In this document: positions 1 through 64,000 of the stretch, one piece after another | How the letters are laid out: every line of letters begins with the position of its first letter | How positions within the stretch are numbered: the stretch's first letter is position 1 | Position numbers and translations under genes: made by a program | DNA from: Ascidiella aspersa | Lineage: Eukaryota | Direction: 5' to 3' | NCBI GenBank assembly: GCA_963924565.1 | Contig: OZ004614.1 | Location: 18,228,001-18,292,000 of the forward strand | DNA length: 64,000 nt | The notes under the pieces: model-generated | Databases searched by the model: none | What the model was told of the DNA's origin: nothing | The model's input: only the letters and a program-made list of their open reading frames with translations

Positions 1-2081
1 GTACTAACCAATCCCGAGATTGCCTAACTTCCGAGATCGGACGAGATCGGGTGCATTCAACCTGGTATGGTCGTAGACAGTATTGCTGAATATTTATTGG
101 TCTAAACTGTTTAAAAATGTAAAAATTTAAAAGAATCATATTTTGCCTACGACAATTCGTATTCCTATGCGGTCACACATCCAAGTACTATCCAATCCTG
201 AGGTTGCCTAACTTCCGAGATCGGACAAGATCGGGTGCATTCAACCTGGAATGGTCGTAAACAGTATTGTTCAACATTTATTGGTCTAAACTGTTTAAAA
301 ATGTAAAAATTTAAAGGAATCATATTTCGCCTACGACAACTGGCATTCCTAGGCTGTCACTCATCCAAGTACCAACCAATCCCGAGTTTGCTTAACTTCC
401 GAGATCGGACAAGATAGGGTTTATTCAACCTGGTATGGTTGCAGGCAGAATTGGTTAACATTTTTCTGTCTAAACTATTTAAAAAGTAAACATTTAAATT
501 AATTTAAAAAATCATAGTTGCCTACGACAATTCGTATTCCTAGGCGGTCACCCAACCAAGTACTAACAAATCCCGAGGTTGCTTAACTTACGAGATCGGG
601 TGCATTCAACCTGGAATGGTCGTAGACATTATTGTTCAACATTTTTTGGTATAAACTATTTAAAAATGTAAAAATTTAAAGGAATCATATTTGGCCTACG
701 ACAATTCGTATTAATAGGCGGTCACACCCCCAAGCACTATCCAATCCTGAGGTTGCCTAACTTCCAAGATCGGACGAGATCGGGTGCATTCAACCTGGAA
801 TGTTCGTAGACAGTATTGTTCAACATTTATTGGTCTAAAGTGTTTAAACATGTATAAATTTGAAGGAATCATATTTCGCCTACGACAATTCGTTTTAGTA
901 GGCGGTCACATATACAAGTACTATGCAATCCTGGGGTTGCCTAACTTCCGAGATCGGACGAGATCGGGTGCATTTAACCTTGAATGGTCGTAGAGAGTAT
1001 TGTTCAATATTTATTGGTCTAAACTGTTTGAAAATGTAGAAATTTAAAGGAATCATATTTTGCCTACGACAATTCGTATTAATAGGCGGTCGCACATCCA
1101 AGTACTATCCAATCCTGAGATTGCCTAACTTCCGAGATCGGACGAGATCGGGTGCATTCAACCTTGAATGGTCGTCGACAGTATTGTTCAACATTTATTG
1201 GTCTAAACTGTTTAAAATTGTAAAAATTTCAAGGAATTATATTTTGCTTACGACAATTGGTATTCCTATGCGGTCACCCATCCAAGTACTAACCAATCCC
1301 GTGGTTGCTTAACTTCCGAGTTCGTTCGGACAAGATTGGGTGCACTCAACCTGGTATCGGGTGCATTCAACCTGGTATGGTTGTAGACAGAATTGGTTAG
1401 CATTTTTTGGTCTAACAATTAAAAAAGGTAAGCATTGATATAAATTGAAAAAATTATGTTTTGCCTACGACAATTCGTATTCCTACGCGGTCACCCATCC
1501 AAGTGCTAACCAATCCCGAGATTGCCTAACATCCGAAATCGGACAAGTTAGGGTGAATTCAACCTGGTATGGTTGTAGGCAGAATTGGTTAGCATTTTTT
1601 GGTCTAACAATTAAAAAAGGTAAGCATTGATATAAATTGAAAAAATTATGTTTTGCCTACGACAATTCGTATTCCTACGCGGTCACCCATCAAAGTACTA
1701 ACCAATCCCGAAATTGCCTAACTTCCGAGATCGGATGCATTCAACCTGGTATGGTCGTAGACAGTATTGTTTAACATTTATTGGTCTAAACTGTTTATAA
1801 ATGAAAACATTTTAAGGTTTAATGTTTTACAAACGACAATTCGTATTCCTACGCGGTCACACATCCAAGTACTATCCAATCCTGAGGTTGCCTAACTTCC
1901 GAGGTCGGACAAGATCGGGTGCATTCAACCTGGTATGGTTGTAGGCAGAATCGGTTAGCATTTGTTGGTCTCACAATTTAAAAATGTAAGCATTGAAATT
2001 AATTAAAAAAATCATATCGTGCCTACGAAAATTCGTATTCCTACTCCGTCACCCATCCAAGTACTAACCAATCCCGAGATT
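1..2081 (-). rRNA. 5S: Tandem array of ~12 divergent 5S rRNA-like units (~118-bp gene + ~66-75-bp AT-rich spacer, period ~184-192 bp); many probably pseudogenes
   Basis: Reverse complement of e.g. 145-262 reads GTTTACGACCATTCCAGGTTGAATGCACCCGATCTTGTCCGATCTCGGAAGTTAGGCAACC...TAGTACTTGGATG(G/T)GTGACCGC..GGAATAC..GTCGTAGGC, which follows the 5S consensus including the internal control region. Units lie at ~145-262, 329-446, 520-627, 694-811, 878-995, 1062-1179, 1246-1389, 1463-1580, 1655-1762, 1829-1946, with truncated ones at 1-78 and 2021-2081. Copies differ by substitutions and 10-25-bp indels. Confidence 0.85.
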
Positions 2082-2480
2082 ATACGATATTTTGGCCCTA
2101 AATAAAACACACACTGCACGAGACTTACAACAACATATATTTTTTTCTAAAACAAATACAATGATAATCGCACACACAAAACAAATCCCCAAAAAGGTGA
2201 CATTACTCTAATTAAAAACTGGCGTCCGATTTCATTGTTAAACACCAAATACAATAAAAGTAAAACTATAGCTAACAGACTAACAAACAAATAAAAAAAC
2301 GAAATTTCCTGCTTACAGAGAGATGTGGCTTACCCAATCGCCAACTCCAAGAAATACATTACAATATATCATCGGTAATTGAACATAGCAAAGAAAGAAA
2401 CTCCCCCCTTGCAATTATGTTAACAGGCTTTGTATACAAGGCTAACATCTAGTTTTTCCTTTTTTTTTTTTTATCTTATA

Positions 2481-2574
2481 TATTATACTCAGGTGTGCAA
2501 CTGAACCCTTATTGGGTCCAGTGCTACGTAGATTATTTTTAATCTCATGCGGTTGGATCATCATTCGTATAATA
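2481..2574 (-). ncRNA. Box C/D (kink-turn)-like structured RNA module at the 3' end of element 1
   Basis: Minus strand reads TATTATAC-GA-ATGATGA ... CTGA-GTATAATA: an 8-bp terminal stem with box C and box D, and internal hairpins AGATTA/TAATCT and CTGGACCC/GGGTTCAG. It ends ~8 nt before poly(A). Confidence 0.6.
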
Positions 2575-2702
2575 CATCTTCGGCCGAAACCGGTGCCGTA
2601 AGGTGGCGCAAAAGAGTAAGAGTAAGTAATTGGTAATTTTGTAGTACATCTTCGGCCGAAACCGGTGCCGTAAGGTGGAGCAAAAGAGTAAGAGTAAGTA
2701 AA
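2572..2702. repeat. ~72-bp tandem duplication in element 1 3'UTR
   Basis: TACATCTTCGGCCGAAACCGGTGCCGTAAGGTGG.GCAAAAGAGTAAGAGTAAGTAA occurs twice (~2573 and ~2645). Confidence 0.85.
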
Positions 2703-2738
2703 TAGGTACGTACAGTGATATATATAATAAGGTTAAAA

Positions 2739-5700
2739 TTACAGAGAGGGGAGCGCAGCAACGCCAACCGTCTCTTGGTCCATGAGATTTGTGTTTAAAA
2801 GTTCTGTTAGTTTTTCTAATCCTATTTTTATTTTTAGGTCCGAAGTAAAGGTTTGGAATTTGGATATGATTTCATCGGTAAGATTAATTATAAATTGGTT
2901 TTTATCCGTAGCATATTCATTTCTAGTTTCCAAAATAGTTTTGAATTTAATTATTGTTGTTTTTATGATTTGGAGGATTTTTAAATTTACGAAATTATTT
3001 TGGAAGCCTAATGAATTTTGATTAAAAAGGAGTGCATCCTCGTTTGGCAGGAAACTTTGATTAAAGTTTTGAGTTGTAAATAAATTTAAATTTTGAATTA
3101 TACTTTTAGTTATTTCGCAATCTAAAATTAAATGTTTGATGTTATCTTTTGTTGGATTGACAGAAGTTACAATTACGTTTGATTAATTGTCCTGTTTTGT
3201 TTTGATAGATTTGATGGATGGCGTTTTTGAAAGTCTCCCCAGCAGAAGGCACCTTGGGATATACGATAGGCAATTTGTCTTTCGTTGTTTGTGAATAGGT
3301 CTTTTGTTTTCGGTGTTTTGAAGAGTAGGGCTAGCCAGTTGATGTTTTGGTTGGAGTCTGTGAGTTTATGAATGTTTTTTGTTGCTGTAATTTGGTTTAG
3401 TGTCTGGTATAAATTTTTAAGTTTGGAGTTTTCCCAATCAAATTCTGGGTCATGGAGGTTAAGTTTATCGTATTGTGTTAATATATATTTCCATTTTGGG
3501 TTGGGTTCTAAGCGTTTTGGGTAGTTATTACTAAAGAGGTTGTTATTGATTCTTCTTATTTTAAATCCAATTTGGTAAAGCATCCAGTCATGAAAGATCT
3601 GGTTTGTTTCGCTAATATTTTTGATATATTTTATTCTTTCTAGTTGGGCTGCATTTATTTTATTACGTATGTTTATCATCTTAAGTCCGCCTTCTTTGTA
3701 GTCAGATTGTAGTTTAGTTCGGCTAAGGGGTTCTATTTTGAGTGGGGTCCATAAAAATTGATTTGCGACATGTTGTAAATATTTTATTGTTGTGTTGTCG
3801 GGGATAATTATTCGCGCTAGGTGTATTATTTTGGATACAATTAGGGAATTTATGATATTTATTTTGCCAAACATGGTTAAATTTAGGTGTTCGTATTGTT
3901 TTATTATATTTGTGATTTTGCCTTTTGCTGCGTTCCAGTTGATTGCGTTATTATTATTTGTTTCATTATAGATAATTCCTAGTATTTTGATTTGTTCGGT
4001 AAAGTATTGGTTGTAGTTAGCAAGTAAAAGCGATTTAAAATCTTGGACAAGCGTTAGTATTTTGTTTTTGTTTTTGTTTAATGTTTGGCCTGTAATTTTT
4101 TCATAATTGTCAAGTTCTATAAAAAGGTGTTTGATTGAATTTTGGTCTGATATGAAAAAGGTATTATTGTCGGCGTATTGTTGCATTTTAATTGTGTTTT
4201 TTCTAATTTTGATACCTTTGAATTCCGGATTGTTTTGGATTAATTCAGCTAACACTTGTCCAAGGCAAATATATAAAATCATTGATAGAGAACAGCCCTG
4301 ACGGACCCCTTGTTTTATGCTTATATTGTTTGAATTTTTGCCGTTAATTTCAATTTTACTGCTAATGTTTCGGTAGAGTATGGTGACCCATTTTATTGTA
4401 AATTGGTCGACTTTGAATTTTTTTAGAATTTGTTGAATTAGGTGGTGGTCCGCTTTGTCGAATGCTTTTTCAAAGTCTGTTACTAAGAGTGCCAATTTGT
4501 TATTTTTATCTTTACTATGTTCTATTGCCGAATTGATATTGTAATGAATTTCTTGCATTTGCCTATTTGTTACGCCGCATTTTTGTGATGTGTCAATTTT
4601 GTCGTCGAGTTGTGGCCTCAGTCTATTGGTAATAATTTTATTTAAAATTTTTTAATCAGTGTTTAGCAATGAAATGGGTCTCCAGTTTTTTATGTAATTA
4701 AGGTCGCCTTTTTTTGGTATTAGTTTTGTTATAGCCAATTTCATATTATTTGTCATTTCTTTTTTTAAATAAATGTTCGCGTATAATTCAATTAGGTCGT
4801 CCATTAGATAATTTTGAAATTTTTTGTAAAATTCGCTAGTAAGTCCGTCAGAGCCGGGGGATGAATTATTGTTTAAAGAGCTTATGGCTAGAATTATTTC
4901 TTGTTTATTTATGATAGAGGGAGGTTCTATGTTTTGGTCAAGGGATTTGCTTGCGCTTTTATTTCCTATTTTTTCTAGAATTTGATTTTGTTTGGTGCGG
5001 TCTATTTTATTTTCCGTTCCCCATAATTTGGTGTAAAATTGATGTATTATTTTTTCAATGTGATTTGGGTTGTTCGTAATTTGGCCGTTTTCATTTTTTA
5101 ATTGATAGATACCTGTTTTGAGTTGGTTTTTTTGTTCTAATGTGAAAAATTCTTTGTTTGGTTTTTCTCCATTTCCTATGTGTTTTATCCTAGAGCGTAT
5201 TTTTTGTCCTTCTAGTTTTTCCGTTTCAATAGATTTGAGTTTTTCAATTGTTTCTTTATATTGTTTATTTATGGTTAGGTCGTTTGCGGTTAGGGATTCT
5301 GTTAGAAGTTTTAGTTTTTGTTTTAGGGTTTTTTCAAGTTTTCGTTTTTGATTATTTTTGTATTGCGCATATTTTATTGTATGATTTTTTATTCGTTTTT
5401 TTAAATTTTCCCACCATATAAGTTTATTTGGTTCGGTATTTTCAAATTGATATTCTCTTATTAATTTTATTATCGAATCGCAGTAATATTTTTCGTCTAA
5501 CAATGAGTAGTTGTTTATTTTCCAGAATGATTTTCCCTGTCTGCGTGCTTTACCAAGTTGGATGATGAGGAATGGGGTTTTGAGTGGTCGGAAAAAGTGA
5601 CGGGTATGTAATGTGAGTTTTTTTGTTTGTTTATTATAGATTGTGTCGCATAAATTCTATCTATTCTAGTGGCAGATTTTGCTGTGACAAAGGAAAATTC

Positions 5701-6061
5701 TTTTTCATTTTTATTTTGGTGTCTGAAGGTGTCTATTAATTTAAAGAGCTTTTTAATTCGTATCCAATTTTGTTGATCCATTTTTGTTGTTCTGAGTTTA
5801 TTTATTGTGTCCAAATCATTATATATAAAATTAAAATCGCCTAGTATGATTAGGTTTTCTATATTTTGGTTCTTTATTTTGCTTTCAATTAGGTTTTGTT
5901 GTTTTTTCCTTGTGCTAGGGTTTCCGGATTTTAGGTACAAGTTGATTAGGGTTATTGTTTTGTTTTGTGTTTTTCCAGTTAGTTTTATAGATTGTATCCT
6001 GTTTTGTTCAAAAAAAATTTTTTGTTTATGCCTCGTATGTTTAAAGATGTTATTTTTATTT
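2739..6061 (-). pseudogene. Element 1 ORF2 (APE endonuclease + reverse transcriptase), disrupted
   Basis: Fragments 5515-5940 (IILGDFN, RIDRIY, FSDH), 4652-5503 (SPGSDG, WRPISLLN), 3173-4558 (DFEKAFD, GVRQG, YADN instead of YADD) and 2739-2933. The APE start (IKITSLNIRGINKK, ~6060) is followed by a deletion that removes the QETH motif. Confidence 0.9.
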
Positions 6062-6138
6062 CAGATTCAGACTCAGATTCTGCAATTAATTCAGGACCAA
6101 GAGGCGGTTTGAGAGAAAAGTGTGAGTCCCCTTGGTAG

Positions 6139-7268
6139 TCAGCTGTGGAGATCAGGATCTCCAGGTAAGTCTATTCTTCTGTTTGCGTCTCCTATTTTGG
6201 CTTTCTTTCTTTCCTGTTCTTCTTTGGGTGTCAGTTTTCTTCCTTTGTGTGGTGTTGATGGTGTGTTGTTTGGTGTTGGTTGAGTGTTTGTTGTTTCGTT
6301 TTCTTTTTGTGTTGAAGGTTGAGAATGTTCTTCTTCATCTGGTTGGTTGAGGGGGTTTGCATTTTCGTTTTTTTGGTCGATAAAGACTGAGGAGTCGATA
6401 TTTGTAAGTTCCAAAAAGATTTCGTTATTTGTTAGTTCATCGTCAGCGTCGTTGGCTGTATCGCTTACGATTCCTTGTTTCGAGGGTGGAGGGGTGGAGG
6501 TTTTTCTTTGTTTGTTTTTTTTATGATGGGGGATATAAGTCCCGATGGGCCTGGAAGATTGTTTTGTTGTCGTTCGCCTATAATATGGACAAGTCTTTCG
6601 TGAGTCGAGCCAGTTGTCAGGTCTGGAAAGTTGACAGGGTCAGGGTTGGTGGTAGCTCGTGTTGTTTGTGATTGTTGAAGAGTGCATCTGTTTGCCCAAT
6701 GTCCGGGTAGGCCGCATCGGTTGCATTTCGGTCGTGTGTTTTCTTGTCCAGGTTTGATGGTGCGTATTCGTTGTCCAGCTACAATGATTTGATCTTGAAC
6801 GTTTTGTATTTGAATTTTTTCGATAAATAGATGATAGAAGCCGTTTCTCACGTGAGGTATGTTTCTGTGAGTGCACAGTGTTATTTTTCTTAAAATTCCC
6901 CATTTATTATGTCTGACAATTTCCTCCATTTGTTCAAATTCCCATTCACAAGGAACGGGAACCAGTGTGATTTTATTTAAGAGTGGTGGCGGTTCCGTTA
7001 CTTGTAGTGTTATTTTTTCTCCTTGGTATTCAAAAATTGGTGTCGTTTGTAGAATTTGTTTTGTCTCGTTTTTATCAGTTTCGGTGAGGAAGGTTAATTG
7101 AAAAATTTGTTGATGACGGTTTAAAGTCCGGCATCCTGTGATGTTGTCGATTTGGTTTTTTAAAGGTTGATATTGTTGGATGATGCTTAGAAAGTCATCA
7201 ATTAAAAATTCAATATGTGAGTGTACCGTTATGTTGACCGATCTGGTCAAGGCAAAGGTAGATGTCAT
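6139..7268 (-). pseudogene. Element 1 ORF1 (gag-like nucleic-acid-binding protein), frameshifted
   Basis: ORF 6465-7268 has a CNRCGLPGHWANRC zinc knuckle and is homologous to element 2 ORF1. The low-complexity C-terminal part continues in 6139-6414. Confidence 0.8.
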
Positions 7269-7353
7269 GTTGTATTTTGTTTACATGCCACAGGGCATGT
7301 ACGATAGTGGACAAAAGATGGCAGAGAGAGAAAAGAATAGAGACTTCACTATG

Positions 7354-7536
7354 AGTCACTATGAGGCGCTAGAGAGCGCACACAACAAGTGATAAGAAAA
7401 AGGGCGGGAAAGAAAAGTGGCTCTATTAGTCACTTTTAGGCGCTAGAGAGCGCACACACACAAGAAAGGCGACAAAGAAAAAGGGCGGGAAAAAGAGTGA
7501 CTTTAGGAGTCACTTTGAGGCGCTAGAGAGCGCGCG
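7354..7536. repeat. Three ~74-80-bp tandem monomers in element 1 5'UTR
   Basis: AGTCACT(A/T)T(G/T)AGGCGCTAGAGAGCGC at ~7354, 7428 and 7508, with AAAAGGGCGGGAAA between them. Confidence 0.75.
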
Positions 7537-8244
7537 TGAAAAAACGACAAAGGACAAAAATTGGCTAGCGCTTCGCCCTTCATGAGGGCCTTGCTAGCGG
7601 CGGGGGCAATTATTTTTTTTTTATTTTTTTTCTTTTTTATGTTATTTATTGGTTAAGAAAGGAACTGAATATACAACGAACAAGATAAAATACAACGTAA
7701 AGTGGAGAAGGTAGAGTAATAATTTGGCGCTAAACAGCGAGGCGAAATGATAAAATAGAATAGGGCGAGGCTAAATAAGACTTACATTTAGTGGGTATAC
7801 AATATACATACATTTAATGTTACTATAACAGGCCTAGTGTGGCGGGTAAGCGAATATTGTCTAGGTGAACGTTTCCGTTTTGCGGTAATAACGTTAATAG
7901 GCTTACAGGCAATGGGAACACGTATATAATATTCCAGGTGTTAGTGAAGGTGTATGTAGGCAGCTTTACTGTTAAAGCGGGCTTGTATATGTGCATTTAT
8001 GTGAAGGTAGTATGTAGATAGCGTTGTTGCTACGCTCGAGCATATACGCAATGGTAGGAGCTTTATCGCTCTGATTTTAGTGTTCGGATTTTGTTATGTA
8101 TTTAGGAGTGAAGGTAGTTTGTAGTTGGGTTATGTTTTAACTCATAACTCTTAAATATGGCCAGTTATGCTGAATATATTTGGAGTACTGTTTAGACATT
8201 TGAGTTTACATGGTTAGCGCCGTACGCTCCTCTTGAGGAGTCTG

Positions 8245-8312
8245 CATTGGTTGGGAATCGAACCCAGGACCTCTGACTGTTGTGGCGGTGTTTGCAACCG
8301 TTTCGCCATTTA
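8245..8312 (-). other. tRNA-like Pol III A/B-box unit in element 2 3'UTR
   Basis: Minus strand TGGCGAAACGG (A box) ... GGTTCGATTCC (B box). No convincing full cloverleaf. Confidence 0.55.
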
Positions 8313-8351
8313 TCTTATATATGGTTTACGTTGAGATTACAGTATGGGTTG

Positions 8352-8424
8352 TTGTTGGTTGAGCGGGGAATCGAACCCGGGATCTTCGGCTTTACGAGCC
8401 GGCGTTTTAACCGTTAGACTACCT
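8352..8424 (-). other. tRNA-like unit directly after the element 2 ORF2 stop codon
   Basis: Minus strand GGTAGTCTAACGGTTAAAACGCCGGCTCGTAAAGCCGAAGATCCCGGGTTCGATTCCCCG: A box, anticodon-like stem CGGC/GCCG with a 7-nt loop, and T-arm GTTCGA. Confidence 0.6.
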
Positions 8425-11400
8425 AAGTCTGTGAGGTGGTGGGTCGATTTTGTAATTTTGAAGTGTTGTTGTTTGGTGTTGCGTCCATTTGTCTTTTAAA
8501 TTTGACTTTGATTTTCCATGTTATGCTGTTTGTAAAGCTCTGCGGGTCATCGAGATATTCGTTTGCGGCTGTGAGTTTGTTTTTTTCGCTTATTATTTTG
8601 TATTTTGTCAGTATTAGTAGTTTTTGATTTGTTGTGTTGTTTTCGAATTGTGTTGGGCTTTGATTGTACATTGTTGCAAATTTGTCCGGTAAAAAAGTGT
8701 GGTGATATTCGTTTGTTGTGAAACTGTTTAATTTATGGTAGATTTGTTTTGTGATTTTACATTCGTTGAGCAAGTGGTAGATGTTGTCCGAGTTTTCATG
8801 ACAGAAGTTACATCTGTTTATTCTTTGCTGTCCGTTTGACGTTGTCGTTATACCTCGTGATTTCCGGAAATCTCCCCATTTGAAAGCCTTGTGTGCCGTG
8901 AGATAGGAAGTTTCACGTTCCATGTTATTAAATATTAATTTGTGCTCCTTATTTGTCAAGTGTATATGCGTCCAATTGATTTGGTCTCGTCCCATTGTGA
9001 TTTCGGTCTTGATTGCTCTTTTGACTACCAGCTCGTTATATACTGCCCTCATTGTGTTGTTTTTCCAGTCAAAATCTTTATTTGTTTCTTGTATTTCGTT
9101 GAATTTTTTAATGATGTACATCCATGTTTCATTTGGCTGTGATGCTTTGGGATAGTGGTTTCCGAATAAATGGGGTATGATGTTTTTGCCTTTGGTTCCA
9201 AGTTGAAACATTGCCCATGCGTGGTACGGTTGTGTTGCTTTTGTGGTATTGTATAAAAATTTTATTTGCTCTAGTTGCGCCGCGGCTATTTTTGATTCCA
9301 GATCAACCATCCTAATTCCTCCTTGTTCCTTTTTATTGATTAGTTTCAGCCTCTTCATTGGTTCTATCTTTTTGGGGTTCCAGAGATAGTCGTAGAGAAT
9401 TTTGTTTATTTCTTTAATTATTTGTTTGGTTGGCCTTATAATTCTGGCGATATGTAAGAGTTGGGCTATCATTAGTGACTTTATTATTTGTGTTTTTCCG
9501 TAGATGGATAGGTTTAGGGTGGCGTACTGGTGTTGGATTGATTGTATTTTTTTTTTTGCTTTTATCCAGTTTATTTTCATGACGTCATTTTTTCCGTTAT
9601 ACCAAATTCCGAGAATTTTTATTTCTTCCTTCATGTGGGTTGGGTATAGTTCCGAGAGTTGATTTTTTATGAATGGTGTGAAAGCTATGATTTGTGTTTT
9701 TGCCATGTTTAGTTTCTGTCCAGTAATTTCTTCGTATTTCTTCATTTCTTTAAAGAGTTCGGTTGCGCTTTGTTTATCCGTTATAAAAAAGGTATTGTCA
9801 TCCGCGTATTGTTGTATTTGGATTTTTGTGGTTGTCAATTTGAAGCTCGTGATTTTTTTGTTCTTTTTTATTAATTTATTCAAGATCTCTCCGATGCAGG
9901 TGTAGAGAATCATACTTAACGGACACCCTTGCCTTAGTCCTCTCTTGATCAAGATTTCTTCCGTGGTTTGTCCGTTCACTTCTATTTTGCTCTTTATATC
10001 GTGGTATATTATTTGGATCCAATTGATTAGCGTTTTTGGTAGTCCGAAGTATTTAAGTGTTTTAAATATTAGTTCGTGATTAACGTGATCGAAAGCTTTT
10101 TCGAAGTCTGTTGTGATAATGGCTAGTTCTTGAGATTTTTGTTTTGCGTATTGTATTATTGCGTTTATGTTGTAATGGATTTCCTCTATTCTTCTGCCTT
10201 TAAAGCCGCATTTTTGATCCGTGTTAATTTTGTCTTTAATTCTGGTTTTAAGTTTCTTGGTAATTATCTTGGTTAGTAGTTTATATTCTGTAGTCAGTAG
10301 GAAAATTGGTCTCCAGTTTTTCAGTAAGTTTTGGGGTCCTTTCTTCGGCAGTAGTTTTGTTATGGCTATTTTCATTGATTGAGACATGTTCTTATTCATG
10401 TAGATGTTCATGTATAGTTCTTGTATGTCGTGTTTTAGTTGTTCCCAGAAGGTTATATAAAATTCGGTAGTTAAGCCGTCTATTCCTGGTGTTGAGTTTC
10501 GATTGAGATCCTTTATGGTTGACGTTAGTTCTGAGAGGGTTATATATTGTGATTCTTCGTTGTCGTCTGGCGTTTCTTGGCCTTCTGTGTTTAATATTAT
10601 TCCTTGTTCTGTTTTGTTTAGGTTATCTTCGCGTCCCCAGAGCTTATGATAAAAAGTGAAAATTTCTTGCTTTATTCCTTCGCTTGTTTTAATGATTTTT
10701 CCGGTTTCGTCTTTAATATGTTTAATAGTGGATTTTTCTTGTTGTTTTTTTTCGAGTTGTAAGAATTGTCTGTCTGGTTTTTCATTTTCTGTTTCTAGTT
10801 TGATTCTTGCGCGCACCTTTGCGCCGTTTATTCTGTGTTGTTCGATCGTTTTCAGTTTTTCGATAGTATGGAGATATTCTTTGTTTATTTTTTTTGTGTT
10901 TGTGTTTAAGTTGGTGTTTAGTGTTTTTAGTTGTTCGTTTAGATCATCTTCTTCTTTATTTTCTCTTTTCTTTGTTTCGATTGCGTAAGTGATTGTGTCT
11001 TTTTTAATTTTCTTTTTCAGATGTTCCCACCATTCCGTGAAATGGGTGAACTCGTTTTTCTGTGTTTGTATGTTTTGTATTGTTTTTGTTATATGTGTTT
11101 TGTATTCTAGGTCGTTTAAGATTTCGTTGTTTAATTTCCAAAAGGTTTTGCCGTGTTGTTTTGTTGTTGTTATTTGGATTGTGATGTATGGGGCTTGCGT
11201 GTGGTCGGATATTGTGTGCGGTATATGGTGTGCTTTGTTAATTATGAGTTTGTTTGTGGCTTTGTTGTAGATCCGGTCAATGCGTGTTGCTACCGTTGCT
11301 GTTACTCTTGTGTATACTTTTGAATTTGGGTGTTTTTGTCGGAATGAGTCACATAAGTTGTAGGCTTTTTTAGTTTCTTGCCATTGTTTGTTGTCCTTTG

Positions 11401-11926
11401 TGTTTGTTGTTTTGGGATTGGTTGTATCGCTGTCGTTCTCAACAAAATTAAAGTCACCTAATATGATAATGTCTTTGTTTCGTTCTTGTTGCTGTAAGTG
11501 ATGATGTAATTGATTTATTTCGTGTGTTCTTTGTACTATTTGGGAATTTGCTTGACCGGATTTGAGGTAGACATTAATTATGTGTATTTTTTGGCGTTGG
11601 GTGTTGTCGTTTTTCTTTGTTATTGTGATTTCTTGTATTCTGTTTTGTATTATTATGTTGTGTTCAATTGTCCAATTTTGCATTAAGTTTTCTTTGTAAA
11701 TGATCGCGGTTCCGTGCCAGAAGTGTTTTTGCTGTTGGTCTGTTTGTGAGTTAAGCTCACATTTTAAATGTTCTTTTTTAAGCCAATTTTTGAGGACGTG
11801 TTCGTTTAGTTTATGTGTTTCCTGTATGGCGATGATGTTTATGTTGTGTTTGTTTATAAAGGTTCCTAGTTGGTTTAGCTTGTGTTGTATGCCGTTAATG
11901 TTAAGTGTGCAGAGTTTTAGCTCCAT
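8423..11926 (-). CDS. Element 2 ORF2: APE endonuclease, reverse transcriptase, C-terminal CCHC zinc finger
   Basis: 1167-aa ORF with TLNING, QETH, GDFN, RIDR, SDH, PGIDG, DFEKAFD, GLRQGCPLS, YADD and CNFC..HLLNEC. Confidence 0.95.
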   Translation of the reverse strand: MELKLCTLNINGIQHKLNQLGTFINKHNINIIAIQETHKLNEHVLKNWLKKEHLKCELNSQTDQQQKHFWHGTAIIYKENLMQNWTIEHNIIIQNRIQEITITKKNDNTQRQKIHIINVYLKSGQANSQIVQRTHEINQLHHHLQQQERNKDIIILGDFNFVENDSDTTNPKTTNTKDNKQWQETKKAYNLCDSFRQKHPNSKVYTRVTATVATRIDRIYNKATNKLIINKAHHIPHTISDHTQAPYITIQITTTKQHGKTFWKLNNEILNDLEYKTHITKTIQNIQTQKNEFTHFTEWWEHLKKKIKKDTITYAIETKKRENKEEDDLNEQLKTLNTNLNTNTKKINKEYLHTIEKLKTIEQHRINGAKVRARIKLETENEKPDRQFLQLEKKQQEKSTIKHIKDETGKIIKTSEGIKQEIFTFYHKLWGREDNLNKTEQGIILNTEGQETPDDNEESQYITLSELTSTIKDLNRNSTPGIDGLTTEFYITFWEQLKHDIQELYMNIYMNKNMSQSMKIAITKLLPKKGPQNLLKNWRPIFLLTTEYKLLTKIITKKLKTRIKDKINTDQKCGFKGRRIEEIHYNINAIIQYAKQKSQELAIITTDFEKAFDHVNHELIFKTLKYFGLPKTLINWIQIIYHDIKSKIEVNGQTTEEILIKRGLRQGCPLSMILYTCIGEILNKLIKKNKKITSFKLTTTKIQIQQYADDNTFFITDKQSATELFKEMKKYEEITGQKLNMAKTQIIAFTPFIKNQLSELYPTHMKEEIKILGIWYNGKNDVMKINWIKAKKKIQSIQHQYATLNLSIYGKTQIIKSLMIAQLLHIARIIRPTKQIIKEINKILYDYLWNPKKIEPMKRLKLINKKEQGGIRMVDLESKIAAAQLEQIKFLYNTTKATQPYHAWAMFQLGTKGKNIIPHLFGNHYPKASQPNETWMYIIKKFNEIQETNKDFDWKNNTMRAVYNELVVKRAIKTEITMGRDQINWTHIHLTNKEHKLIFNNMERETSYLTAHKAFKWGDFRKSRGITTTSNGQQRINRCNFCHENSDNIYHLLNECKITKQIYHKLNSFTTNEYHHTFLPDKFATMYNQSPTQFENNTTNQKLLILTKYKIISEKNKLTAANEYLDDPQSFTNSITWKIKVKFKRQMDATPNNNTSKLQNRPTTSQT

Positions 11927-11971
11927 GATAAAAGTCGATAGAGGAAAAACGATAAGGTTAGAATAAACGGT

Positions 11972-13528
11972 TTAAAAAAGTTCGCTTTCAAAGTTTATCG
12001 GGTTGTTATGGTTTTGCGACCCTTTTAGTGGGGTCTGCTCGCGGTTTATAAGCTTTCGTTTCGGGTCCTGGTCCTGCGGCGATAATTGTGCCGCAGACCG
12101 TTTTTGACTGTTTTTTCCTGGTTGTTGTTCTTCTTCTGTTTTGTTATCGTTGTTTTCGTTTTCTTTCTTTTCGTTCGCCTGTTCGATTGGGAGAGGAGGT
12201 GTGTTGGGGATCAGGATGTGGGATGGGTAAGAGGAGGAGGAGGAGGTTGAGTTTGCGGAGTAGGAGGAGGAGGAGGAGGGGTGGGTTAGGGAGAAGAAGT
12301 GATCGGAGGTTGATTGGATTCTCTCGTTGTGGTTGTCTTCATTGCTCGGTTTCGGTTGATTCTGTTCGATTACTTGAGTCGGTTTTTCGTTTTCCTTTTC
12401 TATTGCTGTGTCCAGTTCCTTGAGCGTTTGTAGGGAGTCGTCGGATTCGTGAATAAACAAATGACCGTCCGGGTCGTCGTTCATTTGTTGTTCTTCAATT
12501 GTTGAAATGTGTTCTTTTTCGCTGTTTTGTTCTGGAGGTGGAGGAGGTGGTGGTGGCGGTGGTGGTGGTTGGCCGTCGCCTTTCTTTTGATTTTGTTGGA
12601 ATTGTCGCAGCTTGTGTATTCTTTTTTCCGCTTCCTGCTGTGGGCTTATGTCTATCCGTTTATTCAAAGTAATTTGGTTTTCATGGTTTTGTATGATTTT
12701 TGATATATCTATTGTTCCACCTGGGTTAAAACGATTTTTTGGGGTTGAGTTCTTCTTGTGTAGGTGGGGGAATTCATTTTCCTGGCGTAGATTGAGGGGG
12801 TCTTCTTCTTCTGATCTGTTTATTTGTTTCTCGATGGATGAGGCTTCCGGGCACTCTTTCATGAAGTGCCCGGGTCGGAAGCAGAAGCGACATACTTTGT
12901 CTGCCGGGCAGTTGTTGGCCCAGTGGCCGCGCTCGCCGCAGTTTCTGCATATTGGGCCGAAAGATTCGCCTGGTTTAACGGTTTGGATGCGTTGATTCGC
13001 TACGGTAATTTCTGGTTTGATGTTGCTTGGGTTGGCTGCGTCCAGGAAGATATTTACGTAACCATTGTAGATCTCTGGCCGGCTTTTATGAGTACAGAAG
13101 AAGGTTTTCTTTATTTTTCCCCATTGCAGTTTATTTGCAATGTCTTTTAGATGGTCCTCTGTCCACTCGAGCGGAACTGGGAAGAGGGAAACTTTGAGGA
13201 GGGGTTTGTCTGGTTCTGAAGACAGCAATTTAATAATTTGATGGGATGGAAGTTTGTCCATTTTACCGTTTTCCAGTTCGATGTGGAGTTTCTCTTTATT
13301 ATATTTTTGGCGGTGTTGGTTCGTTTTGAATGTTAATTGAAAGATTTTGAGTCTCCGATTGACTGTACGGGCTCCGATAATGTTGGGGTTGTAAGGTTAG
13401 GGCATTGTCCATGTCGAACAGTTTAAGAATATTATGTTGAAGTATTCGATATCCTGTATTTGGACGTTAAGCGTCCGCTGTATCCTGTAGTCCGGTCCTG
13501 TTGCTTTTAAGGGGCTGTGGTGGTCCAT
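11972..13528 (-). CDS. Element 2 ORF1 (two CCHC zinc knuckles); N-terminus apparently frameshifted
   Basis: ORF 11972-13261 has CRNCGERGHWANNC and CRFCFRPGHFMKEC. Homology to element 1 ORF1 (IQRTLNVQI.., NIIGARTVNRRLKIFQLTF) extends upstream to an ATG at ~13528 across apparent frameshifts. Confidence 0.8.
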
Positions 13529-16438
13529 TCTTTTCGTTTGTGGTATGTTAACGGGCGAGCGATGATTTTAGAGAGAAAGAGGGGACAGAAGGGCCTGAGA
13601 GATCGTGCTATAGTGAGTGTCCCTGTACTCACGGTAGGAGTAGAAGGAAGGAAGGAAACAAAGGGGCGCGGAAGCGATACGAGTTGGAGCTGGCGAGTGT
13701 GTCGTGGTTTATTTTTTAGTTGTTTCAGTATCGGCGAAAGAAGCAAAGAATATAGGCGGGGAAAATGCGAAAAAAATGTCGTTTGCGGGGAAGACGCCTA
13801 GCGTCTATATGTTAAGTGTTTTTAGTTCAAGAGAAATGGCGGAAAAAGTTTGCCGTACAGGGGGTGACGTGTGCGTGACGTCACTTGTGCGAAAAAGGAT
13901 GTGGCGAAAAAATATGCAAAGTACAAAATCAGTGATCTCCATTAGATGGAGCTAAAGAGGCCAAAAAAATGCCAGGAGCTTCGCTACAAAATGGAAAACG
14001 GGAAGGCGAAAAATTCTCTTAAGTACAGCGGAGGAGTCCCTGTGACGTCACCCGGCGCACTTAGGTACGAAAAAGCTAACACTAAGACACTAAGACACTA
14101 ATAATACACACACAGGGTAGCCACTAGAAGGCTCCAAAGGGTTAGACGATAGCGTTTATTTAGACCAAGTTAAAACACTTGGTGGTACACGAGTTAATAG
14201 GCGCAAGAGGTTCGAATGATGTGGCACTATGCAGTCAAACTACACGTTAGGAGGCGCTCTTTCGCTTAGGGCGAAGAGTACGATTTACAGCGATTTACAC
14301 AACAAGAGATAGGAGTAGTACACACAAAGGCCCTACAACAGCCTGCCTGCCGTCCCTGTAACTGTTTGTTACAGCGGATGCTGACTAATACCTTCTAGCA
14401 AGGTCTGACACAGATGAAGTCGCAGTTTTTTACAATGGCGGTAGGTCTGAGACTGGCACTATTTGGTTGATAATTCAGTTATTAGGGCCGTTTGCGATAT
14501 TTTGACCGGTTTAACTGGGAAGTTTATCCCTGTAGTCACTATCAGACCTTTTTTTTATCGCAAAGACAAGTATGTGAATATTGCTTTTTCCAGTCATCAA
14601 ACTGTCCTGGCCATAAATTGTTGTAATTTACCCCTTTACCATTCCCCGAATTGAAGACTGGATTGTTATTTAAGTTAGTTCACGATTTTAGCTTGTTGTC
14701 ACACTCAGAAAATCTTTCACGAGAATTTGGTTGGCAAGGTGTCTGTGGTATGTTTTTGGGGTAAGCAGATGCTGCTTTCCAAGTGAAGTAACAGGTAAAA
14801 GTTTATTTTCTACCTTTAGTGCTCGCAGATTGAATTAGTTTGTTATATGCAGTTTTTATTAAGTTGTGGGATTCTTTAACAGTGTTTAAAATTAGTTGAA
14901 ATAAATAATAATCATTATCTTATAAAAAATATTTATACCTTTTATATAGGTTTGGAATCAAAACAGACTAATCTGGAAATATAATTTGTACGAGGGAAGA
15001 TTCAAACAAGCCTGCATTAAAAAAACACTTTTAATCATGTTCTTGATGTCATATACTACAGTTCACACCTAACAAAAAGTCAACAGTTTTGCTTGTTTTA
15101 TTAAACTTCATAATATGCATTTATTTTTTGTAAGATACTAAATAAAACAAAATTATACAGTTGATCTAAACGCTGCGAATTAAATTGATGCTTGCAAAAC
15201 CACAAGTAAAAAACATTCTACTAAATTTCATATTAAAATCAGTACAATATTATTCTAGAGATTTGACTACTGTTTGAAGAATGATAAGATTCATTGTAGT
15301 TGTGACTTGTTTGTAACATTGGAAACTGACAAACTTCTTTCATTGTCCTGGCGTTCTACCACAAATATACGGTTTCTTTGTCAAGATGTAAGATTTCAGT
15401 TCTGTAGCTAAAATATTCTTTGGAATTCAGCAAGTGCCTGATTTTTCAGCCAAATGCACAAGCTTGTATGATAGTGTCTGCTGTAGGGCTATATTTATTC
15501 AACTTTTGTAAAACTACATGGGGTCACTTGTAAAAAAGGCTATAATAAGATAACATTTACAAAATTACACCTATTTCAAAACAATATAACAGTATAACAG
15601 TACAAATAGTTAGTTGTTTTAAAAGGATGTGGATCACTCGAATATTTTCCTAAGATGTGAGGTATCTTGTATTAAAAGGTGTTAAATTAATGTTGAGTAC
15701 GAAAGAAATATCTGGTGAAAATTTCAAGTGCACAAGCAATACAATGTCGTTTAGAATACCACACAGAAGATATATTTTTGAATTAAAAATGTCTGTTAAA
15801 AAGTGTGAATGAAACAACTTGCAAAATGCAAAGTTATAGGTTGAAAAACAGCAGTACCACAAAAAACTACATTATTCCCGCATAAAAATGCTTATTTCAG
15901 CTTTGTTTGGAACTAGCTGACCTTAAATATTCTAATTACATTTTATTTATAATTTAAAGTTGATGCAAATGCTTCCTGGTTTTAACCGAAACCCTATTTT
16001 AAGTACAAAATTAAAGTTGTATGTAACAGTACATGTTTAACAAATTCTCGCTACCAGTATTTGAAGAAATTGCGAATAAAAAATGATTATAGATATTAAT
16101 TAAAGTTAACTTAAAACGAATAATTAGCTTCAACGAATAACCATTGGAAAAGATAGGCGCTAGCAACTGTTCATCTGACTCACGCAATGCCTCTAGTGGT
16201 GGAAACCATTCCATTGGCTTAAAAAACCCCGCGGCGAAATCTTAAGACGGCGAAGCCCTGGTCAAATTTTCTGTAATATAGCGCCTCTTAGTGGCCACTG
16301 CACTCTTGTCCTTTTTCCTTCATTTTGCTCCTTAACGTCGTCTAGCGGAATTTGCCCATCATCCTCATTTCTTATGATTTATCATCGTACTCACCACTTG
16401 TAATTTATTGCCAACAATACCTTACCATGCCTTACTTA

Positions 16439-16700
16439 CACTGTAAAAAAAATTGGGTACTTGAAACGTAAAATTTGGGTATTATATTTAGAAACCCAAA
16501 TAGATTGGGGTTTTCTACCCAAACTATTTGGGTAGTTTCCAAAAGAAATTTGGGTTCTGGGCTAACCCAAACTTGAATACCCAAAATGTTAGGGAAAAAA
16601 CAGTTTTTAATATCAAATAATTTGGGTTGTATATGAATTTAGACACAACCGTAAAAGCTTGGGTTATACGAAAACCCAAAACTATACATTTTAAACTTTT
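16439..16700 (+). mobile_element. Probable end of a non-autonomous CACTA/EnSpm-like DNA transposon
   Basis: TA-CACTGTAAAAAA terminus followed by many subterminal TTTGGGT/ACCCAAA motifs in both orientations. No partner TIR is visible. Confidence 0.45.
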
Positions 16701-17132
16701 TGAGAAAACTACTATTTAGACGACATCTTTTGAAAGTTTAAGTGAAAAACCTCACTGCTAAACCGCGGTACACCAACACCAAGCAAGGTGTCGTGGCATT
16801 TCCCAGTTAACGCAAACACTGTTATAAAATTATATTACTCTTCTCAAAGAATTTTTATGACTTCATGAAAGCTTATGGTTATAGGAAAAAACTACGAGCA
16901 AGCGAGCAAAAATGCCGACAGCTTGAATTAGGACTTCCAGACTATCATGTCATCATTAAAGAGAAAAGCAGGAGTAACAAGAGAAAGACAGGAGTTGGTT
17001 GTGGGCTAAACGACTCCGAATATTTCAACACAAATGACCAATGAAAACAACGGTATATTGTTTCCATTACAAGCGAAATTTCAATATATATACTATGGCT
17101 CACAAATGACGTTCTGCCACTTGTTGAGAAAT

Positions 17133-17181
17133 GTAGGTAGGGTAGGGTAGGGTAGGGTAGGGTAGGGTAGGGTAGGGTAGG
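17133..17181 (+). repeat. (GGTAG)9 microsatellite; only 3 repeats in the other units
   Basis: Direct reading; compare 21878, 26591, 31188, 35900, 46583 and 62930. Confidence 0.9.
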
Positions 17182-17984
17182 ATGGAGAGGCTAGCAGAAA
17201 CAACGGGTCGGACCGGCGAAGGAGGCAGGCGGTCGGTCGGTGGAAAACGAAAAGAAACAGTTGGTGTTGTGCGGCCCCGAGACAGCCTTAGCTAGGCGGG
17301 CAGCACGTTACGTTAGTCAATTAGGAAAAAACAGAAAAGCTGATTTTGCAATTTGCCAACAGGCAGGCAGGCAAACACATTATTGAGAATGAGTTTTGTT
17401 TCTTTTCGGTGGTTCAGTTTCGGCAGTCTCAGTTAAGGGCTTGTTGCCGGGCTCGAACAGCAGCAAAAACTGTTCTAAAGGCGGTCCCTTGGCTGACTGC
17501 CTGTGCTTAGGCGACAAATCGCAGGGCTTTGATTTTTCGGGTACACGGTCTCGGTGTGACCCAGCCTCGAAAGCAATATCACCGGGTAGTCTTGGGAGGC
17601 CCAAATCGATCGCGCGTTGGCGTTTTGGCAACTGAACACCTCGAAAAGGGCAGTCGTTCAGCTAAAGCCGAACGTTTCGAGCGTTGCTGACGACGGTGTG
17701 TCCTACTCAGCGACTTGATAGTCGACGGGTGCGCGCTACAGGACCTCAGGCGCTGGTAGACAAAATTTGAAGCGCCACCTCGGTCGGGCAGCCAGGCAAG
17801 CGAGCCTCTTGCTAAAATCAAAAGCACACCAAAGTGCAAGCAGTCGGCAGCAAACCTTTTCGGCATTTCACCGATTTCGCTTTGGTACGCAAACCACGTA
17901 CAAATGGCCAGCGTGTGCTGTGTCGTCATAAATCCTTTATTGTTGATTCGTTCGTCGAAGAGAAGTAGGAAAGAAATCGTCAAA

Positions 17985-18590
17985 ATGTCAGGAGGCGCAG
18001 GAGATAGCAGCAAGCCGAAAGCCAAGAAGGCATCGCCGACCCAGGCGACTCATCCCACCTACCAGGTGATGGTCACCGCCGCCATTACACAGCTTAAAGA
18101 AAGAAACGGCTCGTCCCGACAGAAGATTGTCAAGTACGTCAAGGACAACTACAAGGTCAGCGACAACTTCAACGTACCCTTGAAAACCTGCATCAGGCGC
18201 CTTATCAAAAGTGGGCAGCTCGTGCAGGTCAAGGGAACTGGTGCTTCGGGCTCTTTCAAGCTCGCCAAGACCGACAAGAAGCCGGTCAAAAAAGAGGCCA
18301 AAAAGAAGCCAGTTGCCGCCAAAAAGCCGGCAGCCAAGAAAGCCGTCGCGGCTAAAAAGCCAGCTTCCGCCTCGGCTAAGAAGACCACCGCCAAAAAGGC
18401 CGCCGCCGCCGCCGCGAAAAAACCCGCCGCAAAGAAGTCGCCCAAAAAGCCGGCTGCCAAAAAAGCGCCGGCAAAGAAATCGACGACGGCCAAAAAGCCG
18501 TCGCCCAAAAAGGCGGTCAAGGCAAAGAAGCCAGCAGCAAAGAAGCAGGCCAAGAAGCCAGCTGCCAAAAAGGCTGCCACTAAAAAGTAA
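17985..18590 (+). CDS. H1: Histone H1 (201 aa)
   Basis: Globular domain [26 protein letters not shown] plus K/A/P-rich tail. True ATG at 17985 in AAAATG context; 3' stem-loop follows. Confidence 0.97.
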
Positions 18591-18649
18591 GCCCCCCCCA
18601 ATGATGAGCCGCACGCCTCCCCAATACGGCCGTGGCAAACACAAAAAAC

Positions 18650-18690
18650 GGCTCTTTTCAGAGCCACCTTTTACTCACAAAAGAGATATT
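18650..18690 (+). terminator. Histone 3' stem-loop plus HDE (H1); equivalents follow every histone gene
   Basis: GGCTCTTTTCAGAGCC followed by AAAGAGA. Also H4 19299-19314 (GGCCCTTTTCAGGGCC), H3 20086-20101, H2A 20505-20520 (minus) and H2B 21594-21609. Confidence 0.95.
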
Positions 18691-18847
18691 TTGAAGCAAG
18701 CCGTCGACGCTTGCCTAGAGCATACCGTTAGATATAGGACTTGCGCTTTTGAGATAATTATCGCTACAAACAACAAACGAAAGAAATTTGCCTCCACTTA
18801 AGACGCGGGTCAATTTCAAAGCGTGCTTTTACGCTTGCCACCGGTAT

Positions 18848-18902
18848 CCAATAGCGCCCGAACGTGGTGACGTCAAACGCGAGAGTACACAGCGTATAAA
18901 AG
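18848..18902 (+). promoter_or_regulatory. H4 promoter: CCAAT, GTGACGTCA (CRE/ATF-like), TATAAAA
   Basis: Motifs read directly upstream of the H4 ATG. Contains the family-B target site CCGAACGTGG. Confidence 0.75.
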
Positions 18903-18941
18903 GCGGTGCTAAGAGAGAGATTTCACAGTTCGAATTTTTAA

Positions 18942-19271
<330 letters not shown>

Positions 19272-19617
19272 AATGTCCGAAACCTAAAAAACATCACCGG
19301 CCCTTTTCAGGGCCACCCAAAAATGCTAAAAGAGATATTTTGTTAAATGCTAAAGCTATGTGTGTGTGTGTGTGTGTCTTGCTGCCCCAGTCGTTTAGTC
19401 CAGTACGGTTAGAAGGCATTTTGGCGAAAAAGAACGAGGCTCGAAAGGCCTGATAAGTCTCATGTCACATTATGCCGAAAGGCGCAAATCTCTCGGCCGG
19501 CGAGAAGAACGATTATTGGACGAGAGAATGTTTTTTTTCCTTGGCCAATCAGCTAACGTACTTTCGGGTATATAAGGTCGGTCGAAAGCGTTGCAAATCA
19601 TTTCTAACGATATCTAG

Positions 19618-20052
<435 letters not shown>

Positions 20053-20547
20053 GTCCGTGCAAACGCCGAACATCAACAACACAACGGCTCTTTTCAGAGC
20101 CACCTATTGTTTTGAAAAGAGATTTTAAACTCCGGTAAAGCGTTCGACTGCTAAGCGTAAGCCACCGACCCGACTCGCAACGGGTGGTATCACGCGGACG
20201 CGTAGGGGGATCTACTAGGCCGTCTGGTCCGAAATGATGCCAGAGTGGCAGATTGGGGTTGCCTTTTGGCTTTTGGCGTTAACGGCCCTCGAAATACTTT
20301 ATGCCCTGGCAAGTAAGCCAGCATCTCGGTTTGACACATGCGTCCTTTTAGCGAGTTTTTCGGTCGTCGCTCGAAGGTTTGTTATTTGCCAAGTAAAATC
20401 CTGCTCACTAACGAACTAGGGGGGTACATTTCAAGGTAGAGGCAGGTACTATAACTAGCAGTAAGTTTAAGCAAGCCAAATGGTTCTCTTTCAAACTGTA
20501 GGGTGGCTCTGAAAAGAGCCGTTTTTTGGTGTGAAGCAGTTGTTGCT

Positions 20548-21140
<593 letters not shown>

Positions 21141-21200
21141 AGAGTGGAAAAACACGCCACACTCTTCGTCGTCGAAAGCACTGAAGAACCTCCTGTCAAA

Positions 21201-21560
21201 ATGGCTGCAAGCAAAGGCACCAAAAAGGCTGTCAAGAAGCACAACACCAGCGATAACAAAAAGAAGCGCCGACACAAGCGCAAGGAATCTTTCAGCATCT
21301 ACATTTACAAGGTGCTGAAGCAGGTCCACCCTGACACCGGCATATCGAGCAAGGCGATGAGCATCATGAACTCGTTCGTGAACGACATCTTCGAGCGTAT
21401 TGCCAGCGAGAGCTCGCGCCTTGCCCACTACAACAAGCGCTCAACAATCAGCAGTCGGGAAATCCAGACCGCTGTTCGTCTGCTTTTGCCTGGCGAGTTG
21501 GCCAAGCACGCCGTTTCCGAGGGCACCAAGGCCGTCACCAAATACACCAGCTCCAAGTAA
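21201..21560 (+). CDS. H2B: Histone H2B (119 aa)
   Basis: [34 protein letters not shown] at 21201. Confidence 0.99.
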
Positions 21561-22697
21561 ATTTCGGTTTGCTTGTCAGCTGAACCAAAAAACGGCTCTT
21601 TTCAGAGCCACCCATAACTTTGAAAGAGACAAACCCGATCGCTTTGCAAAAGGCTGCATTTTGTGTGTTTTGCTAATCGTATTGTTGCTCTTTTCATTCC
21701 CACATTAGTCAACGAGCGATTGATTTACTGTAAGTTCGAAATAGGTGGAATCGAGCCCAAACTGAGAAAAGTTGGGCCCGAAAGCTTTCAAGTGCTAAAC
21801 TATTTTCTAACTAAAATTATATTTCAAAAAAAACAAAACAAAAAAACAATGACGTTCTGGCACTTGTTGAGAAATGTAGGTAGGGTAGGGTAGGATGGAG
21901 AGGCTAGCAGAAACAACGGGTCGGACCGGCGAAGGAGGCAGGCGGTCGGTCGGTGGAAAACGAAAAGAAACAGTTGGTGTTGTGCGGCCCCGAGACAGCC
22001 TTAGCTAGGCGGGCAGCACGTTACGTTAGTCAATTAGGAAAAAACAGAAAAGCTGATTTTGCAATTTGCCAACAGGCAGGCAGGCAAACACATTATTGAG
22101 AATGAGTTTTGTTTCTTTTCGGTGGTTCAGTTTCGGCAGTCTCAGTTAAGGGCTTGTTGCCGGGCTCGAACAGCAGCAAAAACTGTTCTAAAGGCGGTCC
22201 CTTGGCTGACTGCCTGTGCTTAGGCGACAAATCGCAGGGCTTTGATTTTTCGGGTACACGGTCTCGGTGTGACCCAGCCTCGAAAGCAATATCACCGGGT
22301 AGTCTTGGGAGGCCCAAATCGATCGCGCGTTGGCGTTTTGGCAACTGAACACCTCGAAAAGGGCAGTCGTTCAGCTAAAGCCGAACGTTTCGAGCGTTGC
22401 TGACGACGGTGTGTCCTACTCAGCGACTTGATAGTCGACGGGTGCGCGCTACAGGACCTCAGGCGCTGGTAGACAAAATTTGAAGCGCCACCTCGGTCGG
22501 GCAGCCAGGCAAGCGAGCCTCTTGCTAAAATCAAAAGCACACCAAAGTGCAAGCAGTCGGCAGCAAACCTTTTCGGCATTTCACCGATTTCGCTTTGGTA
22601 CGCAAACCACGTACAAATGGCCAGCGTGTGCTGTGTCGTCATAAATCCTTTATTGTTGATTCGTTCGTCGAAGAGAAGTAGGAAAGAAATCGTCAAA

Positions 22698-23303
22698 ATG
22701 TCAGGAGGCGCAGGAGATAGCAGCAAGCCGAAAGCCAAGAAGGCATCGCCGACCCAGGCGACTCATCCCACCTACCAGGTGATGGTCACCGCCGCCATTA
22801 CACAGCTTAAAGAAAGAAACGGCTCGTCCCGACAGAAGATTGTCAAGTACGTCAAGGACAACTACAAGGTCAGCGACAACTTCAACGTACCCTTGAAAAC
22901 CTGCATCAGGCGCCTTATCAAAAGTGGGCAGCTCGTGCAGGTCAAGGGAACTGGTGCTTCGGGCTCTTTCAAGCTCGCCAAGACCGACAAGAAGCCGGTC
23001 AAAAAAGAGGCCAAAAAGAAGCCAGTTGCCGCCAAAAAGCCGGCAGCCAAGAAAGCCGTCGCGGCTAAAAAGCCAGCTTCCGCCTCGGCTAAGAAGACCA
23101 CCGCCAAAAAGGCCGCCGCCGCCGCCGCGAAAAAACCCGCCGCAAAGAAGTCGCCCAAAAAGCCGGCTGCCAAAAAAGCGCCGGCAAAGAAATCGACGAC
23201 GGCCAAAAAGCCGTCGCCCAAAAAGGCGGTCAAGGCAAAGAAGCCAGCAGCAAAGAAGCAGGCCAAGAAGCCAGCTGCCAAAAAGGCTGCCACTAAAAAG
23301 TAA
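22698..23303 (+). CDS. H1: Histone H1
   Basis: Identical to unit 1. Confidence 0.97.
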
Positions 23304-23654
23304 GCCCCCCCCAATGATGAGCCGCACGCCTCCCCAATACGGCCGTGGCAAACACAAAAAACGGCTCTTTTCAGAGCCACCTTTTACTCACAAAAGAGAT
23401 ATTTTGAAGCAAGCCGTCGACGCTTGCCTAGAGCATACCGTTAGATATAGGACTTGCGCTTTTGAGATAATTATCGCTACAAACAACAAACGAAAGAAAT
23501 TTGCCTCCACTTAAGACGCGGGTCAATTTCAAAGCGTGCTTTTACGCTTGCCACCGGTATCCAATAGCGCCCGAACGTGGTGACGTCAAACGCGAGAGTA
23601 CACAGCGTATAAAAGGCGGTGCTAAGAGAGAGATTTCACAGTTCGAATTTTTAA

Positions 23655-23984
<330 letters not shown>

Positions 23985-24330
23985 AATGTCCGAAACCTAA
24001 AAAACATCACCGGCCCTTTTCAGGGCCACCCAAAAATGCTAAAAGAGATATTTTGTTAAATGCTAAAGCTATGTGTGTGTGTGTGTGTGTCTTGCTGCCC
24101 CAGTCGTTTAGTCCAGTACGGTTAGAAGGCATTTTGGCGAAAAAGAACGAGGCTCGAAAGGCCTGATAAGTCTCATGTCACATTATGCCGAAAGGCGCAA
24201 ATCTCTCGGCCGGCGAGAAGAACGATTATTGGACGAGAGAATGTTTTTTTTCCTTGGCCAATCAGCTAACGTACTTTCGGGTATATAAGGTCGGTCGAAA
24301 GCGTTGCAAATCATTTCTAACGATATCTAG

Positions 24331-24765
<435 letters not shown>

Positions 24766-25260
24766 GTCCGTGCAAACGCCGAACATCAACAACACAACGG
24801 CTCTTTTCAGAGCCACCTATTGTTTTGAAAAGAGATTTTAAACTCCGGTAAAGCGTTCGACTGCTAAGCGTAAGCCACCGACCCGACTCGCAACGGGTGG
24901 TATCACGCGGACGCGTAGGGGGATCTACTAGGCCGTCTGGTCCGAAATGATGCCAGAGTGGCAGATTGGGGTTGCCTTTTGGCTTTTGGCGTTAACGGCC
25001 CTCGAAATACTTTATGCCCTGGCAAGTAAGCCAGCATCTCGGTTTGACACATGCGTCCTTTTAGCGAGTTTTTCGGTCGTCGCTCGAAGGTTTGTTATTT
25101 GCCAAGTAAAATCCTGCTCACTAACGAACTAGGGGGGTACATTTCAAGGTAGAGGCAGGTACTATAACTAGCAGTAAGTTTAAGCAAGCCAAATGGTTCT
25201 CTTTCAAACTGTAGGGTGGCTCTGAAAAGAGCCGTTTTTTGGTGTGAAGCAGTTGTTGCT

Positions 25261-25821
<561 letters not shown>

Positions 25822-25913
25822 TCATTTGCATCTCTTCCGATCTATAACCGACGAGAGTGGAAAAACACGCCACACTCTTCGTCGTCGAAAGCACTGAAGA
25901 ACCTCCTGTCAAA

Positions 25914-38526: not shown

Positions 38527-41500
38527 ATGCCCGCATACCTAAAAGTCATAACGCTAAACGTCGCGGGCATACACAACCCCCGTCGACGTTTAGCCATTTT
38601 CGAACTCCTAAAGTCCACTCGAGCAGATATAATCCTGCTTCAAGAGACCCACTCCACCCCACAGGACGAGGCCACCTGGGCCCACGAGTGGACCCCCGGC
38701 CCCGCCCTTTTTAACTCCGCCCCCTCCGGAGGCTCTGCCTCTAAGGGAGTAGCCATCTTGTTTAACTCCCCCACCTTCACCCCAACAAACGTCTTCTCTG
38801 ACTTAACCGGCAGAACCTTATCATGTGACATCACCAACTTGGACCCAACTATCCACATAACTAACATATACGCCCCATCCGGCAATAGAACCGCAAACAC
38901 CAAATTCTTTGAAAATCTATACCCATACCTCACCTCCCCAAACCCGATAGTTTTTGCAGGAGACTTCAATTCTGTTTTACAACCCCACTTGGACATTTAC
39001 CCCCCAAAATCAGCCCGCCATATAAACAAATCTCTAGCCACACTCATCGCCACAATACAATTAATTGACCCCTATAGAACTGCAAACCCTGACACCCAAA
39101 TTTTTACAAGAAGACAAACGAACACACAATCACGCATAGATCGATTCTACATCTCGTCAGATATCATAGCCACCAACTATTCAGTTACCCCTTTTTCCCT
39201 CTCCGATCATGACCAGGTCCTAATAACCATTAATATACCCCATACGCCCCCCAACAGGCCACGGCCTTTGGAGAAATAACATCCAAACTCTGAAACACCA
39301 AGATTTCAAAACCAAACTTCAAGTTAAACTCCACTGGCTAACGACATTAAAACACGACTTTGACCCGCTCAGTTTCTGGACCCTAATAAAGGAAAGAGCT
39401 GCTACCCTCCATAAAATAGTACATAAAGAGAACAACATAACTAACTCCCGGGAAATAACCCAGAAACATTTGGACTTAGCCAAATTAAGGGAGGAAATGA
39501 ATCCCAATAACTACCAGCAAACCCTTGTTAAGTTCCAGAATCTCAAGCGTGAATTAAACAAACATTATATATCAAAAGCACGATACGATCTGTTAAAAGC
39601 AAAAGCAAACTTAATAGAAAACAAAAACCTCTCTACCAAAACCCTCTACAAACTAGTGCTACCTAAAAAACATTCCAGTCACATTAAAGAACTACTAGAC
39701 GAAAATTCATTACCGTATGACACCCCCGTTGAACTATGCAACATCGCGAAAAAATTCTACGGAGAACTTTATGCACCATCACCCCCCACATACCACCACC
39801 TAAACCACTTTACCGATAACCATATACCCATTCCAGACCAGTTAAACACGGCACTAACCCAACCCATTACCCTTATAGAAATCCGACAAGCAATTAAAGC
39901 CTTTCCATCTGGTAAGACCCCCGGGCCCGATGGGCTAACTATCGAGTTCTACAACGAGTGCTGGGATTTAATCGGACCCCACCTCCTCCCCGCCCTCAAC
40001 CATGCATACTTCTCCCCCTCTCTCCCTCCTACTTTCGTAGAAGGCGCAATAATACTAATCCCCAAAACCACAGATGCCAACACCCTCTCGAACTTCCGCC
40101 CCATCTCACTTTTAAATACAGACCTTAAAATTCTTAACAAAATTCTCAACACCCGCATCAAACCCCATCTAAAACATTTTATTTCCCCCAACCAGCATGC
40201 CCAAACCAACAAAAATACCTCCACCGCCTCCAACCTCCTCCGCGACCTATATCATTTCTCATCCCAGAGCGACACCCACTCCTTCTTCATATCGCTCGAC
40301 TTCAAAAAAGCCTTTGACTCCATAACCCATACCTGGCTCTCCCACTCCCTTATTTCCCGTAATTTCCCCCCGTGTTTTGTAAACTACCTGACCGCTACCC
40401 AAACCTCGGCTTCATCCCAAATTCTAATTAACGGTCACCCCTCCCAACCCGTGGCGATCAGGAGAGGAGTGAGACAAGGCGACCCGCTAAGTCTCACCCT
40501 CTTCCTGATCGCCCTCGACCCTCTCCTCCAAAGTATCCAAAACAACCCCTCCATTGCCCCCTCCCCTGCTCCCATCCGAAACCCCCCTAAATTTATAGCA
40601 TATGCAGACGACGTCACCCTCACCCTTGCGCACCACCAATCCCTGCCTGCCTTATTTGACACCTTATCTAAATTTCACGACACCTCTGGCCTCTCCCTCA
40701 ATCCCCTTAAAACCAAAGCCACTTACAACCGCTCCCTCCCCCCGCCCTTTCTAAATATCCCCACCATAAATTGGAACCCCCTAGCCATATTTCCCCTCAA
40801 CATACCAATTGGCGACCCCACCCAAATTACCCAAGCATGGAACACAGCATACACCGAATTTGTAAACAAGACCTCACTAATCAAACACCCCTTTCTCACT
40901 TTTGACACTAAATCTATTCTATCCAAAACCCTGCTTCTCCCTCACTTCTCCCAACTAGCCCACGTCTACTCCCCCCCGGACCGCATCAAAAACAAAATAA
41001 ACAAGAAAATGTGCCAATTCATCACCGGTCCCCGCAACCCCACCATCCCATTGGACAAGCTCGCGGCCAGCCGCCCACACGGAGGCTACTCCATTGCCAA
41101 CATTCCCCTCTATTCGGACCTTTTTCTTATAAGACAAGTAGGCGCATACTTGCGACACCGCTTAGCTGACACCCCATCCGACACACAAACCCAAATAATC
41201 GAACACCAGCTAGGTATTCCATTGGCCCGAAAATACGAGCTCCGTTTCAAAAATACACTCCCCCATACCATTTTCCCTTCCCCACACTATAAGCAAATCT
41301 GGAACATCATTTTAAAATATAACCCGACCCTAACCGAAATAATATCCCCCAAAATAAAACCCTTATATCTCCGACTTACAACCCCACATCAGTACCTCCA
41401 CCCCACCAACCAAAACCGAAATCCCCCCAACTGGCCACTCATACACCATCCCATGCTTCCCTCCTACCTTAAAACATTCAACTACAAACTGGCATCAAAT

Positions 41501-41956
41501 GCAATCCCTGTCAAATGCCACACAGTCCCAAATATTCCGTCACTCCAACCAAACTGCCTCCTTTGCCACACACGCTATGAGTCGGATGTCCATCTTTTTC
41601 ATGAATGCCCACAAATACAACCCCTCCTAAATCATGTCAGATACATACACACCGCCTTCACATCCCACCAAACAGATTTCTTCAATCACCACTCCCACAT
41701 CACATTCACCACACCCCTTCAAACCCCCTTCCCAAACAACAACCTAATAACCCTTCTCAACACTGTCTTACACCATACTATATGGAAAACCAGAATTAAA
41801 AAAGCCATATTAGAAACCCCTGACCCAAACCCCACTCCGCCGCAAAAACTGATAACATCCTTCAATCAATCAATACGTATGAAATATAGAATCGAACAAG
41901 CAAAAACTACTCCAACATATATTGATCTATTCGAAAAGTTAATCACTTTACTATAA
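38527..41956 (+). pseudogene. Family A ORF2 (APE-RT), copy A1, +1 frameshift
   Basis: An extra C in the run at 39238-39241 relative to copy A2 splits the ORF into 38527-39279 and ~39240-41956. It may be a homopolymer error. Confidence 0.85.
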
Positions 41957-42531
41957 ACCAAGCTAGATCACTCTCACCCCACACCCTCCACCCTAGTTCC
42001 CGCCCGACTCCCTTTCTGTCCATTATTGTTTTCATTTCTTAACTTCTAATCTACCAATACAGAGAAACCAACGATTTCAGAGAGGTAAAAGTAACCATCG
42101 CCGCCATTTTGTTTTTAGAGACGCCATTTTGTTTTTCCGACGGCCATTTTGTTTTGTGATTAAGGCCCTTTTTAACTGAAATTGACAATTTCAAAGTGTG
42201 TCCCTACCCTCTGCAACCACAAAAGCATATCCTCGAAAGAGGGGAGCGAGAAATAAACCCAGAAATATCTTTTTTCCTACTCGTTGTTGTTTTTCCTTTT
42301 CCTTTCGTGCCAACATGCATACTCCCCTTGTAGGAGGAGTAAAGGCCTCTTATTTGTTTTTATTTTAGTTTTGTCACTGCTTAACGGTTTACACATCCCC
42401 TGCAGTCATGACACCAGCGTGCTGCACCCAGTTTCCCCTGTTATTTTTCGCCATACTTTTCGCCGTCCGCTACCAAAATTACACACTGCTCGTTGTTCAC
42501 ATCCGAAACGAATATCAATAAATAACCAATA

Positions 42532-42609
42532 AGGGCAATGATGAGCCCAAACCAAAGGGGGGCCCTAGCAAATTGCTAGCCCCAAAAACCCTGAGGTCAC
42601 TGAGCCCTC
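42532..42609 (+). ncRNA. Box C/D kink-turn-like module at the family A 3' end (A1)
   Basis: AGGGC-A-ATGATGA ... CTGA-GCCCT directly before poly(A). Confidence 0.7.
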
Positions 42610-42615
42610 AAAAAA

Positions 42616-42681
<66 letters not shown>

Positions 42682-42691
42682 AATCGTCAAA

Positions 42692-43294
42692 ATGTCAGGA
42701 GGCGCAGGAGATAGCAGCAAGCCGAAAGCCAAGAAGGCATCGCCGACCCAGGCGACTCATCCCACCTACCAGGTGATGGTCACCGCCGCCATTACACAGC
42801 TTAAAGAAAGAAACGGCTCGTCCCGACAGAAGATTGTCAAGTACGTCAAGGACAACTACAAGGTCAGCGACAACTTCAACGTACCCTTAAAAACCTGCAT
42901 CAGGCGCCTTATCAAAAGTGGGCAGCTCGTGCAGGTCAAGGGAACTGGTGCTTCGGGCTCTTTCAAGCTCGCCAAGACCGACAAGAAGCCGGTCAAAAAA
43001 GAGGCCAAAAAGAAGCCAGTTGCCGCCAAAAAGCCGGCAGCCAAGAAAGCCGCCGCGGCTAAAAAGCCAGCTTCCGCCTCGGCTAAGAAGACCACCGCCA
43101 AAAAGGCCGCCGCCGCCGCGAAAAAACCCGCCGCAAAGAAGTCGCCCAAAAAGCCGGCTGCCAAAAAAGCGCCGGCAAAGAAATCGACGACGGCCAAAAA
43201 GCCGTCGCCCAAAAAGGCGGTCAAGGCAAAGAAGCCAGCAGCAAAGAAGCAGGCCAAGAAGCCAGCTGCCAAAAAGGCTGCCACTAAAAAGTAA
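42692..43294 (+). CDS. H1: Histone H1 (200 aa), separated from its promoter by A1
   Basis: Intact CDS, one Ala shorter than units 1-4; only ~15 nt of native leader remain. Confidence 0.93.
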
Positions 43295-43645
43295 GCCCCC
43301 CCCAATGATGAGCCGCACGCCTCCCCAATACGGCCGTGGCAAACACAAAAAACGGCTCTTTTCAGAGCCACCTTTTACTCACAAAAGAGATATTTTGAAG
43401 CAAGCCGTCGACGCTTGCCTAGAGCATACCGTTAGATATAGGACTTGCGCTTTTGAGATAATTATCGCTACAAACAACAAACGAAAGAAATTTGCCTCCA
43501 CTTAAGACGCGGGTCAATTTCAAAGCGTGCTTTTACGCTTGCCACCGGTATCCAATAGCGCCCGAACGTGGTGACGTCAAACGCGAGAGTACACAGCGTA
43601 TAAAAGGCGGTGCTAAGAGAGAGATTTCACAGTTCGAATTTTTAA

Positions 43646-43975
<330 letters not shown>

Positions 43976-44322
43976 AATGTCCGAAACCTAAAAAACATCA
44001 CCGGCCCTTTTCAGGGCCACCCAAAAATGCTAAAAGAGATATTTTGTTAAATGCTAAAGCTATGTGTGTGTGTGTGTGTGTCTTGCTGCCCCAGTCGTTT
44101 AGTCCAGTACGGTTAGAAGGCATTTTGGCGAAAAAGAACGAGGCTCGAAAGGCCTGATAAGTCTCATGTCACATTATGCCGAAAGGCGCAAATCTCTCGG
44201 CCGGCGAGAAGAACGATTATTGGACGAGAGAATGTTTTTTTTCCCTCGTCCAATCAGCTAACGTACTTTCGGGTATATAAGGTCGGTCGAAAGCGTTGCA
44301 AATCATTTCTAACGATATCTAG

Positions 44323-44757
<435 letters not shown>

Positions 44758-45252
44758 GTCCGTGCAAACGCCGAACATCAACAACACAACGGCTCTTTTC
44801 AGAGCCACCTATTGTTTTGAAAAGAGATTTTAAACTCCGGTAAAGCGTTCGACTGCTAAGCGTAAGCCACCGACCCGACTCGCAACGGGTGGTATCACGC
44901 GGACGCGTAGGGGGATCTACTAGGCCGTCTGGTCCGAAATGATGCCAGAGTGGCAGATTGGGGTTGCCTTTTGGCTTTTGGCGTTAACGGCCCTCGAAAT
45001 ACTTTATGCCCTGGCAAGTAAGCCAGCATCTCGGTTTGACACATGCGTCCTTTTAGCGAGTTTTTCGTTCGTCGCTCGAAGGTTTGTTATTTGCCAAGTA
45101 AAATCCTGCTCACTAACGAACTAGGGGGGTACATTTCAAGGTAGAGGCAGGTACTATAACTAGCAGTAAGTTTAAGCAAGCCAAATGGTTCTCTTTCAAA
45201 CTGTAGGGTGGCTCTGAAAAGAGCCGTTTTTTGGTGTGAAGCAGTTGTTGCT

Positions 45253-45813
<561 letters not shown>

Positions 45814-45905
45814 TCATTTGCATCTCTTCCGATCTATAAGCGACGAGAGTGGAAAAACACGCCACACTCTTCGTCGTCGAAAGCACTGAAGAACCTCCTG
45901 TCAAA

Positions 45906-46265
45906 ATGGCTGCAAGCAAAGGCACCAAAAAGGCTGTCAAGAAGCACAACACCAGCGATAACAAAAAGAAGCGCCGACACAAGCGCAAGGAATCTTTCAG
46001 CATCTACATTTACAAGGTGCTGAAGCAGGTCCACCCTGACACCGGCATATCGAGCAAGGCGATGAGCATCATGAACTCGTTCGTGAACGACATCTTCGAG
46101 CGTATTGCCAGCGAGAGCTCGCGCCTTGCCCACTACAACAAGCGCTCAACAATCAGCAGTCGGGAAATCCAGACCGCTGTTCGTCTGCTTTTGCCTGGCG
46201 AGTTGGCCAAGCACGCCGTTTCCGAGGGCACCAAGGCCGTCACCAAATACACCAGCTCCAAGTAA
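45906..46265 (+). CDS. H2B: Histone H2B
   Basis: Canonical ORF. Confidence 0.99.
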
Positions 46266-47797
46266 ATTTCGGTTTGCTTGTCAGCTGAACCAAAAAACGG
46301 CTCTTTTCAGAGCCACCCATAACTTTGAAAGAGACAAACCCGATCGCTTTGCAAAAGGCTGCATTTTGTGTGTTTTGCTAATCGTATTGTTGCTCTTTTC
46401 ATTCCCACATTAGTCAACGAGCGATTGATTTACTGTAAGTTCGAAATAGGTGGAATCGAGCCCAAACTGAGAAAAGTTGGGCCCGAAAGCTTTCAAGTGC
46501 TAAACTATTTTCTAACTAAAATTATATTTCAAAAAAAACAAAACAAAAAAACAATGACGTTCTGGCACTTGTTGAGAAATGTAGGTAGGGTAGGGTAGGA
46601 TGGAGAGGCTAGCAGAAACAACGGGTCGGACCGGCGAAGGAGGCAGGCGGTCGGTCGGTGGAAAACGAAAAGAAACAGTTGGTGTTGTGCGGCCCCGAGA
46701 CAGCCTTAGCTAGGCGGGCAGCACGTTACGTTAGTCAATTAGGAAAAAACAGAAAAGCTGATTTTGCAATTTGCCAACAGGCAGGCAGGCAAACACATTA
46801 TTGAGAATGAGTTTTGTTTCTTTTCGGTGGTTCAGTTTCGGCAGTCTCAGTTAAGGGCTTGTTGCCTGGCTCGAACAGCAGCAAAAACTGTTCTAAAGGC
46901 GGTCCCTTGGCTGACTGCCTGTGCTTAGGCGACAAATCGCAGGGCTTTAATTTTTCGTGTACACGGTCTCGGTGTGACCCAGCCTCGAAAGCAATATCAC
47001 CGGGTAGTCTTGGGAGGCCCAAATCGATCGCGCGTTGGCGTTTTGGCAACTGAACACCTCGAAAAGGGCAGTCGTTCAGCTAAAGCCGAACGTTTCGAGC
47101 GTTGCTGACGACGGTGTGTCCTACTCAGCGACTTGATAGTCGACGGGTGCGCGCTACAGGACCTCAGGCGCTGGTAGACAAAATTTGAAGCGCCACCTCG
47201 GTCGGGCAGCCAGGCAAGCGAGCCTCTTGCTAAAATCAAAAGCACACCAAAGTGCAAGCAGTCGGCAGCAAACCTTTTCGGCATTTCACCGATTTCGCTT
47301 TGGTACGCAAACCACGTACAAATGGCCAGCGTGTGCTGTGTCGTCATAAATCCTTTATTGTTTCTTCGTTGTCGAAGAGAAGTTGATTGAATTAGCAAGC
47401 AAATTGCCATTTAGAAGGGATTGTCTATCCCTGGGATTGTCTATCCCTGCGCTTAAGCTTTGCTTGACAACCAGACAACTGAACATATTTATACTGTCAG
47501 ACAGTCGCAAATTACATCTGCGACTTATTTTGCTGCTACCAAGTCGGGTAGTGAAAAGTTAGTTCTGCGTAAAGACGCAACTTGGATTACTCTCGCCATC
47601 TGCAACCAACTTGGAATTGGATTAGCGCGGCTGCGCCATCAACCCTGCAACCAGGTGTGAACTTTCTTATTTCCTGAGTAACATTGCTATATAAACTGCC
47701 CTACCGGCCAACTGACAAGCCGCCATTTTGTCAAACCTGGCACTTCGGGAAATTTTTTGAAATTCTGCGGGAAATTTAGATTCCGTACCTCGCCGAA

Positions 47798-49081
47798 ATG
47801 GCCCCTACCACGAGTTGTCCTTTAACGGAAGCTGAACTCAAAAGCCTGATTAATTTCGATCGTTCTACAGAGGTAGAAGCTCAGTTTACCCCAGCCCACT
47901 CTCGCCCCGCCATTTATGACCTTCTGGCTCACCTTCGCTTTAAGTTTACCAACCTAGAGGGGCTGACACAACTTCCTAATGGTCGAGTGCAATTCGTTTG
48001 CACGACCAAAGAAAAAGCTGTAGAGCTAGCTAACCTCCTAAGACCCCATGCACGCTATGCAGAAACATTTAATCCAGATACGATAAAAGTCCGTCTCAGC
48101 TACGTGCCAATAAGACTCTCTGACAAGGCCTTAGCCCGGATATTCTCCGCAAAATTCGCGACGTGCCTCCGATCAAGAGAGATGCGCGACTCCTATGGTT
48201 ATAAGAACGGCAAACGTGAACTAACAGTGGTCAATTCTGAAATTATGCAAAGCCCCCTTCCGAAAGAGGCATGGATAGGTCCATTCAAAATAGGAATCCA
48301 CTACGATGGTCAACCCCCATTTTGCAAATACTGCAAAGCACAGGACCACGAGGTGGAGCATTGCACAAAATTAAAAGAGAAAAAGAAGCAAATTAAAGAA
48401 AAAGAAATACTAGATAAAAAAATAGCATCAAACATCCATCCTAACCATAACCAATTCAATCAGGACCCAATATTTAGTGCCATATTAGAAAACATGGACA
48501 TCTTCCCCAACCTGGCAGGACCCACAACCTCTAATATTTTCCTTGCGGGAACTAGACCCGAAAACCATACCAAAACTACCAGTACCCCCCAACCCGGAAC
48601 CATCCCCCCACCTGCCCACACGATTGTCCAATCCCAACCAGCAGTGACCGACAAAGTTGAACCTCACCACGATGACAACATCAATCGCATCGTCCCGATT
48701 CACATGAATATCCCCTCAGACTTAGAGTCGGACGAACACGAAGATGAAGACGACCTTGAAGAAGCCGACAACCACAACGAGAATGGAAATAAATGCGAGT
48801 CGAAAGACTTGCAGGAATTTCGAAAAGAAAAGCAACCAGAAGACCGCCCACCACCTCCCCCCAAACCCACACCTTCTTACGCATACCCCGGACTCCCAAA
48901 ACCATCCATTGTTGACCCTGCAAAAAGAGATAGATCGGGTGACTCAACTCCCGACCGTAAACCCAAAAACCCCAAAACCCAAAACACCATCTATGAATGC
49001 CCCCAATGTTTTACGTCCTTTATTGATGACATACAAAATTGTGACTGCGTCATACCCACACTCCCAGATTCCACAATCTAA
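47798..49081 (+). CDS. Family A ORF1, copy A2
   Basis: 427 aa, nearly identical to A1 ORF1. Confidence 0.9.
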   Translation: MAPTTSCPLTEAELKSLINFDRSTEVEAQFTPAHSRPAIYDLLAHLRFKFTNLEGLTQLPNGRVQFVCTTKEKAVELANLLRPHARYAETFNPDTIKVRLSYVPIRLSDKALARIFSAKFATCLRSREMRDSYGYKNGKRELTVVNSEIMQSPLPKEAWIGPFKIGIHYDGQPPFCKYCKAQDHEVEHCTKLKEKKKQIKEKEILDKKIASNIHPNHNQFNQDPIFSAILENMDIFPNLAGPTTSNIFLAGTRPENHTKTTSTPQPGTIPPPAHTIVQSQPAVTDKVEPHHDDNINRIVPIHMNIPSDLESDEHEDEDDLEEADNHNENGNKCESKDLQEFRKEKQPEDRPPPPPKPTPSYAYPGLPKPSIVDPAKRDRSGDSTPDRKPKNPKTQNTIYECPQCFTSFIDDIQNCDCVIPTLPDSTI

Positions 49082-49209
49082 CCCCCTCCCCCCCCCGCCC
49101 ATCCTTGTCGTTGATATATCCTTATTTATTGTTTGTGTAACTTAAATTTAGTAACTGTAGCCTATAACTGTTGTTTTATTGTAATCATGCAACTACCGTA
49201 AAATGTAGA

Positions 49210-52200
49210 ATGCCCGCATACCTAAAAGTCATAACGCTAAACGTCGCGGGCATACACAACCCCCGTCGACGTTTAGCCATTTTCGAACTCCTAAAGTCCA
49301 CTCGAGCAGATATAATCCTGCTTCAAGAGACCCACTCCACCCCACAGGACGAGGCCACCTGGGCCCACGAGTGGACCCCCGGCCCCGCCCTTTTTAACTC
49401 CGCCCCCTCCGGAGGCTCTGCCTCTAAGGGAGTAGCCATCTTGTTTAACTCCCCCACCTTCACCCCAACAAACGTCTTCTCTGACTTAACCGGCAGAACC
49501 TTATCATGTGACATCACCAACTTGGACCCAACTATCCACATAACTAACATATACGCCCCATCCGGCAATAGAACCGCAAACACCAAATTCTTTGAAAATC
49601 TATACCCATACCTCACCTCCCCAAACCCGATAGTTTTTGCAGGAGACTTCAATTCTGTTTTACAACCCCACTTGGACATTTACCCCCCAAAATCAGCCCG
49701 CCATATAAACAAATCTCTAGCCACACTCATCGCCACAATACAATTAATTGACCCCTATAGAACTGCAAACCCTGACACCCAAATTTTTACAAGAAGACAA
49801 ACGAACACACAATCACGCATAGATCGATTCTACATCTCGTCAGATATCATAGCCACCAACTATTCAGTTACCCCTTTTTCCCTCTCCGATCATGACCAGG
49901 TCCTAATAACCATTAATATACCCATACGCCCCCCAACAGGCCACGGCCTTTGGAGAAATAACATCCAAACTCTGAAACACCAAGATTTCAAAACCAAACT
50001 TCAAGTTAAACTCCACTGGCTAACGACATTAAAACACGACTTTGACCCGCTCAGTTTCTGGACCCTAATAAAGGAAAGAGCTGCTACCCTCCATAAAATA
50101 GTACATAAAGAGAACAACATAACTAACTCCCGGGAAATAACCCAGAAACATTTGGACTTAGCCAAATTAAGGGAGGAAATGAATCCCAATAACTACCAGC
50201 AAACCCTTGTTAAGTTCCAGAATCTCAAGCGTGAATTAAACAAACATTATATATCAAAAGCACGATACGATCTGTTAAAAGCAAAAGCAAACTTAATAGA
50301 AAACAAAAACCTCTCTACCAAAACCCTCTACAAACTAGTGCTACCTAAAAAACATTCCAGTCACATTAAAGAACTACTAGACGAAAATTCATTACCGTAT
50401 GACACCCCCGTTGAACTATGCAACATCGCGAAAAAATTCTACGGAGAACTTTATGCACCATCACCCCCCACATACCACCACCTAAACCACTTTACCGATA
50501 ACCATATACCCATTCCAGACCAGTTAAACACGGCACTAACCCAACCCATTACCCTTATAGAAATCCGACAAGCAATTAAAGCCTTTCCATCTGGTAAGAC
50601 CCCCGGGCCCGATGGGCTAACTATCGAGTTCTACAACGAGTGCTGGGATTTAATCGGACCCCACCTCCTCCCCGCCCTCAACCATGCATACTTCTCCCCC
50701 TCTCTCCCTCCTACTTTCGTAGAAGGCGCAATAATACTAATCCCCAAAACCACAGATGCCAACACCCTCTCGAACTTCCGCCCCATCTCACTTTTAAATA
50801 CAGACCTTAAAATTCTTAACAAAATTCTCAACACCCGCATCAAACCCCATCTAAAACATTTTATTTCCCCCAACCAGCATGCCCAAACCAACAAAAATAC
50901 CTCCACCGCCTCCAACCTCCTCCGCGACCTATATCATTTCTCATCCCAGAGCGACACCCACTCCTTCTTCATATCGCTCGACTTCAAAAAAGCCTTTGAC
51001 TCCATAACCCATACCTGGCTCTCCCACTCCCTTATTTCCCGTAATTTCCCCCCGTGTTTTGTAAACTACCTGACCGCTACCCAAACCTCGGCTTCATCCC
51101 AAATTCTAATTAACGGTCACCCCTCCCAACCCGTGGCGATCAGGAGAGGAGTGAGACAAGGCGACCCGCTAAGTCTCACCCTCTTCCTGATCGCCCTCGA
51201 CCCTCTCCTCCAAAGTATCCAAAACAACCCCTCCATTGCCCCCTCCCCTGCTCCCATCCGAAACCCCCCTAAATTTATAGCATATGCAGACGACGTCACC
51301 CTCACCCTTGCGCACCACCAATCCCTGCCTGCCTTATTTGACACCTTATCTAAATTTCACGACACCTCTGGCCTCTCCCGCAATCCCCTTAAAACCAAAG
51401 CCACTTACAACCGCTCCCTCCCCCCGCCCTTTCTAAATATCCCCACCATAAATTGGAACCCCCTAGCCATATTTCCCCTCAACATACCAATTGGCGACCC
51501 CACCCAAATTACCCAAGCATGGAACACAGCATACACCGAATTTGTAAACAAGACCTCACTAATCAAACACCCCTTTCTCACTTTTGACACTAAATCTATT
51601 CTATCCAAAACCCTGCTTCTCCCTCACTTCTCCCAACTAGCCCACGTCTACTCCCCCCCGGACCGCATCAAAAACAAAATAAACAAGAAAATGTGCCAAT
51701 TCATCACCGGTCCCCGCAACCCCACCATCCCATTGGACAAGCTCGCGGCCAGCCGCCCACACGGAGGCTACTCCATTGCCAACATTCCCCTCTATTCGGA
51801 CCTTTTTCTTATAAGACAAGTAGGCGCATACTTGCGACACCGCTTAGCTGACACCCCATCCGACACACAAACCCAAATAATCGAACACCAGCTAGGTATT
51901 CCATTGGCCCGAAAATACGAGCTCCGTTTCAAAAATACACTCCCCCATACCATTTTCCCTTCCCCACACTATAAGCAAATCTGGAACATCATTTTAAAAT
52001 ATAACCCGACCCTAACCGAAATAATATCCCCCAAAATAAAACCCTTATATCTCCGACTTACAACCCCACATCAGTACCTCCACCCCACCAACCAAAACCG
52101 AAATCCCCCCAACTGGCCACTCATACACCATTCCATGCTTCCCTCCTACCTTAAAACATTCAACTACAAACTGGCATCAAATGCAATCCCTGTCAAATGC

Positions 52201-52638
52201 CACACAGTCCCAAATATTCCGTCACTCCAACCAAACTGCCTCCTTTGCCACACACGCTATGAGTCGGATGTCCATCTTTTTCATGAATGCCCACAAATAC
52301 AACCCCTCCTAAATCATGTCAGATACATACACACCGCCTTCACATCCCACCAAACAGATTTCTTCAATCACCACTCCCACATCACATTCACCACACCCCT
52401 TCAAACCCCCTTCCCAAACAACAACCTAATAACCCTTCTCAACACTGTCTTACACCATACTATATGGAAAACCAGAATTAAAAAAGCCATATTAGAAACC
52501 CCTGACCCAAACCCCACTCCGCCGCAAAAACTGATAACATCCTTCAATCAATCAATACGTATGAAATATAGAATCGAACAAGCAAAAACTACTCCAACAT
52601 ATATTGATCTATTCGAAAAGTTAATCACTTTACTATAA
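49210..52638 (+). CDS. Family A ORF2: APE endonuclease + RT + CCHC zinc finger (1142 aa from ATG 49210)
   Basis: TLNVAG, QETH, NIYAP, GDFN, RIDRF, SDH, PGPDG, FRPISLLN, LDFKKAFD, GVRQGDPLS, YADD, CLLC-x8-H-x4-C. Confidence 0.96.
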   Translation: MPAYLKVITLNVAGIHNPRRRLAIFELLKSTRADIILLQETHSTPQDEATWAHEWTPGPALFNSAPSGGSASKGVAILFNSPTFTPTNVFSDLTGRTLSCDITNLDPTIHITNIYAPSGNRTANTKFFENLYPYLTSPNPIVFAGDFNSVLQPHLDIYPPKSARHINKSLATLIATIQLIDPYRTANPDTQIFTRRQTNTQSRIDRFYISSDIIATNYSVTPFSLSDHDQVLITINIPIRPPTGHGLWRNNIQTLKHQDFKTKLQVKLHWLTTLKHDFDPLSFWTLIKERAATLHKIVHKENNITNSREITQKHLDLAKLREEMNPNNYQQTLVKFQNLKRELNKHYISKARYDLLKAKANLIENKNLSTKTLYKLVLPKKHSSHIKELLDENSLPYDTPVELCNIAKKFYGELYAPSPPTYHHLNHFTDNHIPIPDQLNTALTQPITLIEIRQAIKAFPSGKTPGPDGLTIEFYNECWDLIGPHLLPALNHAYFSPSLPPTFVEGAIILIPKTTDANTLSNFRPISLLNTDLKILNKILNTRIKPHLKHFISPNQHAQTNKNTSTASNLLRDLYHFSSQSDTHSFFISLDFKKAFDSITHTWLSHSLISRNFPPCFVNYLTATQTSASSQILINGHPSQPVAIRRGVRQGDPLSLTLFLIALDPLLQSIQNNPSIAPSPAPIRNPPKFIAYADDVTLTLAHHQSLPALFDTLSKFHDTSGLSRNPLKTKATYNRSLPPPFLNIPTINWNPLAIFPLNIPIGDPTQITQAWNTAYTEFVNKTSLIKHPFLTFDTKSILSKTLLLPHFSQLAHVYSPPDRIKNKINKKMCQFITGPRNPTIPLDKLAASRPHGGYSIANIPLYSDLFLIRQVGAYLRHRLADTPSDTQTQIIEHQLGIPLARKYELRFKNTLPHTIFPSPHYKQIWNIILKYNPTLTEIISPKIKPLYLRLTTPHQYLHPTNQNRNPPNWPLIHHSMLPSYLKTFNYKLASNAIPVKCHTVPNIPSLQPNCLLCHTRYESDVHLFHECPQIQPLLNHVRYIHTAFTSHQTDFFNHHSHITFTTPLQTPFPNNNLITLLNTVLHHTIWKTRIKKAILETPDPNPTPPQKLITSFNQSIRMKYRIEQAKTTPTYIDLFEKLITLL

Positions 52639-53213
52639 ACCAAGCTAGATCACTCTCACCCCACACCCTCCACCCTAGTTCCCGCCCGACTCCCTTTCTG
52701 TCCATTATTGTTTTCATTTCTTAACTTCTAATCTACCAATACAGAGAAACCAACGATTTCAGAGAGGTAAAAGTAACCATCGCCGCCATTTTGTTTTTAG
52801 AGACGCCATTTTGTTTTTCCGACGGCCATTTTGTTTTGTGATTAAGGCCCTTTTTAACTGAAATTGACAATTTCAAAGTGTGTCCCTACCCTCTGCAACC
52901 ACAAAAGCATATCCTCGAAAGAGGGGAGCAAGAAATAAACCCAGAAATATCTTTTTTCCTACTCGTTGTTGTTTTTCCTTTTCCTTTCGTGCCAACATGC
53001 ATACTCCCCTTGTAGGAGGAGTAAAGGCCTCTTATTTGTTTTTATTTTAGTTTTGTCACTGCTTAACGGTTTACACATCCCCTGCAGTCATGACACCAGC
53101 GTGCTGCACCCAGTTTCCCCTGTTATTTTTCGCCATACTTTTCGCCGTCCGCTACCAAAATTACACACTGCTCGTTGTTCACATCCGAAACGAATATCAA
53201 TAAATAACCAATA

Positions 53214-53291
53214 AGGGCAATGATGAGCCCAAACCAAAGGGGGGCCCTAGCAAATTGCTAGCCCCAAAAACCCTGAGGTCACTGAGCCCTC
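53214..53291 (+). ncRNA. Box C/D kink-turn-like module at the family A 3' end (A2)
   Basis: Identical to 42532-42609. Confidence 0.7.
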
Positions 53292-53300
53292 AAAAAAAAG

Positions 53301-53342
<42 letters not shown>

Positions 53343-53352
53343 AATCGTCAAA

Positions 53353-53955
53353 ATGTCAGGAGGCGCAGGAGATAGCAGCAAGCCGAAAGCCAAGAAGGCA
53401 TCGCCGACCCAGGCGACTCATCCCACCTACCAGGTGATGGTCACCGCCGCCATTACACAGCTTAAAGAAAGAAACGGCTCGTCCCGACAGAAGATTGTCA
53501 AGTACGTCAAGGACAACTACAAGGTCAGCGACAACTTCAACGTACCCTTAAAAACCTGCATCAGGCGCCTTATCAAAAGTGGGCAGCTCGTGCAGGTCAA
53601 GGGAACTGGTGCTTCGGGCTCTTTCAAGCTCGCCAAGACCGACAAGAAGCCGGTCAAAAAAGAGGCCAAAAAGAAGCCAGTTGCCGCCAAAAAGCCGGCA
53701 GCCAAGAAAGCCGTCGCGGCTAAAAAGCCAGCTTCCGCCTCGGCTAAGAAGACCACCGCCAAAAAGGCCGCCGCCGCCGCGAAAAAACCCGCCGCAAAGA
53801 AGTCGCCCAAAAAGCCGGCTGCCAAAAAAGCGCCGGCAAAGAAATCGACGACGGCCAAAAAGCCGTCGCCCAAAAAGGCGGTCAAGGCAAAGAAGCCAGC
53901 AGCAAAGAAGCAGGCCAAGAAGCCAGCTGCCAAAAAGGCTGCCACTAAAAAGTAA
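53353..53955 (+). CDS. H1: Histone H1 (200 aa), separated from its promoter by A2
   Basis: Intact CDS with stem-loop. Confidence 0.93.
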
Positions 53956-54558
53956 GCCCCCCCCAATGATGAGCCGCACGCCTCCCCAATACGGCCGTGG
54001 CAAACACAAAAAACGGCTCTTTTCAGAGCCACCTTTTACTCACAAAAGAGATATTTTGAAGCAAGCCGTCGACGCTTGCCTAGAGCATACCGTTAGATAT
54101 AGGACTTGCGCTTTTGAGATAATTATCGCTACAAACAACAAACGAAAGAAATTTGCCTCCACTTAAGACGCGGGTCAATTTCAAAGCGTGCTTTTACGCT
54201 TGCCACCGGTATCCAATAGCGCCCGAACGAATTTTCCTGTTAGGTCTTCTTGTGTCAAGTGTTCAAGCAAAGAAGTTTCTGTTCAAGCCCTCTACAGTGA
54301 CCGCTTGTAAAGCTGACTTGTTTTTCAACACTTCAACATTAGGACCGCTGGAACCTTTTTTGTGTATTTGCCAACAGCAAGTTGATTGACTCGAAGACTG
54401 AAGTCTGTATTTGACGTTGTGAAGCTTTTCTGCCGAATCAACAACCGCCGTGACTGAATCGCGGCAATCTGTTACTTGAGTATTTGTTTCTTTTCAACAA
54501 TAATTGGCGTTTTGTCAGCCATCCTAGGTCCAGCTACAACTGCTACTTTACTTCCATC

Positions 54559-56055
54559 ATGACCACCATTGAGCAAAACCAAGACATTAACGTCCAAGTT
54601 GATGAAATGGCCGACGTCAAAACTCAGTTTGCGCCGGCCCGCACTAGACCGGCCCTTTATGCTGTTTTGCAACAAATTCATTTCGACTTTAAAACAAAAC
54701 TGGAAGGTCTTATTCAACACCCAAATGGTAGAGTCACCTTCTCGTGTGACACCAGGGAATCTGCCCTGCAACTAGCCCAAAGTCTCAAAATTGCTGGAGT
54801 CTGCCAGTACGCTGAAGCGTATGATCCAGACAAAACAAAGGTTAGATTGTCATATACTCCCACCCGTATGCGGGACAGCACTATTCAAAGGATTTTTAAT
54901 TTGAAATTTGCTACATGCTACCGTGTTTATGCATGTCGTGACAGTTTTGGCTTTAGAAATGGTAAGCGCGAGCTTACAATAAAACAATCGGAATTACTGA
55001 AGAATCCAATTCCAAAAGAAATACAAATAGGGAAATTTAAGATAGCTGTGTTTTATGAAGGACAACCTGAGTCTTGTAACTATTGCAAAACGTTTGGACA
55101 TAATATCAAAGACTGTGAAATCCTGTTAAAGAAGAAAGAAATAGCCAATTTTCAAGCCAACCGCCCTGCCATGCAGCACTCTCGAGCCTCGACAGCAGCC
55201 TGGTCAAGACCACCGGCCTTCACACTGGGAAATTTTCCACTAGCAAGTGGGAACATGCCATCAACCAGTAGCGTTTTCCTTCCAGGGAAAATGCCATCTA
55301 GCTCTAGCACCCCAAAAATTGTTAAAACTGGGTCACGAAACATCATTACAGTGGATAAAGAAAATGATTTGCTCCAAGGCGACCTAAACATTGATCAGAA
55401 CAGCCTCATAATAGAACCACCTAACAACCAACCCACCCAACACGATCAGAGCTCAGTTAAAAATGACAATACAGAAAAGCAGAATGATCCAGAAGAATTA
55501 GAGGTTGTAGAAATGGAAAAGGATGAAGAAAAACATGAGGTGCATCATAAAGATAATGTAGAAAGCGAAGATAACGATCACAGCCATGAAGAGGTAGAAA
55601 AACAAGGTGAAAATATCAATAACGAAGACAATTGTGCAAACAACAATCACAGTGACAATATTAATCATGAGAATAACAGTGAGCACAGTGCAAACAATAT
55701 GCACAGTGACAATGACAATACCAACAATGGAGACAACAGTGACAACAGTGATCACAGTGACAGCATCCCACCAAGCAAAAGCAATAATTCAAAAAACTCA
55801 AGCACCAAGAAGGATCCCCCGCTAACACCGGAACAAAACCTAGAGGTATTACTAAAAAGACACCGTTCTAGTTCTTCCGAAGAAACCCCACTAAAGAAAA
55901 ACCCTAAGCAAGATGCCCCAATGTTAATATGCGGCACCTGCTACATTCCAGCAAACGGAGAAATTGCGGCCTGTGAGTGCACGCCAGCAATTCTTATCCC
56001 ACTACTTGAGATTTTGCAGCGACACCCTGGCATCCGTCTGGACAACACTTTTTAA
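54559..56055 (+). CDS. Family B ORF1 (CCHC knuckle)
   Basis: First ATG at 54559. Homologous to family A ORF1 (QFAPARTRPALY / QFTPAHSRPAIY; CNYCKTFGHNIKDC); C-terminal CGTC-x10-CEC. Confidence 0.88.
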   Translation: MTTIEQNQDINVQVDEMADVKTQFAPARTRPALYAVLQQIHFDFKTKLEGLIQHPNGRVTFSCDTRESALQLAQSLKIAGVCQYAEAYDPDKTKVRLSYTPTRMRDSTIQRIFNLKFATCYRVYACRDSFGFRNGKRELTIKQSELLKNPIPKEIQIGKFKIAVFYEGQPESCNYCKTFGHNIKDCEILLKKKEIANFQANRPAMQHSRASTAAWSRPPAFTLGNFPLASGNMPSTSSVFLPGKMPSSSSTPKIVKTGSRNIITVDKENDLLQGDLNIDQNSLIIEPPNNQPTQHDQSSVKNDNTEKQNDPEELEVVEMEKDEEKHEVHHKDNVESEDNDHSHEEVEKQGENINNEDNCANNNHSDNINHENNSEHSANNMHSDNDNTNNGDNSDNSDHSDSIPPSKSNNSKNSSTKKDPPLTPEQNLEVLLKRHRSSSSEETPLKKNPKQDAPMLICGTCYIPANGEIAACECTPAILIPLLEILQRHPGIRLDNTF

Positions 56056-56116
56056 TTCGTGAAAAATAGGTCTTTTTAAGCGTTATTTTGCACACTATTT
56101 CTGAAAATCCCAGTCA

Positions 56117-59100
56117 ATGACTACTTACCTCAGTGTTGTCACACTGAACGTCGCCGGTCTACGTGACCGGCACAAACGTTCAGTCGTTTTTAACCTGTTA
56201 AAAAATACAAAATTCGATATTTTCATGTTACAGGAGACCCACTCTACCCCCCAGACTGAGTCAGTCTGGGCGCAAGAATGGGCCTCCGGCCATGCAATTT
56301 TTAACTCTGCCCCCCATGGAGGAAGCTACTCCAGAGGCGTTGCAATTCTCTTTAATTTTTACCACCCTTCCCCAAAAAACATATTTTCGGATTTAACCGG
56401 CCAAACGATTTCTTGTGACCTCCCTACCCTTACACACACCCTTCACTTAGTCAACATCTACGCCCCGTCTGGAAAACAGAAAGTAATACAAAATAGAAAT
56501 TTCTTTAACAACCTGTACTCATACTTGTCCTCCCCGTACCCCATAATGCTAGGTGGCGACTTTAACTGTGTCCTACAGCCAGACTTGGATAAATTCCCCA
56601 CCAAACAACATACCACACGTAATCACACCCTTGTAAACCTAACTCAAACGTTTGACCTGAAAGACAGCTACAGAATAACCAACCCTTTCACCAAAACCTA
56701 TACCCGCAGATCCCACAATACACAATCCCGACTCGACAGATTTTACATCTCCCCAAAAATTAACCCCCAAAACCACATTTTCACTCCTGTACCCTTTTCC
56801 GACCATGACATGTTCACCATTTTACTTGATATCCCCCTCTCCCCTCCCAGAGGATATGGCCTCTGGAAGAACAACAATACCACGCTCACAAACTCCAAAT
56901 TTAAATCCACTCTGGCACAAAAATACAAAAAATGGGAAACATTAAAACCCGATTACGACCCTCTTAATTTCTGGATTTTGGTAAAAGGAAAAATTGCCCT
57001 ACTCCACAAAAGAATTTATAAGAGCATAAGCTGCAATAAAAACCAGGAACTAGCCCGCAAACATTCGGAACTTTCTAAATTAAGAGAACAAATGAATTCT
57101 CATAACTTCCCGCAATCCTTTGCCAATTTCCAGAAATTAAAAAAGGAACTCAACCAATATTACACGCAGAAATCAAGAGAAGACCTCCTAAAGGCAAAAG
57201 CCAACGACATCGAAACACGGAACTACTCGGACAAAACCTTATACAAACATGTTTTACAAAAAAGAAAGCAAACACACATAACAGAAATTCTAGACGAATA
57301 TCATCTCCCTCATACAACCCCAACCGAACTTTGTAACTTAACCCACCAATATTACCAAGATTTGTATAGCCCCAGCCCTTCCCCACAAATTACATCTGAC
57401 CCCTTTGACTTTAACCATTCGAGCATACCAGACAAACTAAATCACATCTTAACCCTCCCCATACAACAACACGAAGTAAAATCAATTTTAAAAACATTTC
57501 AAACCTGCAAAACCCCCGGGCCCGATGGACTCAGCATTGAGTTCTACACCCAATGCTGGGAACAGATCGGCCCTGATCTCACCAAAGCCCTAAATACGGC
57601 CTATTTTTCAAACCGTTTACCTCCCGAGTTCACAGCCGGTGCTCTGACCTTAATACCCAAAACTGACAACGCCAACAATCTAAACAACTACCGCCCCATA
57701 TCATTGTTAAACACCGACCTAAAAATACTGGATAAAATTCTCAATTCCCGCATAAAACCCCACCTACATCATTTTATCTCCCCCAACCAACACGCCCAAC
57801 CAGGAAAAACAACCGCATCGGCGGCAATTCTCCTGCGCGACCTGCACCAACACGCCACCCAACAACCTCCCCCGTCATACTTCATAGCATTAGACTTCAA
57901 GAAAGCATTCGACTCGATTAGCTACCCCTGGATCCTCCATACTCTAAACAAAAGAAATTTTCCCCACAGCTTTATAAACTACATAAATGCATGCCAGGAC
58001 TCAGCAAATTCCAAAGTTTTAGTCAATGGTCACCCCACGGAAAACTTCGCAATCGGAAGAGGGGTGAGGCAGGGAGACCCCCTTAGCCTCACGCTTTTCC
58101 TGATCGCCCTGGACCCTCTCTTAAAAAACATTTCTGAAAACCCACAGATAACCCCATCCCCTTCCCCCGCCCGAATTTCACCGAAATTTATTGCTTACGC
58201 TGACGATATAACTCTAACTATTTCAAAGACAAGCTCCCTCCCACCTCTTTTTGACACGTTAAAACTTTTCGAACTAATATCCGGTCTGTCCCTAAACCCT
58301 AACAAAACTAAAGCCACCTTTACCCAAAATCCCCCACCACCCATTGAATCCCTTCCAATGATAACCTGGAACCCCCTCGGCATCTCCCCTTTAAACATTC
58401 CTATTGGCAACCCAAATCAAATTAAAAACCTTTGGCAAGAAGCATACGAAAAATTCAAGCACAAAATAACCCAACTCGCCCGCCCCTCTCTGACCCTGGA
58501 TTTTAAAGCAGTAATAACCAAAACTCTCCTACTCCCAAACTTTTCTTACCTGGCCAACGTCTACCCAATCCCCAACACCCTTCGACAAAAAATAAATAAT
58601 CAGATAACACGTTTTATTGCAGGCCCCCGTGCACCCATGCTCCCTATTGAAACACTCGCGGCCGCGCGCTTAAATGGAGGTTACGCGGTTGCCAACATTC
58701 CCCTCTACACAGATCTATACTTAACCAGACAGATAGGAGAGTACATCACACACCGCTTGACAGATACCCCATCGAACATACAACTTCAAATAATCGAATA
58801 CAACATTGGCATACAACTCTCAAACATGTATAATTTGCGACTTAGGAACACCTTACCTCACACACCCTTCCCATCCCCACATTATAAAAGAATCCTGGAA
58901 AGATTACGAAAATACACCCCAACAGAAACAGAAATATCGTGTCCAAAAATCCGCCCTTTATACTTACGTCTCACCACCCCACACCGATACAGTCACCCAC
59001 GCCCTAATGACAACCCCCCAAACTGGAACTTAGTACATCACAAAATGCTCCCATCATACCTGCGCAGCTTTAACTTCAAACTAGCCCACAACATTCTCCC

Positions 59101-59542
59101 GGTAAAATCCACACATATACCCAATAACCCAGCCTTGGACCCAAACTGTTATCTTTGCCATTCTAGGTACGAGACCAATATTCATTTATTTCACGACTGC
59201 CAGCAGATCGAACCCCTTAAAACCCACGTGAAGCATTTATATACCCAGATAACAGGAGACGCAACAACCTTTTTCGACCAATCCCCTCATATTACCTTTG
59301 TCACCCCACCCCAAACCCCACTACCCAACAACGACTTAATCACCATCCTCAACACAGTTTTACACCACACAATTTGGAAAATACGAATCAAAAAAGCAAT
59401 AGATCAAACCCCGGCCCCATTCCCCACCCGAGCCTTAATCACCTTCTTCAACAGGTCAATAAAAATTCGCCATAAAATTGAAAACGCACGAGAAAACCCA
59501 CAACATATATTAATGTACCAAAAAATAGTAAAACTTATATAA
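56117..59542 (+). CDS. Family B ORF2: APE + RT + CCHC zinc finger (1141 aa)
   Basis: All catalytic motifs intact (QETH, GDFN, SDH, YADD); colinear with family A ORF2. Confidence 0.96.
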   Translation: MTTYLSVVTLNVAGLRDRHKRSVVFNLLKNTKFDIFMLQETHSTPQTESVWAQEWASGHAIFNSAPHGGSYSRGVAILFNFYHPSPKNIFSDLTGQTISCDLPTLTHTLHLVNIYAPSGKQKVIQNRNFFNNLYSYLSSPYPIMLGGDFNCVLQPDLDKFPTKQHTTRNHTLVNLTQTFDLKDSYRITNPFTKTYTRRSHNTQSRLDRFYISPKINPQNHIFTPVPFSDHDMFTILLDIPLSPPRGYGLWKNNNTTLTNSKFKSTLAQKYKKWETLKPDYDPLNFWILVKGKIALLHKRIYKSISCNKNQELARKHSELSKLREQMNSHNFPQSFANFQKLKKELNQYYTQKSREDLLKAKANDIETRNYSDKTLYKHVLQKRKQTHITEILDEYHLPHTTPTELCNLTHQYYQDLYSPSPSPQITSDPFDFNHSSIPDKLNHILTLPIQQHEVKSILKTFQTCKTPGPDGLSIEFYTQCWEQIGPDLTKALNTAYFSNRLPPEFTAGALTLIPKTDNANNLNNYRPISLLNTDLKILDKILNSRIKPHLHHFISPNQHAQPGKTTASAAILLRDLHQHATQQPPPSYFIALDFKKAFDSISYPWILHTLNKRNFPHSFINYINACQDSANSKVLVNGHPTENFAIGRGVRQGDPLSLTLFLIALDPLLKNISENPQITPSPSPARISPKFIAYADDITLTISKTSSLPPLFDTLKLFELISGLSLNPNKTKATFTQNPPPPIESLPMITWNPLGISPLNIPIGNPNQIKNLWQEAYEKFKHKITQLARPSLTLDFKAVITKTLLLPNFSYLANVYPIPNTLRQKINNQITRFIAGPRAPMLPIETLAAARLNGGYAVANIPLYTDLYLTRQIGEYITHRLTDTPSNIQLQIIEYNIGIQLSNMYNLRLRNTLPHTPFPSPHYKRILERLRKYTPTETEISCPKIRPLYLRLTTPHRYSHPRPNDNPPNWNLVHHKMLPSYLRSFNFKLAHNILPVKSTHIPNNPALDPNCYLCHSRYETNIHLFHDCQQIEPLKTHVKHLYTQITGDATTFFDQSPHITFVTPPQTPLPNNDLITILNTVLHHTIWKIRIKKAIDQTPAPFPTRALITFFNRSIKIRHKIENARENPQHILMYQKIVKLI

Positions 59543-59783
59543 TATAACCTACCACATTCCCTTTCCCACCCCTTTTCCTCCCACCAAGACCAGCCGTGGT
59601 TTCGGACCCATTTCGCAGCTAGGTGCCCCTGCTGCCCATACGTGTTTGACTGTATAAGTGCGCCCAAATTCTGTCATATTGTTTTATTTGTATTCGCCTG
59701 CGATACGCACCTGTGTTTTTTGTACGCCAACGTTCGTTTATTTTTCGTTTCGTTCGCAAAATACAATACAATAAAAGAATAAA

Positions 59784-59850
59784 AGGGCAATGATGCTCCC
59801 CTACCCCGGGAGGTGTCATATTGGCACCACAAAACCCCCGAGGGTCCTGA

Positions 59851-59856
<6 letters not shown>
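59784..59856 (+). ncRNA. Box C/D kink-turn-like module at the family B 3' end
   Basis: AGGGC-A-ATGATGC ... CTGA-GCCCT directly before poly(A). Confidence 0.65.
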
Positions 59857-59914
<58 letters not shown>

Positions 59915-59992
59915 GTGGTGACGTCAAATGCGAGAGTACACAGCGTATAAAAGGCGGTGCTAAGAGAGAGATTTCACAGTTCGAATTTTTAA

Positions 59993-60322
<330 letters not shown>

Positions 60323-60669
60323 AATGTCCGAAACCTAAAAAACATCACCGGCCCTTTTCAGGGCCACCCAAAAATGCTAAAAGAGATATTTTGTTAAATG
60401 CTAAAGCTATGTGTGTGTGTGTGTGTGTCTTGCTGCCCCAGTCGTTTAGTCCAGTACGGTTAGAAGGCATTTTGGCGAAAAAGAACGAGGCTCGAAAGGC
60501 CTGATAAGTCTCATGTCACATTATGCCGAAAGGCGCAAATCTCTCGGCCGGCGAGAAGAACGATTATTGGACGAGAGAATGTTTTTTTTCCCTCGTCCAA
60601 TCAGCTAACGTACTTTCGGGTATATAAGGTCGGTCGAAAGCGTTGCAAATCATTTCTAACGATATCTAG

Positions 60670-61104
<435 letters not shown>

Positions 61105-61599
61105 GTCCGTGCAAACGCCGAACATCAACAACACAACGGCTCTTTTCAGAGCCACCTATTGTTTTGAAAAGAGATTTTAAACTCCGGTAAAGCGTTCGAC
61201 TGCTAAGCGTAAGCCACCGACCCGACTCGCAACGGGTGGTATCACGCGGACGCGTAGGGGGATCTACTAGGCCGTCTGGTCCGAAATGATGCCAGAGTGG
61301 CAGATTGGGGTTGCCTTTTGGCTTTTGGCGTTAACGGCCCTCGAAATACTTTATGCCCTGGCAAGTAAGCCAGCATCTCGGTTTGACACATGCGTCCTTT
61401 TAGCGAGTTTTTCGTTCGTCGCTCGAAGGTTTGTTATTTGCCAAGTAAAATCCTGCTCACTAACGAACTAGGGGGGTACATTTCAAGGTAGAGGCAGGTA
61501 CTATAACTAGCAGTAAGTTTAAGCAAGCCAAATGGTTCTCTTTCAAACTGTAGGGTGGCTCTGAAAAGAGCCGTTTTTTGGTGTGAAGCAGTTGTTGCT

Positions 61600-62160
<561 letters not shown>

Positions 62161-62252
62161 TCATTTGCATCTCTTCCGATCTATAAGCGACGAGAGTGGA
62201 AAAACACGCCACACTCTTCGTCGTCGAAAGCACTGAAGAACCTCCTGTCAAA

Positions 62253-62612
62253 ATGGCTGCAAGCAAAGGCACCAAAAAGGCTGTCAAGAAGCACAACACC
62301 AGCGATAACAAAAAGAAGCGCCGACACAAGCGCAAGGAATCTTTCAGCATCTACATTTACAAGGTGCTGAAGCAGGTCCACCCTGACACCGGCATATCGA
62401 GCAAGGCGATGAGCATCATGAACTCGTTCGTGAACGACATCTTCGAGCGTATTGCCAGCGAGAGCTCGCGCCTTGCCCACTACAACAAGCGCTCAACAAT
62501 CAGCAGTCGGGAAATCCAGACCGCTGTTCGTCTGCTTTTGCCTGGCGAGTTGGCCAAGCACGCCGTTTCCGAGGGCACCAAGGCCGTCACCAAATACACC
62601 AGCTCCAAGTAA
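62253..62612 (+). CDS. H2B: Histone H2B
   Basis: Canonical ORF. Confidence 0.99.
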
Positions 62613-63709
62613 ATTTCGGTTTGCTTGTCAGCTGAACCAAAAAACGGCTCTTTTCAGAGCCACCCATAACTTTGAAAGAGACAAACCCGATCGCTTTGCA
62701 AAAGGCTGCATTTTGTGTGTTTTGCTAATCGTATTGTTGCTCTTTTCATTCCCACATTAGTCAACGAGCGATTGATTTACTGTAAGTTCGAAATAGGTGG
62801 AATCGAGCCCAAACTGAGAAAAGTTGGGCCCGAAAGCTTTCAAGTGCTAAACTATTTTCTAACTAAAATTATATTTCAAAAAAAACAAAACAAAAAAACA
62901 ATGACGTTCTGGCACTTGTTGAGAAATGTAGGTAGGGTAGGGTAGGATGGAGAGGCTAGCAGAAACAACGGGTCGGACCGGCGAAGGAGGCAGGCGGTCG
63001 GTCGGTGGAAAACGAAAAGAAACAGTTGGTGTTGTGCGGCCCCGAGACAGCCTTAGCTAGGCGGGCAGCACGTTACGTTAGTCAATTAGGAAAAAACAGA
63101 AAAGCTGATTTTGCAATTTGCCAACAGGCAGGCAGGCAAACACATTATTGAGAATGAGTTTTGTTTCTTTTCGGTGGTTCAGTTTCGGCAGTCTCAGTTA
63201 AGGGCTTGTTGCCTGGCTCGAACAGCAGCAAAAACTGTTCTAAAGGCGGTCCCTTGGCTGACTGCCTGTGCTTAGGCGACAAATCGCAGGGCTTTAATTT
63301 TTCGTGTACACGGTCTCGGTGTGACCCAGCCTCGAAAGCAATATCACCGGGTAGTCTTGGGAGGCCCAAATCGATCGCGCGTTGGCGTTTTGGCAACTGA
63401 ACACCTCGAAAAGGGCAGTCGTTCAGCTAAAGCCGAACGTTTCGAGCGTTGCTGACGACGGTGTGTCCTACTCAGCGACTTGATAGTCGACGGGTGCGCG
63501 CTACAGGACCTCAGGCGCTGGTAGACAAAATTTGAAGCGCCACCTCGGTCGGGCAGCCAGGCAAGCGAGCCTCTTGCTAAAATCAAAAGCACACCAAAGT
63601 GCAAGCAGTCGGCAGCAAACCTTTTCGGCATTTCACCGATTTCGCTTTGGTACGCAAACCACGTACAAATGGCCAGCGTGTGCTGTGTCGTCATAAATCC
63701 TTTATTGTT

Positions 63710-64000
63710 TCTTCGTTGTCGAAGAGAAGTTGATTGAATTAGCAAGCAAATTGCCATTTAGAAGGGATTGTCTATCCCTGGGATTGTCTATCCCTGCGCT
63801 TAAGCTTTGCTTGACAACCAGACAACTGAACATATTTATACTGTCAGACAGTCGCAAATTACATCTGCGACTTATTTTGCTGCTACCAAGTCGGGTAGTG
63901 GAAAGTTAGTTCTGCGTAAAGACGCAACTTGGATTACTCTCGCCATCTGCAACCAACTTGGAATTGGATTAGCGCGGCTGCGCCATCAACCCTGCAACCA
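63710..64000 (+). mobile_element. Family A retrotransposon, copy A3 (5' end; runs off the window)
   Basis: Same 5' junction and 5'UTR as A1 and A2. Confidence 0.93.

Follow-up and report, generated by a model that had tools for sequence, protein, structure and literature searches.

Why should the RNA of a retrotransposon end in the boxes of a snoRNA? That question is raised by the window (the whole stretch of 64,000 nucleotides that was analysed), inside which lie five L1/Tx1-type elements with ORFs, C and D on the minus strand and A1, A2 and B on the plus strand. The original prediction was that element C, a decayed and distant relative of families A and B, ends as they do in a box C/D-like module beside its poly(A). 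At issue are whether that module is real, whether it is shared by descent, and what it might do for the RNA that carries it.

Element C has the ORF1, the APE-endonuclease-RT ORF2 and the A tail by which the L1/Tx1 clade is recognized, with its zinc-knuckle ORF1 and its endonuclease-RT ORF2 in pieces (Pfam RVT_1, Exo_endo_phos and zf-CCHC). ORF1 is apparently broken by a frameshift, the endonuclease domain is partly missing, and ORF2 has frameshifts near 5600 and 3200 and an in-frame TAA at 4654-4652, ahead of its stop at 2741-2739 (minus). Its database relatives are distant, with best matches of 30-37% identity among the candidates scored; in ORF2 it is 42-44% identical to element D, whose own 3′ end has an AATAAA and an A-rich tail. 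No target-site duplication was found for element C or element D. The 5′ region of C (7332-7533) holds a tandem repeat, 80% identical. In D, ORF1 and ORF2 share a frame and are divided by a single TAA at 11974-11972 (minus), and two GTGACGTCA sites lie in the long 5′ region (13875-14051); the same word occurs in the H4 promoter into which B is inserted.

Families A and B insert site-specifically into histone genes, which from 17 kb onward form tandem five-gene units of ~4.7 kb each. The two family A copies, 99.87% identical, lie 12 nt before the histone H1 start codon, in the H1 5′UTR, and family B has entered a histone H4 promoter, where ~2-4 nt are duplicated. The best named relative of the A ORF2 is a Phallusia mammillata protein (52%), Clavelina proteins scoring lower, so that an ascidian host is probable. 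Literature searches over titles and the starts of abstracts, with Repbase Reports and most subscription papers outside their scope, found no report of histone-targeting ascidian elements, and no L1 relatives turned up in plasmid or phage collections. At the other end of the window, the 5S rRNA array (~184-nt spacing, copies 74-90% alike) is probably decayed. Element C lies ~380 nt from it, and between the array and the element C tail sits a relic, at 2152-2400 (plus), of a C-related RT region, with 69% DNA identity to 4753-4503 in the opposite orientation.

Table 1. Positions of the elements, their terminal modules and associated features in the window
Feature	Position	Strand	Remarks
5S rRNA array	1-2081	minus	11 diverged copies above the Rfam cut-off and 2 partial
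Element C	2460-7600	minus	decayed L1/Tx1-clade non-LTR retrotransposon; 5′ boundary approximate
C, poly(A) tail	2460-2472	minus	A13; first A 16 nt past box D, 5 nt past the stem arm
C, 3′ arm of closing stem	2478-2488	minus	overlaps an 11-nt word also in the element D 3′ region (8322-8312)
C, box D	2489-2492	minus	CTGA, then G at k-turn position -1n
C, internal hairpin 2	2497-2524	minus	core 2521-2514 with 2508-2501, 5-nt loop; core pair probabilities 0.99-1.0
C, internal hairpin 1	2524-2550	minus	A-rich loop within the core 2546-2530; core pair probabilities 0.8-0.95, pairs farther out uncertain
C, unpaired GA and box C	2558-2566	minus	perfect box C (ATGATGA, 2564-2558); 4-nt bulge
C, 5′ arm of closing stem	2567-2577	minus	11 nt, last base C at k-turn position -1b; 2577-2567 pairs with 2488-2478
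C, tandem duplication in 3′UTR	2570-2701	minus	2701-2642 and 2629-2570, 58/60 identical
Element D	7610-13396	minus	sister of C with open ORFs (13396-8423); negative control, no C/D module
Family A copy 1 (A1)	36700-42680	plus	
A1 module	42532-42608	plus	5-bp stem, 3-nt bulge, perfect boxes
Family A copy 2 (A2)	47383-53340	plus	
A2 module	53214-53290	plus	
Family B	54230-59912	plus	
B module	59784-59855	plus	5-bp stem as in A1; altered last base in box C (ATGATGC); box D
Third family A copy	63730 onward		apparent start, at the window end

The terminal module of element C

Every part of the predicted module is present on the minus strand at the end of element C (Table 1). The closing stem pairs as described but is longer than the 8 bp first given, with 11 bp, one of them G-U, at pair probabilities of 0.91-1.0. 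The 65 nt between box C and box D hold two hairpins, both recovered in the predicted fold, and the bulge is indeed one nucleotide longer in C than the 3 nt of A and B. For 2478-2577 the fold has a z-score of -4.76, and for the coordinates first proposed -4.38, with 0/200 shuffles as stable in each case. The second copy of the duplication in the 3′UTR extends into the 5′ arm of the stem, and a short A4 follows the first duplicated unit. There is no AATAAA in the C 3′UTR, and no second copy of the module occurs within the 64-kb window. Just before box D, at 2500-2495 (minus), stands TTGCAC, the word of U1 loop II, maybe by chance.

Might the whole arrangement be an accident of an AT-rich 3′ end? 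The stem arms are AT-rich and of low complexity, and the motif was picked after those of A and B had been seen. However, the shuffling of 3′UTRs that had been proposed as the test of the argument against chance comes down clearly on one side. Among 20,000 dinucleotide shuffles of the 268-nt C 3′UTR, none with perfect boxes yields a stem of at least 4 bp; with one mismatch allowed in box C, 44 reach 4 bp, 17 reach 5, 1 reaches 8 and 0 reach 11. The corresponding counts are 0/8,000 for family A with perfect boxes and 7/20,000 for family B with one mismatch allowed. Moreover, a strict scan of the window (stem of at least 5 bp) returns three matches, namely A1, A2 and C, each adjoining an A tail; they are the 3 of the 14 RTGATGA sites in the window that close with a box D and such a stem. 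A looser scan adds one 4-bp, 234-nt match at 5562-5795, away from any tail. With the fold z-score and a position that A and B predict, chance is refuted at the sequence level, and we give it next to no credence.

Separate gains or one inheritance

The modules of families A and B can be aligned with each other. ORF2 identity between the two families is 57%, and 110/281 fourfold sites match, against 33% expected by composition; the sole significant alignment of their 3′UTRs is the module plus the upstream AATAAA region (E 2e-9; next best 0.32), with 13 identical nt at each end and 58/82 columns invariant. Since this is the only significantly alignable part of the 3′UTR, while silent sites are near saturation, the A/B module is under selection. 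The best fold of both interiors is one long interrupted hairpin, not stabler than shuffles (26/200 and 15/200 as stable), and in the minimum-energy fold of A the closing stem is not formed. In a hand-fitted structure over two sequences, 3/18 pairs change on both sides, which 53/500 shuffles reach, so that covariation is unsupported. The sequence just before box D differs between A and B; in A, the last 9 nt there may resemble the reverse-strand sequence of the animal 28S rRNA 5′ end (its complement), a likeness that is not kept in B. Without reaching significance (E 2.4), the histone H1 3′UTR (18599-18610 and its five repeats) has 12 nt in common with family A around box C.

It is for the relation of C to A and B that the original prediction, a conserved 3′ RNA module in this retrotransposon lineage, is not supported. 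What it said of C as a third instance, independent in sequence and at the same position as in families A and B, stands. The single lineage finds no support: in a quick RT tree of 28 rows, chosen from a 60-row set, C pairs with D (SH-aLRT 98) and A and B pair with the Phallusia protein (100), and forcing A, B and C into a clade on this quick 28-row tree costs 219 log-likelihood units (AU p 5.6e-28). The C and D side of the trees holds U1-, U2- and 5S-inserted elements, with weak deep support and no named Repbase elements included. The carriers are thus not monophyletic, and 803 nt of 3′ sequence from element D, on the same side as C, are free of any box C/box D pair. As D keeps open ORFs without the module, the module is not required in the C/D clade.

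A module ancestral to a wide L1/Tx1 lineage, diverged between C and A/B and lost in D, or else passed on by an old exchange of 3′ ends, would account for the same position in the same host, for the similar box C to box D distance in all three modules (66-76 nt), and for two details seen by eye in all three: box C is followed by a short CC/ACC-like linker, and ACC pairs with GGT. Apart from the tree, it has to face the interiors. The C interior resembles those of A and B at the level of shuffles (766/1000 and 963/1000 score as high), and the predicted topologies differ, two hairpins in C against the one interrupted hairpin of A/B. A covariance model of A and B did not report C at E up to 10, a weak test in that a model from two sequences has low sensitivity. 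Neither a clade of carriers nor homologous interiors, the marks of sharing by descent, was found for A, B and C, and we consider common ancestry quite unlikely. Since the A/B module has the same design as that of C and an unrelated interior, the device probably arose on two occasions in this host; two gains probably fit the pattern better than one inheritance, a preference that we infer over loss in D. Selection on C's own module is likewise inferred, C being a single decayed copy.

Short matches between the 3′ regions of C and D conflict. Words of 9 and 14 nt are collinear between them (D 8390 and 8322; 3/1000 shuffles, 14/1000 without the tail), and the whole local alignment under this word-match comparison is reached by 30/2000 shuffles. 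Under another scoring, the duplicated unit of C best matches D 7722-7696 (27 nt; 1/1000 and 27/1000 for the two copies), and for the whole C 3′UTR against that match the figure is 56/1000. Under both, D is without the module at the matching place. One idea is that C may keep a remnant of a tRNA-like piece of D, with the module in place of the T-arm. There are two such pieces in the D 3′ region, at 8428-8356 and ~8310-8245 (minus), directly past the ORF2 stop; the first scores 33.7 bits as an Rfam tRNA with a broken acceptor stem, and the second aligns to the first. ARAGORN called no tRNA gene, neither piece included.

L1/Tx1 loci from outside the window were taken from prokaryotic genome contigs, in which 162 stretches matched, 145 were confirmed and the best 80 were kept, giving 67 loci; these eukaryotic-type loci are evidently host contigs binned into MAGs. 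In 1,217,460 bases of them (both strands; from the best 80 of 145) there are no strict modules and 13 relaxed ones, none adjoining an A8 tail. We picked 24 outside 3′ ends by eye, from ~18 families, excluding loci cut before the tail and redundant copies, and a C/D module was found in 0/24. Among the UTRs, a strict or one-mismatch module occurs in 0/23 and a very relaxed match in 1/23 (L020), and at one 3′ end (L022) the boxes are in the wrong order. The A/B covariance model gave nothing better than E 0.66 on the 67 loci. Since these loci are distant from both lineages of the window (whole-RT identity to D of at most about 32%), what they test is deep ancestry alone; hence the module is not general to the L1/Tx1 clade, and its place of origin is not set by them. 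Eukaryotic contigs with Tx1-like elements in prokaryotic MAG records are L002, L003, L010, L012, L021, L022 and L034-L067, and Tx1-like elements in MAGs occur in U5 arrays, in U2 genes, in 5S genes, beside tRNA arrays and in head-to-tail arrays.

A snoRNA-like end, probably not a guide snoRNA

The terminal features of a box C/D snoRNA are there: box C (RUGAUGA) and box D (CUGA), perfect in C and A and with one change in box C of B, and a terminal stem (11 bp in C, 5 bp in A/B) that sets them in the register of a kink-turn. What 15.5K reads is kept in each of the three modules, namely the tandem G-A pairs, the U-U, the G-C and a C-G at -1b/-1n. Such a C-G is common to most k-turns, and k-turns of the box C/D type fold only with a protein of the 15.5K/L7Ae family (PMC5579392). 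The likeness to the terminal motif bound by 15.5K/Snu13 extends to overall size. However, the present motif lies within a polyadenylated retrotransposon RNA, and the internal features of a guide are missing. No D′ followed by a separate C′ was found in A, B or C with 1 and 2 mismatches allowed, and the hairpin-filled interior of C is mostly paired, with at most about 8 unpaired nt before box D. In Rfam, no snoRNA family reaches its gathering score anywhere in the window; the C module has no snoRNA match at E up to 10, the family B end has none, and the family A end draws SNORD25 at E 3, its 15.6 bits falling short of the cut-off of 39 and owed mainly to the boxes and stem. In view of the absent D′-C′ pair and free guide, the module is best called a snoRNA-like end and not filed as a guide snoRNA; an rRNA-methylation guide of the ordinary sort it probably is not.

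Three other classes were compared. A snoRNA retroposon (snoRT) would have its own target-site duplication and would start at the mature snoRNA 5′ end; no duplication was found, and the module is contiguous with the C 3′UTR. A SECIS element, which also calls for an apical AA motif and for an in-frame UGA to recode, was rejected, as the folds have no long helix directly above a G-A quartet and the ORF stops checked are TAA or TAG. A hammerhead was rejected by eye, box C being ATGATGA and closing with box D.

The same evidence bears on two other explanations. In one, the C module is a passenger, a host box C/D snoRNA acquired as a retrocopy, or by a template switch from an oligoadenylated snoRNA, and without any role. 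snoRNA retrocopies with A tails do exist, often beside other retroposons (PMC1687206), and C is a single copy whose sister D has no module and whose interior is unrelated to A/B. Still, nothing marks off an insertion, there being neither a target-site duplication of its own nor a long A tail ahead of the module; the 5′ arm begins inside the duplicated piece of C's own UTR, and the 3′ arm overlaps the word common to D, weak as that match is (14/1000 shuffles). The missing D′-C′ pair and the few free nucleotides before box D also speak against it, and in reported L1 chimeras it is the 5′ end that bears the small RNA (PMC13174262). The passenger reading leaves retention between A and B unexplained. 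We regard this as unlikely.

In the other, the element would be a host gene for a short C/D RNA, trimmed out, for instance, after cleavage near the upstream AATAAA, and acting in trans. The size and ends of the module suit a mature C/D RNA, and the SPA pathway offers an example in which trimming beyond a weak poly(A) signal goes as far as a snoRNP (PMC11028025). But complementarity to 5S, U1, U2 and U5 (the snRNAs being from other hosts) and to five histone mRNAs is at shuffle level, the longest runs being 5-8 nt, the interior is structured, and A and B differ just before box D. This reading is very improbable.

A possible role at the 3′ end, and its setting

The reading that we prefer, with a probability of about 0.48, is that the module is a cis-acting C/D kink-turn, probably gained twice, that binds 15.5K/Snu13 and defines or protects the 3′ end of the RNA. 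The last 100 nt of the element C RNA would fold into the kink-turn with its 11-bp stem and two hairpins and would bind the host 15.5K/Snu13, perhaps together with NOP58 and fibrillarin, much as a snoRNA end does; the bound protein would then shield or define the RNA 3′ end beside the poly(A) where reverse transcription starts. The module may also route the element RNA through Cajal bodies or nucleoli. Its source could be capture of a host C/D RNA or convergence. Mature C/D RNAs are trimmed up to 5 nt from box D (PMC4914119), and the tails of A and B, which start 6 nt past box D, come close to that distance. In SPA RNAs and sno-lncRNAs, exonucleases are stopped by the C/D snoRNP that is bound there (PMC11028025), and a TRAMP-like complex has been proposed to oligoadenylate the precursors of snoRNAs (PMC1687206). 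Several points count against a snoRNP acting in cis: the 4-nt bulge of C, its tail 16 nt past box D, and the changed base in box C of B. Moreover, nuclear retention by a snoRNP would be expected to conflict with translation of ORF1 and ORF2.

Family A may be read from the histone promoter, because its start appears to carry a diverged piece of the H1 5′UTR. Ordinary polyadenylation is not the rule at histone promoters, and a snoRNP-set end could give the read-through RNA a terminal poly(A) for priming. Routing by way of Cajal bodies toward histone loci would be a further guess. A second route may be available to A and B, whose AATAAA lies 8-9 nt upstream (9 nt in A1, 8 and 0 nt in B), in that the folded module would shorten the distance from this signal to the cleavage site; in both families the tail starts at a CA just past the module, and in A1 the poly(A) begins 1 nt past the stem.

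That last arrangement also speaks for an explanation without any snoRNP, in which the module serves for polyadenylation or for 3′ recognition of the stringent type; it would be read by the element's own ORF2p or would fold the AATAAA near to the cleavage site, and the boxes would do no more than kink the RNA sharply. In LINEs, some L1-clade families among them, ORF2p usually lands on conserved 3′ stem-loops (PMC3747384). The C 3′UTR, however, offers no AATAAA for such folding, the protein dependence of box C/D-type k-turns noted above speaks against boxes that only kink, and unrelated ORF2 proteins (about 25% identity) are not expected to select the same full boxes. We consider it improbable.

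The 3′ ends known from LINEs are bare poly(A) or hairpins that a protein of the same element reads, and what we describe is, from its sequence, a known RNA motif in a new setting with a predicted function. The literature searches, in which "C/D" cannot be used as a term and which had the scope given above, found no report of a C/D motif ending a LINE. The nearest relatives each differ in some way. The snoRTs (PMC1687206) and platypus snoRTE/PlatSINE1 (PMC7245038) likewise join snoRNA-type sequence to an A tail and are moved by LINEs, but they are non-autonomous and begin with the snoRNA, whereas here an autonomous element with two ORFs has the motif as its 3′ end, kept between diverged families. 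The small RNA is at the 5′ end in other fusions as well, namely L1 chimeras with U3 or U6 (PMC13174262) and SINEU with Tx1 partners (PMC4494074). sno-lncRNAs and SPA RNAs (PMC11028025) also use a snoRNP motif as end protection on a long RNA, but in SPAs the snoRNA forms the 5′ end, and sno-lncRNAs are without poly(A), whereas here a C/D motif and a poly(A) end a coding RNA of a mobile element. The target-specific elements of the Tx1 clade (Tx1, Keno, Kibi and Koshi) share with the present elements the endonuclease-RT ORF2, the A tail and insertion in or near multicopy genes, and the available part of their description (PMC4494074) names no histone-gene target and no C/D end. The 3′ stem-loops of stringent-type LINEs are likewise conserved structures directly before the 3′ tail, but those are simple hairpins read by ORF2p (PMC3747384), and here both snoRNP boxes are present.

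If the preferred reading is true, selection would have kept a snoRNP-binding motif at the end where priming takes place, a use of host RNA machinery that would be new for a mobile element. That the motif appears in two separate lineages would then indicate a real advantage. The motif suggests that mobile elements can borrow host snoRNA-binding proteins to finish or protect their own RNA. Two GA dinucleotides would then offer a short, mutable handle on 3′-end making and on target finding in histone and small-RNA arrays. In a broader version, a 3′ end that mimics a snoRNP evolved twice in autonomous L1/Tx1 elements of this host. The box C/D machinery recruited by it would make the RNA, protect it and carry it by way of Cajal bodies or nucleoli, close to the histone and 5S arrays in which or beside which the elements lie. 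We find this doubtful; if true, such an end would be one case of a wider small-RNA mimicry in L1/Tx1 3′UTRs, the other cases meant being the tRNA-like pieces of D and the U1 loop II-like and T-loop-like hairpins of U1-inserted elements.

The latter are Tx1-like elements among the outside loci that end at the 5′ end of a U1 snRNA (L007:4497-4760, L009:9558-9990 and L009:3596-3910), with the whole U1 gene at L007 and its first bases only at the two L009 ends. They have a tRNA T-loop-like hairpin ~150-160 nt from the end and, within 80 nt of it, one or two TTGCAC loops like U1 loop II, a pattern suggesting that these elements may mimic their target RNA.

Follow-up and report, generated by a model that had tools for sequence, protein, structure and literature searches.

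How do the LINE-type retrotransposons lodged among the histone repeats of this locus end their RNA, and is the conserved segment in front of their poly(A) tails the box C/D kink-turn of small nucleolar RNAs (snoRNAs) that the initial annotation read in it? The window, by which we mean the whole stretch of 64,000 nucleotides that was analysed, carries a 5S rRNA gene array at 1-1946 (minus strand, Rfam) and, starting at 18.6 kb, numerous histone 3' stem-loops (Rfam), and the LINE-type elements are placed between the 5S array and the histone stem-loops as well as within the histone repeats. Their ORF2s encode an APE endonuclease and a reverse transcriptase, to which a zf-RVT domain is added in families A and B. 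Among named proteins, they come closest to a pol-like protein of the ascidian Phallusia mammillata (45% identity), and the host is therefore probably a tunicate. The two copies of family A reach their 3' ends at 42609 and 53291 and the single copy of family B at 59856, and the minus strand holds element 1a and the decayed element 1b, whose ORF2 is in fragments extending down to 3173 (Table 1). Family A is inserted in an H1 leader, 12 nt upstream of the H1 ATG (42680-42694), and the same H1-leader site is occupied in other histone repeats by a B-like family (L017, L022). Because the first ~20 nt of family A are a diverged copy of the displaced H1 leader (36683-36720 against 17943-17985), family A is probably transcribed from the H1 promoter.

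Direct reading of both family A copies confirmed the boxes and the terminal stem that had been annotated in front of the poly(A) tail. In copy 1, the 5' side is made of an outer A at 42532, GGGC at 42533-36, AAU at 42537-39 and GAUGA at 42540-44, and the 3' side of CUGA at 42600-03, GCCCU at 42604-08 and a spacer C at 42609. These segments give a helix AGGGC/GCCCU, a bulge AAU, the box C sequence AUGAUGA and, within an interior of 55 nt between GAUGA and CUGA, a central hairpin at 42565-42579. Family B proved to have the same ends, with helix, bulge and box D as in A and with GAUGC replacing GAUGA (box C AUGAUGC), as had been described; its interior of 50 nt aligns to that of A in patches only and holds a central hairpin GGUGUCA/UGGCACC. 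The remainder of the two 3'UTRs is indeed unalignable (best blastn E 0.2). Within the A/B group, the outer helix pair is A-U, G-U or C-G, one array family has an internal G-U, and the variant B' (L092) has the terminal helix CGGGC/GCCCG.

Table 1. Coordinates in the window of the ORF2s, terminal modules, poly(A) signal and poly(A) tails.
Feature	Position	Strand	Evidence or remark
Type C module, element 1b	2478..2577	-	direct reading; fold z -3.06; generic detector
C-terminal ORF2 fragment, element 1b (type C)	3173..4558	-	~26% identity to family A ORF2
ORF2 of element 1a	8423-11926	-	
AAUAAA poly(A) signal, family A copy 1	42517..42522	+	ends 9 nt before terminal helix
Module, family A copy 1	42532..42609	+	direct reading; covariance model, 105.7 bits; generic detector
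Poly(A) tail, family A copy 1	42610..42679	+	70 nt, one C; adjoins H1 leader
ORF2 of family A copy 2 (APE, RT, zf-RVT)	49171..52638	+	domain search
Module, family A copy 2	53214..53291	+	identical to copy 1; 106.4 bits
Poly(A) tail, family A copy 2	53292-53340	+	A-runs of both copies 49-70 nt
ORF2 of family B	56117..59542	+	57% identity to family A ORF2
Module, family B	59784..59856	+	82.3 bits; direct reading
Poly(A) tail, family B	59857-59913	+	

Contigs and DNA reads of other samples, compared over 47320-53299, break at 53215 and at 53244, with other UTRs upstream and other central hairpins downstream of the breaks, which shows independently that the first 29 nt of the module are common to several families. 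A fossil form of the A-type module, without the last hairpin and the 3' helix strand and with CUGA and a short A-run at its end, was observed in L093, L095, L097, L107 and L114 (C7:25.39-25.59 Mb, C8:26.2 Mb, C9:20.4 Mb and C2:23.9 Mb). The same flank follows every one of these copies, which indicates that the fossil form now belongs to another repeat unit. Two copies with a mutated box D, L034 and L048, were rejected as proof that this box is dispensable, both being segmental duplicates with common flanks.

The position of the poly(A) signal agrees with what had been claimed, in that AAUAAA lies on the far side of the module from the tail in A, B and D. In A, its end is separated by 9 nt from the helix and by 93 nt from the tail; in B, it runs directly up to the helix (0 nt), 79 nt from the tail. 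Of the 33 copies with intact ends, 26 have an A[AT]TAAA whose end falls 0-15 nt short of the helix; the type D signal stands 29 nt before the helix, and no AAUAAA was found upstream of the type C module of element 1b. The tail starts 0-6 nt past the helix, behind a spacer that is family-specific (none, C, CG, GT, AG, CAGT and others). A folded domain that bridges AAUAAA and a distant poly(A) site is found in the Rex-responsive element of HTLV-1. The module is like this element in placing a fold between signal and cleavage site, with the bridging here judged from the distances, and unlike it in that the Rex element is viral and has a different fold.

A third version of the module had been reported in element 1. 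It is present on the minus strand of element 1b (2577-2478), but its bulge is of 4 nt and not of 3 nt. In this type C module, an 11-bp A/U-rich helix (2577-2567 with 2488-2478) and the bulge GAAU are followed by GAUGA at 2562-2558, two interior hairpins, CUGA at 2492-2489, a spacer AAGAU (5 nt) beyond the helix and a tail at 2472-2460. The low identity of the element 1b ORF2 to that of family A (Table 1) places type C in a deep branch. A direct repeat of ~60 nt was also seen in the 3'UTR of element 1b, just 5' of the module (2720-2590, minus strand).

Types D and D' were found by a genome search with the element 1b ORF2, after which the sequence downstream of the relatives was read. Type D (L170; ORF2 64% identical to that of 1b) has the helix GGCAUAGAUA/UAUCUAUGCC, the bulge AAAU, GAUGA and CUGA, and then an AG spacer and a 23-nt tail, while type D' (L182) has the helix GCAUAGUUA/UAACUAUGC, the bulge AUAU, GAUGA and CUGA, and a tail without spacer; the two helices differ by one compensatory exchange, from A-U to U-A. 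The terminal helices of C, D and D' are 9-11 bp long and wholly unlike that of A/B in sequence, their interiors differ too, their tails begin 0-5 nt past the helix, and their minimum-energy folds include the terminal helix (z -2.7 to -3.8). Throughout the five helix versions (A/B, B', C, D and D'), AUGAUG(A/C) and CUGA remain constant, as do the direct contact of the boxes with the helix and the closeness of the tail; what differs between the versions is the sequence of the helix, the interior and the proteins.

A short variant in L186 (~718-772, plus strand; G000:C2:6614807-6614861) has a 10-bp terminal helix, AUGAUGA and a 23-nt interior, with CUCA in place of CUGA and a 14-nt spacer before a 23-nt tail, and could be a decayed copy or a variant without box D. 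Directly 5' of the terminal helix, C, D, D' and L186 have in common a small hairpin of the form CCGG...CCG(G)AAG (window 2600-2578, minus strand; L170 266-248, minus strand), which suggests that these modules are homologous and that the conserved unit may reach slightly upstream. Element 1a, the sister element in the window, ends in AAUAAA and a tail without a module, and other relatives of element 1b end differently, some of them in a T-arm-like segment. The module is thus restricted to certain lineages, and the clade as such can do without it.

The spread of the module was assessed in the 308-Mb genome. The exact A/B pattern gave 24 matches, compared to 0 for a reversed control. A generic detector, defined as UGAUGN, CUGA 30-130 nt further on and a flanking helix of at least 5 bp, recovered all four window modules, each abutting a tail, with a background of ~0.75 matches per shuffled window, and a box C/D and helix motif within 20 nt of the end appeared in only 0-3 of 20,000 shuffles of the last 140 nt of the elements. 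The covariance model R1, built from 16 non-redundant variants, gave 125 matches at E<=10 in the same genome (~100 of them clearly significant), and 93 were aligned to the model. By their upstream 200 nt, the module copies form 51 groups, or ~50 unrelated 3'UTRs. Among copies with 1.5 kb of upstream sequence, the ORF2 remnants upstream shared 34-100% identity with family A or ~50-100% with family B. Some copies are 5'-truncated within the module, which indicates that reverse transcription started in the tail and passed through the module.

Because the alignment was fitted to the model, the pairing and double-change counts lean towards it: the model structure was paired in 81.9% of cells, compared to 31-54% with slid partners, and changes on both sides were seen in 66 cells, compared to 23 in shuffles. 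Most of the covariation was carried by the central hairpin. The annotated covariation of the interior hairpins therefore holds for the central hairpin, but the ACC/GGU mini-hairpin is not secure; when the invariant ACC after box C is paired instead with the same GGU, one long irregular hairpin results that scores 83.5%, and this long-range pairing fits the sequences at least as well as the mini-hairpin. RNAalifold, run on an unfitted MAFFT alignment, retained the terminal helix alone. In A and B, the constrained fold lies ~4.5-5.5 kcal/mol above the minimum in a nearest-neighbour model that ignores kink-turn energy. Together, these results demonstrate that the observation is real, in the sequence and position of the module, in the covariation of its helix around invariant boxes and in its spread over lineages, and that it is broader than first described.

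Like box C/D snoRNAs, the module has RUGAUGA near its 5' end (AUGAUGA in A, C, D and D'; AUGAUGC in B), CUGA near its 3' end (in A, B, B', C, D and D', with L186 as the single exception), a flanking helix, here of 5-11 bp in five sequences with compensatory changes, and the U.U and G-C pairs of stem II. It differs from them in lying within a 6-kb protein-coding, polyadenylated retrotransposon RNA, and in having an interior folded into hairpins, no C'/D' pair and no Rfam family. No second UGAUGA was found inside the module, and the occasional internal CUGA is in the wrong order and spacing for a C'/D' pair. The stretch before box D varies by type and lies in predicted helices, and a shared antisense guide therefore seems unlikely. 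A search of Rfam 15 gave no match to the module in the window at the gathering threshold or in L011 and L013 at E<=10, so that the possible derivation from a known snoRNA, which had been raised with the initial annotation, found no support even at that permissive threshold. Readings of the module as a ribozyme (hammerhead), a SECIS element or a known snoRNA are likewise unsupported, as no Rfam family matches it.

The kink-turn itself had been described as exactly canonical. The sequence fits this geometry in A, B and B' (AAU bulge, GA/GA), but in C, D and D' the helix stays in register only with a bulge of 4 nt, which is not standard kink-turn geometry. In every type, the stem II pairs U.U (3b.3n) and G-C (4b-4n) and the A and U of L2/L3 follow the snoRNA consensus, and a kink-turn by itself does not require these positions. 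At -1b/-1n, A, B and C have C-G and D has A-U, the two most frequent pairs there among human box C/D RNAs (C-G 65%, A-U 9%; PMC5579392). Since -1n is never C, the motif is not a GAC m6A site by the rule given in PMC5579392. Binding of 15.5K to the kink-turn is the first step of snoRNP assembly (PMC5579392), and stem II is required by later snoRNP proteins (Watkins 2002, as cited in PMC5579392). When metagenome contigs were scanned for the exact pattern, 39 matches were obtained, 0 of them LINE-like; many resemble ordinary snoRNAs and contain D' and C' boxes in their interior. Several contigs from unrelated metagenomes (L137/L148, L141, L164, L160 and L145/L157/L161/L166) hold RNAs of 70-95 nt with exact GGGC-AAUGAUG ... 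CUGA-GCCC termini and internal D'/C' boxes, which are presumably ordinary eukaryotic snoRNAs. The snoRNA-like character of the matches indicates that the LINE termini are those of apparently real snoRNAs. On balance, we do not class the module as a snoRNA, and read it from its sequence as an RNA element that would work like the terminal motif of one; as a structure, a putative snoRNA-type kink-turn closed by a covarying terminal stem and held under selection is well supported.

The module is related to two known kinds of RNA end, LINE 3' recognition structures and the ends of snoRNP-ended long RNAs. The 3' ends of LINEs choose the RNA that is copied by the reverse transcriptase, and to our knowledge few of the signals are understood and none is known that carries a host snoRNP motif. 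So-called stringent LINEs, such as eel UnaL2 and insect R2, have 3'-terminal recognition structures, and we know of none that was reported as a box C/D kink-turn. As in the stringent LINEs, the conserved structure described here stands directly before the tail and is common to related families with otherwise different UTRs (~50 UTR groups); unlike in them, a poly(A) tail is also present behind the module. For this kind of recognition, PMC4494074 cites Kajikawa and Okada 2002. In yeast hmsnoRNAs and in mammalian sno-lncRNAs and SPA-lncRNAs, the end of a long RNA is defined and protected by a snoRNP (PMC9351541; PMC10557570), as would likewise be the case here. These RNAs originate from host snoRNAs within introns when processing fails or takes an alternative route, and they carry no tail at the snoRNP end (PMC9351541; PMC10557570). 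In contrast, the LINE motif is encoded by the element and followed by a poly(A) tail that was copied into DNA. The H/ACA domain of vertebrate telomerase RNA serves stability, 3'-end formation and Cajal-body trafficking, and this RNA is also the partner of a reverse transcriptase with a snoRNA-type 3' domain, although it is of the H/ACA and not the C/D type, comes from a host gene and is not a messenger. A snoRNA joined to LINE-derived sequence and mobilised by LINEs is described for platypus snoRTE/PlatSINE1 and for snoRNA retrocopies (PMC7245038, citing Schmitz et al. 2008). According to the same source, snoRTE has a real snoRNA as the 5' head of a non-autonomous SINE, whereas here a snoRNA-like 3' end belongs to autonomous LINEs. 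Full-text literature searches yielded no account of a LINE whose 3' end carries a box C/D or kink-turn motif.

The reading we favour, with somewhat better than even confidence, is that the 75-105 nt before the tail form a selected cis-acting RNA structure, a kink-turn that would be bound by Snu13 and guide the 3' end. The terminal helix would close a kink-turn of box C (AUGAUGA) and box D (CUGA), with a lineage-specific hairpin domain inside. The module would fold on the element's own mRNA, host Snu13/15.5K would bind the kink-turn, possibly followed by further box C/D core proteins, and the folded RNP would bring AAUAAA, just 5' of the helix, to a cleavage site 0-6 nt 3' of the helix, at what the distances suggest would be normal spacing. 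With signal and cleavage site on opposite sides of the folded module, the whole module would always be kept in the transcript. The outcome would be a compact, nuclease-resistant RNP beside the tail, where the reverse transcriptase would start target-primed reverse transcription; in family A, the enzyme acting beside the module would be the ORF2 product. Binding of Snu13 or a snoRNP, an effect on the poly(A) site, recognition by the reverse transcriptase and routing to nuclear bodies are plausible predictions. The end could alternatively be made by trimming to the snoRNP boundary and then adenylation, as in snoRNA maturation (review PMC10557570). One RNA-seq run gave 22 sense reads over family A and 0 on the module, reads too few for 3'-end mapping and with tails made ambiguous by the genomic A-run.

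Other explanations place the same features differently. The module might serve for recognition by ORF2p or ORF1p of the element itself, in the manner of a stringent LINE, with the kink-turn a mere architectural bend that involves no host snoRNP protein. Its place directly before the tail is that of LINE RT-recognition elements, the A-type segments after box C and before box D are nearly invariant across families, the lineage-specific interior follows ORF2 divergence, and RRM-like or CCHC features of ORF1 could bind RNA. The predicted fold of family A ORF1, made without an alignment, is poor (pLDDT 43), with a hint of a beta-alpha-beta-beta-alpha-beta N-terminal domain, and this poor model gave no sign of an L7Ae-like fold. 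Recognition by the element's own proteins would, however, leave unexplained why the snoRNA-consensus U.U, G-C and L2/L3 positions are found in lineages whose ORF2s are ~26% identical, and why apparently real snoRNAs have termini that cannot be told apart from those of the module; moreover, no SINE-like partner with the module came up in an unsystematic look. We regard this explanation as rather unlikely. At the other extreme, the LINEs might encode a working snoRNP site, on which Snu13, Nop58/56 and fibrillarin would assemble into a cap that defines the RNA end and routes the complex via Cajal bodies or nucleoli, or retains it there, near its multicopy targets (histone, 5S and snRNA arrays). 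The intact stem II of all types, which Nop58/fibrillarin assembly requires (Watkins 2002, as cited in PMC5579392), would suit such mimicry, as would the residence of the window elements in histone and 5S arrays and the use of one site in the H1 leader by families A and L017. Yet there is a single K-turn and no C'/D' pair for a Nop56/Nop58 dimer, the RNA needs translation, which nuclear retention by a snoRNP would oppose, and many copies lie outside known multicopy genes, with one tRNA only found by Rfam in 20 flanks. Full snoRNP mimicry, including the routing to arrays, is in our view doubtful.

That the module is a functionless passenger, left over from a host snoRNA that a LINE 3' end once acquired by transduction or template switching, would fit termini equal to those of apparently real snoRNAs and the known capacity of LINE machinery to produce snoRNA retrocopies as well as SINEs headed by a snoRNA (PMC7245038, citing Schmitz 2008). 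A neutral remnant, however, would not hold its boxes invariant amid compensatory rewriting of the helix and replacement of the interior, a fixed distance to the tail in ~50 UTR groups is not expected of it, and no Rfam snoRNA is similar; this makes the passenger explanation very improbable. The idea that a conserved 3' hairpin resembles boxes C and D by mere chance deserves hardly any credence: the boxes are short and the detector has its background in shuffled windows, but the motif is nearly absent near the end of shuffled tails and occurs in five versions with different helices.

If the favoured Snu13-bound structure is true, it would offer a mutable handle (GA to CC, helix swaps) for testing end definition and RNP assembly on the RNA of a site-specific LINE. 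It would also link retrotransposons to snoRNP assembly, and possibly to the bodies beside histone, snRNA and 5S genes, provide a second reverse transcriptase RNA with a snoRNA-type domain after telomerase RNA, and suggest a route for the origin of snoRNA-like retrocopies and SINE heads.

Neither model R1 nor the generic detector picked up a module in a set of foreign ORF2 relatives, 33-36% identical and drawn from ENA, JGI and Logan contigs (L124-L127, L167-L169); this set was without the Phallusia mammillata relative (45%), and some of its contigs were without a clear 3' end. One of them, L126 (a Logan contig, ORF2 35% identical), stops 8 nt past AAUAAA (5170-5193), where the module would begin, and this end may be an assembly break at a shared repeat.

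Sister LINE lineages may end in different small-RNA-like modules, and LINE 3' ends would then, if the reading as a working snoRNP site is true as well, repeatedly copy identity modules of host small RNAs. Relatives of element 1b with 39-46% ORF2 identity carry a GGTTCGAATCC-type T-arm-like segment directly before the tail (L174, ~760-825, plus strand; L188, minus strand, just before the A-run; and L177). A tRNA identity of the L174, L177 and L188 tails was not called by ARAGORN or Rfam, and we describe them as T-arm-like only. In the window, the 3'UTR of element 1a contains a segment scored as tRNA by Rfam (33.7 bits; 8356-8428, minus strand) and a second T-arm-like piece at ~8290-8250 (minus strand).

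What the first reader, a model, noticed from the sequence alone, without database searches (positions are those of the whole stretch)
54205..59960. Family B inserts between the CCAAT box and the TGACGTCA/TATA core of the H4 promoter
Seen: the insertion has a very short TSD (AACG, 54226-54229 and 59912-59915) ~100 bp upstream of the H4 ATG. The CCAAT box now precedes the element's 5' end, while H4 keeps its CRE-like site and TATA. The junction style differs from family A (short TSD versus target replacement). Inference: a second, independent hit on a histone 5' regulatory region by a sister family. This is the strongest in-window evidence for lineage-level histone targeting, and the site may leave H4 partly active.
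Basis: partly seen in the sequence, partly recalled or inferred. Interest (0 to 1): 0.78.

Follow-up and report, generated by a model that had tools for sequence, protein, structure and literature searches.

The report
Jumping gene lodged in H4 promoter
A young, full-length LINE retrotransposon sits exactly between the CCAAT box and the core promoter of one histone H4 gene in a probable sea-squirt genome, and a daughter copy elsewhere still carries a scrap of that H4 promoter, so this spot is the family's launching site but not its only landing site.

Summary
Family B (window 54230-59911, 5,682 bp; ORF1, APE-RT-zinc-finger ORF2, A53 tail) interrupts one H4 promoter. It lies 99 bp before the ATG and about 64 bp before the inferred cap site. 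No target base is lost and 2-4 bp (AACG) are duplicated.

B is not a strict site-specific integrator: 4 of 5 separate B insertion events in the assembly lie outside histone DNA, with unrelated target sequences and TSDs of 21 and 40 bp. However, one of those events carries 31 nt of H4 upstream flank joined to B at the same nucleotide. Its source therefore sat at this H4 site and was transcribed from upstream.

Differences between the window copy and that progeny are mostly synonymous (pN/pS 0.22), while dead copies differ evenly across codon positions. This favours repeated occupation of the site over one decaying resident.

Sister families start at histone cap sites; one fuses ORF1 to H4 codons 1-4. 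WGS depth implies about 200 histone units, of which at most 0.2% carry B.

The scan already noted the general "LINEs living in histone genes" pattern on adjacent DNA of this genome (s1-801557). Six literature searches found no description.

The parts
53353..53955 (+). Histone H1 gene (200 aa) upstream of the insertion, same strand as B
   Evidence: ORF list. Its real ATG was fixed by comparing units with and without family A.
54015..54030 (+). H1 3' stem-loop (GGCTCTTTTCAGAGCC), 200 bp before B. Read-through past it would run into B.
   Evidence: Read directly. That it is a histone 3' processing hairpin is established knowledge of the motif (recalled), not tested here.
54197..54229 (+). H4 upstream flank that is carried as a 31-nt 5' transduction by the satellite copies on C5 and C3
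   Evidence: BLAST match starts at 54197. Sequences shown. The 17-mer occurs at only 6 H4 promoters plus these 2 copies.
54213..54217 (+). CCAAT box, now 12 bp upstream of B's 5' end and 5.7 kb away from the H4 core promoter
   Evidence: Its function as a promoter box is inferred, not tested.
54226..54229 (+). Left copy of the target-site duplication (AACG; at least CG)
   Evidence: Empty-site alignment.
54230..54558 (+). B 5' UTR (329 bp), without homology to any histone leader
   Evidence: blastn-short against the histone unit gave only matches of 13 bp or less.
54559..56055 (+). B ORF1 (498 aa from the first ATG) with one CCHC knuckle. It is 41% identical to A ORF1 over 258 aa.
   Evidence: (zf-CCHC_2 at 16.2 bits, below the cutoff of 27).
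56117..59542 (+). B ORF2 (1,141 aa): apurinic-type endonuclease, reverse transcriptase, C-terminal zinc-binding domain. The frame is open.
   Evidence: Pfam PF03372 8e-17, PF00078 2e-35, PF13966 1e-7.
59543..59858 (+). B 3' UTR ending in the conserved tail module GGGCAATGATG...GAGCCCTC shared with sister families
   Evidence: Compared by eye with the A, L015, L017, L019 and L026 tails. No Rfam match.
59859..59911 (+). Uninterrupted poly(A) tail of 53 A
59912..59915 (+). Right copy of the target-site duplication (AACG)
59919..59926 (+). CRE-like TGACGTCA retained by the H4 gene
   Evidence: It is present at the same place in 4 of 4 intact units.
59929..59929 (+). C>T variant private to this unit. 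It is upstream of the TATA box and so is not in the mRNA.
59945..59954 (+). H4 TATA box. The inferred cap site is about 59976.
   Evidence: The cap site is inferred from 4 dispersed sister elements that all begin at unit position 1016-1022.
60011..60322 (+). H4 gene with an intact frame, identical protein to the other 5 full copies

Best explanation
Window 54230-59911 is a recent target-primed reverse-transcription insertion of a full-length L1-superfamily LINE (family B). It lies in the promoter of one H4 gene of the tandem histone array, between the CCAAT box and the CRE/TATA core.

This position is the family's home or source site. Copies there are transcribed from upstream of the element, through the H1-H4 spacer, most simply as read-through from H1. 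Their RNA therefore carries H4 upstream flank. Progeny land either back at this site or, often, anywhere else. At other sites they arrive truncated or later break, and they persist as fossils.

Integration preference for the H4 site is real but soft. It is not a strict endonuclease-encoded sequence specificity. The interrupted H4 gene keeps its core promoter but is 1 of about 200 copies, so the host cost is negligible.

Shown: the anatomy, the exact junctions, dispersal of other copies, the 5' transduction and the selection signature.
Inferred: read-through transcription, repeated re-occupation of the site, and the reason for the preference.
For: (1) Exact insertion signature: in-register flanks, 2-4 bp TSD, A53 tail, both ORFs open.

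(2) The satellite copies (C5, about 16-22 kb; C3, about 22-27.5 kb) are 100% identical over 4,870 bp and 99.5% over 9,517 bp, so they count as one event. A partial copy at C3:39.28 Mb shares the same 3' junction. Inside a 21-bp TSD, these copies carry 31 nt of H4 upstream flank joined to B at the same nucleotide as in the window. The source therefore sat at this H4 site, and its transcript began at least 31 nt upstream of B.

(3) Window copy versus that progeny: 43 synonymous and 34 nonsynonymous differences, pN/pS 0.22, binomial P 1e-10 against neutrality. By codon position the differences are 20/15/42 (P 0.0003). Three comparisons among dead copies are flat, 22/26/29 (P 0.62). Two lineages that diverged under selection therefore share one junction.

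(4) The window copy is the only B copy in the assembly with both frames open. The others have an 851-bp deletion, a 5' truncation or stop codons.

(5) 1 of 5 B events lies in an array that makes up about 0.3% of the genome. The chance of at least 1 in 5 is 0.015 (post hoc).

(6) Sister families behave alike. A is at the H1 leader in 3 of 3 copies. Relics are joined to the H1 leader and to H3 coding sequence. Four dispersed elements begin at the H4 cap site with ORF1 fused to H4 codons 1-4. One element begins with the H2B leader.

(7) Three RNA reads cover the spacer at 54210 in the sense orientation.
Against: - Only one B copy sits at the H4 site in the assembly (1 of 6 H4 promoters).
- In WGS run X13, 169 reads show the empty junction. 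B's 5' bin has depth of about 2.7 against about 1,170 on the flank, so occupancy is at most 0.2%.
- 4 of 5 B events are off-site, with unrelated target sequences and TSDs of 21 and 40 bp.
- The 3' junction of the source copy is unknown. Only the 5' junction is shown to recur.
- The 5' end of the transduced piece lies at a GCTTGC microhomology, so no transcription start is defined.
- The codon-position excess against the empirical control is only borderline: Fisher P 0.052, or 0.013 when the L009 comparison is added. These comparisons share branches.
- The 21-bp 'TSD' lies in a tandem satellite and could instead be a deletion of nearly one monomer.
- B is almost silent in the one RNA run laid, at 1x or less and in both orientations.
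- The enrichment P value is post hoc.
Confidence: 0.55

Rival explanations
1. Strict sequence-specific targeting. B's endonuclease recognises the H4 promoter sequence, as R1 and Tx1-type elements recognise their targets, and the whole lineage is built for histone targeting.
For: The junction is exact and the TSD very short. The same 5' junction is preserved in a diverged progeny copy. Sister family A is at one H1 site in 3 of 3 copies.
Against: 4 of 5 B events lie at non-histone sites, and the targets share nothing visible with ...CCCG/AACG. Short B-tailed elements also lie in non-histone DNA, 3 of 3 looked at. 5 of 6 assembled H4 promoters are empty, as are more than 99% of those in WGS reads. 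The three A copies may be one event multiplied by unit duplication (99.8% identical).
Confidence: 0.08
2. Chance insertion with no preference. B integrates like an ordinary L1. One copy happened to land in the histone array, where a multicopy gene tolerates it. The transduced progeny came from this same physical insertion, and the histone association of relatives reflects tolerance and assembly bias towards units marked by insertions.
For: B copies are dispersed and TSD lengths vary. Occupancy is very low. The assembled units flank a 200-N gap and are therefore a biased sample. The flank variant and the 1-nt junction difference could be later mutations.
Against: Differences between the window copy and the progeny are mostly synonymous, whereas in-place decay should be even across codon positions. 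The uninterrupted A53 tail and two open frames are hard to reconcile with an insertion older than the satellite event, whose duplicates have since diverged by 1.8%. At least 5 distinct families or relics sit in, or start with, histone 5' regions, all in the sense orientation.
Confidence: 0.22
3. Guided homing without sequence-specific cleavage. One version is tethering of the element's ribonucleoprotein to histone-locus chromatin or transcription factors, which is position-specific as with Pol III-gene-targeting elements. The other is pairing of the co-transcribed H4 flank in the cDNA with the target, or cDNA-mediated conversion of a resident copy.
For: Different families occupy different nucleotides, but always 5' regions of histone genes and always in the sense orientation. 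B RNA does carry target flank. The precise 5' junction with no target loss fits homology-assisted joining.
Against: No protein domain suggests a tether; Pfam finds only APE, RT and zinc domains. Off-site events are frequent. Nothing here tests an interaction. Homology at the 5' end does not explain where the first nick falls.
Confidence: 0.15

Closest known systems
Target-specific APE-type LINEs of the Tx1 and R1 groups (for example Tx1L, Keno in U2 snRNA genes, Mutsu in 5S rDNA)
   Same: They share APE + RT + C-terminal zinc domain with a separate ORF1, residence in tandem multicopy genes, and several related families that each have their own site. The Utopia paper's introduction names the Tx1 and R1 clades as the APE-type target-specific groups (PMC4640811, passage seen). 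The family names are recalled.
   Different: The host here is a Pol II protein-coding gene family. B's site is in a promoter, not inside the gene. Most B copies are off-target. Clade membership was not tested by phylogeny.
R2/R1 in rDNA
   Same: The elements live in a minority of units of a large tandem array, depend on host-unit transcription, and are subject to array turnover. R2 is transcribed only as part of the pre-rRNA (abstracts of PMC8789037 and PMC12192640, seen in the search listings). Homology-assisted 5' joining of R2Bm is recalled (Fujimoto et al. 2004, not seen).
   Different: R2 uses a restriction-like endonuclease and is strictly site-specific. B sits upstream of the host gene's start, so it cannot ride the H4 transcript itself.
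SLACS/CZAR/CRE elements in spliced-leader RNA genes of trypanosomatids (recalled, no paper seen)
   Same: The elements are inserted a few nucleotides after the host gene's start, so the host promoter drives them and their RNA begins with host leader. This matches the sister families here that start at the H4, H1 and H2B cap sites.
   Different: B itself does not start with a histone leader. Those elements have a different endonuclease type and a small-RNA gene host.
5' transduction by human L1 (recalled, no paper seen)
   Same: A progeny copy carries source-locus flank at its 5' end, inside the TSD, because transcription began upstream of the element. This is exactly the anatomy of the C5/C3 copies.
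   Different: Here the transduced piece identifies a histone promoter as the source, and the same junction is found occupied in the genome.

Membership tests
L1-superfamily (APE-type) LINE | N-terminal apurinic/apyrimidinic-type endonuclease followed by a reverse transcriptase in ORF2 | tested here: met
   PF03372 at residues 8-230 (8e-17) and PF00078 at residues 513-735 (2e-35).
L1-superfamily (APE-type) LINE | C-terminal cysteine-rich zinc-binding domain in ORF2 | tested here: met
   PF13966 zf-RVT at residues 965-1029, 32.7 bits against a cutoff of 27.5.
L1-superfamily (APE-type) LINE | Poly(A) tail and target-site duplication from target-primed reverse transcription | tested here: met
   A53 tail with a 2-4 bp TSD in the window. 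A 40-bp TSD (39 of 40 identical) at L009. A 21-bp TSD at the satellite copy.
L1-superfamily (APE-type) LINE | ORF1 nucleic-acid-binding protein with a CCHC knuckle | tested here: inconclusive
   One CX2CX4HX4C string is visible in ORF1, but zf-CCHC_2 scores 16.2 bits, below the cutoff of 27.
Tx1 clade | Phylogenetic placement of the RT among named Tx1 references | not tested
   No named clade references were on hand. The best homologue is a Phallusia mammillata 'pol-like protein' (45%), and a Ciona 'pol-like protein' scores 26%.
Target-sequence-specific LINE | Nearly all independent copies lie at one target sequence | tested here: not met
   Only 1 of 5 B events of at least 84% identity is at the H4 site. 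The others are in satellite, unique DNA, C9 and C7.
Target-sequence-specific LINE | The same junction is formed by independent insertions | tested here: inconclusive
   The same 5' junction is seen in the window copy and in the source of the satellite copy, and the two lineages are separated by selected divergence. The 3' junction of the source is unknown.
5' transduction | Source-locus flank lies at the 5' end of a progeny copy, inside its TSD, contiguous with the element | tested here: met
   A 31-nt H4 flank lies between the 21-bp TSD and the B 5' end.
Host-promoter-riding LINE (SLACS/CRE-like way of life) | The element RNA begins at the host gene's transcription start | tested here: not met
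   B lies 64 bp upstream of the inferred H4 cap site, and its 5' UTR has no histone-leader homology. The feature is met by the sister family at L032-L035.

The most novel reading that the evidence does not exclude
B and its relatives form a guild of LINEs specialised on a Pol II protein-coding multigene family. Active copies persist only in histone 5' regions and return there by a guided route rather than by endonuclease sequence recognition. The route could be pairing of co-transcribed histone flank with the target, or tethering to histone-locus transcription machinery. B is the member that has moved from the leader into the promoter, so that the H4 upstream activating region (CCAAT) now abuts the element instead of the gene.
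Probability: 0.3. Interest if true: 0.8.

Novelty: new variant of a known kind. Interest (0 to 1): 0.62.

Why it matters
LINEs known to live in tandem multicopy genes use rDNA, small-RNA genes, telomeres or microsatellites. Six full-text searches found no description of a lineage tied to histone genes.

Histone genes are Pol II genes transcribed in S phase, with unusual 3' processing. An element depending on them would link retrotransposition to DNA replication.

The B copy adds two things to the picture already noted on neighbouring DNA. It gives direct proof, through a 5' transduction, that a copy in a histone promoter is a productive source. It also shows that landing specificity is loose while persistence of active copies is tight. 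That separates 'where elements insert' from 'where they survive', a distinction that copy counts alone usually cannot make.

Tried and rejected
- B 5' UTR as a captured histone leader: rejected. Matches to the unit are 13 bp or shorter.
- Rfam match for B's 3' tail: none at E of 1 or less. The snoRNA-like reading in earlier notes was not tested here.
- Allele-specific H4 expression through the 59929 variant: rejected as a design. The variant is upstream of the TATA box, and the transcript region has no private difference.
- Presence of the window's own junction in other individuals: could not be read. Reads are cut at the A run (59848-59923), and B reads in X13 mostly carry the satellite-copy variants.
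- Older B-like insertions at H4-promoter relics: none. The 17-mer with up to 1 mismatch occurs only at 6 promoters plus 2 transduced copies. No relic of that part of the unit appeared.
- Shared target motif among B insertion sites: none seen by eye.
- Literature: searches returned no paper on LINEs in histone genes. I saw passages only of PMC10946416, PMC5340908 and PMC4640811; everything else was search listings. Supplementary files were not opened, and subscription journals and Repbase entries are not covered, so 'not in print' is not established.
- A scan of metagenome contigs for relatives was not run. One search showed nothing closer than 45% identity in the protein collection.


Full report
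**Setting.** The window is C8:18228001-18292000 of a 308.6-Mb animal genome in 75 contigs. Earlier notes of the scan call it a probable ascidian. The best ORF2 homologue is a Phallusia mammillata 'pol-like protein' at 45% identity.

From about 17.2 kb to the end, the window is a tandem histone array with a 4,713-bp unit. Counting from window 17904, the unit holds H1 at 82-687 (+), H4 at 1057-1368 (+), H3 at 1739-2149 (+), H2A at 2645-3022 (-) and H2B at 3298-3657 (+).

All 6 full and 1 partial H4 genes found in the assembly lie in C8:18246960-18299476. A run of 200 N (28257-28456) interrupts the array.

**The observation.** I aligned four intact H1-H4 spacers with the two flanks. The element is inserted after ...CCAATAGCGCCCGAACG and before TGGTGACGTCA. 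No base is lost. AACG is present on both sides, but its two A's merge with the tail.

The element spans 54230-59911 (5,682 bp):
- 329-bp 5' UTR
- ORF1, 54559-56055
- ORF2, 56117-59542, with APE, RT and zf-RVT domains
- 316-bp 3' UTR
- 53 uninterrupted A's

The CCAAT box (54213) is left 12 bp upstream of the element. TGACGTCA (59919), the TATA box (59945) and the intact H4 frame stay downstream.

**Other B copies.** Searches of the whole genome used B's 5' third, its 3' kilobase and ORF2. I then compared the returned loci with the window. This gives five separate events of at least 84% identity.

(i) The window copy.

(ii) An insertion in a roughly 130-bp satellite near contig ends. It is present as two duplicates, C5 (about 16-22 kb) and C3 (about 22-27.5 kb), which are 100% identical over 4,870 bp and 99.5% over 9,517 bp. 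A partial copy at C3:39.28 Mb has the same 3' junction. All carry, or derive from, a form with an 851-bp deletion in ORF2.

(iii) C5:84.3-86.5 kb, 5'-truncated at window position 57653. It is flanked by a 40-bp TSD (39 of 40 identical) in unique DNA.

(iv) C9:10.933-10.938 Mb, 93-95% identical, truncated at both ends, with 4 stop codons.

(v) A 575-bp fragment on C7 at 84%.

None of (ii)-(v) has histone sequence beside it, except as described next. Three short elements with a B-like tail also lie in non-histone DNA.

**The transduction.** In event (ii) the 5' flank reads: satellite, then 31 nt identical to window 54197-54229 apart from a missing AT, then B (one A shorter at the junction). The 3' flank repeats 21 bp of satellite after a short, interrupted A tail.

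The 17-mer next to the junction occurs in the genome only at the 6 H4 promoters and in these two copies. This is a 5' transduction. The source element sat at the same nucleotide of an H4 promoter, and its template RNA began at least 31 nt upstream of the element.

The join between satellite and H4 piece lies in a GCTTGC microhomology, so the RNA may have been longer. H1 lies upstream on the same strand, and its 3' hairpin ends 200 bp before B. Read-through from H1 is the simplest source, but this is inference.

In the one RNA run laid, three reads cover 54210 in the same orientation as H4 mRNA. B itself is covered at 1x or less.

**Same insertion or repeated hits?** Between the window copy and the satellite copy there are 43 synonymous and 34 nonsynonymous differences (pN/pS 0.22; binomial P 1e-10 for that many synonymous changes under neutrality). 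By codon position the differences are 20/15/42 (P 0.0003). The window versus copy (iii) gives 7/9/24.

Comparisons among the dead copies are flat, 22/26/29 summed over three pairs (P 0.62). These include the two old duplicates of event (ii), which differ by 1.8%.

So the satellite event is not very young. Yet the window copy has accumulated little unselected change since its lineage separated from that event's source. Its tail is pristine and both frames are open.

The simplest reading is that selected, replicating B lineages have occupied this H4 position more than once, or that a resident copy was renewed through cDNA. The weaknesses are these:
- The Fisher test against the empirical control is borderline (P 0.052, or 0.013 with copy (iii) added).
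- The comparisons share branches.
- Only the 5' junction of the earlier occupant is known.

**How many targets?** In WGS run X13, about 1,936 Mb were read, or 6.3x of the assembly. Depth on the H4 side of the insertion is about 1,296, which implies roughly 200 units. The assembly holds about nine units, so the N gap probably hides most of the array.

At 54229, 169 reads continue with the empty-site sequence. B's first full bin has depth of about 2.7. At most 0.2% of H4 promoters carry B in that individual.

That individual differs from the assembly. 638 of 639 first-mate-plus reads have A at 60004 where all assembled units have T. Also, 1,031 of 1,170 reads lack the AT at 54210, which is the variant seen in the transduced piece.

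Counts from the assembly (1 of 6 promoters occupied) are biased, because units marked by insertions are the ones that assemble. With the array at about 0.3% of the genome, at least 1 hit in 5 random events has P 0.015. This figure is post hoc.

**The lineage.**
- Family A (57% ORF2 identity to B) is present three times at one place in the H1 leader, about 15 bp before the ATG. There is no dispersed copy at high identity. The three copies are 99.8% identical and may be one event multiplied with the unit.
- Downstream of the array, C8:18.32-18.50 Mb holds decayed histone pieces mixed with A/B-like elements.
- A B-tailed element is joined to the H1 leader within about 5 bp of A's site (L026, with a duplicate at C8:18493964).
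- An A-like element is joined to H3 coding sequence (L015).
- Four loci on C1, C3 and C4 have unrelated upstream flanks but begin at unit position 1016-1022, about 30 bp after the H4 TATA box. They continue through the H4 ATG and four codons directly into an ORF1 that is 28-35% identical to the A and B ORF1s. Their template RNAs started at the H4 cap site.
- An element on C6 begins with the H2B leader.

The lineage is thus tied to histone 5' regions mainly through where its productive copies are transcribed. Many progeny land elsewhere. B is the odd member, because it sits upstream of the cap site and has no histone leader of its own.

**Effect on H4.** The gene keeps its CRE-like site, TATA box, leader and frame. 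Whether it is expressed cannot be read from RNA. Its only private variant (59929) is not transcribed, and the transcript region is identical to other units. With about 200 units, the cost to the host is presumably nil (inference).

**Comparison with what is known.** The anatomy is that of an L1-superfamily LINE (see the membership table). Tx1 membership was not tested.

The way of life resembles four known cases:
- R1/R2 in rDNA, and SLACS/CRE in spliced-leader genes (recalled).
- Human L1, which provides the known 5' transduction mechanism (recalled).
- Pol III-gene-targeting elements, as a model for position-specific rather than sequence-specific insertion (recalled).

Six searches of the held literature found no LINE described in histone genes. 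Supplements, subscription journals and Repbase were not covered.

Earlier notes of this scan on adjacent DNA of the same genome describe the same general pattern (s1-801557, s1-791012, s1-801715). I used them as leads and re-derived what I state from my own calls.

**Verdict.** The element is an ordinary LINE in structure. Its strict 'targeting' is not supported. Its role as a histone-promoter-resident source copy is shown, and repeated occupation of the site is suggested. It is a new variant of a known kind.

Noticed in passing
L032 (C1:18340230), L033 (C4:13328350), L034 (C3:13125547), L035 (C3:34912059): A more distant family (ORF1 28-35% identical to the A and B ORF1s) begins at the H4 cap site. 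It uses the H4 ATG and first four codons fused in frame to its ORF1. The four loci have unrelated upstream flanks. None of the 6 assembled H4 genes carries such an insertion.
   Followed up: partly
L037 (C6:18018719-18018760) and rows for unit positions 3255-3338: An A/B-like element on C6 starts with the H2B 5' leader. Several other dispersed pieces start at unit position 3255-3260. A recurrent junction at unit position 3284-3287 in the H2B leader appears at several C8 places.
   Followed up: partly
L015 (C8:18469258) and L026 (C8:18336221; duplicate at C8:18493964): In L015, an A-like element's tail is joined to H3 coding sequence at about codon 25. In L026, a B-tailed element is joined to the H1 leader within about 5 bp of family A's site. 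Both lie in a 'graveyard' of decayed histone pieces 30-260 kb downstream of the array.
   Followed up: partly
window 28257-28456: A 200-N gap lies inside a histone unit. WGS depth (run X13) implies about 200 units against about 9 assembled, so most of the array is probably hidden here.
   Followed up: partly
window 54210-54211 and 60004: Array-wide variants differ between individuals. The AT at 54210 is absent in 1,031 of 1,170 X13 reads and in X2 contigs, but present in X1. At 60004, T is replaced by A in nearly all X13 reads and in the dispersed H4-leader elements. This is concerted evolution of the array.
   Followed up: no
Read-laying run X2, contig over window 54199-54867: A contig joins the H4 piece plus the B 5' end to 190 letters that differ from the assembly's satellite flank. 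This could be a second locus with the same 5' end or a diverged satellite. It is unresolved.
   Followed up: no
window 36639-42676, 47322-53337, 63669 onwards: Three family A copies sit at the same H1-leader position. One has a broken ORF2 (828-aa frame against 1,155). The leader copy next to A's 5' end has 3 substitutions relative to intact units.
   Followed up: partly
window 3173-13261 (-) and 1-2078: Outside the array there is another LINE with ORF2 only 24% identical to B and an ORF1 with two CCHC knuckles. Next to it is an 184-bp tandem repeat of 11 copies.
   Followed up: no
L020 (C5:2617327), L021 (C8:20927758), L023 (C3:29120937); many C2:35.8-36.6 Mb hits: The roughly 90-120-nt tail module shared by A and B ends many short elements in non-histone DNA, possibly non-autonomous passengers. 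There was no Rfam match for B's tail.
   Followed up: no
L002/L003/L012 (C5 and C3 contig ends): A roughly 130-bp satellite is shared by the starts of C5 and C3 and by a site 170 kb from the end of C3. Blocks of 100% identity of at least 4.9 kb link C5 and C3, which indicates recent exchange between chromosome ends or an assembly duplication.
   Followed up: no
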